A stretch of 64,000 nucleotides of DNA, from contig CAINUM010000063.1 in assembly GCA_903853785.1 (NCBI GenBank), forward strand, positions 2,974 through 66,973, in the 5' to 3' direction. Position numbers and translations under genes: made by a program. Of the stretch, positions 1-64,000 are shown piece after piece. Below the pieces are notes generated by a model, which saw only the letters and a program-made list of their open reading frames with translations, did not search any database and was not told the DNA's origin. Positions within the stretch are counted from its first letter, which is position 1; each line of letters opens with the position of its first letter. Source of the DNA: Candidatus Magasanikiibacteriota bacterium. Its GTDB lineage: Bacteria; Patescibacteriota; Patescibacteriia; Magasanikbacterales; GWA2-37-8.

Positions 1-692
1 TCTATTTTGTGATTTAATAGATAATTTCCAATTGATTTTACCACACCACCGATAATTTCAAATTTACCATCTTCTTGTACGGATATGTTAGCTTCACATC
101 GCATGTGACCTTTTTCCATATCAGCGTCACTAACGTCGAGATAGCGTAAAATGGTCTGTAATTCCTGGCAGTAAGTTTTGGCTTCACCGCTACTTTGAAT
201 ATCAGGATCAGAAACTATTTCTACTAATGGTACACCAGCACGATTAAAATCAACCAAAGTATTGCCGTCAGTTCCGTGGGTCAGTTTAGCAGTATCCTCT
301 TCAAGATGAACACGAGTAATACCGATTTTGGTTGTGTCGCGGTGATTTTTGCCTGGTAAAAATTCTAAATCAACCGAACCGTGTTCACCGATAGGTAAAT
401 CAAATTGTGAAATTTGGTAAGCTTTTGGAAGATCAGGATAAAAATAATGTTTACGATCAAATTTAGAATATTCATTTATTTTACAACCCAAAGCCTTGGC
501 AATTTTAGTTGCCCAAGTGATGGCGGTTTTATTTGGGGTTGGAAGTGTACCTGGGTGGGCGAGACATGTTTCGCAAATATTGGTATTCGGCGCGTCGCGA
601 TCTGGATTGTTAGCGCAAGCGCAAAACATTTTGCTCTTGGTTTTGAGCTCCACATGAATTTCTAGGCCGATAATGGGGGTATACTTTTTCAT
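1..692 (-). CDS. gatB: Asp-tRNA(Asn)/Glu-tRNA(Gln) amidotransferase subunit B, 5' part (runs off window start)
   Basis: The reverse-complement translation from the ATG at 692..690 reads MKKYTPIIGLEIHVELKTKSKMFCAC...HYFYPDLPKAYQISQ, the GatB N-terminal signature. No stop occurs before the window edge. Confidence 0.8.
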   Translation of the reverse strand, partial: MKKYTPIIGLEIHVELKTKSKMFCACANNPDRDAPNTNICETCLAHPGTLPTPNKTAITWATKIAKALGCKINEYSKFDRKHYFYPDLPKAYQISQFDLPIGEHGSVDLEFLPGKNHRDTTKIGITRVHLEEDTAKLTHGTDGNTLVDFNRAGVPLVEIVSDPDIQSSGEAKTYCQELQTILRYLDVSDADMEKGHMRCEANISVQEDGKFEIIGGVVKSIGNYLLNHKI

Positions 693-715
693 GGTTAGCA
701 ACTTGTTAAACGTAA

Positions 716-1471
716 TTATTTAATAATTTGAGGGTTGTTTAAAATTGGATTTTCCTTAGCACTAAAATATAAAATAGCATCGCTCCAGATAAAAATTGGT
801 AATGTAAGCGCTGCTATAATTCCGCTAACTAAAGATAAAATAAGGTCTATTTTAACAGCCGAAGGGTTGAAAATATAATCGATAATATCAGGAATAACAA
901 TATTTAAAATAACCACAACTATTATAAAAATTATTTTTGGTATGACGATTCTAAAAGCCATTTTAAACCAACGACCCACCACCAACTGTTTGCTACTTTT
1001 TAAACTATTTAATTTTGTTTGGTCTTCAAATATAATTATATAATTTACAAAATAATACCAGATTGAAAAAATAATACCAGGTATTAAGAACAAGATACTT
1101 CCAGTAATTATAATTAAGGCTACCAACAAAGAAAGTAATAGGGTTGGAATTATATATTGTGCAGTTTTGATATAACTTTCTTTAAAAGTAGGAATAGGTA
1201 AGTTTTTTTGAATAAATTGAATTGATTTCATGATTGCTAAACTCGTCCAAATACCCAAAAATGACAAAGCCATAATAATGAGGGTAATGGTCAAATCTAC
1301 AGAAAGACTAGATAATTTTGTATAGGCATTGAGAAAAAGTCCAGCAAAGCCCAAAAAGTATCGAATTATAAAACCTGCTATCAACACACCTAAAAAAGGT
1401 GTAAAATGTCGCAATGTTTTTAAATAGTTATTCCAACTTTGGTGAATTAGTTCCGAAATTGTAATTAACAT
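716..1471 (-). CDS. hypothetical polytopic membrane protein
   Basis: 251-aa ORF, strongly hydrophobic with several predicted TM helices. No recognisable motif. Confidence 0.45.
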   Translation of the reverse strand: MLITISELIHQSWNNYLKTLRHFTPFLGVLIAGFIIRYFLGFAGLFLNAYTKLSSLSVDLTITLIIMALSFLGIWTSLAIMKSIQFIQKNLPIPTFKESYIKTAQYIIPTLLLSLLVALIIITGSILFLIPGIIFSIWYYFVNYIIIFEDQTKLNSLKSSKQLVVGRWFKMAFRIVIPKIIFIIVVVILNIVIPDIIDYIFNPSAVKIDLILSLVSGIIAALTLPIFIWSDAILYFSAKENPILNNPQIIK

Positions 1472-1472
1472 A

Positions 1473-2177
1473 TTATTTTAAAATTGTTTTTAATAAATTT
1501 ACCGCGTGTTCATTCATTATATCAATTTTTTCATCTCCCGACAAATAGTGTAGTTGGGTGCCTAGACTGGAAAAAAACCTGCCGTATTTATCTTCGTGGT
1601 ATTTTTGTGAAGATTTTTTCATAAAATCAATTTTTTCAAAAATCGCATCATCTTGTTTGTGGGTTCTAGACACCAACCGTTCAAAGGCAATTTCTGGCTC
1701 GATCTTCATTAGGATTAGGTGATCAGGGCGGTTTTGAGCTGCCAATCGATTTCCAACCAGGTCAGCCACTGTTTCCAGAGTAAGAGTTTGATCTTGAGCT
1801 GGCTGATAAGCCAAAGAAGTACTTAATCCACGATCTTGAATAATCGTCTTTCCTTTTGCTAAAAGAGGGATGATGATCTTCGTGTAAAGAACTAGTCGGT
1901 CAAGCGAGTGAGCGTCAGCGATCGCTTCGGCTGAATAATTATTTTTATTATTTATGAGTTCTTCACGTAAAACTTTTCCAATTCCAGTATAAGTGGGTTC
2001 GGCAGAAAAAATATAATCAAAATTTTCCATTTCTTGTAGCTCTGGATAGCGATCGTTTTCTTTTAAATAATTTTTCAAATCAAAAATTGTTTTACCCTGA
2101 TCGGATAAATATTTTTTCCAAGCAGAAACGATCGTGCTTTTTCCGCTACCATCAATACCATCAATCATGATTAGCAT
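1473..2177 (-). CDS. tmk: thymidylate kinase
   Basis: IDGIDGSGKST P-loop near the N-terminus, the dTMP kinase pattern. It is 1 nt downstream of folA in the same orientation. Confidence 0.85.
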   Translation of the reverse strand: MLIMIDGIDGSGKSTIVSAWKKYLSDQGKTIFDLKNYLKENDRYPELQEMENFDYIFSAEPTYTGIGKVLREELINNKNNYSAEAIADAHSLDRLVLYTKIIIPLLAKGKTIIQDRGLSTSLAYQPAQDQTLTLETVADLVGNRLAAQNRPDHLILMKIEPEIAFERLVSRTHKQDDAIFEKIDFMKKSSQKYHEDKYGRFFSSLGTQLHYLSGDEKIDIMNEHAVNLLKTILK

Positions 2178-2178
2178 A

Positions 2179-2655
2179 CTATTTTATTTTTTGATAAGTC
2201 ACAAATGAAAAACCATCACGGTCGTCTCTGCCAGTTTCTTGCCAGATATTTTTATTTATTTCTGGAAAAAAAGTGTCACCTTCTGGTGACTGGTGAATTT
2301 CGGTGATATATAAGGTATCAACACGATCGACGGTTTGACGATAAATACTAGCACCACCACAAATAAATACGTTTTCATCGTTTAGTTTTTCAAAAACTTC
2401 ATCAAGAGAATGTAATATTCTCACACCCTCGGCTGCTTTATAATTTTTATCCAATGTTACTACAACCGTTTGGCGTCCTGGCAACGGTTTACCGACATAA
2501 CCTAAAATGGATTCGTATGTGGCTTGTCCCATCACACAAGTTTTACCAAGAGTCATGGTTTTAAAATATTGAAAATCCTCTGGAACATTCCAAGGAATTT
2601 TGTTATTTTTTCCGATACAATTATTTTCAGCCACGGCAGCAATTAGAGAAAACAT
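2179..2655 (-). CDS. folA: dihydrofolate reductase
   Basis: MFSLIAAVAENNCIGKNNKIPW...LPGRQTVVVT matches the DHFR N-terminal consensus (IAA..N..IG..N.LPW, LPGR). Confidence 0.85.
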   Translation of the reverse strand: MFSLIAAVAENNCIGKNNKIPWNVPEDFQYFKTMTLGKTCVMGQATYESILGYVGKPLPGRQTVVVTLDKNYKAAEGVRILHSLDEVFEKLNDENVFICGGASIYRQTVDRVDTLYITEIHQSPEGDTFFPEINKNIWQETGRDDRDGFSFVTYQKIK

Positions 2656-2657
2656 AA

Positions 2658-3350
2658 TTATTTTTTTCTTCTTAGGGTTAATAACCAGTTGGTGGGATCT
2701 AAATTTTCTTGATCTGTGATTGGTTGTAAATCAGTTCCCTCCCAACCATTTGTTGTAAGCTGTTCTAATTTAGCTAAGTCCGATAAAGAAATATTTACAG
2801 TTTCAAATTTTGTTTCGACGTCAACTTTTGCATTCTTTAATAAACAGCTACCAACATGTTCTTTGGCATCTTCGGCAATATCAATTATAGTAAAACCTTG
2901 TTTTAGTTTTAGACGAAGCGAAGGGATGTTTGTTGAAGCGATATGAGTTTGTAGCCACTCAAATTTATTTTCTTGATTTTCACACCATTCTTGTCTTTTT
3001 TTATCTATTTGGCTAGCTAATCCCTGCTTTCTTTTTTCAAGCTCTACATATACTCCAGTCAATTCACCGAATCGTTTTCCATTTCTTAGTGTGCAACCCA
3101 AAACAGACCCTCCAGCAATAAAATTATTATTTTCATCGCGGATAGCAAAATTACTTACACTGTCATCATAGTCACAAAATGGTTCACGAATCATTTGACG
3201 AGTGAGTGTGGCATTTGGAATATGTTCTCTTTTGTCCTTTGGTTTAGAATCGTACCATTTTTTATATAAAATACTTTGGCCTTTATCTAATAGCTCAATG
3301 TTATTTCCTGGTACTATTCTTTGTGGTTCACCTCCTGTAAATGCACTCAT
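2658..3350 (-). CDS. hypothetical protein between thyA and folA (possible GNAT-like fold, weak)
   Basis: 230-aa ORF tightly packed in the thyA-folA operon. VYVELEKRKQGLAS weakly resembles GNAT motif A. No firm assignment. Confidence 0.4.
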   Translation of the reverse strand: MSAFTGGEPQRIVPGNNIELLDKGQSILYKKWYDSKPKDKREHIPNATLTRQMIREPFCDYDDSVSNFAIRDENNNFIAGGSVLGCTLRNGKRFGELTGVYVELEKRKQGLASQIDKKRQEWCENQENKFEWLQTHIASTNIPSLRLKLKQGFTIIDIAEDAKEHVGSCLLKNAKVDVETKFETVNISLSDLAKLEQLTTNGWEGTDLQPITDQENLDPTNWLLTLRRKK

Positions 3351-3351
3351 A

Positions 3352-4224
3352 TTATATGGCTATAGCCAATTCAATTTTAGAATAACTTTGATAGCCTTCA
3401 ATTTTTGAATCACCACATTGCCAATCAAAAATTGAGGTAAAATTTTCAGTAACAAATTTTGGTAGAGGATATAGGTTTGGATTCCTAGTTAGTTGTTCTC
3501 TAGCTCCTTCAAGATGATTTACATAAATATGGACATCAGCTAAAAAGCCAACAAGTTTACCTTCTTGTAATCCAGTTTCTTTGGCTAACAAGTGCAGTAA
3601 AGTAGCGTAACTAGCAATATTAAACGGAAGACCAAGCATGGTGTCGACAGAACGTTGGTTCCATAACAAATTTAGTTTTCCATTTATTACAGTTACCTGA
3701 AAACCATAATGGCAAGGTGGTAAAGCCATTTCATGAAGAGCTAGTGGGTTCCAAGCCATAACAATCATACGACGGTCATTTGGGTCAGTTTTTAATTTTT
3801 CAATTATTTTTTTAAGTTGATCAACACCCTGATTTACATAGTCAGTTTCAAAATTATAATACGGTGCATTAAAATGTCGCCATTGAAACCCATAAATCGG
3901 ACCAAGGTCGCGTTCCTCTTTCATTCGTTGTTTTGATTTTTCATCATGACCATAGGGTGCTTTTTTTGGGTATGCCCATTCATCCCAGATGTGGTTGTTG
4001 TGGTCTTGCAACCATTTCTTATCGGTTTTGCCTTTTATAAAAAATTCCAATTCAGAAGCAATAACTTTGTATGGCATTTTTTTTGTGGTTAACAAAGGAA
4101 AGCCCGTGCTCATATCATGTTCAAAGATTGCCCCGGCGGTCGCAATTGTATCGATGCCAGTGCGATTCATTTTTCTTTCTCCTTGTTCCAAAACTTTTTT
4201 TACAATATCTAAATATGCTTGCAT
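3352..4224 (-). CDS. thyA: thymidylate synthase (ThyA type)
   Basis: MQAYLDIVKKVLEQGERKMNRTG...GPIYGFQWRHF...PPCH..FQ...LPFNIASYA are classical ThyA motifs, including the catalytic Cys in PPCH. Confidence 0.9.
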   Translation of the reverse strand: MQAYLDIVKKVLEQGERKMNRTGIDTIATAGAIFEHDMSTGFPLLTTKKMPYKVIASELEFFIKGKTDKKWLQDHNNHIWDEWAYPKKAPYGHDEKSKQRMKEERDLGPIYGFQWRHFNAPYYNFETDYVNQGVDQLKKIIEKLKTDPNDRRMIVMAWNPLALHEMALPPCHYGFQVTVINGKLNLLWNQRSVDTMLGLPFNIASYATLLHLLAKETGLQEGKLVGFLADVHIYVNHLEGAREQLTRNPNLYPLPKFVTENFTSIFDWQCGDSKIEGYQSYSKIELAIAI

Positions 4225-4230
4225 ATAAAA

Positions 4231-4665
4231 TTATATTTCTCCGGTAGAACCAAAACCACCGCGAGATTTATCATTAATTTCTTCAACTTCTTCCCATTCT
4301 CCTTGTTCAATTTTTAAAAACATACCTTGAGCAATACGTTCTCCTTTTTCTACAATAACAGTTTGCTCGGTAAAATTATAAACGGAAATTAAAATTTCAT
4401 CAGTTGGTCCGCAATAGTCACTATCAATTGTACCAATACCATTGGCTAACATCAGCCCTTTTTTTGTAGCTAAGCTCGAACGAGCGGCTAAAGTAAGGAC
4501 ATAACCAATCGGTGTTCCGATAATTAATCCTGAAGAAATACGGGCAATCTGTTTTGGTTCAATTGTAGTTTGTGAAGCTGCTGATAAATCAAACGCCGCG
4601 GAACCAGAAGTGTGGTAGCGTGGTAGGGGAAGTGATTTATCTAAACGTTTGATTTTAATCTGCAT
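4231..4665 (-). CDS. dut: dUTP diphosphatase
   Basis: SGSAAFDL, GTIDSDYCG and C-terminal RGGFGSTG are dUTPase motifs. Confidence 0.9.
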   Translation of the reverse strand: MQIKIKRLDKSLPLPRYHTSGSAAFDLSAASQTTIEPKQIARISSGLIIGTPIGYVLTLAARSSLATKKGLMLANGIGTIDSDYCGPTDEILISVYNFTEQTVIVEKGERIAQGMFLKIEQGEWEEVEEINDKSRGGFGSTGEI

Positions 4666-4668
4666 AGT

Positions 4669-5220
4669 TTATAAGTATTTAGAGACCATTTTATCTAGTT
4701 GTTTATAGGTATTTTCTATAGTTCCATTATTATCAACCGTAAAATTTGCAGTTTGAGCAATAGCCAAAATTTGTTGTTCGGACTCTTGAAGACTTTCCTT
4801 TGCGAATTCTTCCCAAGTTTTGGTGGCATCATCTGGTTTTTCACCCCGATTTGCTAATCTTGAAAATCTAACGCGTTCATCTGCCTTAATATAAATTAAA
4901 ACAAAATTAGATAATTCTTTTAGATATGGAACATCGCTTGGTCGTCGTACTCCCTCGGTAATAATAATATCTGAAGTAGAGTTTTTTGCATCTTGAGCAA
5001 TTACTTTTGACATGATATCGTCACCAAAATTTTGGCGTAAAGTTGTAGAAATAAGTTGTAAATTGCCTCTATTTGGCTCAATATACATTCTTTTTAGTAC
5101 ATCATAGAGCATGTCTGAAAAACGAAAAGTAACCGCATTGAATTTCTTTTTTAGATATTCAGTTGCGGTAGTTTTTCCAGCGGCATTTTCTCCAACGATC
5201 CCAATTATTAATTTTGCCAT
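4669..5220 (-). CDS. P-loop nucleotide/nucleoside kinase family protein (dNMP-kinase/CoaE-like)
   Basis: GIVGENAAGKTT Walker A at the N-terminus and ~180 aa length. It lies inside the dNTP-metabolism operon. Confidence 0.55.
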   Translation of the reverse strand: MAKLIIGIVGENAAGKTTATEYLKKKFNAVTFRFSDMLYDVLKRMYIEPNRGNLQLISTTLRQNFGDDIMSKVIAQDAKNSTSDIIITEGVRRPSDVPYLKELSNFVLIYIKADERVRFSRLANRGEKPDDATKTWEEFAKESLQESEQQILAIAQTANFTVDNNGTIENTYKQLDKMVSKYL

Positions 5221-5229
5221 ATTGATACA

Positions 5230-5697
5230 TTATTTCATCCAATCTGAAATATACTGTCGACATTTGATTCCGGCTGCATCGAGCATTCGGCGTGAGGCGA
5301 TACAAGCGTCAGTATCGTGGTATTTGTCACTTTCGTAAATAATTTCTACTACTCCATTTTGGAGAAGGGTTTTGGTACATTCATTACATGGAAAGAGGGT
5401 GCAATAAATTTTAGCACCAGAGACTTTTTGACTGGAATTGTAGACAGCATTTTCTTCAGCATGACAAACATAGGCATATTTGGTTTCAGTAAAGCCACCA
5501 TCCCGGTCCCATGGTAAAATTCCACTCTCAATTCCTCGAGGGAAGCCATTATAGCCCAGTCCTAAAACAACATTGTGTTGGTCTGTAATGACCGCACCAG
5601 CCTGTGTGCTAGGGTCTTTTGAACGTTCAGCAATAGTATGGGCTATTCGCATGAAGCACTCGTCCCATGGAATGGCATTTTCTCTGTCTGTTAACAT
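5230..5697 (-). CDS. dCMP deaminase (cytidine/deoxycytidylate deaminase family)
   Basis: HAEENA and PCNECTK zinc-binding motifs (H-A-E ... P-C-x-x-C). Confidence 0.85.
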   Translation of the reverse strand: MLTDRENAIPWDECFMRIAHTIAERSKDPSTQAGAVITDQHNVVLGLGYNGFPRGIESGILPWDRDGGFTETKYAYVCHAEENAVYNSSQKVSGAKIYCTLFPCNECTKTLLQNGVVEIIYESDKYHDTDACIASRRMLDAAGIKCRQYISDWMK

Positions 5698-5782
5698 AAA
5701 AATATAGGTTAATAAATCATAGTTATTTTAACAAAAATAGCTATTGTTGCCAATAGCTAAAATTTAATGTTGATAACCGATT

Positions 5783-6196
5783 TTACTGCTTTAAATTTAT
5801 TAAATATGTTACAAAATCTTCAGGTTTTACAACTTCGTCTATAAAACAAGATATTGGTAAATCTTTAATTGGGGCTGAAGATATCAGTTTGCGATTTTTT
5901 GAATGCGCGTAGCCAATCTCCAAACTAACCCCGTTACCAACGTAGCCATTTTGAGAAAAAATATAGATTACGTCTGATTTGTCCATCCTCTTTAGGTGGT
6001 CGGCTAGATGCATCCAGTAAGTTTTTAATATTTCAGGGTTTGTTAGGTGCTCTCCATTTTTTAAAATATCTTCTTCTCTTTCTAAAAATGGGTTTGGAAT
6101 TGGAATCAAAACCTCAAAACCTTTTTCTTCTAATTCTTTGTGTAGTTTTAATACTTCTGGGTAGAATTTAAAACTTGAACAGATACAAATTTTCAT
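5783..6196 (-). CDS. nucleoside 2-deoxyribosyltransferase / Rcl (DNPH1)-like protein
   Basis: MKICICSSF start and VGNGVSLEIGYAHSKNRKLIS resemble the Rcl/NDT family pattern (MKIYFCGSIRGG ... SLGVGYELGRAVAFNKRIL). Confidence 0.55.
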   Translation of the reverse strand: MKICICSSFKFYPEVLKLHKELEEKGFEVLIPIPNPFLEREEDILKNGEHLTNPEILKTYWMHLADHLKRMDKSDVIYIFSQNGYVGNGVSLEIGYAHSKNRKLISSAPIKDLPISCFIDEVVKPEDFVTYLINLKQ

Positions 6197-6717
6197 ATTT
6201 TTTTTCTAAGTATTAGCTCGAAATAAGCAGCTATCACTTGGTCATTTTTAGTTAGACCAAGTTTTTCTAAAAATTTACAAATCTCTTTCTGAACAACCTG
6301 ACTATCAACTGATTCATTTACGATTTTTTCAACCTCGATATAATTTCCTAGACCTGCCACTTGGTCTAAACAGATTGAAAGTTTTTTATATTTATATAAT
6401 GTTCTTACCTTTTTAACTTTGATAAGCCTTTTGAATCCCAAAGCGATTAGTAGTTTGGCTGTATCTTTGGGCTTTGTTGTTACAAATTCATATTCGTTAT
6501 TATCCAGTATGTTTGAAAGTTTTTCTTTGACTGTAAGTGTGTAAATATTATTTTCCAGTCTTATTCTTGCAGACATTTTAGATAAATTTGTTTTATTCCC
6601 AATGTACACCTCATCAGATTGAGTGGTTTTTTTGAAAAATTCTACCCCAATTTTGTTGAGGTTTTTTCGAATAGAATCGACATTGTTAATTTTAGCTTTT
6701 ACTTCTACTTCTTTCAT
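6193..6717 (-). CDS. CYTH-domain protein (CyaB / triphosphate tunnel metalloenzyme-like)
   Basis: N-terminal MKEVEVKAKI matches the CYTH EIE(R/V)KF signature and the size is ~170 aa. It overlaps the upstream PK-like gene by 26 nt. Confidence 0.55.
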   Translation of the reverse strand: MKEVEVKAKINNVDSIRKNLNKIGVEFFKKTTQSDEVYIGNKTNLSKMSARIRLENNIYTLTVKEKLSNILDNNEYEFVTTKPKDTAKLLIALGFKRLIKVKKVRTLYKYKKLSICLDQVAGLGNYIEVEKIVNESVDSQVVQKEICKFLEKLGLTKNDQVIAAYFELILRKKI

Positions 6718-7720
6718 ATTTCAAAGCTTCGTCGATAATTTTCTTCGCCACACTAATTGAATAAGCTGGTCTTAGCCCCATGGTAGTTTCTTGGCACAAC
6801 ATTATTCCATTTACACCATCTAAAACCATATCGGTAAGATTGATAATTTCAGCACGATAAGGGATATAATTATTGATAGTACTTTCCAAAATTTGTGTTG
6901 AAACCAAAATTAAACGTTTGTATTTTTTTGCAGTATTTATGATGTTTCTCTGGATAAGACCGATTTTTTCAAACGGTACGTTAACTCCAATTTCACCTCT
7001 ATCTAACAAAACATAACGATATGATTCATCTTGGCAAATAGCTTCTATATTATCTACAGCAATCTGATCTTCGATTTTTAGCATTATTTTTGTTTTTGAA
7101 CCGATTTCTTTTTTAACCAATTCTCTTATATTTTTATTTGTTTCCTCTCCAAAATAAGAGACTGCACAATAACTTATGGATAAATCTTTTACCGCTTCAA
7201 ATATTTTTTTGTAATCATTTATCACATTATTTTCATCCAAGCGATTTGTGATATTAAAAGTTTTCATATACTGAATTACACCGTTGTTGAGGATTTCACA
7301 TTTAATTGTGTCTGTATCAATAATCTCTTTTACGTGTAAAGCGATCTCACCATCGCCATGTGTAATTAGTTGATTTACTCTAACCTTCTCTCCTAGTTTT
7401 TGAATTTGAACAGGAATGAATTGGTTGCAGTCGTTAGAATATGAAGCGGATTTAAAAATAAATTCTTCTTTTTCTCTTACCGCAAACATTTTAATATCAA
7501 AATCGCCTAAGCGGACTTTGTTTAACGGCATATCGATCATGATTTTGCATTCACTATGCAATTCATCGATTGCTTCTTGAGCGATTTTTATATTATTTAC
7601 ATTAGCCTCAATTGATCCGTAAGAAAAATTAAAACGCAAAATATCAGCCCCAGATAAAATTATTTTTTTTATTTTATCCTCTGCAAATGAATTAAAGCCA
7701 ATTCCAGCAATTATTAACAT
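6692..7720 (-). CDS. pyruvate kinase-like protein (barrel domain only, lacks C-terminal domain)
   Basis: RFNFSYGS (PK RLNFSHG motif), LLDRGEIGVNVP (MVARGDLGVEIP) and CQETTMG (SGETAKG) are present. At 342 aa it is about 130 aa shorter than canonical PK. Confidence 0.65.
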   Translation of the reverse strand: MLIIAGIGFNSFAEDKIKKIILSGADILRFNFSYGSIEANVNNIKIAQEAIDELHSECKIMIDMPLNKVRLGDFDIKMFAVREKEEFIFKSASYSNDCNQFIPVQIQKLGEKVRVNQLITHGDGEIALHVKEIIDTDTIKCEILNNGVIQYMKTFNITNRLDENNVINDYKKIFEAVKDLSISYCAVSYFGEETNKNIRELVKKEIGSKTKIMLKIEDQIAVDNIEAICQDESYRYVLLDRGEIGVNVPFEKIGLIQRNIINTAKKYKRLILVSTQILESTINNYIPYRAEIINLTDMVLDGVNGIMLCQETTMGLRPAYSISVAKKIIDEALKYERSRSKS

Positions 7721-7728
7721 ATAGGGAT

Positions 7729-7760
7729 TTAAAAAATACCCCTCAATAATGAGGGGTAAA
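7729..7760 (-). terminator. Rho-independent terminator downstream of rplA
   Basis: Hairpin TACCCCTCA-ATAA-TGAGGGGTA followed on the minus strand by a T-run. Confidence 0.55.
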
Positions 7761-7764
7761 ATTT

Positions 7765-8451
7765 TTAGTTTTCGTTAATTCTGATTGACGGCCCCATCGT
7801 TGAACAAAGGACTAAATTTTTTATGTATGATCCTTTGATTGTTGTTGGTCGTGCTTTTTTCAAAGCTTCTAAAAATGCAGATAAGTTTTCTTTTAATTTA
7901 GCATCGTCAAAACTAATTTTACCAACAATCTGGTGTACATTAGCAGTGTCGTCGTTTTTAAAAGTAACTTTACCTTTTTTCAATTCTTCTACCATTTTTT
8001 TGATGTTTGGTCCGACAGTTTCGGTTTTTGGACTAGGCATCAAACCTTTTGGACCAAGCACTTTAGCAATGGCGGCCAATTTAGGCATCATATCTGGAGT
8101 AGTTACGGCTACCTCAAAATCAATTTTACCAGTATCTTTAATTTTTTTGATTCCTTCTTCAGTATAAACAACGTCAGCACCGGCTTCGTTAGCCTCTTTT
8201 TCTTTTTCACTAGAACAGAAAACAGCTACTTTTTTTGTTTTACCAATACCATGAGGTAATACTACAGTTGCACGGATCAATTGGTCACCTTTTTTTGGAT
8301 CAATACCTAAATGAGCGTGAATTTCGACACTAGCGTCAAATTTAACACCAGATGTTTCTTTAACCAGAGCGATTGCTTCGTCTAGAGAATAAACCTTGTT
8401 TTTGTCTACTTTGCCGGCAATTTTTGCCATGCGCTTTGTTAATTTAACCAT
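7765..8451 (-). CDS. rplA: 50S ribosomal protein L1
   Basis: MVKLTKRMAKIAGKVDKNKVYSLDEAIALVKE... is the L1 family pattern. No rplK is adjacent. Confidence 0.9.
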   Translation of the reverse strand: MVKLTKRMAKIAGKVDKNKVYSLDEAIALVKETSGVKFDASVEIHAHLGIDPKKGDQLIRATVVLPHGIGKTKKVAVFCSSEKEKEANEAGADVVYTEEGIKKIKDTGKIDFEVAVTTPDMMPKLAAIAKVLGPKGLMPSPKTETVGPNIKKMVEELKKGKVTFKNDDTANVHQIVGKISFDDAKLKENLSAFLEALKKARPTTIKGSYIKNLVLCSTMGPSIRINEN

Positions 8452-8514
8452 ATTTTTTTTAATCGCAGTTGCGATTTTAGTGGTACAAACTCTCGAGTGG
8501 TCGAGATCCCACCA

Positions 8515-8550
8515 TTAATACAATGTATTTATAGCTTAATTTTCAATGTT
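8515..8550 (-). promoter_or_regulatory. candidate sigma70 promoter and leader of rplA
   Basis: On the minus strand, TTGACA-17nt-TATAAAT lies upstream of rplA. The leader contains the hairpin TCTCGACCACTCGAGA, a possible L1 autoregulatory site. Confidence 0.4.
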
Positions 8551-8559
8551 TGTCAACTA

Positions 8560-9042
8560 TTAACCCACCGAAAATAGTCGTAAAAAGACCTTTTTAAAAA
8601 GCTTTCCAACTTCACGAACACCATGGCGTACTTGTCTAAAATAAGCTATGTTGAGCAAAAGAAGCAGTACTACCACGACTGCATCATAACTTTGGCGCAA
8701 CCAGTATTCATCTGCTAATCTGACCCACATACCAAATTCATCAAAAGTCAAACCGAGCCCTATTCCATAAATTGCAGTGCAAATTTTGAAAATTTCTGAT
8801 TCAGCTTCGGGGCGACGTAATATTAAATATAGACCGATTAATACTAAAATAAATACCCCGTAAGTAAAATGATGAATGTGTACCCCCCGAACAGTAAGAA
8901 AAAAGTTTGGTAACCATCTTCCAATTACTAAATAAACCATCAATCTAGAAACGACAAAAGTAATAAGAAAATAAAAAATTATCACACCAATTACATGTTG
9001 ATTTTTGTTTGAATCAATTTTCAATTTCCAATCCGCCTCCAT
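8560..9042 (-). CDS. hypothetical membrane protein
   Basis: 160-aa ORF with four or more hydrophobic segments. No motif recognised. Confidence 0.45.
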   Translation of the reverse strand: MEADWKLKIDSNKNQHVIGVIIFYFLITFVVSRLMVYLVIGRWLPNFFLTVRGVHIHHFTYGVFILVLIGLYLILRRPEAESEIFKICTAIYGIGLGLTFDEFGMWVRLADEYWLRQSYDAVVVVLLLLLNIAYFRQVRHGVREVGKLFKKVFLRLFSVG

Positions 9043-9045
9043 ATT

Positions 9046-11100
9046 TTATTTACACTCCTTATTGGAACATTTGATCTCACCTTTGAAAGTTTGGGTAAGT
9101 AGAGAACCACATTTTTCACATTTTTCACCAGTTGGTTTGTCCCAAAGCGCAAAATCACATTTAGGATATTTGTTGCAACCGTAAAATGTTTTTCCACGTT
9201 TGCTACGACGTTCTGCCAAATCTCCCTCAAGACATTTTGGACATTTTACTCCAGTGACTACGTCGATATTTTTTGTTGTTTTGCATTCTGGATAACCGGT
9301 GCAGGCCATAAATTTGCCAAAGCGACCAGTTTTAATAACCATTGGTTTACCACATTTTTCACAAACCTCTTCAGTAGTTTCATCTGGAATTTTTTCTTTT
9401 TGAGGAATTTCTTTGTCTTTAATTTTCAAATTTTCTTTAAAAGGATGATAAAAATCAGCAATCACTGGTTGCCATTGTTTTTCGCCTCTAGCAATCGCGT
9501 CAAAGTTTTCTTCCATCTGGGCAGTAAAAGAAAAATCGACAATATTTGGAAAGTGTTGAACCAATAAATCGTTTACTACAAAAGCAACTTCGCGAGGTTT
9601 GAGGCGTTTTTTATCGTCACGTTCAACGTAGCCACGATCCTCGATAGTAGCGATGGTTGGGGCAAAAGTAGACGGTCTGCCAACACCATATTCTTCAAGA
9701 GCTTTAACCAAGGCTGCATCATTGTAGCGAGCGGGTGGTTCAGTGTGGTGCTGTTCTGTTTTTATTTCTTGGCAGTTTACTTTTTCACCATTTTCCAAAT
9801 TTGGCAAAGCGTTATCTTTGCTTTTTTCTGGATATAATTTTAAGAAACCATCAAAGATTATAGTTTGGCCAGTAGCTCGGAAAATATAATTATTTGTGGA
9901 AGTAATATTTGCACCGGTCGATGCGACATCAGCAGCAGCCATCTGTGTACCCATCGCTCGATTCCAGATTAGCTCATAAAGTTTGAATTGATTTTTTTCC
10001 AAAAATGGTTCAACGATAGCTGGAGTTCGTTTAGCTTCAGTTGGACGAATAGCTTCATGGGCTTCTTGAGCATTTTTACTTTTATTGGTATAGGCACGTG
10101 GTTTTTCAAGGCTATATTTTGCACCAAATTCTTCGTCAATCACGGCTTTGGCATCTTCCAAAAATTTTGTTGATAAATTTACAGCATCCGTACGCATGTA
10201 AGTAATCAAACCATGAGAACCTTGTGAACCAAGTTCCACACCCTCATAAAGTTGTTGTGCTAGGCGCATCGTTTGTTTGGCAGAAAATCCTAAACGATTG
10301 TTGGCGTCCTGTTGTAAACTAGAAGTTGTAAATGGAGGTGGGGGATTTCGTTTGCTATTTTTCTTTTCAACTGCACTAACAGTATAAGAAACACCAACAA
10401 GGTCTGCAAATATTTTATCGGCCGTTTCCTTATTTTTAATATCCAATTTTTCTAATTTTTTTTCAGGTGTAGCCGAAAGTTTGGCTTCAAAATTTATTTT
10501 TTCTTTATTTTCAAAAATACCCTCTACAGACCAGTATTCTTCTGGTTTAAAATCTAAAATCTCTCGTTCGCGTTCGACGGTGAGTCGCATGGCCACACTT
10601 TGTACACGACCAGCAGATAGTCCCTTGGCTACTTTGCGCCATAAAAATGGAGATAGTTCATAGCCTACCAATCTGTCTAAAATACGTCGTGCTTGTTGAG
10701 CGTCAACCATTTTTAGATCCAGTGCTCGGGGGTTGGCAATGGCATGTTCAACAGCAGTTTTGGTAATTTCATGGAAAGCAATACGTTGGGCTTTGGCCGG
10801 ATCTACACCCAATACTTGTGCCAAATGCCAGGAGATCGCTTCTCCCTCACGATCCTCATCGGTAGCGAATAGGATGTCGTCAGTTTTTTTGGCAGCGTCT
10901 TTAAGTTCTTTGATTACTTTGCTTTTGTCACGACTATTGATGTATTGTGGTTCAAAATTATGTTCAATATCAATACCCATCTTACTTTTTGGAAGATCAC
11001 GAACATGTCCAAATGATGATTTGACGACAAAACTTTTCCCTAAGAATTTGGAAATAGTTTTGGCTTTAGCCGGTGACTCTACTATGACAAGTTTTGACAT
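9046..11100 (-). CDS. topA: DNA topoisomerase I
   Basis: MSKLVIVESPAKAKTISKFLG Toprim start is present. The true start is the internal ATG at 11100, not the track start at 11244. C-terminal C4 zinc ribbons include CEKCGKPM...CTGYPEC. Confidence 0.9.
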   Translation of the reverse strand: MSKLVIVESPAKAKTISKFLGKSFVVKSSFGHVRDLPKSKMGIDIEHNFEPQYINSRDKSKVIKELKDAAKKTDDILFATDEDREGEAISWHLAQVLGVDPAKAQRIAFHEITKTAVEHAIANPRALDLKMVDAQQARRILDRLVGYELSPFLWRKVAKGLSAGRVQSVAMRLTVEREREILDFKPEEYWSVEGIFENKEKINFEAKLSATPEKKLEKLDIKNKETADKIFADLVGVSYTVSAVEKKNSKRNPPPPFTTSSLQQDANNRLGFSAKQTMRLAQQLYEGVELGSQGSHGLITYMRTDAVNLSTKFLEDAKAVIDEEFGAKYSLEKPRAYTNKSKNAQEAHEAIRPTEAKRTPAIVEPFLEKNQFKLYELIWNRAMGTQMAAADVASTGANITSTNNYIFRATGQTIIFDGFLKLYPEKSKDNALPNLENGEKVNCQEIKTEQHHTEPPARYNDAALVKALEEYGVGRPSTFAPTIATIEDRGYVERDDKKRLKPREVAFVVNDLLVQHFPNIVDFSFTAQMEENFDAIARGEKQWQPVIADFYHPFKENLKIKDKEIPQKEKIPDETTEEVCEKCGKPMVIKTGRFGKFMACTGYPECKTTKNIDVVTGVKCPKCLEGDLAERRSKRGKTFYGCNKYPKCDFALWDKPTGEKCEKCGSLLTQTFKGEIKCSNKECK

Positions 11101-11193
11101 AAAAATATTATTTTGCCCTCTTAAGATAATGGATTTTGACTGAATTGTCAATTTTATGGTAAAATTTATGCAGAAATAATTATAAATATTTAT

Positions 11194-11904
11194 ATGAGTG
11201 ATGATGAAAAAGGAAAAGGTAAGTGGGCAAATTGGAAGGCGCAAGGAGGTGATGTGCCCGGTGGTTTGTACGAAGATGAAGAACCGGAAATAATTTTTGC
11301 GATGCCACCTGTTTCGCGTTTAATATCCGATGAAGAACCTACCCCACTAATGGGGCAAGTGTCTGTTAAAAATAAGACAGCCCACCCAGCCCAAGAAATT
11401 ACTTTAGATCAGATTCAAGATAGATTAAGAATGGAATCAGGTCGAGCTGCTGGGATGAAACGAGAAATGGAAAGTGAAAAACAGGGTGCGAAAGAATTAG
11501 AAGATATATTCGAAGCGGTAGAAGCTGGGAACGAAAGTGTAATAAAAGGCTTGATCGTGAGGGAGTTCGGAAATGTTGAATTTGACAACTTAAATGACAT
11601 GCAGATTCGTTTAGATGATTTTTTCTCTGGAAGCAGAGATCTGAGTGTTAATATCGATCTGACCAAATCACCGCCTAAAAACAAAAAAATGAGTTTTGTT
11701 TTCAGACCCCGAGTTGCCGGCGCAGCACCATTTGTAGAAGTAACGTTGGTAAATGAAACTGGACTCGGTAAAGCTAAAAACGAAACTATTACTCATGTTG
11801 GAAGTGTAAAAATTGTCAATCCAGATGGGTCACCCTATGTTGCCGCGGCTAAAGAAAAGAAAACAAATTGGTTTTCTGGAATGTTTGGAAAAAAGAAAAA
11901 ATAA
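11194..11904 (+). CDS. hypothetical protein
   Basis: 236-aa ORF with an acidic N-terminal half. No motif recognised. Confidence 0.4.
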   Translation: MSDDEKGKGKWANWKAQGGDVPGGLYEDEEPEIIFAMPPVSRLISDEEPTPLMGQVSVKNKTAHPAQEITLDQIQDRLRMESGRAAGMKREMESEKQGAKELEDIFEAVEAGNESVIKGLIVREFGNVEFDNLNDMQIRLDDFFSGSRDLSVNIDLTKSPPKNKKMSFVFRPRVAGAAPFVEVTLVNETGLGKAKNETITHVGSVKIVNPDGSPYVAAAKEKKTNWFSGMFGKKKK

Positions 11905-11933
11905 TTTTTTTAAAATAACCCTGATATCCAGGG

Positions 11934-13013
11934 TTATTTTTTTATATAATTCATTCCACCAACATTTTTAATTGATCCTTTAATTTCCATTAATATTAAA
12001 GTAGAACTAACCACAGAACTATCGAGCTTGCTCTCTAAAATGATCATATTTATATTTTTCGGCTCTTTGGTTAAATATTTTAGAATATTGTTTTCTACTT
12101 CATTATCACCAGTAGATTCAAAGGTCGGAGTTACTTGTTTAACGGTTTGTAAATTCAGTGCTTCCAAAATATCATTTGGTTCGGTTATCATTTTGGCGCC
12201 AAATTTTATAAGATTATTTGGGCCGGATCCAGTGGGGGAGGTCGTCGCATGAGGTACGGCCATAACTTCGCGATTGTAATCAAGAGCACAGCGAGAAGTG
12301 ATGAGTGCTCCGGATTTTATCGGTGCCTCAATAACTAGAGTTCCTAAACTTAATCCGGCTACAATACGATTACGCGCCGGAAAAGAATATTGAGTAGGTA
12401 AAAATCCAGGCGGATATTCAGAAATCAATGCACCGCCATTATATAATATTTTTTCAGATAGTTGTTTATGTGCAGATGGGTAAACACTCTGCCGATCGAT
12501 ACCAGAACCTAACACGGCTAAAGTTATACCGTTGGCCGCTAGTGCGGTATTGTGTGCTACACCGTCAATACCAAGAGCTAGCCCACTGACAATTACCACG
12601 CCTTGGCGAGCGATTGGCATCACCAGGTCTTCACAGATTATTTTACCGTAGGTCGTCATACGTCTTGTACCAACGACCGCGAGAGTCGGCATTTCGGTTG
12701 GTGGTAATGTCCCGCGATAAAAAAGAGTGTGTGGAGGGTCGTTAATTTCAGATAGAAGAACTGGATAATAGTTGTCACCCAAAGAAACTGTTTGAATATT
12801 TTCTTTTATTAAGTTTTCGAGTATTTTTTCGATAGGATTTTTGTCGCGCCAAGTTAAAAATTCAGAGGCAATATTTTCTTCCAAGCCGGCTTTAAGCAGT
12901 TCGTCTAATTCTGTAATATGTAAATTTTGAAAATCAGTAAAATGAATTTTTAAAGCAGTGTAACGTTTGTAAGTAATTTTTGGAAAGTGAGCTAGCCAAG
13001 CGTGATAATTCAT
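11934..13013 (-). CDS. dprA: DNA processing protein DprA (Smf)
   Basis: VVGTRRMTTYG...VIVSGLALGIDGVAH...AVLGSGID is the DprA Rossmann-like core. Confidence 0.85.
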   Translation of the reverse strand: MNYHAWLAHFPKITYKRYTALKIHFTDFQNLHITELDELLKAGLEENIASEFLTWRDKNPIEKILENLIKENIQTVSLGDNYYPVLLSEINDPPHTLFYRGTLPPTEMPTLAVVGTRRMTTYGKIICEDLVMPIARQGVVIVSGLALGIDGVAHNTALAANGITLAVLGSGIDRQSVYPSAHKQLSEKILYNGGALISEYPPGFLPTQYSFPARNRIVAGLSLGTLVIEAPIKSGALITSRCALDYNREVMAVPHATTSPTGSGPNNLIKFGAKMITEPNDILEALNLQTVKQVTPTFESTGDNEVENNILKYLTKEPKNINMIILESKLDSSVVSSTLILMEIKGSIKNVGGMNYIKK

Positions 13014-13079
13014 AATTAAATAATGAATTAATTTTTATTAGTTACAGTATATCATATTTGTAATTGTCTTGAAATTAAA

Positions 13080-13106
13080 AAAGAGACCCGATAGTCTCTT
13101 TTTAAA
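13080..13106 (-). terminator. Rho-independent terminator downstream of pth
   Basis: AAGAGAC-CCGATA-GTCTCTT hairpin flanked by A/T runs. Confidence 0.5.
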
Positions 13107-13114
13107 ATTATATT

Positions 13115-13654
13115 TTATTCAACTGCTGACAATCTTTTTATTTCTACTGCGGCATGGTCCATAGCAGTTTGTAAAAGTTTGAATTCTTCTTTAGTAAATT
13201 TATTTAAAACAAAGTTACTAATTACTTCAATTTTTTCTTTTTCCACCGGTCCAACTCCGATGCGTATGCGGGTAAAATCTTGTGTACCAATATGCTCGAT
13301 AATAGATTTTATTCCGTTGTGTCCTGCTGCACCACGATTTGTTTGTACGCGAATTTCTCCAACTGGAATATCTTTGTCATCATGCACGATCACAATGTCC
13401 TTGGCGGCTAAACGATAAAAATTTAACATGATACTAACTGAAATGCCAGAATTGTTCATGAAAGTCTGGGGCTTTGCCAATATCACTTTATTGCGTCCGA
13501 CTTTATAATCAAAAACCTCAGCCTGAAGTTTTGAAGATTTTTTGGAAGATAGATTTTCTGATTCAGCAAATCTATCCAAAGTTAGCCAGCCAGCATTGTG
13601 GCGAGTTAATTCAAATTCTTTACCTGGATTTCCAAGACCGACGATGAGCTTCAT
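13115..13654 (-). CDS. pth: peptidyl-tRNA hydrolase
   Basis: MKLIVGLGNPGKEFELTRHNAGW is the Pth signature. Confidence 0.9.
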   Translation of the reverse strand: MKLIVGLGNPGKEFELTRHNAGWLTLDRFAESENLSSKKSSKLQAEVFDYKVGRNKVILAKPQTFMNNSGISVSIMLNFYRLAAKDIVIVHDDKDIPVGEIRVQTNRGAAGHNGIKSIIEHIGTQDFTRIRIGVGPVEKEKIEVISNFVLNKFTKEEFKLLQTAMDHAAVEIKRLSAVE

Positions 13655-13665
13655 AATTTCTAATT

Positions 13666-15036
13666 TTATCTTCTAGTCTTAGTGAGCTTAATAACGATCG
13701 GTGCTGCAAAAAAACTAAATTGATCTCTTAGGCGATTTTCCAAATAATGAACATAAGACATGTTCAAAGATGTTTTGTATTTGATAAACAATTCGAAAAT
13801 TGGTGGGTTGGAATTGATTTGACGGAAGCCCAAAATCTTTGGATGATTTACGCCTTTGCCACGAGATGGTAAATGATCTTTGGTAACATGACGAATAAAT
13901 TCTTCACAAACTTCTTCGGATAGCTCAGTGTGACGTTCTTCCCAAGCTTGTTTTATTAAAGGAAATAGTTGATGGATGCGATAGCTAGTTTTTGAACTCA
14001 CAAACGCAATTGGAGCGTAAGCAATATGTGGAAAATATTTCATGATTTTTTCTTTCACATCGTTACGGAAAGAATCAGTATTATCTTCACTCAAATCCCA
14101 TTTATTAACTACGATAATTACACTCTTGGTACTTTCACGCAACAATCCACCAAGTTGTTGGTCTTGGTCAGTGATAGGGGATGAAGTATCTAGTAAAAAT
14201 AAAACAATATCAGCACGTTTCATCACCTCAATACTTTTGCCGATACCAACACGCTCAAGTAATCCAGAAACTTTGGCCTTACGACGTATACCAGCAGTAT
14301 CGATAAATAATATATGATCGCCGTCAACTTCCACAAGAGTGTCGTGCGGTTCACGAGTGGTATGAGGCATGTCTGAAACAATCACACGTTCTTCACCGAT
14401 CAATCTATTGAATAGAGATGATTTACCAACGTTTGGTTTGCCTAACAAAGCTACTTTAATTGGTTCGATATCTGGTAATAACTGTGGTTTTTTGATAGTT
14501 TTCTTTAAAAGTGAAAAAATCTTTTCCATAAGATCACCTAGTCCAGAACCATTCTGGGCAGAGATAGCAATTGGTTGTCCAAAACCAAGCGACAACCATT
14601 CACGTTCATATTTTAAGGAATGTTGAACTGGATTGTCAGCTTTGTTTGATACTAAAATAACTGGACAATCTTTACGTTTTTGTAATAAAAGTTTGGCTAG
14701 TTCTCTTTCTTGTGGTAAAAGCCCGTCTTTGATATCTGTTACAAACACAATTACGTCTGCTTCTTTGAGAGCCGCTTCAGTTTGTTTGATGATATCTTCT
14801 TCCAAGGGCACATCGTCTGAAAAGGTAAGACCACCAGTGTCAACAATACGGATGTGGCGACCGCGCCAAAGACACTTGCCTTCATTGCGGGTGCGAGTCG
14901 TACCCGGGATATCCGAAACTAAAGCCTTGTCACTTTCGGTGAGACGATTGAAAAGTGTAGATTTTCCTACATTAACACGACCGACAAGGGCAATGGTAGG
15001 TAATTCTAGGTCAACGATTTTTGCTAATGTTGCCAT
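13666..15036 (-). CDS. der: ribosome-associated GTPase Der (EngA)
   Basis: Two tandem GTPase domains (GRVNVGKSTLFNRL and GKPNVGKSSLFNRL) plus a KH-like C-terminus. Confidence 0.9.
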   Translation of the reverse strand: MATLAKIVDLELPTIALVGRVNVGKSTLFNRLTESDKALVSDIPGTTRTRNEGKCLWRGRHIRIVDTGGLTFSDDVPLEEDIIKQTEAALKEADVIVFVTDIKDGLLPQERELAKLLLQKRKDCPVILVSNKADNPVQHSLKYEREWLSLGFGQPIAISAQNGSGLGDLMEKIFSLLKKTIKKPQLLPDIEPIKVALLGKPNVGKSSLFNRLIGEERVIVSDMPHTTREPHDTLVEVDGDHILFIDTAGIRRKAKVSGLLERVGIGKSIEVMKRADIVLFLLDTSSPITDQDQQLGGLLRESTKSVIIVVNKWDLSEDNTDSFRNDVKEKIMKYFPHIAYAPIAFVSSKTSYRIHQLFPLIKQAWEERHTELSEEVCEEFIRHVTKDHLPSRGKGVNHPKILGFRQINSNPPIFELFIKYKTSLNMSYVHYLENRLRDQFSFFAAPIVIKLTKTRR

Positions 15037-15037
15037 A

Positions 15038-16534
15038 TTATTCTTTGTTAACGCTTAAATCCGATCCCAAAATGATCAGTATATCGGCTTCTGTATTAAA
15101 TTTTAAATTTGGATTTGTCTCTTCTGTGCTAGAATTTATGTTATTACTACCATTTTTTATCCATTCTGGCAAGACCGTCTCCACTCGGGCGGTAATTTCT
15201 TTTTGAAGAGCTGTAACAATGTCATTGGAAAGCTTCGGATTAACTACATATATAGTAGTCATATCGATAGGACGTTTTGGACTATTGGCAGCTGGTAAAG
15301 TAGAAAATCCTTTTTCTTGAAGATCTTGTTGGTATTTAGCCGCAAGACCGGCTCTCCAGGTACCGTTTAAGATTTGGATTTTACCTGTAGGGAAAATAGA
15401 TTTGTTTTCGGTAGACAAATTTTGAGCAATTTTGACATGATTGCTGTCAAAAACATTTTCTATAGCCAAATTAATGTCGTCAAAATTTCCAGTGCGAGGA
15501 GCTAAAATATAGGCACCGCTATCCGCTATGTAAGATTTTAAGAATCCGTTTTCTGAATTATCCAACACCAGCATTTTAATATTTTTATCAGCATCTTTGG
15601 CCAGGTTGGCTAAATACATCATTTGACCAAAATTTAAATTGGTAGTTATGTGTGAAGATAAAGATTGTAGAATACTTTGAACACGAACTGGATTTGTATA
15701 AGTTCCAACAGATAAAAGTTTTTCTTTTAAAGCTGAGATCATCAGCTGTTGGCGACGAGAACGAGCAAAATCTGAGCCTTCACCATTATTACCATGGCGA
15801 GAACGAGCAAAATCTAAAGCTCGTTCACCATTCATAGCTTGAACACCCGCATCAAATGTTAAAGTTCGATAAGAATAATTTGGACCAGGGAATTCGTAAT
15901 CAACAAATGAACGTGGAACATTTACGGTCACACCACCAACCTCGTCGATTATTTCTTGAAAAGCAGTAAAATCGACGCGAGCATAATACGGAATTTCCGC
16001 CCCAAAAGTTTTGGCGAAAATATCACGAGCGTATTCACCGCCAGACCCAGCTGCTTGAGCTTCGCCAAAAGAATCCGCGGAATTAATTTTTCTAACACCG
16101 TGATTACCGATGGTTACCCCTAAATCTCGAGGTACGGAAATCATTGCTACTTCATTGGTACTAGGTTTGATGCTTAGAATTATGTTGGTATCAGATAAAT
16201 ACGGGCCATCATGACCTGCACCACCAATGCCTAACAATAAGATATTAATGCGATCGTCTTTTTGTCCTTCAAGTACGTTGTCGGCATGAAAAATAAAATT
16301 TTTGACTGTTTGTAATATGCCGACATTTTTTGGTTTTAGGGTGGTTAAGTCGTAATTTGCCGGATCGTCAGACCATTTAGCGAGTGAATAGTTACGATAA
16401 GTATTGCAACCGACGATGAACAAAAGCCCGACTATAATAAAAAATAGCCAAAACAGTTTTTTTCTTTTTGGCTTAGGTTCGTCCAGTTCCAGTTTCTGTG
16501 GTTCTAGTAAATTTATTGGGTCTTTTGTTAACAT
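15038..16534 (-). CDS. LytR-CpsA-Psr (LCP) family cell-envelope phosphotransferase
   Basis: N-terminal TM anchor, then DTNIILSIKPST...MISVPRDL...VNVPRSFVD, the LCP core. A C-terminal LytR_C-like extension follows. Confidence 0.8.
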   Translation of the reverse strand: MLTKDPINLLEPQKLELDEPKPKRKKLFWLFFIIVGLLFIVGCNTYRNYSLAKWSDDPANYDLTTLKPKNVGILQTVKNFIFHADNVLEGQKDDRINILLLGIGGAGHDGPYLSDTNIILSIKPSTNEVAMISVPRDLGVTIGNHGVRKINSADSFGEAQAAGSGGEYARDIFAKTFGAEIPYYARVDFTAFQEIIDEVGGVTVNVPRSFVDYEFPGPNYSYRTLTFDAGVQAMNGERALDFARSRHGNNGEGSDFARSRRQQLMISALKEKLLSVGTYTNPVRVQSILQSLSSHITTNLNFGQMMYLANLAKDADKNIKMLVLDNSENGFLKSYIADSGAYILAPRTGNFDDINLAIENVFDSNHVKIAQNLSTENKSIFPTGKIQILNGTWRAGLAAKYQQDLQEKGFSTLPAANSPKRPIDMTTIYVVNPKLSNDIVTALQKEITARVETVLPEWIKNGSNNINSSTEETNPNLKFNTEADILIILGSDLSVNKE

Positions 16535-16584
16535 ATAGTAGGAAAATCATACCATAAAATATCATAAAAAGCAACTTGTCGGGG

Positions 16585-16613
16585 TTGATTTATTTTTTTC
16601 TTTGTGATAGAGT
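16585..16613 (+). promoter_or_regulatory. candidate promoter upstream of tRNA-like minihelix
   Basis: TTGATT-17nt-TAGAGT places a transcription start about 15 nt before the minihelix. Confidence 0.3.
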
Positions 16614-16631
16614 AAATTCGAACTCAAATCA

Positions 16632-16670
16632 GGATGATTAGCTCAGCTGGTTCGAGTCCAGTATCATCCA
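16632..16670 (+). ncRNA. tRNA-like minihelix (acceptor stem plus T-arm, no D-stem or anticodon arm), possibly a tRNA pseudogene or processing signal
   Basis: GGATGAT-TAGCTCA-GCTGG-TTCGAGT-CCAGT-ATCATCC-A. A 7-bp acceptor stem, a 5-bp T-stem with the canonical TTCGAGT T-loop and a D-loop-like TAGCTCAG remnant. There is no anticodon arm. Confidence 0.35.
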
Positions 16671-16688
16671 CGGGTTAAAATTATTTCT

Positions 16689-17192
16689 ATGCCAAAGAAT
16701 ATTTTAAAAGAGGAGATCAATATTGGAGAAGTCCAATATGAGTGGACGGTAAAGGAATACGAGCAGCATGAGCGAAATCAAAAATGGTATTGGGTGATGG
16801 GAGCGATTGGAATTGCCATTACGGTTTACGCAGTGTTGTCTGCCAATTATCTATTTGCGTTGATTACAGTCTTGTTTGGGATAATTTTATTCATGCAAGA
16901 TATGGTGACGCCAATGGATGTGTATTTTGCAATAACCAATACTGGAGTAGTGATTGGAAAAAAGTATTATCGCTACAGTGAATTTACAACTTTTTGGATG
17001 ATATACAATCCGCCAGTTACCAAGAATTTGTATTTTTCACAGGACAATGTTTTGAACCACCGCATTCAAGTGCCATTGTATGATTATGATCCGATGCCAA
17101 TTCGCGAATATTTAGCTCTATATATGGAAGAGGATTTAGAGCAAGAAGAAGAGCCACTTAGCGAACGCATGGGTAGAATATTGAAAATATAG
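16689..17192 (+). CDS. hypothetical small membrane protein
   Basis: 167-aa ORF with two hydrophobic helices and an acidic C-terminus. It starts 18 nt after the minihelix. Confidence 0.45.
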   Translation: MPKNILKEEINIGEVQYEWTVKEYEQHERNQKWYWVMGAIGIAITVYAVLSANYLFALITVLFGIILFMQDMVTPMDVYFAITNTGVVIGKKYYRYSEFTTFWMIYNPPVTKNLYFSQDNVLNHRIQVPLYDYDPMPIREYLALYMEEDLEQEEEPLSERMGRILKI

Positions 17193-17205
17193 TAAAGAAG
17201 TTCCT

Positions 17206-17277
17206 GCACCCATCGTTCAATGGATAGGACATTGGCCTGCGAAGCCGAAAATTTAGGTTCGACTCCTAATGGGTGCA
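17206..17277 (+). tRNA. tRNA-Arg (anticodon read as GCG)
   Basis: Manual fold: acceptor GCACCCA/TGGGTGC, D-stem GTTC/GGAC, anticodon stem TTGGC/GCCGA with loop CTGCGAA (U33, anticodon GCG, A37), T-arm TTAGG-TTCGACT-CCTAA and discriminator A. CCA is not encoded. Confidence 0.8.
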
Positions 17278-17280
17278 CAA

Positions 17281-17312
17281 AAAAACGCTTTTATCAAAAG
17301 GCGTTTTTTATT
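17281..17312 (+). terminator. terminator-like hairpin after tRNA-Arg
   Basis: AAAAACGCTTTT-ATCA-AAAGGCGTTTTTT, an imperfect stem followed by a T-run. Confidence 0.45.
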
Positions 17313-17327
17313 TGTTTATGTTCTGGA

Positions 17328-17356
17328 TTGATTTTTTCAAATATCATTGGTATACT
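17328..17356 (+). promoter_or_regulatory. sigma70-type promoter of GC-rich element A
   Basis: TTGATT-17nt-TATACT. The GC-rich block begins about 8 nt after the predicted +1. Confidence 0.5.
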
Positions 17357-17370
17357 TTTTTTGTTTGATG

Positions 17371-17725
17371 CCTGTTGCAAGAGCACAGGAAATCCAGTCT
17401 ACAACTTGGAGGTTTCGATGAAGTTGATCGCACACGCTGTCCATATTCCATTTTTGTTCTGTCTGCTCGGCGGGGTTCGTCTTTCAGCAGTGATCTGCCC
17501 CCCCATCTCGCTGGTTCCGTCCAGCGACCCGTGGCCGCGAATGCCGCAGAACACCGATCGTCATCGTGGTCGGCGTGAGTTCGTGTCGGCGGTCGCCAAC
17601 GCCCAACGCATCGCTCAGCGCAACTCCAATGGGTGCCGCCGCCGCTAGCCGGCGCTGAACCCTTGTTGGTATCAAACCCCGCTGTGCGTCGACTAATCCA
17701 AAGGAGTAGTCCGGCGCACACATAC
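17371..17725 (+). ncRNA. GC-rich structured-RNA candidate A (unknown family). Contains a possible 77-aa sORF at 17417..17650 preceded by GGAGG
   Basis: About 355 nt at roughly 60% GC in a roughly 35% GC genome. Own promoter and terminator. The 3' hairpin TGCGTCGACTA-ATCCAAAGGAG-TAGTCCGGCGCA (17685..17718) is conserved, with covariation, in element B. Confidence 0.45.
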
Positions 17726-17756
17726 TTTAGACTCAAGTTATTGTCTCTAGAGAAAG

Positions 17757-17792
17757 ATAAAAAATTCCAATTGAATGTTGGAATTTTTTGTT
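17757..17792 (+). terminator. Rho-independent terminator after element A
   Basis: AAAAAATTCCAA-TTGAATG-TTGGAATTTTTTG, a perfect stem plus U-run. Confidence 0.6.
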
Positions 17793-17853
17793 TGCCAAAC
17801 TTTTTATGTATGATATACTTTCATTATTAAACAATGATTTAAATAATTATTTT

Positions 17854-18693
17854 ATGTCTGAAGTATCAAGTGAAGACAAAGCTAAACAAGCGGAATTCAA
17901 AGCACCAACATTCGAAAAAAAAACTTCTTCAAAAGAAGTACAGCTTTTGGATTCAAAATATTTTCAAGCAATGAATCGACTTTATCAATTACAAAATAAA
18001 GTAGGAAAAGAAAGTATTCCCCAAGCGATTTTGGATAATAAAGACTTGAAAGCAGTGGTGGATGAAGTGCTGGCCGACGCCAGATATAATCCTGAAGGCA
18101 AGAAAATAGAGGATGTAGATTTTAGCTTAGTAGATGATAAAAAAACAAACAAATTAGGTGTACTTGGAAAGAATAAACAAGCAAGAACTAGTTGGAATAA
18201 AGATAATCCTTTTTATCGTGCATGGGTTAAAGATGCAAAAGATATTATGCCTGAAGCAGGAGAAGATATTGAGGATGTATTGCCAGACATTTCGGATGTT
18301 GGACCAGTTGAACCAATTATCAGCGAAGACGATAAGCAAACGGTGGCAGAGGCGGATAGTGCAAAAATTATAGATATCAGATCTAGAATAAATGATTTTA
18401 CAAAGTCCGAAAAAGCATTTTTTAATAGTGAACACGATGAGATCGCCCCTGCTTCTACAGCGGAGGAATTGGCTCAAGCTAAAAAGATTTTAGGATCAGA
18501 TCAAGATGATGGAACTTATCGTTCAGGTCAAAGTATTACACCGGGTGGTTCGACAAAGACTTGGCTGGAGAAAGGGTTGTTGGCAATAGGAGCTAAAAAA
18601 TTGGGTGAAGCAATCGCAAGAAGTAATAAAAAAGAGAATCCAATAGCAGAAAAACCAAAGACTGATGATAAAATCGACAAACTCGCAGCCTAG
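17854..18693 (+). CDS. hypothetical acidic low-complexity protein
   Basis: ORF starting MSEVSSEDKAKQ. The track start at 17788 overlaps the upstream terminator, so the ATG at 17854 is preferred. Rich in D/E/K with no motif. Confidence 0.5.
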   Translation: MSEVSSEDKAKQAEFKAPTFEKKTSSKEVQLLDSKYFQAMNRLYQLQNKVGKESIPQAILDNKDLKAVVDEVLADARYNPEGKKIEDVDFSLVDDKKTNKLGVLGKNKQARTSWNKDNPFYRAWVKDAKDIMPEAGEDIEDVLPDISDVGPVEPIISEDDKQTVAEADSAKIIDIRSRINDFTKSEKAFFNSEHDEIAPASTAEELAQAKKILGSDQDDGTYRSGQSITPGGSTKTWLEKGLLAIGAKKLGEAIARSNKKENPIAEKPKTDDKIDKLAA

Positions 18694-18701
18694 AACAAGC
18701 A

Positions 18702-18730
18702 TTGACTTTTTGGCCTAAATATGCTATACT
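18702..18730 (+). promoter_or_regulatory. sigma70-type promoter of GC-rich element B
   Basis: TTGACT-17nt-TATACT immediately followed by the GC-rich block. Nearly identical -10 and spacing to the element A promoter. Confidence 0.5.
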
Positions 18731-27561: not shown

Positions 27562-28104
27562 ATGACTCCTAATTTATACCAAAAATACAAAGACGAGATA
27601 GTTCCAGCTTTAAAGGCTGAATTAAAATTGAAAAATACCATGCAGGTTCCAAAAATTACTAAAGTGGTAATCAATGCTGGTGTTGGTCGTTTTATAAAAG
27701 ATGCTGGTTATATCGATAATGTTGAAAAGACATTAGCGAAAATTACTGGTCAAAAGCCAATTCGCACTAAAGCAAAAAAAGCAATTTCAAACTTTAAAAT
27801 CAGACAAGGTCAGGAAATCGGAGTAGTAGTTACTTTGCACGGAAAACGTATGTATCAATTTTTAGAAAAATTGGTAAATGTAAGTTTTCCACGTATCCGT
27901 GATTTCCGCGGTATTACTGATAAGGCTTTTGATCGTCAGGGAAACTACACCTTGGGTTTGAAAGAAAATACTGCTTTTCCAGAAGTTAAGACCGGTGAAA
28001 TCGAAAAAATGCACGGTTTACAGATTATTATCAACACAACAGCTGTAGATAATGTTGGCGGAAAAGCATTGTTAACTCATCTAGGTTTTCCTTTTATAAA
28101 ATAA
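27562..28104 (+). CDS. rplE: 50S ribosomal protein L5
   Basis: MTPNLYQKYKDEIVPALKAELKLKNTMQVPKITKVVIN is the L5 pattern. Start taken at the ATG at 27562 rather than the overlapping track start. Confidence 0.9.
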   Translation: MTPNLYQKYKDEIVPALKAELKLKNTMQVPKITKVVINAGVGRFIKDAGYIDNVEKTLAKITGQKPIRTKAKKAISNFKIRQGQEIGVVVTLHGKRMYQFLEKLVNVSFPRIRDFRGITDKAFDRQGNYTLGLKENTAFPEVKTGEIEKMHGLQIIINTTAVDNVGGKALLTHLGFPFIK

Positions 28105-28107
28105 TAT

Positions 28108-28293
28108 ATGGCTACAGAAGCACAAATTTCTAAGTCAAACAAAAAACCAAAATTTTCTACTAGAATTGTACGTCGCTGCTGGAAATGTGGCCGCAAACGT
28201 GCTTTTATGCGCCACTTTGGTTTGTGCCGCATCTGCTTTCGTGAATTGGCCAACGCCGGTAAATTACCTGGCGTACGAAAGTCAAGCTGGTAA
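28108..28293 (+). CDS. rpsZ: 30S ribosomal protein S14 type Z (zinc-binding)
   Basis: 61 aa with [25 protein letters not shown]. Confidence 0.9.
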
Positions 28294-28331
28294 TTAATTA
28301 TATTTTATAACATTAAATAACAACTGTATTT

Positions 28332-28721
28332 ATGATGACTGATCCAATCGCGGACATGCTCACTCGCATTCGAAATGCGTACCACGTACGTAAACCCGAA
28401 GCGACATTTCCATTTTCCAAACTAAAGATGAAAATCTGTGAAATTTTGGTACGAGAAGGATATTTGGAAAAAGCTGAAGCTGTCGAAGAAAAACATCCAC
28501 AGATTATGGTAACTTTAAAGTATGCTGGACGTCAGGGTGCTTTAGAAAGTATCAAAAGAATTAGTAAACCAGGTTCACGCTATTATGTACAAGCAGCTGA
28601 CATCAAAAAAGTACTTAATGGTTACGGCGTATCAGTTTTGTCCACTTCTAAAGGCATCATGACAGGCAAAGAAGCTCGTGAAGCAAAATTAGGTGGCGAA
28701 TTGATTTGCGAAGTGTATTAA
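28332..28721 (+). CDS. rpsH: 30S ribosomal protein S8
   Basis: MTDPIADMLTRIRNA is the S8 pattern. Confidence 0.9.
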   Translation: MMTDPIADMLTRIRNAYHVRKPEATFPFSKLKMKICEILVREGYLEKAEAVEEKHPQIMVTLKYAGRQGALESIKRISKPGSRYYVQAADIKKVLNGYGVSVLSTSKGIMTGKEAREAKLGGELICEVY

Positions 28722-28747
28722 TCAGACGAATTATTTAAATAAAACAT

Positions 28748-29296
28748 ATGTCTCGTATTGGTAAAAAAGTTAGAACAATACCACAAGGCGTAACTGTGGA
28801 AGTAAAAGGCGACGATTTGGTTGTTAAAGGACCAAAAGGTGAATTGCGCTTAAAATTACATTCCCGCGTTACCGTATCCACTGCTGATGGTAAAGTGACT
28901 GTTAGTGTGATCAATGAAGAAAACACCAAAGACAAAGCTTTATGGGGAACATTTTCCAGTATTATTGAAAATATGTTGGAAGGTGTAACTGTTGGTTTTA
29001 AAAAACAATTAGAAATCAATGGTGTTGGTTATAAAGCTAACCTAAAAGGTGAAAGTTTGGTGTTGGAAGTTGGTTTTTCTCATCCTGTTGAAATAAAACC
29101 GGTGGCCGGCATTAAATTTGAAGTAGAGAAAAATGTGATCACAGTTGTTGGGCACGATAAACAAATGGTTGGTGAGATGGCTGCTCAAATTCGTAGTACT
29201 AAAAAAGTAGAACCTTATAAAGGCAAAGGCATCAAATATGTTGGTGAGGTAGTACGCCGCAAGGCAGGTAAGACCGCTGCTAAAGGAGCTGCATAA
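28748..29296 (+). CDS. rplF: 50S ribosomal protein L6
   Basis: MSRIGKKVRTIPQGVTVEV start, a two-domain L6 pattern. Confidence 0.9.
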   Translation: MSRIGKKVRTIPQGVTVEVKGDDLVVKGPKGELRLKLHSRVTVSTADGKVTVSVINEENTKDKALWGTFSSIIENMLEGVTVGFKKQLEINGVGYKANLKGESLVLEVGFSHPVEIKPVAGIKFEVEKNVITVVGHDKQMVGEMAAQIRSTKKVEPYKGKGIKYVGEVVRRKAGKTAAKGAA

Positions 29297-29321
29297 TTTA
29301 GCTTAAAGAATATATAAAAAT

Positions 29322-29696
29322 ATGCGTAGATTGACCAAGAAAAATAAAAATGGATTACGTCAAATACGTCATGCTCGTGTTCGTGCTCATTTGAGTGGTA
29401 CACAAGCAAGACCTCGTTTGTCTGTTTTCCGCAGTTTGAGAAGTATTACTGCTCAATTGATTAATGATGAAACTGGTAAAACATTAGTTCAAGCTAGTGG
29501 AAAAGAAGTTGCTAAAGAAAAAGCCGAAGGCTTGTCAGGAAAGATTGCAACTGCTAGTTTAGTTGGTAAAAAAATTGCTGAAAAAGCCAAAGCAGCCGGC
29601 ATTACTAAAGTAGTGTTTGACCGTGGAGGTTACCAATATCATGGACGCGTTGCGGCTTTAGCCGAAGGTGCTCGTGCTGGTGGCTTGGAATTTTAA
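29322..29696 (+). CDS. rplR: 50S ribosomal protein L18
   Basis: [34 protein letters not shown] is the L18 pattern. Confidence 0.9.
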
Positions 29697-29718
29697 TTTG
29701 TAATATTGATTTAAATTT

Positions 29719-30297
29719 ATGCAAAAAAGTTTCAAGAGACCAGGAAGAGAAAAAGAAAAATCCGAGTTTGATTCCAATATTTTGGATTTAGCTCGCGTTA
29801 CCCGCGTTACTGAAGGTGGAAAACATATGAGTTTTCGTGCTTTGGTAGTTGTTGGTGATCGCAAGGGCCGCGTCGGATTTGGCGTTGAAAAAGGAAAAGA
29901 CGTTCAGATTGGTGTAGACAAAGCTACTCGTCAAGCAAAAAAGAACTTGATTAAAGTACCAATTGTAAATGAAACTATTCCTCACGCTGTTTACATGAAA
30001 TTCAAAGCAGCTAAAGTGATGTTGAAACCAGCTCCAAAAGGTTCTGGTATTATCGCCGGTGGTGCAGTACGCGTAGTATTGGATCTAGCTGGTGTACCAA
30101 ATGTTTCTTCAAAAATTATCGGAAAAACAAAAAATAAAATTACTATTATCAAAGCTACATTTGAAGCTTTAAAAGCTTTGCATGTTAGTGCTCCAAGACA
30201 CAATACTAAATTTACTCCAGTTGCAGCTTCTCAAGCAAAAGAAGTAAAGACTGAAGTAAAAGTTAGTACTGAAAAAACTAGCAAAATTAAGAAATAA
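29719..30297 (+). CDS. rpsE: 30S ribosomal protein S5
   Basis: VTRVTEGGKHMSFRALVVVGDRKGRVGFGVEKGKDVQ is the S5 pattern. It is followed directly by L15 with no rpmD. Confidence 0.9.
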   Translation: MQKSFKRPGREKEKSEFDSNILDLARVTRVTEGGKHMSFRALVVVGDRKGRVGFGVEKGKDVQIGVDKATRQAKKNLIKVPIVNETIPHAVYMKFKAAKVMLKPAPKGSGIIAGGAVRVVLDLAGVPNVSSKIIGKTKNKITIIKATFEALKALHVSAPRHNTKFTPVAASQAKEVKTEVKVSTEKTSKIKK

Positions 30298-30305
30298 ATT
30301 TTTTT

Positions 30306-30746
30306 ATGAAATTAGCCATCCATACTTTAAAGGCTTCTAAGGGTTCCCGCCACACCGCTAAAAAACTTGGCCGTGGTAACGCCTCTGGTCATGGAAATTA
30401 TTCCGGACATGGTGGTAAAGGACAAACTGCTCGTTCTGGTGGTAGTCGTGGTTTGAAATTGAAAGGTTTCAAACGCTTAATGCAATCTACTCCAAAATTA
30501 CGCGGTTTTACTAGTATTGCTACAAGACCAACTGAAGTATTTTTGAGTGATTTAGAAAAACATTTTGCCGCTGGTGAAACTGTTAATCTTGTAACTTTAA
30601 AAGAAAAAAATGTTATTGCTGCTTCTGTAAAAACTGCTAAAGTAGTTGGAACAGGGGAGTTAAAGAAAAAATTAACAGTTGAAGGTTTGAAAACAACTGC
30701 TAGTGCAAAAATTGCTATTGAAAAAGCCGGAGGAGAAGTTAAATAA
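30306..30746 (+). CDS. rplO: 50S ribosomal protein L15
   Basis: GRGNASGHGNYSGHGGKGQTARSG is the L15 pattern. Confidence 0.9.
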   Translation: MKLAIHTLKASKGSRHTAKKLGRGNASGHGNYSGHGGKGQTARSGGSRGLKLKGFKRLMQSTPKLRGFTSIATRPTEVFLSDLEKHFAAGETVNLVTLKEKNVIAASVKTAKVVGTGELKKKLTVEGLKTTASAKIAIEKAGGEVK

Positions 30747-30758
30747 CCCCTTCTTTTT

Positions 30759-32033
30759 ATGTTGGAAAAAATTGAACAAGTTTGGAATATTAAGGAAATT
30801 AGAAACAATATTTTGTTTGTAATTGCAATGTTGGTTGTTTTCCGTTTGGCTTCACATGTACCAGTTCCAGGAGTAAATGTAGCAAATTTGAAAAGTTATT
30901 TGGCTGGAAATCAGATCTTAGGTTTGTTGAACGTATTTTCAGGTGGTACTATGGCCAACTTTTCAGTTATCATGTTGGGCGTAGCTCCATATATTACTGC
31001 TTCAATTATATTTCAATTGCTTGCGATGATCGTACCTGCTTTAGAAGAAATGACTAAAGAAGGAGAGTCCGGTCAACAACGCATCAATATGTATACTCGT
31101 TATTTGACTGTACCACTAGCATTTTTGCAATCTTTTGGTATGATCAGATTGTTACAAAATTCTTCTCGTCCAATTTTATCCGACCTGACAACTTTTAGAA
31201 TGATCACTATCATGGCAACTATTACTGCTGGAACTATGTTCTTGGTGTGGTTGGGTGAATTGATCTCTGAAAAGAAGGTTGGAAATGGAATGTCTTTGTT
31301 GATTTTTGCTGGTATCGTAGCTTCATTACCAACTATTTTACGTACTGCTTTTGTAAATTACACATCAGCCGATCTTTACACTTTTGTAATGATGGCCGGT
31401 GTAGCTGTTTTAACAGTGGTGGGTGTTGTGTTTATCAACGAAGGTCAACGTAATATTCCAGTAACATATGCCAAGCAAATGCGTGGTAATCATGTTTACG
31501 GAGGATCATCTTCACACTTACCAATTCGTGTAAATATGTCTGGTGTTATTCCAATTATCTTTGCAATTTCTCTAGTATTATTTCCTCCAATGGTTGCGCA
31601 GTTTTTTGTACATGCTCGCAGTGCTTGGTTATCAACAATGGCTGTTAAAACTATCGCATTGTTTCAAAATCAAATTTTTTACGGCTTTGCTTATTTCTTT
31701 TTAGTATTTTTCTTTACATATTTCTACACTGCTGTAATTTTCCACCCTCAAAAAATTGCGGAGAATTTACAACGCCAAGGTGGATTTATTCCTGGTATTC
31801 GTCCAGGTAAGGAAACGGAAAAATATTTGGGCATGACTGTTAATCGCATCAATTTAATCGGTGCAACTTTCTTGGGTCTGATTGCCATTTTGCCTTTGTT
31901 AGTTCAAGGTGCATCTGGTTCAACTTCATTCAAGATTGGTGGTACTAGTTTGTTGATCGTAGTAGCAGTAGCTATTGAGGCGGCTAAACAAATTGAGTCT
32001 CAGGTGACGATGCATGAGTACGACAGAATTTAA
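30759..32033 (+). CDS. secY: preprotein translocase subunit SecY
   Basis: 10 TM segments with LGVAPYITASIIFQLL and GGFIPGIRPG motifs. Confidence 0.9.
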   Translation: MLEKIEQVWNIKEIRNNILFVIAMLVVFRLASHVPVPGVNVANLKSYLAGNQILGLLNVFSGGTMANFSVIMLGVAPYITASIIFQLLAMIVPALEEMTKEGESGQQRINMYTRYLTVPLAFLQSFGMIRLLQNSSRPILSDLTTFRMITIMATITAGTMFLVWLGELISEKKVGNGMSLLIFAGIVASLPTILRTAFVNYTSADLYTFVMMAGVAVLTVVGVVFINEGQRNIPVTYAKQMRGNHVYGGSSSHLPIRVNMSGVIPIIFAISLVLFPPMVAQFFVHARSAWLSTMAVKTIALFQNQIFYGFAYFFLVFFFTYFYTAVIFHPQKIAENLQRQGGFIPGIRPGKETEKYLGMTVNRINLIGATFLGLIAILPLLVQGASGSTSFKIGGTSLLIVVAVAIEAAKQIESQVTMHEYDRI

Positions 32034-32056
32034 AATCAAATACCTCTAATTTTCAT

Positions 32057-32167
32057 AAAAAAACACAGGTCACAACCACTCTTTCGCTTTTTTGACCCGC
32101 GAGGGTCAAAGGATGAGCTTCGGCTCATAACCCGCTCAAGAGTAATTGTGACCTGTGTTTTTTTATT
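32057..32167 (+). terminator. compound structured element / terminator between secY and recG
   Basis: Outer 15-bp stem ACACAGGTCACAA / TTGTGACCTGTGT closed by a T7 run. It encloses two mini-hairpins: TGACCC-GCGA-GGGTCA (GNRA loop) and GAGC-TTCG-GCTC (UUCG loop). Confidence 0.5.
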
Positions 32168-32185
32168 CTACAAAATAGTATATAC

Positions 32186-34309
32186 TTGATTGATATGGAT
32201 TTAGAGAAATCAGTGTCTACATTAAATAAAGTTGGGGTTGCGGTAGTGAAGAAATTGGATAAAATCGGTATTCATACTATCGGCGATTTGTTGTATTATT
32301 TTCCATTTCGTTATGATGATTATCAAGGGGTGGTAGGGATTAAAGAATTACAAGAAGGTAAATTGGTTTCAGTGAAAGCAAAGGTAGAATTAATCGCCAA
32401 TCGAAGAAGCTTTAAAACTCGCAAAATAATAACAGAAGCACTTGTATCTGATGGCAATAATAGCTTACGGATTATTTGGTTTAATCAGCCGTATGTTATA
32501 AAAAATATAAAGCCCGGCGATGTTTTTATATTTACCGGAGTTGTAAAAACGGATATGCTTGGACCACAATTAATCGCTCCAAGTTATGAGCGAGCAATTG
32601 ATGCAGAAAATACTTCACATCCAAAATTAGTACCAATTTATTTTTTAACCGCTGGTTTATCTCAAAAGTACTTACGTTTTCTAATAAAACAAGCTCTTCT
32701 AGAAATTAATAACTTGAAAGATTATATACCTACAGAAGTAATTGAAGAAAATGATTTTTTGCCACTGAATTTAGCTTTACAAGGCATCCATTTTCCAGAA
32801 GATAATAATGATTTAGCAAACAGTCAGAAGCGTTTAAAATTTGATGAAATATTTTTGGTTCAACTTAAATCTGAATTATCTAGAAAAAATCGTCTTCAAC
32901 AAAAAGCACCAAAAATAGTATTTAAAGAAAATGAAATTAAAGAATTGGTTAGTCAGCTGCCATTTGTTTTGACGAAATCACAAAAAATATCTGCTTGGGA
33001 AATTTTGAAAGATTTGGAAAAAACTAGTCCAATGAATAGATTATTATCAGGGGATGTTGGATCTGGTAAAACAGTTGTGGCCGCGATGAGTTTGTATTGT
33101 GCGACACTAAATGGTTTTCAAGCTATCATGATGGCGCCAACGGAAATTCTGGCAAAGCAGCATTTTCAAAGTTTGGAAAGACTGTTGTCAAAATATTTAA
33201 ATATTGCACTGCTTACTAGGTCGCAATTCTTGGGAGTAGTAAATAATCAACCAGTAGAATATAAAAAGAAAGATTTGATCAAAGGTGTTAGTGAGGGTCA
33301 ATTTAGTATAGTAATAGGAACGCATACTTTGTTGTCTGAAAAAATAATATTAAATAAACTGGCTTTAGTTGTTATTGATGAACAACATCGTTTTGGTGTA
33401 AAACAAAGAAAAATGATCAAGGAAAAGATTACTGGTTTAAATGGTTTGATGGCACATTTTTTGAGCATGACTGCCACTCCAATACCACGTTCATTAGCTT
33501 TGACATTGTATGGTGATTTGGATTTATCAACCATAGATGAAATGCCACTTGGGCGTAAAACCATAACAACAAGGTTGGTGGAGTCTCACAATCGTCAAAA
33601 AGCGTATGATTTTATTGCTGAGCAGGTTAAGAAAGGACGACAAGCGTTTGTAGTATGTCCGCTAATTTTGCCCGCAGATAGTTTGCAAAATGATAATAAA
33701 GAGGCTGTATTCTTCGATTTAGCCAACGAAAAGAAAAGTGTAGTGAAAGAGTTTGAATATTTATCAAAAAAAATTTATCCGAATTTTAAAGTTGGATATT
33801 TGCATGGCAAAATGCCTGGCAAAGAAAAAGATGAAATAATGCAAAAATTTAAAAAAGGTGAAATTGATATTTTAATTTCTACTTCTGTAGTAGAGGTTGG
33901 GGTAGACATTCCGAACGCTAGCGTGATGATGGTAGAAGGTGCAGAAAGGTTTGGCTTGGCTCAACTTCATCAATTTCGAGGTCGAGTAGGTCGATCTGAC
34001 CACCAGTCATATTGTCTACTTTTTACTACTAACGAAGCGAGGGGTAATACTTTAGACCGTTTGATTTTTTTTGAAAAAAATAATAGCGGTTTTAAATTAG
34101 CGGAAAAAGATTTAGATACTCGCGGTCCAGGTGAAGTTTATGGTGATTTACAAAGTGGTCAAGAAGTATGGAAATTAGCCGGACCAATGGATAGTGAAAT
34201 AATTAAAATTGCTAGATTTGCCGCAGCAAGAATCGCACCTCTTTTAAATAAATATCCAAATTTAAAGGAAAAAATTAATGATTTTATTTTAGGAAATCAT
34301 TGGGAATAA
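32186..34309 (+). CDS. recG: ATP-dependent DNA helicase RecG
   Basis: Wedge/OB N-terminus, GDVGSGKT Walker A, VIDEQHRFG and helicase C motifs at 707 aa. Confidence 0.9.
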   Translation: MIDMDLEKSVSTLNKVGVAVVKKLDKIGIHTIGDLLYYFPFRYDDYQGVVGIKELQEGKLVSVKAKVELIANRRSFKTRKIITEALVSDGNNSLRIIWFNQPYVIKNIKPGDVFIFTGVVKTDMLGPQLIAPSYERAIDAENTSHPKLVPIYFLTAGLSQKYLRFLIKQALLEINNLKDYIPTEVIEENDFLPLNLALQGIHFPEDNNDLANSQKRLKFDEIFLVQLKSELSRKNRLQQKAPKIVFKENEIKELVSQLPFVLTKSQKISAWEILKDLEKTSPMNRLLSGDVGSGKTVVAAMSLYCATLNGFQAIMMAPTEILAKQHFQSLERLLSKYLNIALLTRSQFLGVVNNQPVEYKKKDLIKGVSEGQFSIVIGTHTLLSEKIILNKLALVVIDEQHRFGVKQRKMIKEKITGLNGLMAHFLSMTATPIPRSLALTLYGDLDLSTIDEMPLGRKTITTRLVESHNRQKAYDFIAEQVKKGRQAFVVCPLILPADSLQNDNKEAVFFDLANEKKSVVKEFEYLSKKIYPNFKVGYLHGKMPGKEKDEIMQKFKKGEIDILISTSVVEVGVDIPNASVMMVEGAERFGLAQLHQFRGRVGRSDHQSYCLLFTTNEARGNTLDRLIFFEKNNSGFKLAEKDLDTRGPGEVYGDLQSGQEVWKLAGPMDSEIIKIARFAAARIAPLLNKYPNLKEKINDFILGNHWE

Positions 34310-34344
34310 ATAAATTCGTATCTTTTTCATCAATTAGCAAAGTG

Positions 34345-34373
34345 TAGACTTGTGCTGTTTTTTTTGTTATAAT
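34345..34373 (+). promoter_or_regulatory. candidate promoter of GC-rich element C
   Basis: TAGACT-17nt-TATAAT. GC-rich sequence begins about 25 nt downstream. Confidence 0.4.
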
Positions 34374-34399
34374 CTGCGCTAAGATCAATAATCACTGGT

Positions 34400-34800
34400 T
34401 TTGCGTAGGGACGCGAGATTCGGTGGTCAACAAGAGGGGACCTGTCTAATGTCCGGCCAAGATAAAATTCTGCATTTCGGCATTCCCATCAAAGTGATGG
34501 GGCACAAGATTCGCACGATTCGTAGCCCGTTTCGCGGTATCGTGCAAGTCGCGGTCATTCGTCCGTCTGCCCGTGGTGGTGAGATAGTTCTTCGCTGGAA
34601 GGACATCAACCAACTCGGCATCAATCGGGCTGACCTCGACAGTGCGTTCCGAAAGCAGATGAAGGGGGCTGTTTCCCTGTTCTAGCCCTATGGGGCGTTC
34701 CTACAATTTAGTAGTTCAATGCAGTCGCGCGAGCGACTTTACTGACCTGATTGCAGGCAGCTGGCTGTGGATTTCTTAATTCGCAGCCTTTGCATTTAAA
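34400..34800 (+). other. GC-rich island C: structured RNA candidate and/or small ORF (78 aa, 34449..34685) with foreign-looking codon usage
   Basis: About 400 nt visibly GC-rich. The ATG at 34449 is preceded by GAGGGGA 8 nt upstream. The ORF uses CTG, CGC, GGC and ATC codons that are atypical for this genome. 3' hairpin is GTCGC-GCGA-GCGAC. Confidence 0.35.
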
Positions 34801-34877
34801 ACACTCTCCAACATATATTACATTGTCAAGAATGACTCTATTGTGATAAAATATAGCCATTAAATAAGAAAATTATT

Positions 34878-37289
34878 ATGTCAGCAGAAAAATCTGGAGC
34901 CGGATTTGGCTATGAATTATCTGAAGGAGCACAAATTGATTTGAGAGATTTAGGACGTGAAGATGCAAAACCTAGAGAAATGTCTCGTGTTTTTATTTAT
35001 CAATCAAAAGGCACAGATCAGGTTAGGGCAGAATTAATGTCAGGTAAATCCCCAGATCAGATTTCTTTTATTAATCTGATTTTTGCCGAAAAAAATGCCG
35101 ACAGTATTAGTCCAAACCAACTTTTACCAGTTGGTGGTTCTAAACGCCCGGGAGATAAAAATTCTTTAGAGGTTGCCAGAAGACGTATGCTTGAGGAAAC
35201 CCATTTACGCCCAATTAAAATCAAAAAATTGGGGAATATGGATTATAAATTAAATGATCCACGAAAAGAAAAGGCGGAGAAAATTGCAGCCACTTATTAT
35301 TTAGCTGAAGTTTTGCCATTGGATGTTGCGTATTCTCTAAATCCTCATGAAGATAAAATCGCAGGTTATCATCAGATAGATTTGACTACATATCGGGATG
35401 AAATTTTACGACAAGGTTTTTATGTTGCCGATGAAAATTCTGATGGAGAGAGAAAATTGCCAATGATAGATAGTTTGAGAGTGAGATATGAAGTTGGACC
35501 GGAAGATATGACTTCAAATATAGTAGAAGATATATCGGCGCAAAACGTCGCCGAACTCCAGGGTAGGTTAGTGGAAGAATTAGAGAATAAAGATTTTCAA
35601 AAAACTCAAAAAATTCTCTATCACCTGATCTCTTTGATGGATATGGATTCAAATGCTGTAGAGTATTGGATTGATGATGTCGATAAAGCAAAGAACATAT
35701 TGGATTCTACTAAAATTTTAAAGGATTTGTTGAGTTATGCGGCAAATGAAGTTTATAATAATGATGTTACGAAAGTTAGTGAACTTTTTTTGGCAGCCTT
35801 TGATCTGAGCAATTTTGAAGACGAAGTTTCTGAAAAACACGCTGGGAGATCTCACAATGAAATGGTTTTGCGTGTCGTTTTTTCATTACTAGAATCCAAA
35901 TTCAATTATGATAATTATATAGAATTAGTAAAAGCGAATCCAGATTTAGCAGATTTTGGTGAGCGATTAGAAAAATTTATCGGTATTCTTTCCAGTGGTG
36001 GAAACGAAACAGGTAATCGAAAAAAATTAGCATTTCAATTAAAAGGGCTTGACCAAATAGATCCGGAACTTGTTGAAGAGGCTTTTTTTGAGGCGTTTTT
36101 CGATTTTATTCCTAAAGATGCAGATGGAAAAAAACAGTTTGAACGAAGAATTAATAAAACCTTAGCAGCTATTGATAGTTTGTTAGATGAAAAGATTGTT
36201 CGTTCAAAATTGGCTCCAGTAGTTCGTGATCAATATAACGAACGCTTGTTAACTCAGGTGGGTGAAATTCGTAATGCCAAAATTTTTACTTTAATGAAAT
36301 ACGCTTTGCCGGGTGTTGGTTTGGAAGAAAAAAGTCGTTTTAAAGCGGATCAAGATGAGGTGAGTGGTCCGCAAGATAAAAATATGTTGCGCCGTGTTGT
36401 TTTTGAGGCAAGACGTAAATTGGCGATGTTATTTTTATTATTAGAATCAGACGAATATTACGATGAAGTAATAGATTTAGGTTCTCAAGAAATTCAAGCA
36501 TTGTGGAATGATATTTTAGATCCACCCAAAGTAAACTGTTTTCTATCTGAAAAACGTAACGAAAATAATGATCTGTTGGATATAGAGTCTAATTTTGTTA
36601 TGCCAGATAATAGCAGTGCTCAAACGATGGCCGTACGTCCGTTTAAAAATAAACTGGGGGATACTACTATGCTGGTTGGTCAATCGCTGCGAAGAAAAGA
36701 GAGAGAATCGGTTTATCGCAAAATGATTGTTCGTGGGTTTGATCGTCCGGAAGATATTAAGGATATTAATGGTCGCTCACTTGTAATTATGCCATCCAAA
36801 GATCAGCCGTTATCTGAGATTTTAAAAAAAGAAGAACGAGTGTTAGAAATTTGTGATCGTGATAATAATGGAAATTATGTTTGTGAGGATAAAAACTTTG
36901 AAGATCACGTGGCAGTATTTGATATAATTGAAAGTTTGCAGAAAGACAAACATGTAAAAATTTTAGAATACAAGCCAACTAATGAACCGGGAACTTCTTT
37001 TGATAGTAATGGAGCTGGCGGTGAAGGTCAGATTAGGTTAGCAAAATTTTATATTCAACATACTGATAATAATGGAAACGTTAGGACTGAAGAGGTTCAA
37101 ATTTTTACCCCTTCTGCAGATGGACGCAGTGGTTTTTATTGGGAAAAGAAAAAGAAAGAGGACGATGAAAGTTATGAATTTGATCGTCTGTTGCGTACCA
37201 AAGGGGTGCATTCATTTGTGGAGATTCTTTATCCAGCAAAAATATTTGGTAAACCAATTCAAAATGTAAATAAGAAAAAACGATCGTAA
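34878..37289 (+). CDS. multidomain protein: N-terminal Nudix hydrolase domain, large alpha-helical middle region, C-terminal RelA/SpoT-type (p)ppGpp-synthetase-like nucleotidyltransferase domain
   Basis: Nudix box GGSKRPGDKNSLEVARRRMLEETHL (GG-x5-G/E-x7-REuxEE) at aa 86-110. At the C-terminus, RRKERESVYRKM matches the Rel G-loop GRPKHIYSIYRKM, DIKDINGRSLVIM matches EIYDLLAVRILV, and EEVQIFT matches EVQIRT. Confidence 0.55.
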   Translation: MSAEKSGAGFGYELSEGAQIDLRDLGREDAKPREMSRVFIYQSKGTDQVRAELMSGKSPDQISFINLIFAEKNADSISPNQLLPVGGSKRPGDKNSLEVARRRMLEETHLRPIKIKKLGNMDYKLNDPRKEKAEKIAATYYLAEVLPLDVAYSLNPHEDKIAGYHQIDLTTYRDEILRQGFYVADENSDGERKLPMIDSLRVRYEVGPEDMTSNIVEDISAQNVAELQGRLVEELENKDFQKTQKILYHLISLMDMDSNAVEYWIDDVDKAKNILDSTKILKDLLSYAANEVYNNDVTKVSELFLAAFDLSNFEDEVSEKHAGRSHNEMVLRVVFSLLESKFNYDNYIELVKANPDLADFGERLEKFIGILSSGGNETGNRKKLAFQLKGLDQIDPELVEEAFFEAFFDFIPKDADGKKQFERRINKTLAAIDSLLDEKIVRSKLAPVVRDQYNERLLTQVGEIRNAKIFTLMKYALPGVGLEEKSRFKADQDEVSGPQDKNMLRRVVFEARRKLAMLFLLLESDEYYDEVIDLGSQEIQALWNDILDPPKVNCFLSEKRNENNDLLDIESNFVMPDNSSAQTMAVRPFKNKLGDTTMLVGQSLRRKERESVYRKMIVRGFDRPEDIKDINGRSLVIMPSKDQPLSEILKKEERVLEICDRDNNGNYVCEDKNFEDHVAVFDIIESLQKDKHVKILEYKPTNEPGTSFDSNGAGGEGQIRLAKFYIQHTDNNGNVRTEEVQIFTPSADGRSGFYWEKKKKEDDESYEFDRLLRTKGVHSFVEILYPAKIFGKPIQNVNKKKRS

Positions 37290-37301
37290 GATCGTTTTTT
37301 T
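37275..37301. terminator. bidirectional terminator between the Nudix-SAS gene and radA
   Basis: AAAAAACGATC-GTAA-GATCGTTTTTTT. The stop codon of the plus-strand gene lies in the loop. Confidence 0.6.
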
Positions 37302-37309
37302 GTTTAGTA

Positions 37310-38659
37310 TTATTTTTGAATTATTTTTTCAACTACTTCTTGAACGTTTTTTATCGGCGCTGTTTTTAGTCCGGTTATCTTAGGAATTTTTGATGATAGG
37401 GGAATCACAGCAATTTCTAATCCTAAATTTTTTATTTCCGTTAATCTTTTTTCTGTATGATTCACAGGACGCACTTCGCCGCTGAGTCCAACCTCTCCAA
37501 AAGCGGCAAGGCCTGGAGGAAGTGTTTTGTCTTTTAGCCCAGAAGCGATTGCGAGAATGACTGCTAAGTCTGCTGCCGGTTCATCAACGGTTAAGCCACC
37601 AACTACATTTAGAAATACATCATAAGACTCAAGAGGTAATCCAGCTCGACGCGATAAGACACCGATCAAAACCTGTAATCTGTTTAAATCGAATCCTGAA
37701 GCTCGGCGTTGAGGAAATCCAAAATTTGTTTTCGTCACTAAGGCTTGAATTTCAATAAGCATAGGGCGAGTGCCTTCCATGATTGCTGTAATAACGGTAC
37801 CTGGTACTGGTTCGTTTCTTTCTGAGATCATCGCAGCCGAAGGATTTTTAACTTCCACTAGTCCATCTTTTTCCATGGTAAATACACCAACTTCGTCGGT
37901 TGGACCAAAACGATTTTTGGCGGCACGTAAAATTCTAAAATCGTGAAAGCGGTCTCCCTCAAGATAAAGAACGGTATCTACCAGATGCTCCAAGGTTTTA
38001 GGACCGGCAACAGCGCCATCCTTGGTAACTTGTCCAACTAAAATAAATGTTATATTATTTTTTTTCGCAGCCTCAAGTAATTTTACTGTGCATGCTCGCA
38101 CCTGTGAAATATTTCCAGCTTCACCAGCCACTTCATCAGAATAAACTGTTTGGATTGAATCAATAATTGCTAATTTGCATTTTGTCGTCAGGCTAGTTGC
38201 AATAATAGTTTCGATATTGGTTGCACTTGCAAGTTCGAGAGTGGGGGATGAAATATTTAGTCGTAAAGCTCTCATTTTGATTTGTTGGGTAGATTCTTCT
38301 CCAGAAAAATATATAGTTTCTGGAATGATATTAGCTAATTGCAAAGCGAGGGTAGATTTACCCACACCAGGTTCACCGCCAAGCAATATTAGACTACCCG
38401 GAACTATTCCACCACCAAGCACACGATCGAGTTCAGAAATATTTGATTGGAATCGTTTAAAATTTTGGCTACTAATGTCTTTTAATTTTTCAGTTTTAAT
38501 TGGTAAATAATTTTTGGACAGGTCTTCTTTTTCTTTTCCTATAGGTGCGTTTACTTGTTCAACAGTACCCCATTTTCCACATTCCAAACATCGCCCAGTC
38601 CATTTCTGGAATTGGGCGCCACAGTGGGAGCAAGTAAAAATTATTTGATTGTTTTTCAT
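37310..38659 (-). CDS. radA: DNA repair protein RadA/Sms
   Basis: N-terminal C4 zinc finger (CSHCGAQF...CLECGKW), RecA-like GGEPGVGKSTL and a Lon-like C-terminal domain. Confidence 0.9.
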   Translation of the reverse strand: MKNNQIIFTCSHCGAQFQKWTGRCLECGKWGTVEQVNAPIGKEKEDLSKNYLPIKTEKLKDISSQNFKRFQSNISELDRVLGGGIVPGSLILLGGEPGVGKSTLALQLANIIPETIYFSGEESTQQIKMRALRLNISSPTLELASATNIETIIATSLTTKCKLAIIDSIQTVYSDEVAGEAGNISQVRACTVKLLEAAKKNNITFILVGQVTKDGAVAGPKTLEHLVDTVLYLEGDRFHDFRILRAAKNRFGPTDEVGVFTMEKDGLVEVKNPSAAMISERNEPVPGTVITAIMEGTRPMLIEIQALVTKTNFGFPQRRASGFDLNRLQVLIGVLSRRAGLPLESYDVFLNVVGGLTVDEPAADLAVILAIASGLKDKTLPPGLAAFGEVGLSGEVRPVNHTEKRLTEIKNLGLEIAVIPLSSKIPKITGLKTAPIKNVQEVVEKIIQK

Positions 38660-38668
38660 GGTCAGTAT

Positions 38669-40276
38669 TTAATGAATTGGGCAGCGAGCTGCGCCTGCAG
38701 CCGGAGGTATGCATGGTGAAAGTCCGGTATAACCTGTTATACGACAATATGCGCCAGCTTTTTGTGATTCAAAATGCCAATTTTCTGCACCATATCTCAC
38801 AAAACCGGCACTGTACATAATACTTGAAAGGGCAGCTACTCCTTGGGCGTTTGCTTTGCATTGGTTTTTGCCACTAAACCCGCCATCAGAAATTTCACTA
38901 CCACCTTTCGTTAAGACCAAGTCGAGTGCATAGCCAGTACCATGAGGAGAATTACCTGGTTTGGCAACAGTACCAGAACTTACTCCACCAGGCTGAGCTT
39001 TTGCTATTTTTTGTTGAGAGGCAATACTACGACATTTTGATCGAACACCAATTACATATCCTTGTGCTGCAGCTTTTTTTCCAGCATCTATAAGTTTATC
39101 GGCTGTAATTTTTGCAACAAAATTTTCTCTTGGATCACCTTCTTTTCTAACAGACAAACCTGCACATTTGTCACCTTTACAAAGCGCCACTAAATCAACC
39201 CAACCTTCTGGTGGTGATGCAGTGTTAATTTTATCGCAAGCACCTTTTTCACCAACCGTAGGACCTCCAGCCATACCCGCTTCCATATCGGAAGTGTCGA
39301 TATCATCTGGAATTGGCAGTGGTTCAATGTATTGTACTTTTAAGGCACTAAAATTAACTAAGTCAGGATTGATAGTATATAAAATAGAATATGATCCCCA
39401 AGCGATAGACAATCCTATTAATACTTTCCCAATTTTTTTGAGACCTTCAACTCGTTCAGCTCCACCCAAAACGGTTATTTTTACACCAACTACAATTATC
39501 ATTATTACCCCGATAATGCTGATTGCTACCATTGATATTTTATAAATCGCAGACATATATTCACCGATATAAGGAAGATGAAGATATCCTTGCTCATCAA
39601 TACTGTTGGCTATATCAGTAAAAGTTAATTGCGGAATGTTTATTTCCAATTTCGGTGGTTTGATTTCCAATTTTTTTTCAACAGTAGCAATTGGTGGGGC
39701 TACTGTCGGCGCCACATCTTCTACTGCAGCCGTAGTTTTTGTTCCAGCCTCTCCAGGTAGGCCGACTGACGGACTTAGGGCGTCATTGAGTTTTGAAGCT
39801 TCTGGTTCGCAAAGAGGCAAGCTTGCAAATTGAGGAGTATCGGCGGCACTCTTGGCTACTAAACATTCATATGTGCCATCCGGTCTTTTTGAGACGTAGT
39901 ATGGCTGGGAAAAAGCCTTTGGAACCCCTTTGTCCGGAAAGATATTGTCACCGGAATCATTGTGGCAATATTTCAGGTCTGTTCCATCTTTATTATCATT
40001 CCAGCAATACCAGCTTCCGGTGAATGGGGGGTTGGAACCATATTTTGTTAAACAATCACCGTCGTTATTGCAGGTACAATACATAGGATTTCCAGGCAGT
40101 GAACTTTTTTCACAATCTAAGCTTGCCCCACCAATCTGACAATCATTATTTGATATATTCTGAGTACACTTGTCACCGATTGCACTAGTGGCAGCATTAA
40201 CAAGTGTTATATTTATAAAAAATAAAAATAGAGCAACTGTTATTAATATAAATTTAGTTTTAATATATTTATTCAT
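38669..40276 (-). CDS. secreted/membrane-anchored peptidase M15 (VanY/endolysin-type) with Cys-rich ectodomain and 2-TM hairpin module
   Basis: Signal peptide, a Cys-rich roughly 150-aa region, two TM helices (SIIGVIMIIVVGVKI...VLIGLSIAWGSYSILYTINPDLVNF) and a C-terminal SPHGTGYALDL ... ENWHFE (M15 His/Asp zinc ligands). Confidence 0.65.
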   Translation of the reverse strand: MNKYIKTKFILITVALFLFFINITLVNAATSAIGDKCTQNISNNDCQIGGASLDCEKSSLPGNPMYCTCNNDGDCLTKYGSNPPFTGSWYCWNDNKDGTDLKYCHNDSGDNIFPDKGVPKAFSQPYYVSKRPDGTYECLVAKSAADTPQFASLPLCEPEASKLNDALSPSVGLPGEAGTKTTAAVEDVAPTVAPPIATVEKKLEIKPPKLEINIPQLTFTDIANSIDEQGYLHLPYIGEYMSAIYKISMVAISIIGVIMIIVVGVKITVLGGAERVEGLKKIGKVLIGLSIAWGSYSILYTINPDLVNFSALKVQYIEPLPIPDDIDTSDMEAGMAGGPTVGEKGACDKINTASPPEGWVDLVALCKGDKCAGLSVRKEGDPRENFVAKITADKLIDAGKKAAAQGYVIGVRSKCRSIASQQKIAKAQPGGVSSGTVAKPGNSPHGTGYALDLVLTKGGSEISDGGFSGKNQCKANAQGVAALSSIMYSAGFVRYGAENWHFESQKAGAYCRITGYTGLSPCIPPAAGAARCPIH

Positions 40277-40808
40277 AAACTTCTAATTCACCATACATGG
40301 TGTTGTGACCATCACCACAATACCAGTTACAAAAAAAAGTATAATTACCAGTTCTGTCAGGGACAAATTTTATGGTAGTGGTTTGTCCAGGTTCAAGTAA
40401 TACTTGTGAAAAGCCAAATTTATCTAATGAAAATGTGTGTTTGCTATCGGAGGTATTTTTGAGATTAATTATTATTAAGTTATCTTTTTTAACTTTAATT
40501 TTTGATGGCTTATATTCCCAATTTATAATTTCCATTTCTATTTTTTGTTTGTTTTCAGTTGTATACTTTGATTCATCATAATTGTTGTTTGAAGACACCA
40601 AATTCATTTCTGTAGACCCTTCTCCATCAGGAAGACCTAATTCACCAGGTATTGAATCCGAAAGATCAGTTTGTTCATTCATTTGTGTTTTTATATGTTT
40701 TTCTATAGCTCTATGTTTACCAACTTTAAAGTCAAATAATAGAATAAATATCGACATTATTATTATAAAAATCAAAATTGGTGTGATAATCTTCATTTCT
40801 TTGATCAT
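40269..40808 (-). CDS. membrane-anchored cupredoxin with CuA-type binuclear copper motif (COX2/NosZ-like domain)
   Basis: N-terminal TM helix. H-x35-CNWYCGDGHNTM matches H...C-x3-C-x3-H-x2-M. No COX1-like gene is adjacent. Confidence 0.55.
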   Translation of the reverse strand: MIKEMKIITPILIFIIIMSIFILLFDFKVGKHRAIEKHIKTQMNEQTDLSDSIPGELGLPDGEGSTEMNLVSSNNNYDESKYTTENKQKIEMEIINWEYKPSKIKVKKDNLIIINLKNTSDSKHTFSLDKFGFSQVLLEPGQTTTIKFVPDRTGNYTFFCNWYCGDGHNTMYGELEVYE

Positions 40809-40817
40809 AATTTAATT

Positions 40818-43154
40818 TTATGGGCGACCATCACATCGCATTTCTTTGCATACTCCCCAATATTCAAAATGCATACCGTCAGTTCTAAAGGCTTTAGTAT
40901 TACAAAAATCACCGCCCCAAACAAATCCATTTTTCTTAAAAATATCGATCCATTTTTTTGGATGAGTAGTAAATGGATTTGAACCGTCAGCAAATCTACT
41001 ATTTAAGCAATCGTTGAGACCCTTTTCTATTCTTTCTGCTAAACCGGCGTATTTTTTGAATTCGTCTTTTTGTTTTTCATAGTTTTCCTTATATTGATTG
41101 CACCACGTAATCGCTGATCCGGTGTTTTTACTACCATCGTATTTAAAATCTTGATTACTGCCATAAATCAAATCTACGGCCATTGCCGCCTGGTGCATGT
41201 CTTTAGTTACAGAGTCATTTACTTCGCAAGTTGCTTTTTTTCTTGCATATCCAAATCCGCAATGTTCACCGGCTAAACCTTCGCTAATCCCTGATGATGC
41301 ACGATCGTGTGGTTTTTTAGGATAGGTATGAAGAGATGGCGAATCTTTGCCAGTACCTTGAAAAAATTTTACATAGTCTTTCATTTCAGGTTCTGGACTT
41401 TCTAAAATTTCTTTTTCTACTTGTTTAAATGCAGCAACTGCTTTTGGATTGATTTTAAATTTTGCCCCAAGAAAAGTTATAGCTACTGATGGCGGTTGAA
41501 CCCCTACATGTAAGTCGTATGCACCCATTAAGCATTTTGCCGACGGACCAACTTTTGGGTATAATTCCAAGCCCTTTGAATCATATTGACCGTTATAAGT
41601 AGCGTTGTCGGCACCCTCATAACCCGTACCTTCAGAACTACTCGGAATCTCTTCGCGGGCAATGTACCGAATTTTTAAAGCATTAAAATTTACCAGATCT
41701 GGATTGATAGTATATAAAATAGAATAGGAACCCCAGCCGATAAAAAGGCCAATAATTACTTGGCCAATTTTTTGAAAACCATGAATACGTTCTTCACCTC
41801 CAATAGTTGTTATTTTTACACCTTGAATAATGATCATTATTACGGCGATGATACTCATTGCTACTAAGGCTACTTTGTAAGCTGCCGATAAATATTCGCC
41901 AATATAAGGTACAGTCAAATAACTGACACCGTTTATTTCTACGAGACTGTTTTGAACATCAGAAAACTGAAGCTGTGGAATGTTGATAGCCAAATCCGGT
42001 TTGTATGTTTTAATTTCTTGCACAACACCTGGGGTTCCGCTTCCACCCGCTCCTGCACCACTGCTGCCATCTGGTTGTATTGATGTACAAGTAGCATTCA
42101 CGGCCTCCATCTCACCGTCATGTTGCGATTTTGCAGTTTGTGATGTAACAGTAGCAGGATAATTTTTTGTTTGTGGTGCAAAAGTTTTAGATGAATCATC
42201 ATAAATATACATCGTCACTGTTATCTTTCCGTTACTGCCTACATCTACCCAGGCAAAGGAGTCAGCCACATCTGAAGAAGTTTGGCCTTTAGTGTATTCC
42301 ATCATTTGTTTTCCCATCGTTCCACTGTTGATGTACTCTAAACCATCACATGTACCATGATAGTTGGCATGCGTGTGCCCAGCAAAAAGAGCTTTGGCAT
42401 TTTTGGATATTAATTTTTGTGTAAGTTGAGAAAAATCTTGAACCTCGCCATTTTTTCCAGGGTCATTACTTTTTCCTAATACACTACTTCCACAAACCGA
42501 TCCATCTTTTGCACAAGACAATCCATAGGGAGTAACATGTCGAAAAACAAGATCTCCAGCGACCATGTTTGAATCCAGACAGTCCAGTTCTTGTTGTGAT
42601 AGCCAATAGTGGTGTCCATCAAAATATGGATCGATCAAAACAAAACCTTGCCCCTTGTAAGAGAAAGAAGAAAAACGATAAGGAGAATTCGGTCCGCAAG
42701 TTGTTCTCGTTTTATATGGGTCAAATAATTTAGCAGATTGATTTCCCCAAAATGTGTACCACGGGGAATGGCCATTTAAAAAATCATGATTTCCAGCCAC
42801 TGGAACAACGGGAATTTCTAATTTTGATAAAAAAGCTTTATTAAATTCTGTGTACTGTGCTGCTGATCCTTTATAGGCTAAGTCACCCAATAAAACTACA
42901 AAATCTGGCTTTTTTTCATTAATAAATGGAACTACATTTATAAGTGCTTCACCCTGGACGTCAGTATTTAGTTCTGGTGTATCCGAAATTACTGCGAAAC
43001 TAAAAGATATACCGTTTGCTCCAGCTTCAGCTTTTTGCGATGCAGCATCGGCAGGCCCAGATAGTTGTTCATCAGTCATTGCTATAGCCGACAGTGGGGC
43101 TAATAAGGTACCAACCAACAAAACCAAAGCAATAATTTTTTTGGATACGTACAT
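40818..43154 (-). CDS. secreted calcineurin-like metallophosphoesterase fused to 2-TM hairpin module and C-terminal peptidase M15 domain
   Basis: Signal peptide. GDLAY, GNHDF and GHTHANYH phosphoesterase motifs. The TM module is roughly 65% identical to that of the 38669 protein. C-terminal HQAAMAVDL ... DGMHFEYWG is the M15 signature. Confidence 0.65.
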   Translation of the reverse strand: MYVSKKIIALVLLVGTLLAPLSAIAMTDEQLSGPADAASQKAEAGANGISFSFAVISDTPELNTDVQGEALINVVPFINEKKPDFVVLLGDLAYKGSAAQYTEFNKAFLSKLEIPVVPVAGNHDFLNGHSPWYTFWGNQSAKLFDPYKTRTTCGPNSPYRFSSFSYKGQGFVLIDPYFDGHHYWLSQQELDCLDSNMVAGDLVFRHVTPYGLSCAKDGSVCGSSVLGKSNDPGKNGEVQDFSQLTQKLISKNAKALFAGHTHANYHGTCDGLEYINSGTMGKQMMEYTKGQTSSDVADSFAWVDVGSNGKITVTMYIYDDSSKTFAPQTKNYPATVTSQTAKSQHDGEMEAVNATCTSIQPDGSSGAGAGGSGTPGVVQEIKTYKPDLAINIPQLQFSDVQNSLVEINGVSYLTVPYIGEYLSAAYKVALVAMSIIAVIMIIIQGVKITTIGGEERIHGFQKIGQVIIGLFIGWGSYSILYTINPDLVNFNALKIRYIAREEIPSSSEGTGYEGADNATYNGQYDSKGLELYPKVGPSAKCLMGAYDLHVGVQPPSVAITFLGAKFKINPKAVAAFKQVEKEILESPEPEMKDYVKFFQGTGKDSPSLHTYPKKPHDRASSGISEGLAGEHCGFGYARKKATCEVNDSVTKDMHQAAMAVDLIYGSNQDFKYDGSKNTGSAITWCNQYKENYEKQKDEFKKYAGLAERIEKGLNDCLNSRFADGSNPFTTHPKKWIDIFKKNGFVWGGDFCNTKAFRTDGMHFEYWGVCKEMRCDGRP

Positions 43155-43156
43155 AT

Positions 43157-43813
43157 TTATTTAGCAATAAATTTTGTCAGCATTTCTATTATATCAATAT
43201 CATTTTCCAAATTTATTTTTTTATTATTAGCATAAATTGTTGGCACTTGGGTTACATTGAGGGAAGTAGCCAGGTCAGTAGTACGTGCAATTTTTTGTTT
43301 GGCTTCTTCAGAATTTACACACTGCCACCAAGTTACTGTATTTATTTTTAAATCATTAGCAATTTTAGTTAGATCAGATTCGCTAGAAATATTTTTTTCA
43401 TTATTTAAAACGTCAACATATTGCCAGTATTTATTTTGTTTGCCAGCACAAAATGCACTACGGTGCGGCATATCATTAATTTTATAAAATAAATTTTTTT
43501 GTGGAATTTCTTTTAAATACATTCGTACATCTTGTGGGTGTTCACTAACAAATTTACTTATTTTATTATATTGTATTTTACAAGTTGGGCAATTAAAATC
43601 GATAAACAATACGATTGTGAGTGGGGCACCTGGGTTGCCCAGTATTTGATCATCGTTTTCTGTCGCGATATCGAAATAACCCGCACTCAACAATGGGGTA
43701 TCGCTTTGTTTGACTGTAATTTTTTGAGTATTTAGTAGTTGAACAGTAAAAATTCCACCAGCTGTAATTACCGCTACTATTAATAATATATAAAATTTAT
43801 TAATTGGGTGCAT
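43157..43813 (-). CDS. membrane-anchored DsbA/BdbD-like thiol:disulfide oxidoreductase
   Basis: N-terminal TM and CPTC active site in a thioredoxin fold. Confidence 0.75.
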   Translation of the reverse strand: MHPINKFYILLIVAVITAGGIFTVQLLNTQKITVKQSDTPLLSAGYFDIATENDDQILGNPGAPLTIVLFIDFNCPTCKIQYNKISKFVSEHPQDVRMYLKEIPQKNLFYKINDMPHRSAFCAGKQNKYWQYVDVLNNEKNISSESDLTKIANDLKINTVTWWQCVNSEEAKQKIARTTDLATSLNVTQVPTIYANNKKINLENDIDIIEMLTKFIAK

Positions 43814-43824
43814 ATTGGTGGTAA

Positions 43825-45060
43825 TTATAATTTAATTTGGAAAACACCACTTTGAGTAGCATCTGTGAAGAAAACTTTATTTTTTGTTTGATCAAAATTT
43901 ATACTCTTGATATTGTAGTCTCCACCTAAAGAGATGTTGGTTTTTAAGCCAGTTTTTAAATCAATTTTATACATGTCATCTTTGTTGTCGGCGGCTACTT
44001 CAGGGAGAATTCCTGCGCCTTGTGGTAGATCGCGGGGTACTGCACAGAATAGAGTCGTATCACCAGCGAAGGCACATTTGTCAGCCCAAGTATTTAATTT
44101 AAGCATTTGTCGATTGCCACCAATGTTATCTCCATAAGAATCGGTGATCCAAAGTTCAGGCTTAAAATCACTACGTGTACTATAGACGCTATATAAAAGT
44201 TTTTGGCCAGTTGGTGACCACTGTGGTTGAAAGCCCAAACCTTCCACAACTGCAGATTTGAAATTTTCTCCATGTAGTCCTACAAACAACACCTCGCGTC
44301 TTTCACCACCGAGCGGTTCGCCGGTTTGTGAGAAAGCCACAGTCTGACGGTTTGGGGACCAATCAATCTGTACTTTATCTGAATTTTCGCCCATTGGTTC
44401 GACTAGAGTGGTTCCACTACCGTCATCATTTACTGTTACCAGCCAGCGATTTTCTGGAGATAGGCCAATACTTTTTGCGGCGAGTTGGGTGCTATCTGGT
44501 GAAAAAGAAAACTGCTCCCAATGTTTCGGTAAAGTTACCTGTTTTTGTTTTTCAAAATCATAAATTGTTTTGGATCCATCTGGATATTCTAACACAGCTT
44601 TGTCGTTGTTGTTTGCCCAGGTTACATTACTAACATTATAAAATGTTTGATCAGACAAAGATCTCATTTGTCCATCACTGGCTAGTCGATAAAATTTTCC
44701 ATCCCCTTGGTTGTAGTATCGGATGTTACCGGCTTGACTATATCCAGCAAAATCTACTTGATCAGAAGTTAATTTTGTTACTGGTGCAGTTTGATAATAA
44801 CCACCAGGTGTTACCTGTGGAATCGCAGGTAAAGTTGTCTGAACTCCACGACCTAGTTGACCAGTGCCGGTTCCGCCGGTTGCTGCGGTGGAAGTTCTTT
44901 CTCCGGCACCCGGTAATTGTCCGGCCGGTTCAGATGGAACTTCAACAGGCGCCTGCACAATTGTCGCTCTTTTGAAAAGTGCATATAAACCGAAACCTAT
45001 TAGTATAGTTGCAACCAACAGTGCGATTATTAAAAGTATACGTTTTAGTGCAGGGTTCAT
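43825..45060 (-). CDS. membrane-anchored beta-propeller protein (TolB/PD40-like repeats)
   Basis: N-terminal TM. Repeated FSPDSTQLA / WSPNRQTVAF / WSPTGQKLLY PD40-like blades. Confidence 0.6.
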   Translation of the reverse strand: MNPALKRILLIIALLVATILIGFGLYALFKRATIVQAPVEVPSEPAGQLPGAGERTSTAATGGTGTGQLGRGVQTTLPAIPQVTPGGYYQTAPVTKLTSDQVDFAGYSQAGNIRYYNQGDGKFYRLASDGQMRSLSDQTFYNVSNVTWANNNDKAVLEYPDGSKTIYDFEKQKQVTLPKHWEQFSFSPDSTQLAAKSIGLSPENRWLVTVNDDGSGTTLVEPMGENSDKVQIDWSPNRQTVAFSQTGEPLGGERREVLFVGLHGENFKSAVVEGLGFQPQWSPTGQKLLYSVYSTRSDFKPELWITDSYGDNIGGNRQMLKLNTWADKCAFAGDTTLFCAVPRDLPQGAGILPEVAADNKDDMYKIDLKTGLKTNISLGGDYNIKSINFDQTKNKVFFTDATQSGVFQIKL

Positions 45061-45086
45061 ATGTTTATTTTATTTATTTTGAAGTG

Positions 45087-46628
45087 TTAGTTTGTCGGGG
45101 CTGGAGGAGGAGGAGGAGGTGGTGGTGGTGGTGGTGGTGGTGGTGGTGGTGGTGTGTCTGGTTTGGTCTCCGGATTTTTGTTTGCCTGATTATTTTTATG
45201 AGTGTTGTTCGCGTCTTCTTTGCGTTCAGACTTGGAGGCACGAAGGAGGTTGTTTGTGGCCACAATTCTTTTTCTGATTTTAACTTTTTTATTTAATCGA
45301 TCCAATATTTCTGTGATTTTTTCAATCATTGGATTGATGTCGTCTTTAATTATAGTCTTTAATGCTCTAGTTGTTTTACCGGATCCCGTAGCACCTTTAA
45401 AAATAAAAATTGGTAAGGCAATAATAGGTGAAAGAATAATTATGATAATACCTATTATTATTTCTACTAACGGAACACCAACTCTAACAACACTAACAAC
45501 GGCCTCAATATAATCTGCAATAATGATTAAAGCATTAAGCATAGTTTTGACCAAACGAAGAACTGCTAAATTGGCCTCAAGCATCTTTATTTTTGCGTCA
45601 TCTTTGGCATTTGCTTTACCAAATGTAAGTGATGTGATTTTATCGTATAGAGGACGAGCAAAAGTTTTTAAAATTCTCATTGCCCAACTACCTTTCATTC
45701 CATCAACTTTGCTATCGAGAGCGGCTAATTCAGAGTATAGTTTTTTTTGTTCTGCTCGCAACTTCTTTTTTCTACTGCGATCACTTTGCAAACTGTTTGC
45801 AATATTAGCAACCATTTTCCTGGGTGCGTCCTTGATATTTTGTGCACCTTTTTGGATTTTATTAGCCGCCCCATTTGCGATTTTTGAGCCCAAATTTTTG
45901 GCTCTGGATTTGAGACTGGAAGCTTTGTTTGATTGGTCTTTTGGCGCTACTGTTTTAGGGGTTTTGTTCGAGGTTGCGTGTGGGCCAGTTTTGGCTAGCT
46001 CTTCACTGTTTGGTTTAGAAAGTTTCTTATTAGCATTGGGATTCATGTCTGATCGCCAAGGCTTTGTGTCGTTCATCTTGTCTGCATTTGCCGATTTTTT
46101 TTGTGGTTCTTTTGAATCTGGCTGAGTTTCGTTTTTTTTATCAGAAGTTGTTTTTTCTGCGGAAGAATCAGTATTATTAGGTGGTGTATTGCGATTTGGT
46201 GTATTTTCTGAAGCTGGAGGTTGTTGATTTTGTGTTGGATTAGTCTCGGAATTATTTTGTGATTCAGTTGCAGGCGGTTGTGGTTCTGGAGATTTTTCTG
46301 GTGATTGTTGTTCTTTTACTGGAGCGGCGTTCTGATCATTTGGGTTTTTGGACGGCGTGCTGTTGGTCGAAGTTTGATTCTGATTTGATTCATTAAAATT
46401 TTCCGGAGCGGAAGTGCTACTTTGTGGCCTATTTTTAGTTGGTTCGTTTTTTATTTCTGCATTGTCGTTGGCAACCTTTTTAGTGTCGCCCAATTCGAAT
46501 TCTACCGATTTACCTCCACTTCGAATTTTTGCATTTTTAACACCAGACATTCCTGTAATTACAACATCGTCATTGGCAGCTTCAGGGCCACTAGTTGTAG
46601 GTTTTTGTTGTCTGGCGGGCAAAGCCAT
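45087..46628 (-). CDS. low-complexity S/T/N/Q/P-rich single-pass membrane protein ending in a poly-proline tract
   Basis: Long disordered N-terminus, one TM near aa 390-420 and C-terminal P19 encoded by the (GGT)n/(GGA)n repeat. Confidence 0.5.
   Translation of the reverse strand: MALPARQQKPTTSGPEAANDDVVITGMSGVKNAKIRSGGKSVEFELGDTKKVANDNAEIKNEPTKNRPQSSTSAPENFNESNQNQTSTNSTPSKNPNDQNAAPVKEQQSPEKSPEPQPPATESQNNSETNPTQNQQPPASENTPNRNTPPNNTDSSAEKTTSDKKNETQPDSKEPQKKSANADKMNDTKPWRSDMNPNANKKLSKPNSEELAKTGPHATSNKTPKTVAPKDQSNKASSLKSRAKNLGSKIANGAANKIQKGAQNIKDAPRKMVANIANSLQSDRSRKKKLRAEQKKLYSELAALDSKVDGMKGSWAMRILKTFARPLYDKITSLTFGKANAKDDAKIKMLEANLAVLRLVKTMLNALIIIADYIEAVVSVVRVGVPLVEIIIGIIIIILSPIIALPIFIFKGATGSGKTTRALKTIIKDDINPMIEKITEILDRLNKKVKIRKRIVATNNLLRASKSERKEDANNTHKNNQANKNPETKPDTPPPPPPPPPPPPPPPPPAPTN
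45103..45153. repeat. trinucleotide microsatellite (GGA)5(GGT)12 encoding poly-Pro on the minus strand
   Basis: Directly visible at ctggaggaggaggaggaggtggtggtggtggtggtggtggtggtggtggtggtg. Confidence 0.9.
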
Positions 46629-46633
46629 AAAGT

Positions 46634-49150
46634 TTATTTAACAAGCAATTTTTTATCGGCGATATCTAAAGTGTATTGTTTTTTATTGTTCTTTTTTAAT
46701 ATTACTTCGGCCATTAATTTTTCAATAGCGGTTCGTAATTGACGTCGGATTGTTCGTGCGTTTGCATTTGTGGTCGGTAGGGAAGAGATGTAAGCAGATA
46801 AGATTTTTTCTTTGGCATCAAGCTTCGTGTGATATTGTGATAGGCGTTCATTAAATTTAACAATTTCTAATCCGGCAATTTTGGCCAAGTCCAAAGTGGT
46901 CAAAGTGTTGAATAGACAAATTTTATCCAAACGATTGATCAGTTCAGGAGAGAAAAATTCTTTTAATTTTTCGTTAATTTTTTTATCGTAAATTTCACTT
47001 TGAGATGCTGTTCCACCAAAGCCAAAATCGGCACGGTTGGCATCTTGAGCACCAAGTGAAGTTGTCAGTATTATTATAGCATGTTTTAAAGAAATTTTCT
47101 TCCCCGTCGAGTCGGTGATTTCCCCATTTTCTAAAATTTGTAATAATAATTTGGTCACATCCTTGTGGGCCTTGTCGATTTCGTCGAACAACACCACACA
47201 ATGAGGATTATTTTTTATTTTATCGGTAAAATTATTTCCTTCTTTGTAACCAACATAACCAGCTGGTGAACCTAGTAGTTTAGAAACACCAAAACTTTCG
47301 TTAAACTCACTCATATCTAATTTGATGAGCGAATCTTTGCTTGGATAAAGAGTATCGGCGATAGTTTTGGCTAATTCAGTTTTTCCTACGCCACTTTGGC
47401 CCACGAACATGAATGAAGCCAAAGGTCTATCTGGGTGGTTTAATCCCAAACGAGCCCGATTGATGATTTCGGATACTTCACGAATCACAACATCTTGGCC
47501 GATTACCAAAGTTTTTAGTTTGTCCTCCAAGTCGATCAGTTCATTTTTTTCCTCCATGATTAATTCACTTGGTTTTGAGCCAGTAATTTTTGCAATTTGC
47601 ACTAACACGTCATGATCATTAATTTCATCTTGAAAATCTGTCTTATTTTCTTTGGCAATTTTATTTTCTTGATCTATTTCTATACGTAATTTTTCCTCTT
47701 GAATTTTTAGTTTAACCGCCTCGTTGAATTTATCCGAAAGCGCCGCTGCTTCTTTAGCAGAAATTGTTTTTTCTAATTTTTGTTTTAAACGTTCAACTTT
47801 TCCAACCCAGGAATTGTTTTTGGAATTAATTCTTTTAGCTGCGGCTGTTTCGTCCAACAAGTCGATCGCTTTATCTGGCAAAAATTTATTTGTAATATAG
47901 CGTTGCGAAAGGCGAACGGCCGCTTCTATAGCAGACTTGTTGATTTTTACACTATGAAAAATCTCATAATTTATTTTAATACCTTCAAGAATTTTGACAG
48001 AATCTTCCGCTGACGGTTCTTTTACAAAAATAGGTTGAAAGCGGCGTTCTAGTGCAGAATCGCTCTCAATATGTTTTTTAAATTCGTTTAAAGTAGTTGA
48101 TCCGATACAACGTATTTGGCCACGTGCTAAAGCAGGTTTTAGAATGTTCGCAGCGTCCATTGTGCCTTGATTACTACCTGCGCCGACGATATTATGAAGT
48201 TCGTCTATAAACAAAATAATATTTGGATTGGCGGCGACATCGTCAATCACTTGGTGTAAACGTCCTTCAAATTCACCGCGGTAAATGGTGCCGGCAATCA
48301 AAAGACCCATATCCAAAGCGTAGATTTTTTTGTTCAACAAAATATCTGGTACTTTATTTTGTAAAATACGTTTTGCTAAACCCTCGATGATGGCAGTTTT
48401 GCCGACCCCAGGATCACCTAATAGTACAGGATTATTTTTGGTGCGACGACAAAGAATCTGAATTAGGCGTTCGATTTCATTTTCTCGTCCAATGATAGGA
48501 TCAATATTTTTTTGTAACTCTGGATTAGTTAGGTTAGTAGCAAAAAAATCTAAAGCCAATTCTTTTTTACCTGGTTTTTTATTTGTTTTTGCAATCGGAT
48601 GGTTGTGTGGTGTATCGTTGTTATCGGAACCAAACATATTGTCTTGAATTTTTTCAACCGCTTCCATCACTTCATTAATTTGTGGAAATTGTGAGGCGTT
48701 GGTGAGTACGGTTTCTAATTGTTTTATTATTTCAGTTAGAGCGACATTATTGTTTTTTAAAGCCAGGTTGATTGTTGGGTTATTTAATTCAATAATTCCT
48801 TTTAATAAATGTTCCGTGCCAATATAGTTATGAGTATGGTCTTGGGCAATAACTAAAGATTTTTCCATAGCTGCTTTGGAATCTTCAGACATTGGTGACA
48901 TCTGTAGGTCGGTAGTGTTAGCTGTTTTTTTTCTAGCGACTGTTGGTAATCCTAAAATCATTTTTTCAACACTTTTTAAATCAATTTTTAGGCGATTTAA
49001 AATTTCCGAAGCGACGGATCCTTTTTGGTTCTGTAAAATAAAAAACAGGTGGATTGGTTCCACTTCTTTATTTTCAAGTTTTGTGGCTAATTGTATGCTT
49101 TTACTAAGGACATCTTTGAAGTGGGTGGAGAATCTTTCTAATATAGACAT
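46634..49150 (-). CDS. clpC: AAA+ chaperone ClpC/ClpB family
   Basis: Two Clp_N repeats, NBD1 [10 protein letters not shown], a coiled-coil middle region, NBD2 [12 protein letters not shown] and a C-terminal small domain. Confidence 0.9.
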
Positions 49151-49229
49151 AATACAGTTATATTGCTTTAAGAATAGGGATATTATATAATGAAAGAATG
49201 TAATTTACAAGCTAAAAAAAGATAAAAAT

Positions 49230-50591
49230 ATGTTTCCAAAACAGGTGTTTAAAGCTTATGATATTCGCGGTTTGGTTGAAGGGGAGCTCAGCGATGATTT
49301 GGCGTATCGAATTGGACGAGCTTACGGAGTTTTTTTGCACGGAAAATATTCTGATTTTGATGGTAAAAGCATAGTAGTTGGCTATGATATGCGCCAGACT
49401 AGCCCCCAATTCTCCAAAGAAGTTATTAGGGGTCTAAATGACGAAGGTTTGGACGTGGTAGATATTGGGTTGGCTACGACGCCATTATTCAATTTTGCAT
49501 GCTCAAATTATAGCGAATATGTGGCAGGAATAATGGTTACCGCTTCGCACAACCCGGCTAAATACAATGGGTTTAAAATGACGTTGGGTGATGGTACTCC
49601 AGTAGGTAGAGGCGGTGGAATGGAAGAGATTCGTGATTTAGCTGAAAAAAATGATTTTAAAAATTCGCTAGCGAAGGGGTCAATCAAAAATAGAGAAATA
49701 TTAGAAGATTATTTATCAAAGATTTTTTCTATTGTAAAATCTGAGACAATAAAACCACTTAAAATAGTAGTTGATGCGGGTAATGGTATGGCAAAAGTGT
49801 CGTTTGTCGAGGTCCTAAAACGATTGCCAGTTCAAGTGGAATATATGTATTTGGAGCCAGACGGAACTTTTCCCAATCATGAAGCCAATCCATTAAATGT
49901 TGAAACTTTACAGGCGCTACAAAAACGAGTAGTAGAAGTTGGAGCAGATTTTGGTTTTGCTTTGGATGGTGATGCTGATCGAGTGGGGTTAGTGGATGAA
50001 AAAGGTGATGTGGTAGAAGCGTCATTTGTTGGGGCTTTGATGGGTCTTGAAGTTTTACGCTCCAATCCTGGTGTTTACATGTTGTATGATCTAAGAAGTA
50101 GTAAGATTGTGAGAGATGTGTGGGAGCAAAATGGCGCACGTACCGGCATGTGTCCTGTTGGACATGCTCTAATAAAAAAGATGATGAAAGAAGTCGGTGC
50201 ATTTTTTGCCAGCGAGCTTTCTTTGCATTTGTATTATAATGATATGCACGATGTAGAGTCGACTGATTTAGCACTGCTATATTTTTTGAGTTTGGTTTCT
50301 CGTAGTGGTAAAAAGTTGAGTGAATTAACCGCTCCATTAAATAAATATTTCCACTCTGGAGAGATCAATTTCCATGTGGAAGAAAAGGATAAAATATTGG
50401 CTAATTTAAGAGAAAAATATGTCGACGGAAAATCGGTTGAACTTGATGGTTTTTATGTTGAATACCCAACATGGTGGTTCAATGTTCGTTCTAGCAATAC
50501 AGAACCAGTATTGCGTCTGAATTTGGAATCAAATACTAAATCTGAGATGGAAGAAAAGTTGGCCGAGGTGAAAAAAATTATTGAAGGATAA
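49230..50591 (+). CDS. phosphomannomutase/phosphoglucomutase (alpha-D-phosphohexomutase)
   Basis: TASHNPAKYNGFK active-site Ser loop, DGDADR metal-binding loop, 453 aa. Confidence 0.85.
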   Translation: MFPKQVFKAYDIRGLVEGELSDDLAYRIGRAYGVFLHGKYSDFDGKSIVVGYDMRQTSPQFSKEVIRGLNDEGLDVVDIGLATTPLFNFACSNYSEYVAGIMVTASHNPAKYNGFKMTLGDGTPVGRGGGMEEIRDLAEKNDFKNSLAKGSIKNREILEDYLSKIFSIVKSETIKPLKIVVDAGNGMAKVSFVEVLKRLPVQVEYMYLEPDGTFPNHEANPLNVETLQALQKRVVEVGADFGFALDGDADRVGLVDEKGDVVEASFVGALMGLEVLRSNPGVYMLYDLRSSKIVRDVWEQNGARTGMCPVGHALIKKMMKEVGAFFASELSLHLYYNDMHDVESTDLALLYFLSLVSRSGKKLSELTAPLNKYFHSGEINFHVEEKDKILANLREKYVDGKSVELDGFYVEYPTWWFNVRSSNTEPVLRLNLESNTKSEMEEKLAEVKKIIEG

Positions 50592-50648
50592 AAATTGTGC
50601 TCAACAAAAAAATCAGCAAATATTTGCTGATTTTTTTGTTCACAAATT

Positions 50649-52748
50649 TTATTCGATCACAATTCTTGCATCCAACACTTTTACTCCCTGTCCTTTTGGA
50701 AGTACGAGTAGTGGGTTGATATCCAATTCTTTTATATTTGGAAAATCAATTAGTAGTTGCGAAAGACGTCCTAGGCAATCAATAAGCGCTTGTGTATCCA
50801 TCACCGCTTGTCCGCGAGCACCGTCTAATATTTTTTTGGATTTTAGTTTGTTGATCATTTTTTGGGCGTCATAAGCGGTCAGAGGAGCGAGTCCAAAAGT
50901 AACATCTTTGAAAATTTCCACGTACGTTCCGCCAAGTCCGACCATAATAGTATTACCAAGCCCTGAGTCTTTGACACTACCCAAAATCATCTCAACACCT
51001 TTTTCTTTAACCATCTCCATCACCAAAACCCCATCAATTTTAGCTAGTGGAAATTTTTGTTTAATATTTTTTATCATTTCGGTAAATTTTGTTCCAGCGT
51101 CGTCTGGACTGACATTCAAAATTACACCACCTGCATCGGTTTTGTGTAGAATATTTTGTGAGACAATTTTTAATACTACCGACTTTCCTATTTTGTGAGC
51201 TATATTTTTGGCTTCAGCAGCTGTTTTGGCGACCTCGCTATGAAGTAGAGGAAAGCCATAATCACGCAAAATTGGTAACGCATCAGCTTCTGGAAAAATT
51301 GTTTGGCCGCGTTTTTTTGCTTCAATAAAATATTTATCAGCCGCCTGTTTATTGGTATTTTTTATATTAAATTTGGTGTTGTATTTATCTTTGCGAATAT
51401 TGGCAAAGTGGGTGAGAGCGTCTAATGCTTTGGCTGCTTCTTCTGGAAAACTAAAAGTAGAAACACCGCTCGCACGTAAAGTTTTAACACTTTTTTCGAC
51501 TAATTTACCACCGATAAAACTGGCAACAATTGGTTTGCTAGATTTTTTCTTGGCAGAAATAATGGCTTTGGCGGTAAGGTCAAATTCAGTCATAGACTGA
51601 GGGGTGAGTACTACTAAAATACTATCGACATTTTTGTCTTTTTCCAAAATATCAATAGCGGCCTTGTATCGGTCGGCTTTGGCATCACCAAGTACGTCGA
51701 TCGGATTGTGGAAATTGGCGTAAGCTGGTAAAACTTTGCGTAATTTATTTTCAGTTTCTTTAGAAATTTTGGCCATTTTCAAACCACTCAAAATCACTTC
51801 GTCCGTGGTGAGTACGCCCGGTCCACCAGCATTGGTAACGATGGCGACGCGATCACCTTTTGGTAATTTATTATGTGTAAAAATTCGTAAATATTCAAAA
51901 AGTTCAGAAATCATTTCAGCACGAATGATGCCGGATTGGGAGAACAGTCCTTGATAGGCACTGTCGTTGCCAGCTAATGCGCCAGTATGAGAGGCGCTAG
52001 CGTGTGCACCGTCACTAGTACGGCCAGATTTTATAGCAATAATTGGTTTTGGATTTTTACCATGAGTTAGTTTTTTTGCAGCGGCGATAATTGCTGGAGC
52101 GTTGGTGAGTTCTTCGACATACATCGCCACTACTTTGGTTTTTTTATCATTAGCTAGATATTCAAACAGATCGGCTTCAGAGAGTAGGGCTTTGTTGCCA
52201 ACACTAACAAATTTTGAAAAACCGATATCCAATTTTTGAGCGTAATCCAAAATGGCTGTGCAAAGAGCGCCGCTTTGAGAAATAAAAGCAATGTTGCCGT
52301 TTGGGGGCATAATATTGGCAAAAGATGCGTTCATTTTAATTTCTGGATTGATGATGCCTAGACAGTTTGGGCCGACCAGAGCGATATTATTTTTTTGACA
52401 GATTTTCTTTACCTGATTTTCTAAATCAATGTTACCGACTTCTTTGAATCCGGCAGAAATAATAATTACTCCTCTTATTTTTTTCTTGGCGACAGTTTCA
52501 AGCACTGTTGGAACGATACTACTTGGTACTACGATGATAGCTAGATCAACTTTTTCTTTTATTGCCAAGACATACGGATAACATTTAAGATTGTATAGTT
52601 CAGAGGCTTTTGGATTTACTGGAAATATTTTTCCTTCATATCCTTGAGAGATAAGATTTTTCACAATATCATTACCAACATGACCAACCTCGGTCGACGC
52701 ACCAATGATAGCAATTGATTTTGGATAAAAAATGGAATCTAAATTCAT
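50649..52748 (-). CDS. ADP-forming acetyl-CoA synthetase (acyl-CoA synthetase NDP-forming, fused alpha/beta)
   Basis: N-terminal CoA-binding domain (SIAIIGAS...), a succinyl-CoA-ligase-like region and an ATP-grasp region, 699 aa. Confidence 0.8.
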   Translation of the reverse strand: MNLDSIFYPKSIAIIGASTEVGHVGNDIVKNLISQGYEGKIFPVNPKASELYNLKCYPYVLAIKEKVDLAIIVVPSSIVPTVLETVAKKKIRGVIIISAGFKEVGNIDLENQVKKICQKNNIALVGPNCLGIINPEIKMNASFANIMPPNGNIAFISQSGALCTAILDYAQKLDIGFSKFVSVGNKALLSEADLFEYLANDKKTKVVAMYVEELTNAPAIIAAAKKLTHGKNPKPIIAIKSGRTSDGAHASASHTGALAGNDSAYQGLFSQSGIIRAEMISELFEYLRIFTHNKLPKGDRVAIVTNAGGPGVLTTDEVILSGLKMAKISKETENKLRKVLPAYANFHNPIDVLGDAKADRYKAAIDILEKDKNVDSILVVLTPQSMTEFDLTAKAIISAKKKSSKPIVASFIGGKLVEKSVKTLRASGVSTFSFPEEAAKALDALTHFANIRKDKYNTKFNIKNTNKQAADKYFIEAKKRGQTIFPEADALPILRDYGFPLLHSEVAKTAAEAKNIAHKIGKSVVLKIVSQNILHKTDAGGVILNVSPDDAGTKFTEMIKNIKQKFPLAKIDGVLVMEMVKEKGVEMILGSVKDSGLGNTIMVGLGGTYVEIFKDVTFGLAPLTAYDAQKMINKLKSKKILDGARGQAVMDTQALIDCLGRLSQLLIDFPNIKELDINPLLVLPKGQGVKVLDARIVIE

Positions 52749-52814
52749 AAAAAAATCCGTGAATAATTATCACGGATTTATTTTAACATTTTTTTGACTT
52801 TTTGTCATTTATTT

Positions 52815-53699
52815 TTACGCCATCTCGCGTAATTTTTTTATTCTATCTTCTATCGGTGGGTGAGTGGAAAATAATCCAGCCAAGGCTTTACCGGAAAATG
52901 GATTCGAAATATACATATGCGAAGTAGCTGGTGATGCATTTTTCATCGGAGTGTTTTCAGCGGCAATTTTTTCTAGCGCACGAGCTAATCCTTCTGGATA
53001 ACGGGTGAGAAGAGATCCGCTGGCGTCAGCCAAATATTCACGTTTGCGTGACACGGCTAATTTTATCAGCTGAGCAATGATTGGTGAAAGGATTGCTAAT
53101 ACGATACCCACGATTGCAAATATCGCCATACCATCGCTACCTTCGCGGTCACTGCTGCGACGACGAAACATTCCGCCACGTAAAAATATATTGGCCATGA
53201 TAGAAACTGCACCAACCAAAACAGCGACGAGCATCATGAAACGAATATCATAATTTTTTATATGAGAAAGTTCATGAGCAATCACACCCTCTAGTTCTTC
53301 GTTTTCCAATTTCTCAATCGCGCCACGAGTGATAGCAATAGAAGCTAATTCTGGTTTGCGTCCGGTGGCAAAGGCATTGATGGCCGAATCTTCCATAATG
53401 TATATTCTTGGAACTGGTGTGCCAGCGGTAATACAAAGATTCTCAACCATCCGATATACATACGGATTATCATTTTTTTCTAGCGGTTTGGCACCACTAG
53501 TCATCAAAGCAATTTTGTCACCCTGAAAATAGGAAACCGAAGTGGTGATAAGTGAAATCATTATTCCTAAAAATATTCCACTATAACCATCGCCACCATA
53601 AGCACGATCAAAAACATATCCCAAAGCAATCACTAGGACAGCAGCCAGTATCAAAAGTAGTACGGATTTTTGTTTGTTTGAATCTATTTGTGAGTACAT
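52815..53699 (-). CDS. htpX: zinc metalloprotease HtpX (M48)
   Basis: HELSHIKNYD HExxH plus TM segments. Confidence 0.85.
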   Translation of the reverse strand: MYSQIDSNKQKSVLLLILAAVLVIALGYVFDRAYGGDGYSGIFLGIMISLITTSVSYFQGDKIALMTSGAKPLEKNDNPYVYRMVENLCITAGTPVPRIYIMEDSAINAFATGRKPELASIAITRGAIEKLENEELEGVIAHELSHIKNYDIRFMMLVAVLVGAVSIMANIFLRGGMFRRRSSDREGSDGMAIFAIVGIVLAILSPIIAQLIKLAVSRKREYLADASGSLLTRYPEGLARALEKIAAENTPMKNASPATSHMYISNPFSGKALAGLFSTHPPIEDRIKKLREMA

Positions 53700-53706
53700 A
53701 ACTGAA

Positions 53707-54273
53707 TTAGAATTTTACCTGCACATTTTGTCTTTCAACCTCTGCTGCTTGGAAGAATTCGTATTTAGTAAATTTCAACATACCAGCGAACATATTGGTT
53801 GGGAAAGTTTGGATACTAGTATTGAAGTCACGAACATTACCATTGTAAAAACGGCGACTAGCTTGGATTTTGTTTTCGGTATCAGAAATTTCGTCTTGTA
53901 ATTGTAAGAAGTTTTGACTAGCTTTTAGCTCTGGATAATTTTCAGTAACGGCAAATAGAGATTTTAAAGTAGAAGATAATGCATTTTCCGCTGCTTCGCG
54001 TTCGGCTAATGTAGCGCCGGCTTTGTCGTGAGAAGTCATCGCAGCTGTGCGCGCTTCGGTCAATTTTACCAAAGTTTCACGTTCGTGGGTCATATAGCCC
54101 TTTACGGTTTCCACTAAATTTGGAATTAAATCGTAGCGACGTTTGAGTTGAACGTCGATATCACTAAAAGCTTCGTCGACGCGATTTTTGCCCCGTACCA
54201 AGCCGTTGAAGACCATGATTACCCAGATCACTACTATTGCCAGAACCGCTATAATAATATAAAATGGAGACAT
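53707..54273 (-). CDS. lemA: LemA family protein
   Basis: N-terminal TM followed by the LemA pattern NRVDEAFSDIDVQLKRRYDLIPNLV. Confidence 0.8.
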   Translation of the reverse strand: MSPFYIIIAVLAIVVIWVIMVFNGLVRGKNRVDEAFSDIDVQLKRRYDLIPNLVETVKGYMTHERETLVKLTEARTAAMTSHDKAGATLAEREAAENALSSTLKSLFAVTENYPELKASQNFLQLQDEISDTENKIQASRRFYNGNVRDFNTSIQTFPTNMFAGMLKFTKYEFFQAAEVERQNVQVKF

Positions 54274-54300
54274 ATAATATATACTTATTGAGCAAAGTCG

Positions 54301-64000: not shown

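Follow-up and report, generated by a model that had tools for sequence, protein, structure and literature searches.

At positions 16632-16670 of a 64,000-nucleotide stretch of DNA from a Candidatus Magasanikiibacteriota bacterium (the window, by which we mean the whole stretch that was analysed), 39 nucleotides can be folded into the top half of a tRNA, which raises the question of whether this locus carries a special tRNA-like element that serves the gene starting just downstream, or whether it is what remains of an ordinary tRNA gene. Read on the plus strand, the element consists of GGATGAT, TAGCTCAG, CTGG, TTCGAGT, CCAG, T, ATCATCC and a final A. Its acceptor stem joins 16632-16638 to 16663-16669 by seven Watson-Crick pairs, and its T stem joins 16646-16650 to 16658-16662 by five pairs, G16646-U16662 among them; the T loop, TTCGAGT at 16651-16657, fits the T-loop consensus, and A16670 stands in the place of the discriminator. 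The 39-mer thus combines four features of a tRNA, namely a 7-bp acceptor stem, a discriminator, a 5-bp T stem and a T loop of the TTCRANY type, and it does not form the canonical cloverleaf with a D arm and an anticodon arm carrying an anticodon. In tRNA numbering, positions 8-15 (TAGCTCAG) are retained at 16639-16646 as an 8-nt remnant of the D arm, while nothing is left of the anticodon arm, the variable loop or the 3' strand of the D stem.

Folding of the 39-mer with RNAfold returned exactly the acceptor stem plus the T arm at a minimum free energy (MFE) of -14.1 kcal/mol, compared with a mean of -6.9 kcal/mol for shuffled sequences (z = -3.46; 0 of 200 dinucleotide shuffles were as stable). 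The folding signal needs the whole 7-bp stem, since a fold begun one base late, with the loss of one pair, gave z = -0.79. The element is passed over by tRNA finders: ARAGORN left 16632-16670 uncalled and made tRNA-Arg(GCG) its sole call across the 64-kb window, Rfam at the gathering score left it uncalled in the window, and a relaxed Rfam scan of 16400-17400 (E ≤ 10) gave no RF00005 match at this position. Two other candidates around the element were rejected. One is a tRNA-Sec match at 16583-16669 (19.8 bits, E = 0.48), which pairs GGTTGAT with ATCATCC and receives no support from relatives; the other is the leader AATTCGAACTC, the reverse complement of the T-loop-like GAGTTCGAATT, which is unconserved in relatives and was treated as chance.

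The 167-aa ORF that follows the element has 73 homologues with 47-90% identity, of which the named ones belong to Candidatus Magasanikbacteria or Patescibacteria metagenome bins, and loci around homologues sampled across this identity range served as our relatives. Their gene order is Der/EngA and LytR_cpsA_psr (minus strand), a position X, the 167-aa ORF and tRNA-Arg(GCG), and it holds for all relatives with an ORF protein identity of 51-90%. Position X is occupied by an intact 74-nt tRNA-Val(CAC) in 8 of 8 related lineages (L001/L002, L004-L006, L007/L008, L010, L011, L049-L051 and L059-L061), as called by ARAGORN, and in the relatives sharing synteny this gene ends 10-40 nt upstream of the ATG of the ORF. 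The most distant relatives, L052/L053 (47%), have another upstream neighbour, and ARAGORN found no tRNA-Val there. Up to its discriminator, the intact 74-nt gene reads GGATGATTAGCTCAGCTGGTTAGAGCGTTGCATTCACATTGCAAAGGTCACTGGTTCAAATCCAGTATCATCCA. It is 100% identical in L059, L001 and L010, the flanks of which are about 80% identical to the window, and the acceptor stems of the intact genes (GGATGAT/ATCATCC, GGATGTA/TACATCC and GGCCACT/AGTGGCT) display compensatory changes in farther relatives. Because the gene stays identical despite diverged flanks and its acceptor stem changes in a compensatory manner, these comparisons indicate that the intact tRNA-Val(CAC) is a functional and strongly constrained gene. 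The nearest relatives compared at the DNA level, L059/L061, are 83% identical to the window over 3.6 kb (ORF protein about 90%), and all nearest relatives, at about 83% DNA identity, have the intact tRNA-Val(CAC). The 39-nt form was seen only in the window and in the identical contig L009, the relatives keeping the full tRNA, which indicates that the deletion is specific to the window lineage.

When flanks are included in the alignment, window and relatives are collinear on both sides and differ by one 35-nt gap within the tRNA; MAFFT applied to the tRNA sequences alone misplaces this gap, and the flank-including alignments were taken as reliable. Nucleotides 1-21 of the element correspond to gene positions 1-21 without a difference, and its last 24 nucleotides correspond to gene positions 51-74 with two differences, so that the element and the nearest orthologue agree at 37 of the 39 retained positions. 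Both differences lie in the T loop, at positions 57 and 59, which are variable among the intact genes too. The two matching segments overlap by the six nucleotides CTGGTT, a hexamer that the intact gene carries twice, at positions 16-21 in the D loop and at positions 51-56 from the T stem into the T loop. The 35 missing nt comprise one of the hexamers and the 29 nt that separate it from the other. At the junction, the G before the sole surviving hexamer is that of the D-loop copy, and the CGAGT… after it is that of the T-arm copy. This also explains why the T stem has G-U as its basal pair: G15 of the D loop took the place of A49.

The locus therefore has what is expected of a tRNA-Val(CAC) pseudogene, an orthologous, syntenic position and collinearity apart from a disabling lesion. 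Because all related lineages examined keep an intact tRNA at this place, we read the minihelix as the leftover of an ordinary tRNA-Val: positions 16632-16670 are very probably a tRNA-Val(CAC) pseudogene, to which a single loss of 35 bp between direct repeats gave rise, and no evidence contradicts an origin by deletion. The ancestor of the lineage would have carried the 74-nt gene that is still present in relatives, and a single 35-bp deletion between the CTGGTT copies would have taken out the whole anticodon arm together with the variable loop and the 3' strand of the D stem, leaving a footprint typical of replication slippage or of another microhomology-mediated deletion. A neat acceptor/T-arm minihelix is the automatic product of such an event because both parts of the tRNA top half are untouched; as it follows automatically from the placement of the repeats, its shape requires no selection and is no evidence of design. 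The stems tell little about what happened afterwards. They carry no substitutions. By our own estimate from the L059/L061 comparison sequences, about two would be expected for a deletion dating back to the split, and fewer for a younger one. The absence of substitutions is compatible with neutrality, and with 39 nt and an undated deletion it is uninformative. The sequence-only reading had described a tRNA-like minihelix without an anticodon arm, which is present and reproduced by RNAfold, and among the origins it offered was a decayed tRNA, which is borne out by the syntenic intact tRNA-Val(CAC) in eight related lineages and the single 35-nt gap. It had also named an alignment to an intact tRNA with a simple internal deletion as the result that would speak against a special element, and this is the result obtained, so that the special-element view is not borne out.

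We next consider what the loss of tRNA-Val(CAC) means for decoding. Being without an anticodon, the remnant cannot decode, and the reading of GUG must fall to a different valine tRNA encoded outside the window, within the 64 kb of which ARAGORN found no other tRNA-Val; presumably, GUG is read by tRNA-Val(UAC) via wobble. GTG makes up 220 of the 1249 valine codons (17.6%) in the 51 ORFs of the window, the highest NNG share among the four-fold codon boxes examined in these ORFs, and its share in three orthologous genes is 0.22, equal to that in L001, L004 and L049. Hence, neither the window ORFs nor the three orthologous genes show a sign of GUG avoidance, and since GUG use is unchanged, codon usage gives no date for the loss of the tRNA.

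The surroundings of the remnant bear on whether it is still expressed. A promoter-like site precedes it (Table 1), in which TTGATT at 16585-16590 and TAGAGT at 16608-16613 are separated by a 17-nt spacer; 18 nt lie between the end of the -10 hexamer and the helix. Aligned relatives show little or no variation in the blocks TTGATT and TGnTAGAGT and have them at the same position, which points to this site as the promoter of the tRNA-Val gene in relatives. A consensus promoter scan omits it because it matches 8 of 12 consensus positions, which is below the threshold. Farther upstream, a LytR_cpsA_psr protein and the GTPase Der/EngA are encoded on the minus strand. Downstream, the ATG of the 167-aa ORF lies 18 nt past the discriminator of the remnant and is supported as the start because the N-terminus MPKNILKE is invariant among close relatives. 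The protein has no match in Pfam, and one source labels a member of its cluster "DUF5673 domain-containing protein". The tRNA-Arg(GCG) gene comes next, and the terminator-like hairpin directly behind it is the first such site downstream of the promoter. The promoter, the start of the ORF 18 nt behind the minihelix without a Shine-Dalgarno sequence, and the tRNA-Arg 0.5 kb away are all as the sequence-only reading had them; equally, direct reading confirmed its statement that the element does not duplicate the 3' end of tRNA-Arg.

Table 1. Coordinates of the features discussed in the text; positions refer to the window unless a contig is named in the first column.
Feature	Position	Strand	Evidence or description
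Promoter-like site TTGATT-17-TAGAGT	16585..16613	+	TG at 16605-16606 (extended -10); conserved in relatives
Probable tRNA-Val(CAC) remnant, 39 nt	16632..16670	+	Structure; alignment to intact orthologues; no tRNA call
Deletion junction, sole surviving CTGGTT	16647..16652	+	Alignment to intact orthologues
167-aa predicted membrane protein	16689..17192	+	No Pfam match; no Shine-Dalgarno
Intact tRNA-Arg(GCG)	17206..17278	+	ARAGORN; Rfam, 62.2 bits
Terminator-like hairpin and T run	17280..17309	+	Directly after tRNA-Arg
Element in L035	about 1640-1700	-	Bacteroidales
Element in L044	about 5280-5340	-	Bacteroidales
Element in L063	about 9969-10007	+	IMG/VR viral contig; between tRNA-Gly and tRNA-Tyr in an 8-tRNA array
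Element in L064	about 7426-7464	+	IMG/VR viral contig; 5 nt before tRNA-Gly

From this arrangement, we infer a transcription unit made up of the promoter, the remnant, the ORF, tRNA-Arg as the last gene and the terminator. The promoter is conserved, and the 18 nt ahead of the ORF leave no room for a second one, so that transcription of the remnant, at the head of the unit, most likely continues. The same set of promoter, tRNA-Val(CAC), 167-aa ORF, tRNA-Arg(GCG) and terminator is conserved across Magasanikbacteria (L001-L011, L049-L051 and L059-L061), where the ORF starts 10-40 nt past the tRNA and has no Shine-Dalgarno sequence. The ORF lies directly behind the tRNA position in all relatives except the most distant, L052/L053, which makes co-transcription and tRNA-type processing plausible; with its mRNA apparently bracketed by two tRNAs, tRNA processing probably releases the mRNA. 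The remnant, too, may still be cut like a tRNA, leaving a short ORF leader without a Shine-Dalgarno sequence as in relatives. CCA-adding enzyme recognises acceptor/T-arm minihelices, and since such minihelices are substrates of both RNase P and CCA-adding enzyme, the remnant may still be cleaved off. Cleavage of minihelices by bacterial RNase P is documented (PMC6614837), minihelices of an acceptor arm and a TΨC stem-loop can be charged by aminoacyl-tRNA synthetases (PMC4033280), and the acceptor/T-arm half is the part of a tRNA recognised by many tRNA enzymes (PMC4033280). Any cleavage that remains would be an inherited by-product of the ancestral tRNA and would imply no new function.

Three further features of the neighbourhood are recorded here in their own right. 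Two GC-rich islands lie on the plus strand at 17357-17740 and 18733-19085, with 58-65% GC against 37% for the genome; each is preceded by a good promoter-like site, the first by TTGATT-17-TATACT (17328-17356) and the second by TTGACT-17-TATACT (about 18703-18731), and an identical strong hairpin, GCGnCGACTAATnCnAAGGAGTAGTCCGGCGC, closes each of them. Island 2 is conserved together with its promoter in L001 and L010 and has a folding z of -3.7, and island 1 lies within a lineage-specific insert and has a folding z of -1.9. Rfam gave no match to the islands at E ≤ 1, ARAGORN made no call in them, and their 5' motif was without a match in viral contigs; the islands resemble a pair of paralogous structured RNAs, each about 350 nt long, of an undescribed family. 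The interval 17313-18700, directly 3' of tRNA-Arg(GCG), contains different DNA in every relative: GC-rich island 1 and a 301-aa ORF without a Pfam match in the window, a Biopterin_H-like gene in L001, an SNF2 helicase/methyltransferase in L004, a cupin in L007, an unannotated gene followed by a Fic gene in L011, and methyltransferases in L059. It is a variable spot and possibly an integration hot spot at tRNA-Arg. Finally, a 183-aa acidic protein conserved in L001 is encoded at 19206-19757 (+), just upstream of EF-Tu, and its N-terminus weakly resembles Phd/YefM antitoxins, at an E of 1e-4 that does not reach the Pfam cutoff.

Does the same 39-nt layout exist elsewhere? We searched metagenome and genome contig collections for the junction pattern GCTCAGCTGGTTCRANYCCAG and also scanned IMG/VR. 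Of the 37 matches that the contig collections yielded, most lie in coding DNA and are due to chance, and one falls within a class II tRNA (L027, tRNA-Ser); the minihelix architecture was found only in L035 and L044, with L048 and L020 ambiguous. No further Magasanikbacteria copy turned up in the metagenome and genome collections, which apparently omit the window genome itself. Four loci, two of them from Bacteroidales and two from IMG/VR viral contigs (Table 1), share the exact layout of acceptor stem, TAGCTCAG, YTGG, T loop, CCAR, N, acceptor stem and discriminator, with 7-bp acceptor complementarity even though that complementarity was outside the search pattern. ARAGORN calls none of the four elements. 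L035 and L044 are two Bacteroidales species representatives with flanks about 96% identical; their element reads GGGGGCT, TAGCTCAG, CTGG, TTCGAAT, CCAG, C, AGTCCCC, A, with a TAnnTTTG promoter-like box before it, a terminator after it and about 150 nt around it identical. For the Bacteroidales pair, we looked for an ancestor in three relatives by way of the upstream Gfo/Idh/MocA gene, right after which synteny breaks, and found neither a tRNA nor a remnant; for the viral contigs, only the neighbouring tRNAs match in annotated phage genomes, and no relative spans the remnant. The simplest reading of the recurrence at four loci is a repeated slip in tRNAs that share the hexamer between D loop (…YTGGTTA…) and T arm (…YTGGTTC…).

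With these cases in hand, one can ask whether the remnant is an exapted tRNA-like element, kept by selection after, or because of, the deletion. It might act as an RNase P or 3'-processing site that releases and stabilises the ORF mRNA; alternatively, it might work as a tRNA-like small RNA, such as a decoy for, or a substrate of, enzymes that bind the top half. The helix and the T-loop consensus are perfect, as such a role would have it, but the shape is automatic from the deletion, and the sites are too few and the divergence too small for constraint to be detected. The promoter is kept and the ORF depends on it, and the placement of the ORF 10-40 nt behind the tRNA in the syntenic relatives suggests that processing sets the 5' end of the mRNA; in those relatives, however, it is a full tRNA that would do this job. 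The independent rise of an identical 39-nt architecture in the Bacteroidales L035/L044, with a promoter-like box and a terminator, and its presence next to tRNA genes in two IMG/VR viral contigs would also agree with a useful RNA, yet these cases gave no traceable ancestry or conservation in the searches made. Moreover, the truncated form is confined to the window lineage, 8 of 8 related lineages keeping the full tRNA, so that the conservation of a truncated form across diverged relatives that would mark an element of the mascRNA/TLS type is not observed. We regard exaptation as unlikely. A broader version, in which genomic 39-nt minihelices form a class of small tRNA-like RNAs that recurs by YTGGTT slip in unrelated lineages and is then retained, strikes us as decidedly unlikely; if it were true, a top-half mimic would be useful, for instance as a processing handle on a nearby RNA, or because enzymes and toxins that bind the acceptor/T-arm half would meet a decoy or competitor in it.

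It is also conceivable that the organism really has an intact tRNA-Val(CAC) and that the deletion is a rare variant or an artefact that arose during sequencing, assembly or the preparation of the library. The DNA comes from a metagenome assembly, all deletion-carrying contigs may come from one project, and polymerases can jump on structured templates that contain short repeats. Against this, the Logan contig L009 (run ERR4195038), an independent assembly, matches the window at 100% identity across 4826 nt, deletion included, so that an assembler error is unlikely; two assemblies of the DNA, one of them from a single run, thus agree across the junction. A third contig, from ENA/NCBI (61.5 kb) and with the same exact ORF protein, has a LytR-to-ORF spacing of 154 nt as in the window, compared with 188-190 nt in relatives with the intact tRNA-Val(CAC). 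The exact ORF protein occurs on four contigs, and the contigs with the deletion may stem from the same or related samples. Lastly, a collapse of the assembly graph is not expected, because assembler k-mers are all far longer than a 6-nt repeat. Taken together, we hold an artefact or rare variant to be very improbable. The last alternative, an att-site remnant of a mobile element integrated at a tRNA or else a tmRNA or split-tRNA fragment, can be dismissed almost entirely: tRNA 3' ends do commonly serve as integration sites and the DNA 3' of the neighbouring tRNA-Arg does vary between relatives, but besides the 3' part the remnant holds the 5' acceptor strand and the start of the D arm, neither of which belongs to an att duplication, the flanks on either side run collinear with those of relatives and contain no inserted DNA, neither ARAGORN nor Rfam finds a tmRNA in the window, and a split-tRNA half is ruled out because both acceptor strands lie at one locus, so that the integration at another tRNA and the tmRNA-like gene that had also been offered as origins both remain unsupported.

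For the tRNA-Val(CAC) pseudogene, several consequences follow. The annotation should be corrected, the locus being labelled as a tRNA-Val(CAC) pseudogene. The lineage has lost an isoacceptor, tRNA-Val(CAC), at a conserved position while GUG use is still at the ancestral rate. The locus offers a clean natural case of a microhomology deletion that has left an exact tRNA top half standing behind an active-looking promoter, and with it a ready-made in vivo test of how the cell handles a minihelix. The recurrence of the layout in unrelated genomes and viral contigs suggests either a mutational hot spot confined to tRNAs with a GGTT D loop or, less likely, a tolerated or useful RNA.

Compared with known systems, the remnant is closest in kind to truncated or internally deleted tRNA pseudogenes, with which it shares its derivation from a tRNA, the missing anticodon, its being missed by tRNA finders and the orthologous position of an intact gene. 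It differs from them in being a complete and well-folded tRNA top half instead of a ragged one, and in standing behind a conserved promoter; the top half is complete because the endpoints of the deletion fall in the microhomology CTGGTT of D loop and T arm. A second likeness is to the acceptor/TΨC minihelices of the laboratory, which are likewise a coaxial acceptor stem and T arm with a discriminator base, and a valine minihelix was reportedly described by Frugier et al. in 1992. Laboratory minihelices go back to Francklyn & Schimmel 1989-90, as cited in PMC4033280, and pMini3bpUG is one that serves as an RNase P substrate (PMC6614837). These are designed molecules of about 24-35 nt, whereas the remnant is genomic, apparently born of a deletion, and has an extra 7-nt D-arm bulge (TAGCTCA). 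A third likeness is to tRNA-like processing signals, where a cut by RNase P or RNase Z can set the end of a neighbouring RNA; in the window, the remnant is followed after 18 nt by the ORF and then by tRNA-Arg. The tufB operon of E. coli gives rise to a tRNA-mRNA co-transcript. In MALAT1, mascRNA is a tRNA-like processing signal within a longer transcript (PMC8457004). In contrast to both types, the candidate processing element of this clade would be the full tRNA-Val, the truncated form being found in one lineage. Finally, the tRNAs of nematode and mite mitochondria have reduced arms, keep the anticodon arm and still decode. They and the remnant alike are without canonical arms, but what the remnant has lost is the anticodon arm itself, and it cannot decode. 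In all, the remnant is an ordinary kind of feature with a neat mechanism.

Follow-up and report, generated by a model that had tools for sequence, protein, structure and literature searches.

The question raised by one intergenic region of a Candidatus Magasanikiibacteriota bacterium is what kind of element occupies a GC-rich block of approximately 400 nt (34393..34795; GC at least 50% in 120-nt windows, peaking at 58%) in a stretch of DNA whose overall GC content is 36.9%. That stretch, 64,000 nt in length, is referred to here as the window; the block, termed island C, lies between recG and a gene for an 803-aa protein. An earlier sequence-only reading had pointed out the block, whose extent and composition are borne out here, and had taken it for either a small open reading frame (ORF) with foreign codon usage or a structured RNA. 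Our analysis indicates that island C is likely to be a small-protein gene that forms an autonomous, monocistronic unit and is confined to a narrow clade within Candidatus Magasanikbacteria (Candidate Phyla Radiation). Its composition, the structure of its putative message, and the existence of similar units elsewhere in these genomes are considered below.

Transcription and Translation Signals

The features of the locus are listed in Table 1. The loop of the recG terminator hairpin contains the small gene's -35 element, and the same terminator/promoter arrangement (CCAGCTAA-TTGACTTT-TAGCTGG-TTTTTT) is present in five related sequences (L081, L082, L083, L084, and L086). The TAGACT-17-TATAAT promoter proposed from the sequence was found; a TG in front of the -10 hexamer identifies it as an extended -10 promoter. 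The -35 element, the spacing, and the TGnTAnAnT motif are kept in six loci, with a conserved form consisting of a TTGACT -35 element, 17 nt, and a TGnTATAAT-like element. Lying within the recG terminator, this strong promoter is predicted to drive an mRNA of approximately 415 nt.

The ATG-initiated ORF and the GAGGGG upstream of it, both described previously, are present, and a GGGG, GGAG, or AGAGG element is found 6-12 nt 5' of the aligned ATG in all six C orthologues. A 94-aa version with a TTG start (34401), as called in databases, is probably too long: in the orthologues, the protein starts at the aligned ATG that follows the Shine-Dalgarno site. The proposed promoter of the next gene (TTGTCA-18) is likewise present, so that in our scan the small gene and the 803-aa gene each have their own promoter, with a terminator in between.

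Table 1. Predicted features of island C, its surroundings, and islands A and B (positions in the window)
Feature	Position	Strand	Basis or remark
recG	32186..34309		Upstream neighbour of island C
recG terminator hairpin, AGCA...TGCT + T-run	34336..34365	+	Read from sequence
Sigma-70-type promoter, TAGACT-17-TG-T-TATAAT, extended -10	34345..34373	+	Promoter scan; 10/12 matches, TG present
Long 5' UTR hairpin	34389..34429	+	Approximately 9 nt from predicted transcript start
Shine-Dalgarno site, GAGGGG	34434..34439	+	9 nt before ATG
CDS, 78 aa, basic orphan protein	34449..34685	+	Homologues, open frame, dN/dS, AlphaFold
Small hairpin, CCCUAUGGGG	34686..34695	+	Right behind stop codon; codon-aware RNAalifold, weak
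CCUACAA, single-stranded, 3' UTR	34700..34706	+	Invariant in six orthologues
Hairpin, AGUCGC-GCGA-GCGACU, 3' UTR	34723..34738	+	6 pairs, 2 with compensatory double changes
Invariant 19-nt hairpin, CUGACCUGAUUGCAGGCAG	34742..34760	+	7 bp, bulged A, AUUG loop
Intrinsic terminator, 11-bp hairpin (34763..34788) then UUUGCAUUU	34763..34798	+	Scan and covariation
Promoter of next gene, TTGTCA-18-TAAAAT	34823..34852	+	Promoter scan
Island A, 76-aa ORF (17418..17648)	17381..17760	+	Extended -10, 5' hairpin, GGAGG, terminator
Island B, 69-aa ORF (18788..18997)	18726..19122	+	Same architecture as A and C

Protein-Coding Evidence

A HMMER scan of 1.84 billion representative proteins returned four matches besides the query, three of them genuine: P0002 (E = 1.8e-12), P0003 (E = 2e-9), and P0005 (E = 2.8e-4). 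The fourth, P0004 (345 aa, internally repeated), was a spurious low-complexity match. A profile search of 5.8 billion protein clusters brought the C family to seven members in total, each a singleton or nearly so and none with a Pfam domain. All members with a readable contig are located directly behind the recG stop codon (...GNHWE*), and the gene order around P0002 is the same as that of the other members; no homologue outside this post-recG context was found among the 1.84 billion representative proteins. The C gene is, on the evidence of these searches, found only in a few Magasanikbacteria. It had been stated in advance that protein homologues would favour the ORF and that the island should be sought in related genomes; homologues were recovered, and the island was located in relatives directly downstream of recG.

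All six DNA copies are free of stop codons in the frame of the ORF (+1). Frames +2 and +3 contain zero to four stops each, +3 being stop-free also in L086, and frame -1 is open in five of the six copies, an expected by-product of the avoidance of TTA, CTA, and TCA codons. The asymmetry between codon positions 1 and 3, together with the promoter, the Shine-Dalgarno site, and the terminator, identifies the + strand as the coding strand. Gaps in the C alignment comprise whole codons, so the indels are in frame. Unsaturated pairs differ at 7/6/17, 19/10/27, and 18/11/23 sites in codon positions 1/2/3 (dN/dS 0.33, 0.26, and 0.35, with a further value of 0.33); the second codon position is the most conserved and the third changes most. 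Coding sequence identity is 47-62% between three subclades and 47-88% over all pairs, these comparisons being based on six DNA sequences from one small clade.

AlphaFold, supplied with an alignment of seven sequences, predicted four beta strands and a C-terminal helix (pLDDT 79.3, pTM 0.63). The ORF is thus predicted to be translated into a folded protein, and island C is, from its comparative signature, a putative protein-coding small gene rather than a non-coding RNA. Of the two possibilities raised originally, the small ORF is upheld by its homologues and coding signature, and the non-coding RNA is not.

Base Composition

The codon usage of the C ORF had been described as unlike that of other genes in the window, and the figures agree: GC at codon positions 1/2/3 is 0.59/0.40/0.63, compared with 0.46/0.31/0.23 in recG, 0.55/0.38/0.28 in tuf, 0.44/0.37/0.30 in secY, and 0.50/0.31/0.24 in the 803-aa gene. 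The ORF contains no TTA or TTG leucine codons and no AGA or AGG arginine codons. The same disparity is found among the relatives, where the third-position GC (GC3) of C genes is 0.63-0.77, versus 0.20-0.36 for recG in the same contigs. The C-terminal regions of RecG (last 183 aa) encoded by these contigs are 72-88% identical; the RecG of the window is 77% identical to that of the metagenome-assembled genome (MAG) L001 and 52% identical to those of two other MAGs. These nearest RecG matches come from Magasanikbacteria and place the organism in that group of the Candidate Phyla Radiation.

Third positions of the C gene have largely turned over, since approximately half of these sites differ between subclades. 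When the third-position changes were polarised in the L081/L084/L086 triplet (dS 0.26-0.67), 13 GC-to-AT and nine AT-to-GC changes were counted; parsimony on six taxa, in which polarisation is rough where dS exceeds 1, gave 25 and 18, respectively. The ratio of approximately 10:1 expected at a genome-like equilibrium (~0.25) is rejected in both cases (binomial p = 7e-5 and 2e-7), the neutral equilibrium being assumed to lie at the GC3 of ordinary genes. An equilibrium GC3 of approximately 0.66-0.70 is implied for the C gene. Given that assumption, the near-balance of the polarised changes rejects a recent transfer without amelioration. By this reckoning the composition of the C gene is at substitutional equilibrium, has long been maintained in an AT-rich genome, and is held by selection or by a GC-biased process. 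The GC-richness would span the whole predicted transcript and all three codon positions, and would be actively maintained at that equilibrium.

RNA Structure

In island C of the window, the + strand folds much better than shuffled sequences (z = -4.9), as does the minus strand to a lesser degree (z = -2.8). Folding of the whole transcript gives z = -3.6 to -4.8 in six of six orthologues, a signal that comes mostly from the untranslated regions (UTRs). Conserved structure with covariation was found in the UTR hairpins but not across the ORF, where RNAalifold recovered little shared structure. Relative to codon-shuffled controls, the folding excess of the coding sequence is modest and uneven (z = -0.7 to -2.8). 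This modest excess, together with the scarcity of shared structure, is a caveat to any RNA-level selection that might act on the coding part.

The long 5' UTR hairpin comprises 17 pairs, eight of which have compensatory double changes (RNAalifold, six orthologues). Downstream of the ORF, the GTCGC-GCGA-GCGAC stem of the sequence-only reading is real, its compensatory changes preserving the pairing. The same reading saw no clean terminator before the promoter of the next gene; this was mistaken, as the terminator listed in Table 1 is conserved, with compensatory double changes at five of its 11 pairs across the orthologues (six relatives). Such changes are found at seven of 24 pairs in the 3' UTR as a whole. 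The small hairpin behind the stop codon (CCCUAUGGGG) was not recovered when the 3' UTR was aligned alone.

The 19-nt hairpin CUGACCUGAUUGCAGGCAG is present as one copy in the window and one copy in each of L081 through L087, and none of its seven pairs ever varies among the orthologues; this conservation of sequence suggests that it is a candidate recognition site. Four exact matches to the 19-mer occur in viral contigs, and the two that were inspected are chance matches inside a phage gene.

From 5' to 3', the predicted message would consist of a covarying hairpin, a Shine-Dalgarno site and AUG, a 78-codon ORF on which purifying selection appears to act, and a 3' UTR that comprises a covarying hairpin, the invariant 19-nt hairpin, and the putative intrinsic terminator. 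The predicted transcript of island C is thus an mRNA with structured, conserved ends.

Comparisons with Rfam revealed nothing relevant in the whole window at the gathering score, nor in 34200..35000 and 17280..19150 at E values up to 10. At this permissive threshold island C has only four weak matches, each far short of its gathering score, the best being P26 (20.3 bits, versus a gathering score of 36). Rfam searches of seven related loci gave nothing but tRNAs. No tmRNA was detected; ARAGORN reports only a tRNA-Arg.

Islands A and B and Related Cassettes

Island C had been suggested as a possible third member of a class of GC-rich RNAs located at 17.3 and 18.7 kb. The likeness in architecture is confirmed, but the kind of element is not: islands A and B are, on comparative grounds, conserved small-protein genes and not an RNA class. 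The 3' hairpin of island A has an AAGGAG loop, and the same 3' hairpin is found in island B; a DNA-pattern scan with this common hairpin recovered the relatives L092 to L094. Orthologues of ORF A in L094 and L093 show codon-position differences of 16/8/42, 25/17/40, and 24/20/41. The orthologue of ORF B in L094 encodes a protein 66% identical, with differences of 19/14/38; it was identified through the DNA pattern, a word-index protein search with ORF B having returned nothing. GC3 of the A and B ORFs across relatives is 0.54-0.70. When islands A, B, and C were aligned to each other, no common sequence was found beyond the A/B hairpin. A 279-aa protein is encoded between A and B; a scan of metagenomes with it yielded nothing.

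Further units of this type were found in relatives. Cassette D (ORF of 97-100 aa) is located between recG and C in L083 and L084; in L001, D occurs alone, fused to a C-type terminator. D is a family of three members, and neither BLASTP of the window C ORF against the L001 ORF nor a profile-profile comparison of C with D detected any similarity. In L093, cassette E, which encodes a 133-aa membrane protein, replaces B between the same flanks, and cassette F lies after guaB in the more distant MAG L002. Common to all of the units are an extended -10 promoter and a 5' hairpin, followed by an ATG with its Shine-Dalgarno site; the ORFs comprise 67-133 codons, with Arg, Ala, Gly, and Pro abundant, and the structured 3' UTR of each unit ends in a terminator. 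At least six unrelated small genes therefore share a build and a composition, five of them judged by synonymous-site GC and F by island GC only. One other GC-rich stretch (44771..45249) was considered as a cassette and rejected, being low-complexity coding sequence with a Pro/Gly run. We found no prior description in the literature of such cassettes in these bacteria.

Downstream Gene and Predicted Function

The C gene had been proposed as a possible regulator or toxin partner of the downstream gene, which was read as a Nudix-SAS protein. In the window, L082, L083, and L086/L087, the two genes are neighbours with the same orientation, as a partnership (with C as regulator, toxin, or antitoxin of the 803-aa Nudix-like protein) would have it. 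In L081, L084/L085, and L001, however, the downstream neighbour is instead a convergent hypothetical gene of approximately 201 aa; L081 and L084/L085 nevertheless retain an intact C gene. The separate promoters and the intervening terminator also argue against a partnership. Pfam gave only sub-threshold NUDIX and HopA1 matches for the 803-aa protein, and PADLOC had no match for it or for the C protein. We consider a partnership highly improbable.

No match to the 78-aa protein was found in Pfam, NCBIfam, PHROGs, PADLOC, PDB sequences, or Rfam, and fold searches gave no significant fold match. Among the leading Foldseek matches in PDB, all of them non-significant, the families that occurred most often were PC4 and Pur-alpha. 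These proteins share with the C product the order of four strands followed by a helix and a basic character; they are single-stranded nucleic-acid binders, and their superposition on the C protein did not reach significance. On the basis of its charge, the order of its predicted fold, and the invariant 3' hairpin, the C product may be a small nucleic-acid-binding protein that could recognise its own message. Identity among C proteins is 32-58% where that of the RecG C-terminal regions is 77-88%. This fast evolution of the protein, together with the turnover of cassettes, suggests that the gene may have an accessory role.

Alternative Explanations

An island of high GC in an AT-rich genome is classically an RNA gene, and a structured non-coding RNA whose open frame is a chance result of GC-richness would be in keeping with the strong + strand fold and the covarying UTR hairpins; the open -1 frame in five of six copies indicates that GC-richness alone opens frames. 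Such an RNA is nevertheless very unlikely here, since it would not account for protein homology (E = 1.8e-12 and 2e-9) where the DNA is approximately 50% identical, for codon positions of which the second changes least and the third most (dN/dS ~0.3), for indels that are all in frame, or for the conserved Shine-Dalgarno site and ATG. The confident AlphaFold prediction from seven sequences, the little conserved structure within the ORF (RNAalifold), and the lack of an Rfam family tell against it as well. A transcript with two functions, encoding the small protein and also serving as a regulatory or scaffold RNA (for example, as a ribonucleoprotein assembled via the 3' hairpin or by base-pairing of CCUACAA), we regard as unlikely. 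It would be consistent with the invariance of the 19-nt hairpin and of CCUACAA in a family whose coding sequences are only 47-62% identical between the three subclades, with the transcript-wide folding, with GC kept at synonymous sites, and with a basic product. Against it, our analysis identified no target or partner, Rfam gave no match even at E values up to 10, and the invariant elements could simply be signals by which an ordinary mRNA is stabilised or processed.

The anomalous composition itself might have either of two other origins. Recent acquisition from a donor of mid to high GC, not yet ameliorated, was the suggestion of the sequence-only reading, and it would explain GC and codon usage unlike those of every neighbouring gene, the orphan status of the family, and cassettes that differ between close relatives. 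It is contradicted by the presence of the gene at the same post-recG site in all seven relatives, with RecG C-terminal regions 72-88% identical, and by the absence of a homologue in any other genomic context among the 1.84 billion representative proteins. Moreover, GC3 is 0.63-0.77 in every lineage (~0.7 overall) although pairwise dS reaches 0.5 to more than 1 and third positions have largely turned over, and the polarised changes are near balance, with no GC-to-AT excess approaching 10:1. The GC-rich stretch coincides with the predicted transcript, whose AT-rich promoter is of the native type and nested in the recG terminator; recent transfer is accordingly the least credible of the explanations and extremely improbable. 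Alternatively, GC-biased gene conversion at a recombination-prone slot could keep the GC content of a real gene high as a neutral by-product. Swapping of cassettes between conserved flanks (B versus E; combinations of C and D) implies frequent recombination at the slots; the shift in GC extends to the UTRs and to every codon position, and the coding sequence has a modest structural excess. The shift is, however, a very large one (GC3 ~0.7 versus ~0.25), and the effects of gene conversion described in bacteria are much smaller; the edges of the GC-rich block are sharp and match the transcript, and the C gene tree broadly agrees with the recG tree for the L081/L084/L086 group. Gene conversion, rather than selection on the RNA, as the source of the GC-richness seems to us distinctly unlikely.

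Comparison with Known Systems

Several known systems resemble the predicted C gene in part. SgrS/SgrT, RNAIII/hld, and SR1/SR1P are dual-function or structured small-protein RNAs; a few hundred nucleotides in length, they combine a short ORF with non-coding parts that are structured and conserved. The C transcript would likewise be a few hundred nucleotides long, with a short ORF and structured ends; it has no sequence or Rfam relationship to them, and its ORF occupies more than half of the transcript. The hok-type type I toxin mRNAs are approximately 400 nt long, highly folded, and stable, and encode a short hydrophobic membrane toxin, with an antisense RNA gene overlapping the mRNA. Similar transcript length, strong folding, and hairpins at both ends are shared with C, as is a possible pairing of the start codon with the 3' tail (AUGC with GCAU or GUGU). 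In C, however, this 5'-3' pairing extends over only 4-5 bp and does not covary, and the product is a basic, beta-rich protein of 78 aa with no hydrophobic segment. A consensus scan of 34200..35000, of a kind that can miss some promoters, found no promoter-like site on the minus strand from which a sok-like antisense RNA might originate.

Phage morons are independent transcription units inserted between genes, with their own promoter and terminator and an atypical GC content (PMC3594210). Island C is similar in consisting of one small gene with its own promoter and terminator, in having a GC content sharply unlike that of its neighbours, and in its presence, absence, or replacement in close relatives. 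In contrast to morons, it is not located in a phage or prophage (its neighbours include secY, recG, radA, tuf, and a tRNA), it has no PHROG match, and its GC content, apparently at equilibrium in a gene inherited vertically at a fixed chromosomal site, is not a mark of recent transfer.

Implications

The explanation that we favour is that island C is a small-protein gene whose RNA may itself be under selection. Its product would be a basic, fast-evolving orphan protein of four predicted beta strands and a helix. The terminal hairpins and high GC content could make the mRNA compact, nuclease-resistant, and long-lived, and the invariant 3' hairpin may be a site that is recognised through its sequence, possibly by the gene's own basic product in an autoregulatory role. 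The gene may also be one of several GC-rich small-gene cassettes that can replace each other (A, B, and C in the window; D, E, and F in relatives), with fixed intergenic slots whose occupants differ between close relatives, an accessory and possibly conflict-related pattern. As a wider proposal, which we offer tentatively and regard as doubtful, these bacteria would carry compositionally inverted small-gene cassettes (GC3 ~0.55-0.75 versus ~0.25). Each would encode an orphan protein behind a strong promoter and have hairpins at its ends; GC would be selected at the RNA level, and the cassettes would move between expression slots at fixed chromosomal sites.

Small orphan genes are not rare, and one with an atypical GC content would usually be taken for a recent arrival, a reading that fails for island C; GC-rich islands in AT-rich genomes are not to be presumed RNA genes. 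If selection does act at the RNA level, the mRNA would be the selected object, either as a durable message resisting the AU-preferring RNases of the cell or RNase toxins, or as part of a ribonucleoprotein formed with its own basic product; most speculatively, the message or the protein may be adapted to the GC-rich host cell of these episymbionts. If selection on the mRNA is the cause of the composition, these genes would provide a clean natural system in which message composition is selected independently of the protein, and such composition would flag hidden accessory small proteins in bacteria of the Candidate Phyla Radiation.

GC-Rich Islands A and B

The two GC-rich islands near 17.3 and 18.7 kb (A and B) had been assigned in the sequence-only reading to a class of GC-rich RNAs. 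This assignment is not borne out; the ORFs carry a clear codon-position signature in the window and in two related loci (L093 and L094), with a GC content at third codon positions (GC3) of 0.54-0.70, and A and B are conserved small-protein genes. A 279-aa gene separates A from B in the window; in L094 the two are adjacent and this gene is absent. The tRNA-Arg upstream of A holds the same position in L093 and L094. Arginine in the cassettes (small ORFs with their own promoter, structured UTRs, and terminator) is encoded by CGN at 26 of 26 residues, and AGA and AGG are never used.

Both relatives keep the 3′ hairpin common to A and B; the one compensatory change is in A of L094, where ACUA/UAGU has become AUUA/UAAU. 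The loop of this hairpin displays AAGGAG in every case, which looks like a Shine-Dalgarno site within the 3′ UTR.

Features of the cassettes and neighboring genes in the window and in related Magasanikbacteria loci
Feature	Location	Remarks
tRNA-Arg (anticodon GCG)	window 17206..17278	immediately upstream of island A
Island A	window 17381..17760	ORF 17418..17648; conserved small-protein gene
Island B	window 18726..19122	ORF 18788..18997; conserved small-protein gene
A/B shared 3′ hairpin	window 17690..17722 and 19028..19062	CGACUAAU...UAGUCCG
recG terminator hairpin and C promoter	window 34336..34373	equivalent sites in L081-L086
"Nudix-SAS" gene	window 34878..37289	
Cassette D	L083 1031..1324; L084 200..502; L001 7251..7547	
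Cassette E	L093 about 700..100	minus strand as fetched; occupies slot of B
GC-rich stretches	L002 8630..9110 and 4180..4760	more distant Magasanikiibacteriota MAG

Cassettes Adjacent to recG

The small gene C directly follows recG, and the -35 element of its promoter is enclosed by the recG terminator hairpin (window and L081-L086), so that termination of recG and initiation of C use the same 40 bases. In the relatives L083 and L084, C is separated from recG by another cassette, D, which encodes an orphan family of 97-100 aa with three clusters in the whole database. In L001, D is present without C; the terminator joined to it is of the C type, which would fit a loss of the C ORF together with its invariant hairpin.

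On the minus strand of the C ORF (34449..34685), five of six orthologues have no stop codon in the codon-register antisense frame (-1), a by-product of GC-rich codon usage that could mislead gene callers.

The gene downstream of C, named "Nudix-SAS" by the sequence-only reading, has only sub-threshold Pfam matches (NUDIX, E = 0.005; HopA1, E = 0.003), and none to RelA/SpoT. Inspection by eye of its C-terminal part found DxxGxR and EVQIFT motifs, which are reminiscent of alarmone synthetases.

Other GC-Rich Stretches and Cassette Replacement

A stretch at 44771..45249 (up to 60% GC) was considered as a further cassette and rejected; it is ordinary minus-strand coding sequence for parts of two proteins, one of 411 aa, whose N-terminal part is rich in Gly, Thr, and Pro, and one of 513 aa, whose C-terminus carries about 18 prolines in a row.

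Cassette F, located after guaB in L002, has 62% GC and the same build as the others, with an 89-aa ORF, its own promoter, and its own terminator. A second 62% GC stretch in L002, upstream of recG, looks like a longer minus-strand gene.

Cassette E of L093 differs from B; it is GC-rich (GC3 = 0.71), and its 133-aa product has hydrophobic segments. E is flanked by the same promoter and downstream flank as B in the window; the exchange of B and E is a replacement of cassettes inside a fixed expression slot.

Follow-up and report, generated by a model that had tools for sequence, protein, structure and literature searches.

In a genome of Candidatus Magasanikbacteria, an uncultured, ultra-small bacterium, clpC and radA are separated by six genes, which we regard, with a confidence only slightly above even, as a surface module associated with type IV secretion systems (T4SS). 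The module lies inside a probably ancestral clpC-radA pair in the Magasanikbacteria/ABY1 lineage and is most likely cotranscribed with it. Its constant part would consist of a membrane protein (X), a membrane-anchored beta-propeller and a BdbD/DsbA-like oxidoreductase. Its variable slot would hold zero to three proteins, in each of which a hairpin places two Cys-rich ectodomains outside the membrane. These ectodomains appear to be swappable enzymes, here a phosphoesterase with an M15 peptidase and a Cys-rich domain with an M15 peptidase. The DsbA-like protein may oxidise the ectodomains, while the hairpin may anchor them at, or feed them to, a T4SS or pilus. The enzymes would then cut peptidoglycan, either the cell's own or that of a host cell, and RadA and the neighbouring recG product would handle DNA moved by the apparatus.

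Much of the diversity of bacteria falls within Patescibacteria, which live on other cells. The locus offers candidate parts without mention in the searched literature, namely a conserved propeller paired with a DsbA-like protein, and pilin-hairpin proteins with interchangeable wall-, lipid- and phosphoester-cleaving domains. Throughout the lineage, the module and the genes for an unfoldase and a DNA recombination helicase are firmly joined in what appears to be a single unit, an arrangement that yields concrete, testable predictions on DNA or nutrient acquisition.

Gene order and transcription signals

The window analysed is a stretch of 64,000 nucleotides from a Candidatus Magasanikbacteria MAG (Patescibacteria/CPR), not the Firmicutes-type setting in which a first-pass annotation had discussed it. 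In the list of its open reading frames, clpC, six envelope genes and radA form a series of eight co-directional genes on the minus strand, all at the stated positions, with the six genes spanning 8 kb. A phosphomannomutase gene (PMM) diverges upstream of clpC, and downstream of radA a terminator is followed by a convergent gene for an 803-aa protein. The locus sits in the core chromosome with housekeeping genes around it. Genes for HtpX, LemA and RseP are located nearby. The features are as follows.

49182-49210, minus strand: sigma-70-type promoter, TTGTAA-17-TATAAT, located before clpC in the 79 nt between the two divergent genes
46634-49150, minus strand: clpC (838 aa), with Clp_N, two AAA+ modules, a short middle domain and FGF at the ClpP-loop position
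45087-46628, minus strand: gene X (513 aa), membrane protein
43825-45060, minus strand: seven-bladed PD40-type beta-propeller (411 aa), membrane-anchored, extracytoplasmic, from a PD40 match and a structure model
43157-43813, minus strand: DsbA/BdbD-like thiol-disulfide oxidoreductase (218 aa), membrane-anchored, with a CPTC active site and a VPT cis-Pro loop
40818-43154, minus strand: cassette protein 1 (778 aa), with signal peptide, metallophosphoesterase, pilin-like hairpin and M15_4 peptidase
42300-43001 (aa 52-285), minus strand: its purple-acid-phosphatase-like metallophosphoesterase (Metallophos)
41640-42029 (aa 376-505), minus strand: its pilin-like hairpin module
40860-41198 (aa 653-765), minus strand: its M15_4 peptidase (Peptidase_M15_4)
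40269-40808, minus strand: CuA-type cupredoxin (179 aa), membrane-anchored, with the motif H-x35-C-x3-C-x3-H-x2-M
38669-40276, minus strand: cassette protein 2 (535 aa), with signal peptide, Cys-rich N-domain, pilin-like hairpin and VanY/LAS M15 peptidase
39287-39694 (aa 195-330), minus strand: its pilin-like hairpin module
38753-39151 (aa 376-508), minus strand: its VanY/LAS M15 peptidase (VanY, 26.8 bits)
37310-38659, minus strand: radA/sms (449 aa), canonical (TIGR00416)
37274-37301, both strands: intrinsic terminator, bidirectional, in the space that separates radA from the convergent 803-aa gene

The recomputed junction gaps from clpC to radA are 5, 26, 11, 2, 9, -8 (an overlap) and 9 nt, as short as had been claimed, with 5 and 2 nt replacing the 6 and 3 nt reported before. 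Short gaps alone are weak evidence for one unit, because 35 of the 54 same-strand gaps in this compact window measure 26 nt or less. The weight is carried by the position of the promoter and terminator and by conservation across relatives. The clpC promoter is the top-listed of eight 10/12 matches in positions 36800-49400 and the only one in intergenic DNA. In nearly all related loci, TTGACx/TTGTAA-17-TATAAT is found upstream of clpC, and some 15-20 nt beyond the -10 element AAGCAA is conserved. The terminator, which follows radA directly, has a stem of 11-12 bp with A and T runs on either side. The internal junctions leave no intergenic room for promoter or terminator signals, and signals of this kind are rare at the internal junctions of related loci. 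The earlier description of the locus as one unit agrees with these signals, and clpC, the insert and radA are most likely transcribed together, from one strong promoter to one terminator.

The first-pass annotation had also coupled the unit to the ClpC stress regulon. If the surface cassette were part of a ClpC/CtsR-type stress operon, proteotoxic stress would switch on envelope remodelling at the same time as DNA repair. Such an arrangement would suit a unit in which clpC is first and has the only good promoter before it, with the HtpX, LemA and RseP genes in the vicinity. The window shares with the Firmicutes-type operon ctsR-mcsAB-clpC-radA-disA the orthologues clpC and radA, placed on the same strand with clpC leading a single apparent transcription unit. 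However, ctsR, mcsA and mcsB are not found upstream of clpC at this locus, nor is disA found downstream of radA. The CtsR operator (GGTCAAANANGGTCAAA) gives three hits at three mismatches in the whole window, compared with 3.9 expected by chance, and the CtsR box anticipated in the intergenic sequence upstream of clpC is not there. The plain sigma-70 promoter is of the near-consensus housekeeping type and has no room for a known operator. Moreover, several lineages keep the module without clpC. Stress induction is a very unlikely account of the locus, and a T4SS-associated module is preferred.

Distribution of the insert among relatives and outgroups

In about 90 related loci, the insert is kept at the equivalent place, and the order is clpC, X, propeller, DsbA, zero to three variable proteins and then radA. 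In all 38 complete loci, three to six genes separate clpC from radA, and the median gaps at the junctions are 2-30 nt. The insert is present in all Magasanikbacteria loci examined, and clpC-radA adjacency is not found in any examined locus of this clade (about 90 relatives). In three outgroup loci, two from Chloroflexota (L015 and L016) and one from Lachnospiraceae (L019), clpC adjoins radA. The proposal that the genes were inserted inside clpC-radA is in keeping with both observations. The insert is a feature of the whole lineage and not of this genome alone, and it has probably split an ancestral clpC-radA pair. The locus would also be a good example of an old gene pair of Terrabacteria divided by a module specific to one lineage.

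The flanking LemA, HtpX, PMM and recG genes are as syntenic as the insert, so the conservation of gene order may reflect low rearrangement and not function. The clpC gene is absent at the site in L043, L045, L071, L079 and L114, and radA is absent in L085, L108 and L117. Since L006 and L008 keep X, the propeller and DsbA with no cassette protein, the constant part can do without hydrolases.

Proteins of the locus

The gene identities proposed at first are matched by profiles or structures (RadA, ClpC, Thioredoxin_4/DSBA, PD40, Cupredoxin_1 and VanY/Peptidase_M15_4). ClpC matches the Pfam families Clp_N, AAA, AAA_lid_9, AAA_2 and ClpB_D2-small. Its best PDB match, B. subtilis ClpC/MecB (3j3s, E 1e-176), aligns in one stretch, and the other top structure relatives, S. 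aureus ClpC and M. tuberculosis ClpC1, each give one continuous alignment, while ClpB structures align in two stretches. The FGF at aa 709-711 follows a TTSLGA motif, its position being judged by eye. These features are those expected of a ClpC-type Hsp100. RadA scores 537 bits against TIGR00416 (cutoff 403), and its C4 zinc finger, Walker A motif GEPGVGKS, KNRFG motif and Lon-like C-domain point to a RadA/Sms protein.

Gene X is predicted to encode a cytoplasm-facing membrane protein. It is without a signal peptide and starts with a disordered P/S/T/N/Q/K-rich stretch of about 280 aa, which is followed by a coiled coil, a hydrophobic hairpin at about aa 356-412 and a charged C-tail with a poly-Pro end. 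Proteins of this architecture occupy the equivalent position in 77 loci; their sequence conservation is very low, they have no Pfam family in common, and no relation of the X hairpin to the pilin hairpin was found. A weak hit to Zot was discarded, because it rests on GATGSGKT, which is missing from all 77 homologues.

The propeller is the most conserved of the inserted genes. Its predicted structure has an anchor, a disordered linker, the propeller and nothing else. Of the earlier description as a TolB-like beta-propeller, the fold holds and TolB itself does not, since the score against TIGR02800 is 21 bits with a cutoff of 343 and the TolB N-terminal alpha/beta domain is missing. Compared with TolB and the S9-peptidase PD40 propellers, this protein also has no Pal, outer membrane or peptidase domain to go with it.

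The DsbA-like protein matches Thioredoxin_4 at 59 bits (threshold 23.2) and DSBA at 47 bits (threshold 25.6). Its PDB matches are 3gyk (E 2e-10) and B. subtilis BdbD (3eu3, E 6e-7), and an N-terminal anchor can be read in its sequence. The fold, the CxxC, the cis-Pro and the predicted extracytoplasmic location place it with DsbA/BdbD. In B. subtilis, the DsbA-like oxidoreductase BdbD, with BdbC, is needed for the folding of competence proteins. Like BdbD, the window protein is a membrane-anchored DsbA fold with a CxxC, and its gene lies next to genes for exported Cys-rich proteins in a setting of DNA transactions. However, the similarity to BdbD is only distant, the substrates of the window protein are presumptive, and the proteins scanned in the window of this incomplete genome included no evident BdbC, DsbB or VKOR.

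Both cassette proteins have the features of M15/LAS zinc peptidases. In the 778-aa protein, Peptidase_M15_4 scores 27.8-30.5 bits, with the motifs DMHQAAMAVD and GMHFE, and Metallophos scores 52 bits (threshold 21.5), with the motifs GDLAY, GNHD and GHTH, which we take to resemble the purple acid phosphatase pattern. The C-domain of the 535-aa protein has a confident AF2 model, for which Foldseek returns VanX, LdcB, VanY and phage endolysins with probability 1.0, and its SPHGTGYALD and WHFE align to Ply500 (2vo9). The label "two M15 surface proteins" was correct for the M15 domains, but it missed the metallophosphoesterase of the 778-aa protein and the central hairpin of both. There are 14 Cys in the 778-aa protein and 18 in the 535-aa protein. 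Cassette proteins have a median of 2.7% Cys, compared with 0.4-0.7% in cytoplasmic neighbours, and the Cys count is even in 46 of 67.

Across loci, the domains of the cassette proteins include VanY/M15, SLT, Amidase_2, C39_2 (C39-like), GDSL lipase, Metallophos, M23 and CHAP, and the enzyme heads differ even between close relatives whose RadA proteins are 90-94% identical. The two M15 proteins are members of a polymorphic cassette in which a conserved hairpin has swappable Cys-rich enzyme domains on both sides. The gene between them encodes a protein with the fold and ligand motif of a CuA-type cupredoxin (Cupredoxin_1, 56 bits, threshold 27), which the NosZ C-terminal and CoxB models also match. 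Among all loci examined, a homologue is found only in L003, directly upstream of radA. The cupredoxin is a local addition to the cassette slot, between the two cassette proteins.

The pilin-like hairpin and type IV secretion

In both M15 proteins, an N-terminal hydrophobic segment is followed by a central VirB2-like two-helix membrane hairpin, the arrangement of VirB2/TrbC-like proteins. In the AF2 model of the 535-aa protein, the helices (235-269 and 273-302) are joined by a three-residue turn, with pLDDT of about 80-89. All nearly invariant alignment columns of the cassette proteins are in the hairpin. Against T4SS_pilin (PF18895, threshold 26.6 bits), the hairpins of the window reach 16.4 and 11 bits, and the match of the 778-aa protein, at E 0.0094, is likewise below threshold. 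Among the positional homologues, 40 of 69 cassette proteins match PF18895 at E<0.01, the best at E 1e-7, and the hairpin alone retrieves small CPR pilins, one of them named "pilin" by NCBI, at E ~1e-4 from 5.8 billion sequences. By these matches, the cassette hairpin is related to the CPR type IV secretion pilin. VirB2/TrbC-like pilins (PF18895, PF04956) are small stand-alone subunits of about 100-160 aa that can polymerise, whereas the window hairpins are inside 535- and 778-aa proteins and have folded domains on both sides.

Among distant relatives (ten contexts sampled, with provisional taxonomic labels), propeller, DsbA and hairpin proteins occur within VirB4 clusters or in linkage with just one of the two genes, clpC or radA. 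L118 and L119 both read PrgI, TraC-like, VirB4, three genes of which the last encodes the hairpin protein, propeller and DsbA. The series in L113 is TraC-like, VirB4, four genes, propeller, a hairpin-SLT/C39 protein and radA, with recG convergent. VirB4 is four to five genes upstream of the propeller in all three, and a hairpin HMM matches their hairpin proteins at E 1e-20 to 1e-23. Because the propeller and a hairpin protein, with DsbA in two cases, are directly downstream of VirB4 clusters in these relatives, the insert is best read as a T4SS accessory module. The genes do form a surface module, as the earlier term "envelope" implied, but a secretion accessory role fits better than generic envelope remodelling.

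At this locus, the module stands apart from any T4SS core. A Pfam scan of 50 window proteins gave no VirB4, VirB3 or VirB6, and neither did a sample of ten unlabelled proteins encoded within ±10 kb of related loci. PrgI is not matched among the window proteins scanned and is seen only in L118 and L119. This separation would also suit housekeeping wall maintenance, in which the genes are the cell's own autolysin or wall-turnover machinery and their position goes back, with no functional meaning, to an old insertion in a genome where rearrangements are rare. The core-chromosome setting with equally syntenic flanks, the loci without hydrolases (L006 and L008) and the ordinary autolysin types (M15, amidase and SLT) are consistent with this. 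However, heads that differ between such close relatives are unusual for housekeeping autolysins, and peptidoglycan is not a substrate of lipase and phosphoesterase heads. In addition, the proteins are anchored by a hairpin of the T4SS pilin family, and VirB4 clusters in three distant relatives contain the same proteins. Wall maintenance is unlikely, and the T4SS accessory module is preferred.

T4SS loci of class ABY1 commonly include comF, recG and radA, a co-localisation already known from a 2025 paper (PMC12102498). Patescibacteria T4SS loci (Quinonero-Coronel et al. 2025, PMC12102498, and Wang et al. 2023 as cited in that paper) share with the window small arrays of proteins with a VirB2-like pilin domain of divergent sequence, next to genes for peptidoglycan hydrolases, with radA and recG co-localised in ABY1. 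Their pilin is a protein of about 150 aa, whereas the window-type pilin domain is in the middle of 375-900-aa enzymes, and the window, unlike those loci, has no VirB4, PrgI/VirB3 or VirB6 among the proteins scanned. PMC12102498 makes no mention of the propeller, DsbA, X or clpC.

The Patescibacteria T4SS is essential in the one species tested (PMC11665869; PMC12857230) and has been named a candidate route of DNA or nucleotide import (PMC11665869). Conceivably, though improbably, the propeller, clpC, radA/recG, DsbA, the pilin-hairpin enzymes and VirB4 all belong to one monoderm T4SS-derived DNA (or nucleotide) import apparatus. In such a machine, hairpin-anchored hydrolases would open host and self wall, the propeller and DsbA would assemble them, the long disordered cytoplasmic arm of X might recruit ClpC to extract or recycle hairpin subunits, and RadA and RecG would process incoming DNA. 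If true, this would give a concrete role and new parts to an essential, functionally unexplained system.

The cassette also resembles polymorphic effector or toxin families, in which a conserved module is likewise combined at a fixed locus with exchangeable amidase, muramidase, peptidase, lipase and phosphoesterase domains. The swapped peptidoglycan-, lipid- and phosphoester-cleaving heads could then be surface-displayed attack enzymes that work without a secretion machine, with the hairpin as a recycled anchor, and digest the host envelope on contact for nutrients. In Patescibacteria, a role in breaching host envelopes has been proposed for lytic transglycosylases and phospholipases (PMC11665869), and no T4SS core was found nearby among the window proteins scanned. 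However, the cassette enzymes are on both sides of the conserved module, no immunity-like small genes are evident after the cassette genes, and the module adjoins VirB4 clusters in distant relatives. Furthermore, both ends of these membrane-embedded proteins would be tethered to the producer membrane, which limits their reach. Attack without a secretion machine is improbable, and the T4SS accessory module is again preferred.

Another parallel to the cassette proteins is provided by the VirB1 analogues of monoderm conjugation (SLT, CHAP; PMC12102498), likewise membrane-tethered multi-domain peptidoglycan hydrolases tied to a T4SS locus. VirB1 analogues are anchored by an N-terminal helix, whereas the cassette proteins have the central two-helix hairpin. 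In place of SLT and CHAP, the catalytic domains in the window are M15 peptidases and a phosphoesterase, and the domain set varies between relatives.

Gene content and order of the clpC-radA unit

Eight ORFs on the minus strand make up the unit, with gaps, read from clpC to radA, of 5, 26, 11, 2, 9, -8 and 9 nt. The gene identities proposed in the first-pass annotation are borne out by Pfam, NCBIfam and PDB searches. The features referred to below are:

37310-49150, minus strand: the unit, in the order clpC, X, propeller, DsbA-like oxidoreductase, 778-aa protein, cupredoxin, 535-aa protein, radA
45087-46628, minus strand: X, a 513-aa membrane protein
43825-45060, minus strand: the propeller, a 411-aa protein of the PD40 type
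40269-40808, minus strand: the cupredoxin
37274-37301: bidirectional terminator, directly after radA
34878-37289, plus strand: 803-aa protein, convergent to radA, between radA and recG

ClpC consists of Clp_N and two AAA+ modules (Pfam), with an FGF tripeptide at the position of the ClpP loop. Its nearest solved structures, B. subtilis ClpC/MecB, S. aureus ClpC and M. tuberculosis ClpC1, each align in one continuous piece; the alignment with ClpB splits into two. RadA/Sms scores 537 bits against TIGR00416 (cutoff 403) and contains the C4 zinc finger, Walker A, the KNRFG motif and the Lon-like domain. The oxidoreductase is DsbA/BdbD-like, with CPTC and a VPT cis-Pro loop. The two proteins annotated as M15 surface proteins each have an M15/LAS peptidase domain at the C-terminal end, but that description has to be extended, as both have a central two-helix membrane hairpin and the 778-aa protein has a calcineurin-like metallophosphoesterase at its start; we take the GDLAY, GNHD and GHTH motifs of this domain to resemble the purple acid phosphatase pattern. 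The sole match in an Rfam scan of the window is a tRNA.

A RadA-based scan of species-representative genomes and a propeller-based metagenome scan gave about 95 Patescibacteria loci for comparison. Wherever a locus is long enough for a judgement, the order is the same: the phosphomannomutase gene (opposite strand), clpC, X, propeller, DsbA, zero to three hairpin proteins, radA, an optional gene for the 803-aa protein, and recG (opposite strand). This order persists down to identities of 45% for the propeller, 55% for RadA and 44% for ClpC. Among 38 complete loci, clpC and radA are separated by three genes in 3, by four in 17, by five in 16 and by six in 2, so that the six of the window are at the upper end of the range. 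The 803-aa protein belongs to no family, its only matches (NUDIX and HopA1) being weak; homologues take up its position in some relatives only (L009, L013, L031, L048, L069, L083 and L101). Some metagenome-assembled genome records with a Magasanikbacteria-type locus (L003, L005, L006, L010, L011, L021 and L031) are titled "uncultured Gammaproteobacteria bacterium"; their RadA proteins are 62-91% identical to that of the window, and the titles look like mislabels or placeholders.

The nearest relatives of the window's RadA, 92% identical, come from Candidatus Magasanikbacteria/Magasanikiibacteriota genomes within the Patescibacteria, and the Firmicutes frame in which the unit was originally described is therefore not directly applicable. 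Upstream of clpC, a divergent phosphomannomutase gene is found instead of ctsR-mcsA-mcsB, while radA is followed not by disA but by the terminator and then a convergent gene. Among the loci recovered, clpC adjoins radA in two Chloroflexota loci and one Lachnospiraceae locus, and thus the idea of an insertion into a clpC-radA pair is reasonable; however, the insertion is not a feature of this genome but is old and lineage-wide. The two genes are also neighbors in B. subtilis (PMC8957991).

Transcription signals

Eight sites match the sigma-70 consensus at 10 of 12 positions in 36800-49400. The top-listed, TTGTAA-17-TATAAT (49210-49182), is the sole intergenic one, in the 79 nt that precede clpC. 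Likewise, TTGACx or TTGTAA, 17 nt and TATAAT precede clpC in nearly all related loci. A short AAGCAA motif (A-rich, then GCAA; 49151-49181 in the window) follows the -10 box at a distance of about 15-20 nt; it is kept in clpC leaders (L001-L108) even where ClpC identity is only 45-60%, and could be a transcription start region or else a leader or operator element. Shine-Dalgarno motifs are absent upstream of all eight genes.

Short gaps alone do not discriminate as operon evidence, because 35 of the 54 same-strand gaps in the window (65%) are also 26 nt or less. In relatives the junctions remain tight and internal promoter-like or terminator-like signals are rare, with the exception of L046, which has a strong hairpin before radA. 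Given the promoter-like site before clpC, the terminator after radA and the rarity of internal signals in relatives, co-transcription of the eight genes is likely as judged from sequence. The first-pass annotation went further and proposed that the surface cassette would be coupled to a ClpC stress regulon. Sharing a transcript with clpC would suit such coupling, but a search for a CtsR box gave nothing above chance; we consider this reading very improbable.

The constant genes and the variable slot

Of the inserted genes, the propeller is the most conserved (57-81% identity, comparable with RadA and ClpC). Clustering at 50% identity divides its family into 217 clusters, and the genomic contexts cover about 100 of them. 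In the AF2 model (pLDDT 83), it is predicted to have an N-terminal anchor, a disordered linker and seven blades, and its nearest structures are S9-peptidase and other generic propellers. Assignment as a TolB orthologue was rejected with NCBIfam. In nearly every close locus the propeller is followed by DsbA. X is always built alike: it lacks a signal peptide and consists of a long low-complexity N-terminus, then a coiled coil, a hydrophobic hairpin and a charged tail, even though its sequence conservation is almost nil. The C-terminal tails are poorly conserved overall; in the window, the tail (45087-45150) ends in an unbroken run of about 19 prolines. No Pfam family is shared among 69 X homologues, and the X HMM finds no homologue in distant loci. 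A Zot/P-loop match in X is spurious, as the Walker-A-like GATGSGKT is missing from all 77 positional homologues and is followed by a sequence too short for an NTPase domain. Nor does hhalign find any relation between X and the pilin-hairpin proteins.

What varies is the slot between DsbA and radA, whose proteins differ in number and type even at 90-94% RadA identity. Only one conserved element is common to 69 slot proteins: a module that spans about 110 residues, contains two long hydrophobic helices and the motif INPxLVxF, and is predicted to be a helical hairpin in the AF2 model; all nearly invariant alignment columns lie inside it. Pfam T4SS_pilin (PF18895) is matched by 40 of the 69 (best E 1e-7). 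The hairpin module alone retrieves small CPR pilins, in a search with only 8 candidates and 4 hits that names the domain and is no census. Around the hairpin, VanY/M15, SLT, Amidase_2, C39-like, M23, CHAP, GDSL lipase and metallophosphoesterase domains are swapped. Since the cassette proteins start with a signal-type segment, both domains flanking the hairpin should face outward. Their median Cys content is 2.7%, compared with 0.4-0.7% in cytoplasmic neighbors, from which we infer an obvious job for the adjacent DsbA. In L108 (12069-20891), DsbA is followed in the slot by two giant Cys-rich proteins of 1624 and 1260 aa, with 98 and 92 Cys; both lack the second, central hydrophobic segment that hairpin proteins typically show. 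A domain scan of the larger finds LVIVD repeats and DUF4215, and no radA follows within the locus.

The window's cupredoxin is stand-alone and membrane-anchored, and its CuA-type ligand motif is complete; the lineage is believed to have no respiratory chain. Among the loci compared, a homologue occurs only in the fragment L003. The 1-kb interval spanning it in the window (40000-40999) is the most GC-poor of the cluster, at 0.31, and the gene may be a recent acquisition.

Probable relation to type IV secretion

Ten distant homologues of the propeller, with 34-38% identity, were examined in their genomic contexts. L118 and L119 have PrgI, a TraC-like gene, VirB4, three genes, the last for a hairpin protein, propeller and DsbA. 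L113 has a TraC-like gene, VirB4, four genes, propeller, a hairpin-SLT/C39 protein and radA, with recG convergent. The clpC-X-propeller form recurs in L115/L116 and L123; in L117 and L121 the propeller directly follows clpC, in L122 radA directly follows the propeller, and L114 has LemA, HtpX, propeller, hairpin proteins and radA. The hairpin HMM confirms the module in distant loci (E 1e-19 to 1e-31). From these ten contexts, the propeller is the hub, and together with the DsbA and hairpin genes it behaves like an accessory set of a type IV secretion system (T4SS). Small genes of PF05635 ("23S rRNA intervening sequence protein") lie in or beside the module in L114 (1008-2834) and L119 (2258-2650 and 11349-11720), one of those in L119 being inserted between propeller and DsbA.

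The six genes are, at somewhat better than even probability, a surface module that is associated with the T4SS, sits inside an ancestral clpC-radA pair and is probably co-transcribed with both. The Cys-rich ectodomains would be folded by DsbA and anchored or delivered by the pilin-type hairpin, while the enzymes would cut the cell wall, either the cell's own, letting the apparatus through, or that of a host; nearby radA and recG suggest DNA traffic. Several findings count against this reading. The window's two hairpins are below the Pfam threshold, the module is physically apart from any VirB4 in the window, and in L006 and L008 the cassette proteins are missing. Synteny is just as strong in the flanks, some lineages have no clpC or radA at the site, and the distant contexts are few (n=10), with unverified taxonomy. 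Pfam scans find no T4SS core genes among the 50 window proteins, nor are there any among ten unlabelled proteins sampled from the ±10-kb flanks of related loci. A housekeeping autolysin module with neutral synteny would fit the equally syntenic flanks but not the VirB4 neighborhoods of L113, L118 and L119; it is unlikely. Surface attack enzymes independent of a secretion machine would fit the swapped hydrolases but not the VirB4 clusters beside the module in distant relatives, and are quite unlikely.

The Firmicutes clpC-radA operon, VirB2-like pilin arrays in Patescibacteria and the proximity of T4SS, radA and recG in ABY1 are already known. T4SS loci of the ABY1 class commonly include comF, recG and radA according to a survey (PMC12102498) that mentions no propeller, Dsb or Clp, and whose supplements are without PD40, TolB, DSBA and Clp. 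In the literature searched, three things appear to be undescribed: that clpC and radA bracket the module, that propeller and DsbA recur as a pair beside T4SS genes, and that polymorphic hydrolases have the pilin hairpin embedded in them. Reviews call the role of the T4SS in Patescibacteria unknown and name import of DNA or nucleotides as a candidate (PMC11665869; PMC12857230).

The window that holds radA and recG also has dprA (DNA-processing protein A, a transformation gene) near topA (9046-13013, minus strand). A deoxynucleotide salvage and thymidylate cluster of ten tightly packed genes (716-6717, minus strand) encodes thymidylate kinase, DHFR, a GNAT, ThyA, dUTPase, a nucleoside/nucleotide kinase, dCMP deaminase, a nucleoside deoxyribosyltransferase-like protein and a CYTH protein, a noteworthy set for an organism that would be expected to rely on nucleotide import.

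What the first reader, a model, noticed from the sequence alone, without database searches (positions are those of the whole stretch)
38669..43154. Two adjacent surface proteins share a duplicated 2-TM hairpin module fused to M15 peptidase domains but carry different ectodomains, bracketing a lone CuA cupredoxin
Seen in sequence: protein 38669..40276 is signal peptide, then a Cys-rich domain, then the module, then M15 (SPHGTGYALDL...ENWHFE). Protein 40818..43154 is signal peptide, then calcineurin-like metallophosphoesterase, then the module, then M15 (HQAAMAVDL...DGMHFEYWG). The shared module (INIPQLxFxD...YIGEYxSAxYK...SIIxVIMIIxxGVKIT..GGxER..G..KIG.V.IGL.I.WGSYSILYTINPDLVNF) is about 65% identical at the protein level and about 75% identical in DNA (about 39300..39650 vs 41640..42010), so it is a recent dispersed intragenic duplication. 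The topology implies both enzymatic domains are extracytoplasmic and tethered by a TM hairpin. The hairpin loosely resembles VirB2/TrbC pilin or holin-like segments, but this is not proven. M15 domains are typical endolysin/VanY cell-wall peptidases. Between the two genes sits a 179-aa membrane-anchored cupredoxin with a complete CuA ligand set (H-x35-C-x3-C-x3-H-x2-M) but no heme-copper oxidase or NosZ partner in the window. Inference: this is a cell-wall remodelling / surface-interaction cassette, plausibly relevant to an episymbiotic lifestyle, carrying a possible redox copper protein of unclear role.
Basis: partly seen in the sequence, partly recalled or inferred. Interest (0 to 1): 0.7.

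Follow-up and report, generated by a model that had tools for sequence, protein, structure and literature searches.

The report
Pilin-like hairpin anchoring cell-wall hydrolases
Two neighbouring surface enzymes of an ultra-small (Patescibacteria) bacterium share a conserved two-helix membrane hairpin related to conjugation-pilus subunits; the hairpin is an old, widespread domain that carries cell-wall-cutting enzymes, not a recent duplication, and the copper protein between the two genes is a lineage-specific insertion.

Summary
ORFs 38669-40276(-) and 40818-43154(-) share one roughly 125-aa module (61% aa identity, E 8e-41). Each has a signal peptide, a different N-terminal ectodomain and an intact M15 (LAS-type) peptidase domain. 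A 179-aa cupredoxin with H124-x35-C160-x3-C164-x3-H168-x2-M171 lies between them.

The interpretation needs three corrections.

1. The module is a divergent member of Pfam T4SS_pilin (PF18895, VirB2-like). The window copies score below threshold. All 10 relatives tested as module-only segments hit PF18895 first, and 3 of them pass the curated cutoff.

2. The duplication is not recent. dS between the two copies is 1.3, and orthologous tandem pairs exist in other Magasanikbacteria. The module occurs mid-protein in at least 150 protein clusters (50% identity), with N-terminal ectodomains that differ between members and various peptidoglycan hydrolases after it. The locus ClpB-X-PD40-DsbA-module gene(s)-RadA is widely conserved in Patescibacteria; a DsbA-like gene lies directly upstream in 61 of 71 informative loci.

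3. The cupredoxin is absent from every syntenic locus, so the "bracketing" is incidental. It is a CuA-type domain with no partner in the window.

No T4SS ATPase or channel gene lies nearby. The most likely function is a hairpin-anchored, disulfide-stabilised cell-wall remodelling enzyme. Whether the hairpin also interacts or polymerises like a pilin is open.

The parts
38669..40276 (-). Gene A, 535 aa: signal peptide, 8-Cys ectodomain, pilin-like hairpin module, VanY/M15 peptidase
   Evidence: ORF. Pfam VanY 26.8 bits. 18 Cys, all outside the module.
39797..40192 (-). A aa 29-160: Cys-rich N-terminal ectodomain; the conserved core of about 75 aa has 8 conserved Cys plus one Trp
   Evidence: Iterative search finds it in 42 sequences (including duplicate entries) among the module proteins and locus ORFs collected. 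Alignment A5. AlphaFold mean pLDDT 72, small beta-rich fold. No PDB fold match at E<=0.001. No Pfam hit.
39308..39682 (-). A aa 199-323: shared module = conserved N-flank (KPxLEINIPQLxFxD..PYIGEY), TM1, GG/K-R loop, TM2, conserved C-flank (INPDLVNFxALK)
   Evidence: Weak PF18895/TrbC hits.
38753..39115 (-). A aa 388-508: M15B/VanY-type LAS metallopeptidase domain (SPHGTGYALD ... ENWH)
   Evidence: Weak hit to the phage Ply500 L-Ala-D-Glu peptidase 2vo9, E 0.0013.
40269..40808 (-). 179-aa cupredoxin with an N-terminal TM helix; its stop overlaps the start of A by 8 nt and it begins 9 nt after B
40296..40439 (-). Cupredoxin aa 124-171: CuA-type ligand set H124, C160, C164, H168, M171
   Evidence: Regex check. 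Aligned to the Thermus ba3 CuA site. Matches the NosZ and CoxB CuA domains.
40818..43154 (-). Gene B, 778 aa: signal peptide, metallophosphoesterase, pilin-like hairpin module, Peptidase_M15_4
42300..43001 (-). B aa 52-285: calcineurin-like metallophosphoesterase with GDLAY / GNHD / GHTH motifs (the GDxxY form resembles purple acid phosphatases)
   Evidence: Pfam PF00149, 52 bits. Motifs. The purple-acid-phosphatase resemblance is from my own knowledge of that motif set.
41643..42026 (-). B aa 377-504: second copy of the module
   Evidence: PF18895 E 0.008.
40860..41195 (-). B aa 654-765: M15_4 LAS metallopeptidase core (HQAAMAVD ... DGMH)
43157..43813 (-). Membrane-anchored DsbA-like thiol-disulfide oxidoreductase (CPTC), 2 nt upstream of B; the most constant partner of module genes
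   Evidence: Pfam Thioredoxin_4/DSBA. Present in 70 of the 83 related loci. Directly upstream of the module gene in 61 of 71 loci where an upstream gene is visible.
43825..45060 (-). TM-anchored PD40/TolB-like beta-propeller protein, conserved upstream neighbour
   Evidence: Present in 57 of the 83 related loci.
45087..46628 (-). 513-aa low-complexity/TM protein occupying the variable 'X' slot between ClpB and PD40
37274..49210 (-). Probable single transcription unit ClpB-X-PD40-DsbA-B-cupredoxin-A-RadA. Intergenic gaps are 2-26 nt or overlapping. There is a promoter-like site at 49210-49182 and a hairpin terminator at 37274-37301.
   Evidence: Coordinates. Consensus scans only.

Best explanation
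A and B are tandem paralogues of a large Patescibacteria (CPR) family of Sec-exported, hairpin-anchored surface enzymes. The shared module is a VirB2-like 'T4SS_pilin' (PF18895) two-helix hairpin, extended by family-specific conserved flanks.

Inferred topology: the signal peptide takes the N-terminal ectodomain across the membrane. TM1 stops transfer. The short GG/K-R loop stays in the cytoplasm. TM2 re-exports the C-terminal domain. Both enzymatic or binding domains would therefore sit on the outer face, held at the membrane.

The C-terminal domain is always a cell-wall-active enzyme. Here it is one of two LAS/M15 peptidases; elsewhere it is SLT, amidase, NlpC/P60, CHAP, M23, C39-like, GH18 or GDSL. 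The N-terminal domain varies: an 8-Cys domain in A and a phosphoesterase in B. The membrane-anchored DsbA-like protein encoded immediately upstream most likely makes the disulfides of these Cys-rich ectodomains.

The unit is part of a deeply conserved core-gene operon (ClpB...RadA), not a mobile element or a T4SS cluster. Its most likely job is therefore peptidoglycan remodelling of the cell's own wall, and possibly of a host's wall at the contact site.

The cupredoxin is a CuA-type, single-TM protein inserted into this operon only in this lineage. Its role (electron carrier to a partner elsewhere, or copper handling) is unresolved.

Shown: the homology, the architecture, the intact motifs, the synteny, the age of the duplication, and the absence of the cupredoxin elsewhere.
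Inferred: the topology, the DsbA dependence, and the substrate and physiological role.
For: Module and pilin family:
- 28 of 89 full-length relatives hit PF18895 at E<=1e-3, best 3e-8.
- All 10 relatives tested as module-only segments have PF18895 as their best-scoring family, covering profile positions 4-71 of 71 on TM1-loop-TM2. Three exceed the 26.6-bit cutoff.
- The window copies hit PF18895 and TrbC weakly.
- AlphaFold gives a helix 42-77 / GG / helix 80-109 hairpin with pLDDT about 90.

Family size and architecture:
- 6495 / 1292 / 149 cluster representatives at E<=1e-3 / 1e-10 / 1e-30.
- The module sits mid-protein, with a median of 148 aa before it and 237 aa after it.
- C-terminal repertoire among 89 relatives: VanY 15, SLT 14, Amidase_2 7, Peptidase_C39_2 7, M15_4 6, GDSL 4, NlpC/P60 2, CHAP 2, GH18, M23, glucosaminidase.
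- The catalytic motifs of both M15 domains are intact.

Synteny:
- DsbA-like in 70, PD40 in 57, RadA in 53, RecG in 52 and ClpB in 48 of 83 loci from Magasanik-, Uhr-, Falkow-, Peregrini- and Parcubacteria.
- DsbA-like is directly upstream in 61 of 71 informative loci, and RadA directly downstream in 52 of 73.
- A has 18 Cys and B has 14, none of them in the module.

Age of the duplication: dS 1.31; orthologous pairs in L001 and L002.

Cupredoxin: absent from all syntenic loci. CuA ligands align to Thermus ba3 subunit II.
Against: - The window's own module copies are below the PF18895 gathering score (16.6 and 11.2 bits against 26.6), so membership rests on transitive homology.
- Topology was inferred from hydropathy, charge and leader sequences only; no dedicated predictor was available.
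- No enzymatic activity or localisation is known for any family member.
- The 80 loci were the best matches to a Magasanikbacteria-derived profile, so the synteny statistics describe this orthologous subfamily, not all 6495 hits.
- A published survey says that Magasanikiibacteriota T4SS loci often include recG and radA (PMC12102498). A T4SS link at larger genomic distance therefore cannot be excluded.
Confidence: 0.7

Rival explanations
1. Decorated or minor pilins, or VirB1-VirB2 fusions. The hairpin is a functional pilin module that docks into, or co-polymerises with, the Patescibacteria VirB2-like pilus/T4SS. This would deliver hydrolases that open the producer's or the host's wall for the pilus, supplying the VirB1 function that most CPR genomes appear to lack.
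For: - The module is homologous to PF18895.
- The C-terminal domains (SLT, CHAP, NlpC/P60, M23) are the same kinds found in monoderm VirB1-like hydrolases.
- In VirB2-type pilins both termini face outward (my own knowledge of the F-pilus structure), so appended domains could in principle be displayed.
Against: - No VirB4, VirB6 or coupling-protein gene is present in the window; every ORF of 400 aa or more was scanned.
- None was found in the ±8 kb flanks of three alternative locus types that I annotated (L070, L073, L074). Their neighbours are UvrA, RNase J, PFOR, RF-1 and RpoC.
- No T4SS-like gene family recurs across the 83 loci.
- Globular domains of 150-400 aa on both ends of every subunit would be hard to pack in a VirB2-type helical filament (inference).
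- The genes sit in a core housekeeping operon.
Confidence: 0.15
2. One reading: a recent intragenic duplication created a three-gene surface cassette in which the CuA cupredoxin works together with the two hydrolases.
For: The cupredoxin is tightly packed in the operon: a 9-nt gap after B and an 8-nt overlap with A. Its GC3 is not clearly foreign, 0.22 against 0.25-0.29 for the neighbours.
Against: - dS 1.31 between the two module copies.
- The A/B pair is conserved without the cupredoxin in L001 and L002.
- The cupredoxin has no BLASTP match in any of 83 syntenic loci.
- It has no close relative in the 5.8-billion-protein index apart from itself.
- Its nearest relatives in metagenomes are at most 43% identical.
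Confidence: 0.04
3. Holin-endolysin-like lysis module or prophage remnant: a holin-like hairpin fused to an endolysin-type M15 peptidase.
For: M15 domains are common in phage endolysins; A weakly matches Ply500. Class II holins are two-TM hairpins (my own knowledge).
Against: - N-terminal signal peptides and large N-terminal ectodomains imply an out-in-out topology, the opposite of holins.
- The chromosomal synteny with ClpB, DsbA and RadA is conserved across many candidate phyla.
- There are no phage genes in the window.
- The best profile match is to pilins, not holins.
Confidence: 0.03

Closest known systems
Pfam PF18895 T4SS_pilin / VirB2-TrbC-like pilins of Patescibacteria (Quinonero-Coronel et al. 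2025, PMC12102498; Wang et al. 2023, PMC10633639)
   Same: Signal peptide followed by two hydrophobic helices joined by a short basic loop. The profile match covers almost the whole Pfam model in relatives. [quoted passage not shown]
   Different: Known pilins are small stand-alone proteins, often encoded next to virB4. Here the hairpin is embedded in 535- and 778-aa enzymes, has extra conserved flanks, lies in a housekeeping operon with no T4SS gene nearby, and the window copies score below the Pfam cutoff.
Monoderm VirB1-like T4SS peptidoglycan hydrolases (PrgK of pCF10, TcpG, TraG of pIP501, CwlT of ICEBs1)
   Same: Membrane-tethered, often multi-domain wall hydrolases (SLT, CHAP, NlpC/P60, M23) acting on the outer face of a monoderm membrane. 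The same catalytic domain types occur in this family.
   Different: Those enzymes use a single N-terminal TM segment or a lipobox rather than a central pilin-like hairpin, and they are encoded inside conjugation clusters. That comparison is from my own knowledge and from the text quoted. A and B carry M15 peptidases and are not in a T4SS cluster.
VanY / M15B-M15C LAS metallopeptidases (e.g. phage A500 endolysin Ply500, 2vo9)
   Same: The H-x6-D plus [E/D]-x2-H zinc and catalytic motifs are present, and the Pfam hits are above cutoff.
   Different: Similarity is low (E about 1e-3 to 1e-6). The domains are fused downstream of a membrane hairpin and end in Cys-containing tails.
CuA domain of ba3-type cytochrome oxidase subunit II (Thermus, 2cua/1ehk) and of NosZ
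   Same: One N-terminal TM helix plus a cupredoxin of about 90 aa with an identical ligand pattern, CNxYCGxGHxxM.
   Different: In 20 of the 27 distant relatives examined, the gene directly precedes (in a few, lies within 3 kb of) a 12-13-TM subunit I-like ORF. Here there is none in 64 kb. Pfam COX2 is below its cutoff (13.4 against 22 bits). The charge distribution around the TM helix does not clearly place the domain outside the cell. A similar orphan occurs in a metal-handling cluster in L084.

Membership tests
Pfam PF18895 T4SS_pilin (VirB2-like pilin) | Profile match at or above the curated gathering score (26.6 bits) | tested here: inconclusive
   Window modules score 16.6 bits (B, E 0.008) and 11.2 bits (A, E 0.41). 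Of 10 relatives tested as module-only segments, 3 score 32-38 bits, one scores 26.5, and PF18895 is the best-scoring family for all 10. 28 of 89 full-length relatives hit at E<=1e-3. These relatives match the window module at E of 1e-18 or lower (most below 1e-30).
Pfam PF18895 T4SS_pilin (VirB2-like pilin) | Signal peptide followed by two hydrophobic helices joined by a short basic loop | tested here: met
   Hydropathy. AlphaFold hairpin with a GG turn. The loops GGAERVEGLKKIGK and GGEERIHGFQKIGQ are read from the sequence.
Pfam PF18895 T4SS_pilin (VirB2-like pilin) | Small stand-alone subunit (about 100-150 aa precursor) | tested here: not met
   The module is embedded at aa 199-323 of 535 and at aa 377-504 of 778. 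The family median is 148 aa before and 237 aa after the module.
Pfam PF18895 T4SS_pilin (VirB2-like pilin) | Encoded with T4SS core genes (virB4, virB6, etc.) | tested here: not met
   No such Pfam family was found in any window ORF of 400 aa or more. No recurrent T4SS-like neighbour appears in 83 loci.
Pfam PF18895 T4SS_pilin (VirB2-like pilin) | Polymerises into an extracellular pilus | not testable with these tools
   This needs multimer modelling, cryo-EM or pilus proteomics.
LAS / M15 metallopeptidases (VanY PF02557, Peptidase_M15_4 PF13539) | Profile match above cutoff and the H-x6-D ... [E/D]-x2-H motifs | tested here: met
   A: VanY 26.8 bits against cutoff 25, with H445-x6-D and E498-x2-H. 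B: M15_4 27.8 bits against cutoff 25, with H654-x6-D and D759-x2-H.
LAS / M15 metallopeptidases | Zn-dependent cleavage of peptidoglycan stem peptides | not testable with these tools
   A biochemical assay is required.
CuA cupredoxin (COX subunit II / NosZ C-terminal domain) | Binuclear-site ligands H ... C-x3-C-x3-H-x2-M in a cupredoxin fold | tested here: met
   H124, C160, C164, H168 and M171 align to the Thermus CuA ligands. Cupredoxin_1 scores 56 bits.
CuA cupredoxin (COX subunit II / NosZ C-terminal domain) | Family-level profile (Pfam COX2; NCBIfam CoxB or NosZ) above cutoff | tested here: not met
   COX2 13.4 bits against cutoff 22. CoxB 39.6 against 147.7, and NosZ 55.8 against 625.
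CuA cupredoxin (COX subunit II / NosZ C-terminal domain) | Catalytic partner adjacent (subunit I) or fused (NosZ propeller) | tested here: not met
   SecY is the only ORF in the window with 8 or more TM segments. No oxidase, NosZ or NirK family was found. The rest of the genome could not be searched.
Calcineurin-like metallophosphoesterase (PF00149) | Profile above cutoff and the metal-binding motifs | tested here: met
   52 bits against cutoff 21.5. GDLAY, GNHD and GHTH are present. The first motif is D58-T-P rather than D-x-H.
VirB1-like T4SS-associated wall hydrolase | Peptidoglycan hydrolase encoded inside a T4SS gene cluster | tested here: not met
   A hydrolase domain is present, but there is no T4SS cluster in the window or in the related loci.
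Holin | Small protein with in-out-in (class II) topology, no signal peptide, encoded in a phage lysis cassette | tested here: not met
   Signal peptides and large ectodomains are present, and the chromosomal synteny is conserved.

The most novel reading that the evidence does not exclude
The VirB2-like pilin hairpin of Patescibacteria may be a modular scaffold that carries enzymes. These 'pilin-hydrolases' would then be the missing VirB1 equivalents of the CPR T4SS/pilus. They could assemble with, or at the base or tip of, the essential pilin filament and cut the producer's or the host's cell wall at the epibiont contact site, with a dedicated DsbA maturing them.
Probability: 0.12. Interest if true: 0.8.

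Novelty: new variant of a known kind. Interest (0 to 1): 0.5.

Why it matters
Patescibacteria are ultra-small, mostly uncultured bacteria that depend on hosts. Their VirB2-like pilins are essential in the one species tested, their T4SS lacks a recognisable VirB1, and how they build and remodel their wall is poorly known.

This work shows three things: the pilin-type hairpin is also the central module of a large family of wall hydrolases; that family is strictly paired with a DsbA-like gene; and the pair sits in a conserved core operon. That gives a concrete, testable link between envelope remodelling and pilin-like membrane modules. It also warns that profile-based counts of 'VirB2 pilins' in CPR genomes may include these enzymes.

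The orphan CuA-type cupredoxin is a small separate curiosity in a lineage usually described as lacking respiration.

Tried and rejected
- Word-indexed protein search with the module alone found nothing. The exhaustive HMM search was needed.
- A profile of the module against PDB sequences gave only a chance GPCR hit, E 2.6.
- Cys-rich ectodomain: no Pfam hit, and no PDB fold match at E<=0.001. The fold remains unassigned.
- B's C-terminal region against PDB sequences: no hit.
- Cupredoxin relatives: the protein index returned only itself. The metagenome scan returned relatives at most 43% identical, mostly Thermus-like oxidase operons.
- I looked for VirB4 and VirB6 in alternative locus types (large ORFs next to module genes). 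They turned out to be UvrA, RNase J, a solute-binding protein, PFOR subunits, RF-1 and RpoC.
- I tested the recent-duplication or gene-conversion idea for the window pair. It is rejected by dS 1.31 and by positional grouping with L001. Within-genome homogenisation does seem to occur in other genomes.
- The holin/endolysin reading is rejected on topology and synteny.
- Four of ten literature searches were run; three concerned the pilin module. None found a description of pilin-embedded hydrolases. This is absence of evidence only, because domain-architecture databases could not be consulted.

Full report
**1. What is in the sequence**

The region 37.3-49.2 kb of the window is one tightly packed minus-strand gene string. 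Its order is ClpB (46634-49150), a 513-aa low-complexity/TM protein, a TM-anchored PD40 beta-propeller, a DsbA-like oxidoreductase (43157-43813), gene B (40818-43154, 778 aa), a 179-aa cupredoxin (40269-40808), gene A (38669-40276, 535 aa) and RadA (37310-38659). Gaps are 2-26 nt or overlapping. The best promoter-like site lies upstream of ClpB and a strong bidirectional hairpin follows RadA; both come from consensus scans only. The exact protein B is on record from ENA/NCBI metagenome assemblies, and named relatives are Candidatus Magasanikbacteria, a CPR/Patescibacteria lineage.

**2. The observation**

BLASTP of A against B gives one significant segment: A 199-323 against B 377-504, 61% identity, E 8e-41. 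At DNA level a 250-nt block is 74% identical, and identity over all 125 codons is 67%. A family HMM finds exactly these two copies in the six-frame translation of the window (E 4e-55 and 3e-51; next hit E 0.43).

- A carries VanY/M15. B carries Metallophos plus Peptidase_M15_4. All are above Pfam cutoffs.
- Both have intact H-x6-D and [E/D]-x2-H motifs.
- Both start with hydrophobic leaders ending in VNA/A and AIA/M.
- The module contains a very hydrophobic helix, a GG turn with a K/R-rich loop, and a second helix. AlphaFold models it as a hairpin with pLDDT about 90 and poorly defined flanks.
- The cupredoxin has H124-x35-C160-x3-C164-x3-H168-x2-M171, aligned ligand for ligand with the CuA site of Thermus ba3 oxidase subunit II (E 3e-9).

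**3. What the module is**

The two window copies, scanned alone against Pfam, give only weak hits, but to the right families: T4SS_pilin PF18895 (E 0.008 and 0.41) and TrbC/VirB2 PF04956.

An exhaustive HMM search with the two-copy profile finds 6495 cluster representatives at E<=1e-3, 1292 at E<=1e-10 and 149 at E<=1e-30. In the best 160 the module lies mid-protein, with a median of 148 residues before it and 237 after it.

Of 89 full-length relatives, 28 match PF18895 at E<=1e-3. When only the module segments of 10 relatives are scanned, PF18895 is the best-scoring family for all 10. The match covers profile positions 4-71 of 71 across TM1-loop-TM2, and three exceed the 26.6-bit gathering score.

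**4. What the module is attached to**

Across the 89 relatives the region after the module is a catalogue of wall-active domains:

| Domain | Members (of 89) |
|---|---|
| VanY | 15 |
| SLT | 14 |
| Amidase_2 | 7 |
| Peptidase_C39_2 | 7 |
| M15_4 | 6 |
| GDSL esterases | 4 |
| NlpC/P60 | 2 |
| CHAP | 2 |
| GH18, M23, glucosaminidase | 1 each |

The N-terminal part varies.

- The Cys-rich domain of A recurs in 42 sequences of my collection, counting duplicate entries of the same protein. It has eight conserved cysteines and one tryptophan in about 75 residues. It is modelled as a small beta-rich fold (mean pLDDT 72) with no PDB fold match.
- B's N-terminal domain is a metallophosphoesterase whose GDLAY/GNHD/GHTH motif set resembles the GDxxY form of purple acid phosphatases (the comparison is from my own knowledge).
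- A has 18 cysteines and B has 14, none of them in the module.

**5. Genomic context**

A scan of one genome per GTDB species found 317 stretches encoding relatives; the best 80 loci were retrieved. They come from Magasanik-, Uhr-, Falkow-, Peregrini- and Parcubacteria, Minisyncoccota and unnamed Patescibacteria. Some third-party assemblies are titled 'uncultured Gammaproteobacteria', which I take to be placeholder labels.

I clustered all neighbouring ORFs. Counts are out of 83 loci: these 80 plus three fetched earlier, L001-L003.

| Neighbour | Loci (of 83) |
|---|---|
| DsbA-like | 70 |
| PD40 propeller | 57 |
| RadA | 53 |
| RecG | 52 |
| ClpB | 48 |

The DsbA-like gene is the immediate upstream neighbour in 61 of 71 loci where an upstream gene is visible. 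RadA is the immediate downstream neighbour in 52 of 73. Twenty-four loci have two or more module genes.

Other locus types also keep the DsbA-module pair, but next to UvrA, RNase J, PFOR, RF-1 or RpoC. No VirB4, VirB6 or coupling-protein family was seen in any window ORF of 400 aa or more, and none was seen among recurrent neighbours.

The stable unit is thus DsbA-like plus pilin-hairpin hydrolase inside a core-gene operon. Because the loci were chosen as best matches to a Magasanikbacteria-derived profile, these statistics describe this orthologous subfamily, not every family member.

**6. Age of the duplication**

Two related genomes carry the same pair in the same order: a metallophosphoesterase-module protein, then a second module protein (VanY-type in L001; no Pfam hit on record for the L002 copy), then RadA.

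In a distance tree of modules, the window's A and B each group with their positional counterparts in L001 (0.76 and 0.73 identity) rather than with each other (0.66). Nei-Gojobori estimates for A against B are dN 0.30 and dS 1.31. That is as deep as the orthologue comparison, where WIN_A against L001_A gives dS 1.18.

The similarity is therefore maintained by purifying selection on an old domain. 'Recent dispersed duplication' is not supported. In several other genomes the two tandem modules are 0.8-0.9 identical and cluster by genome. This suggests independent duplications or module-limited gene conversion there.

**7. The cupredoxin**

- It is absent between the two module genes in the closest syntenic genomes.
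- It has no BLASTP match in any of the 83 loci.
- It retrieves only itself from the protein index.
- Its nearest metagenomic relatives are at most 43% identical.
- In 20 of the 27 distant relatives examined, the gene directly precedes (in a few, lies within 3 kb of) a 12-13-TM ORF of the size of oxidase subunit I (typically about 563 aa). The best low-GC hit, L084, is another orphan, set among metal-handling genes.
- NCBIfam places it nearest the CuA domains of NosZ and CoxB, far below family cutoffs. Pfam COX2 is also below its cutoff.
- The window has no oxidase, NosZ or NirK.
- Its GC3 is not clearly foreign.
- The residues following its TM helix are more basic than those preceding it, so an outside location of the copper domain is assumed, not shown.
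- Cupredoxins have been noted before in some CPR genomes that carry nirK (PMC5581439).

I conclude that it is a lineage-specific insertion into the operon, of CuA type, with an unknown partner. Its position between the two hydrolases is incidental.

**8. Mechanism proposed**

Shown: homology of the hairpin to VirB2-like pilins, the tripartite architecture, intact catalytic motifs, strict DsbA pairing, and core-operon synteny.

Inferred:
- Sec export of the N-terminal domain, an out-in-out hairpin, and both domains displayed on the outer face.
- Disulfide formation by the adjacent DsbA-like protein.
- Peptidoglycan stem-peptide cleavage by the M15 domains.
- Phosphoester hydrolysis by B's N-terminal domain.

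I put about 0.7 on 'hairpin-anchored, DsbA-matured wall-remodelling enzymes built on a pilin-type module'.

The main rival (about 0.15) is that the hairpin still behaves as a pilin, so that these proteins work with the CPR pilus/T4SS as fused VirB1-VirB2 equivalents. This is attractive because CPR genomes have essential VirB2-like pilin arrays but mostly lack VirB1 (PMC12102498, PMC10633639). That survey also states that Magasanikiibacteriota T4SS loci often include recG and radA. However, no T4SS core gene lies near any locus I examined. The holin-endolysin and 'recent cassette with cupredoxin' readings are rejected.

**9. Comparison with what is known, and novelty**

VirB2-like pilins of Patescibacteria, M15 peptidases, DsbA proteins and CuA domains are all known kinds. 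What I did not find described, in the three literature searches that concerned the module and in the relevant papers I read, is the pilin-type hairpin as the central module of a large family of multi-domain wall hydrolases, its near-obligate pairing with a DsbA-like gene, and its conserved ClpB...RadA locus. I could not consult domain-architecture databases, so the architecture may already be listed there. I rate it a new variant of a known kind, of moderate interest (0.5). The most novel reading not excluded is pilus-associated hydrolase delivery, or a VirB1 surrogate, at about 0.12 probability.

Noticed in passing
window 45087-46628 (-): A 513-aa ORF with a low-complexity N-terminal half, a TM cluster at about aa 352-415, a Walker-A-like GATGSGKTT directly after it (weak Zot hit, E 0.0012) and a poly-Pro tail. 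The tail is encoded by a CCN run that reads as W, H or P runs in other frames. A gene occupies this slot between ClpB and PD40 in nearly all related loci, but its length ranges from 164 to 930 aa.
   Followed up: partly
window 34878-37289 (+): An 803-aa ORF between RecG and RadA with no Pfam or NCBIfam family (only sub-threshold HopA1 and NUDIX hits). It is conserved in only about 5 of the 83 related loci.
   Followed up: partly
L014, L040, L025, L080 and other loci (module genes at about 8 kb in each locus): In many genomes the two tandem module copies are more alike within a genome (0.79-0.92 identity) than to any other genome's copies. This suggests repeated duplication or gene conversion confined to the module while the flanking domains differ.
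   Followed up: partly
L084 5803-6240 (+) and neighbours: A low-GC metagenome contig carries a similar orphan: a TM-anchored CuA-motif cupredoxin (CNNYCGDGHQTM). It sits next to an HMA-domain/permease/cupredoxin fusion and a hemerythrin-like gene, with no oxidase. This points to a copper-handling rather than respiratory context for such orphans.
   Followed up: partly
window 40734-40808 (-), cupredoxin N-terminus: The flank after the TM helix (DFKVGKHRAIEKHIK, net +3) is more basic than the flank before it (MIKEMK, net +1), so the positive-inside rule does not clearly place the copper domain outside the cell. Another assembly calls the gene 17 codons shorter (162 aa), which would truncate the TM helix.
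   Followed up: partly
window 42300-43001 (-), B aa 52-285: The metallophosphoesterase motifs are of the GDxxY / GNHD / GHxH type, reminiscent of purple acid phosphatases, and the first motif is D-T-P instead of D-x-H. This may be a surface phosphoesterase for scavenging or for teichoic-acid-type substrates.
   Followed up: no
window 11934-13013 (-), 32186-34309 (+), 37310-38659 (-): DprA, RecG and RadA all lie in this window. This matches the published remark that Magasanikiibacteriota loci with T4SS-type genes often include competence and recombination genes, yet no VirB4 is present here.
   Followed up: partly
window 37274-37301: A perfect 11-12-bp stem hairpin flanked by A and T runs lies between the convergent 803-aa ORF and RadA. 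It looks like a bidirectional intrinsic terminator.
   Followed up: no
locus titles (e.g. L012, L014, L019, L021): Many third-party MAG assemblies that carry this typical Patescibacteria locus are titled 'uncultured Gammaproteobacteria bacterium'. These are almost certainly placeholder or wrong taxonomic labels.
   Followed up: no
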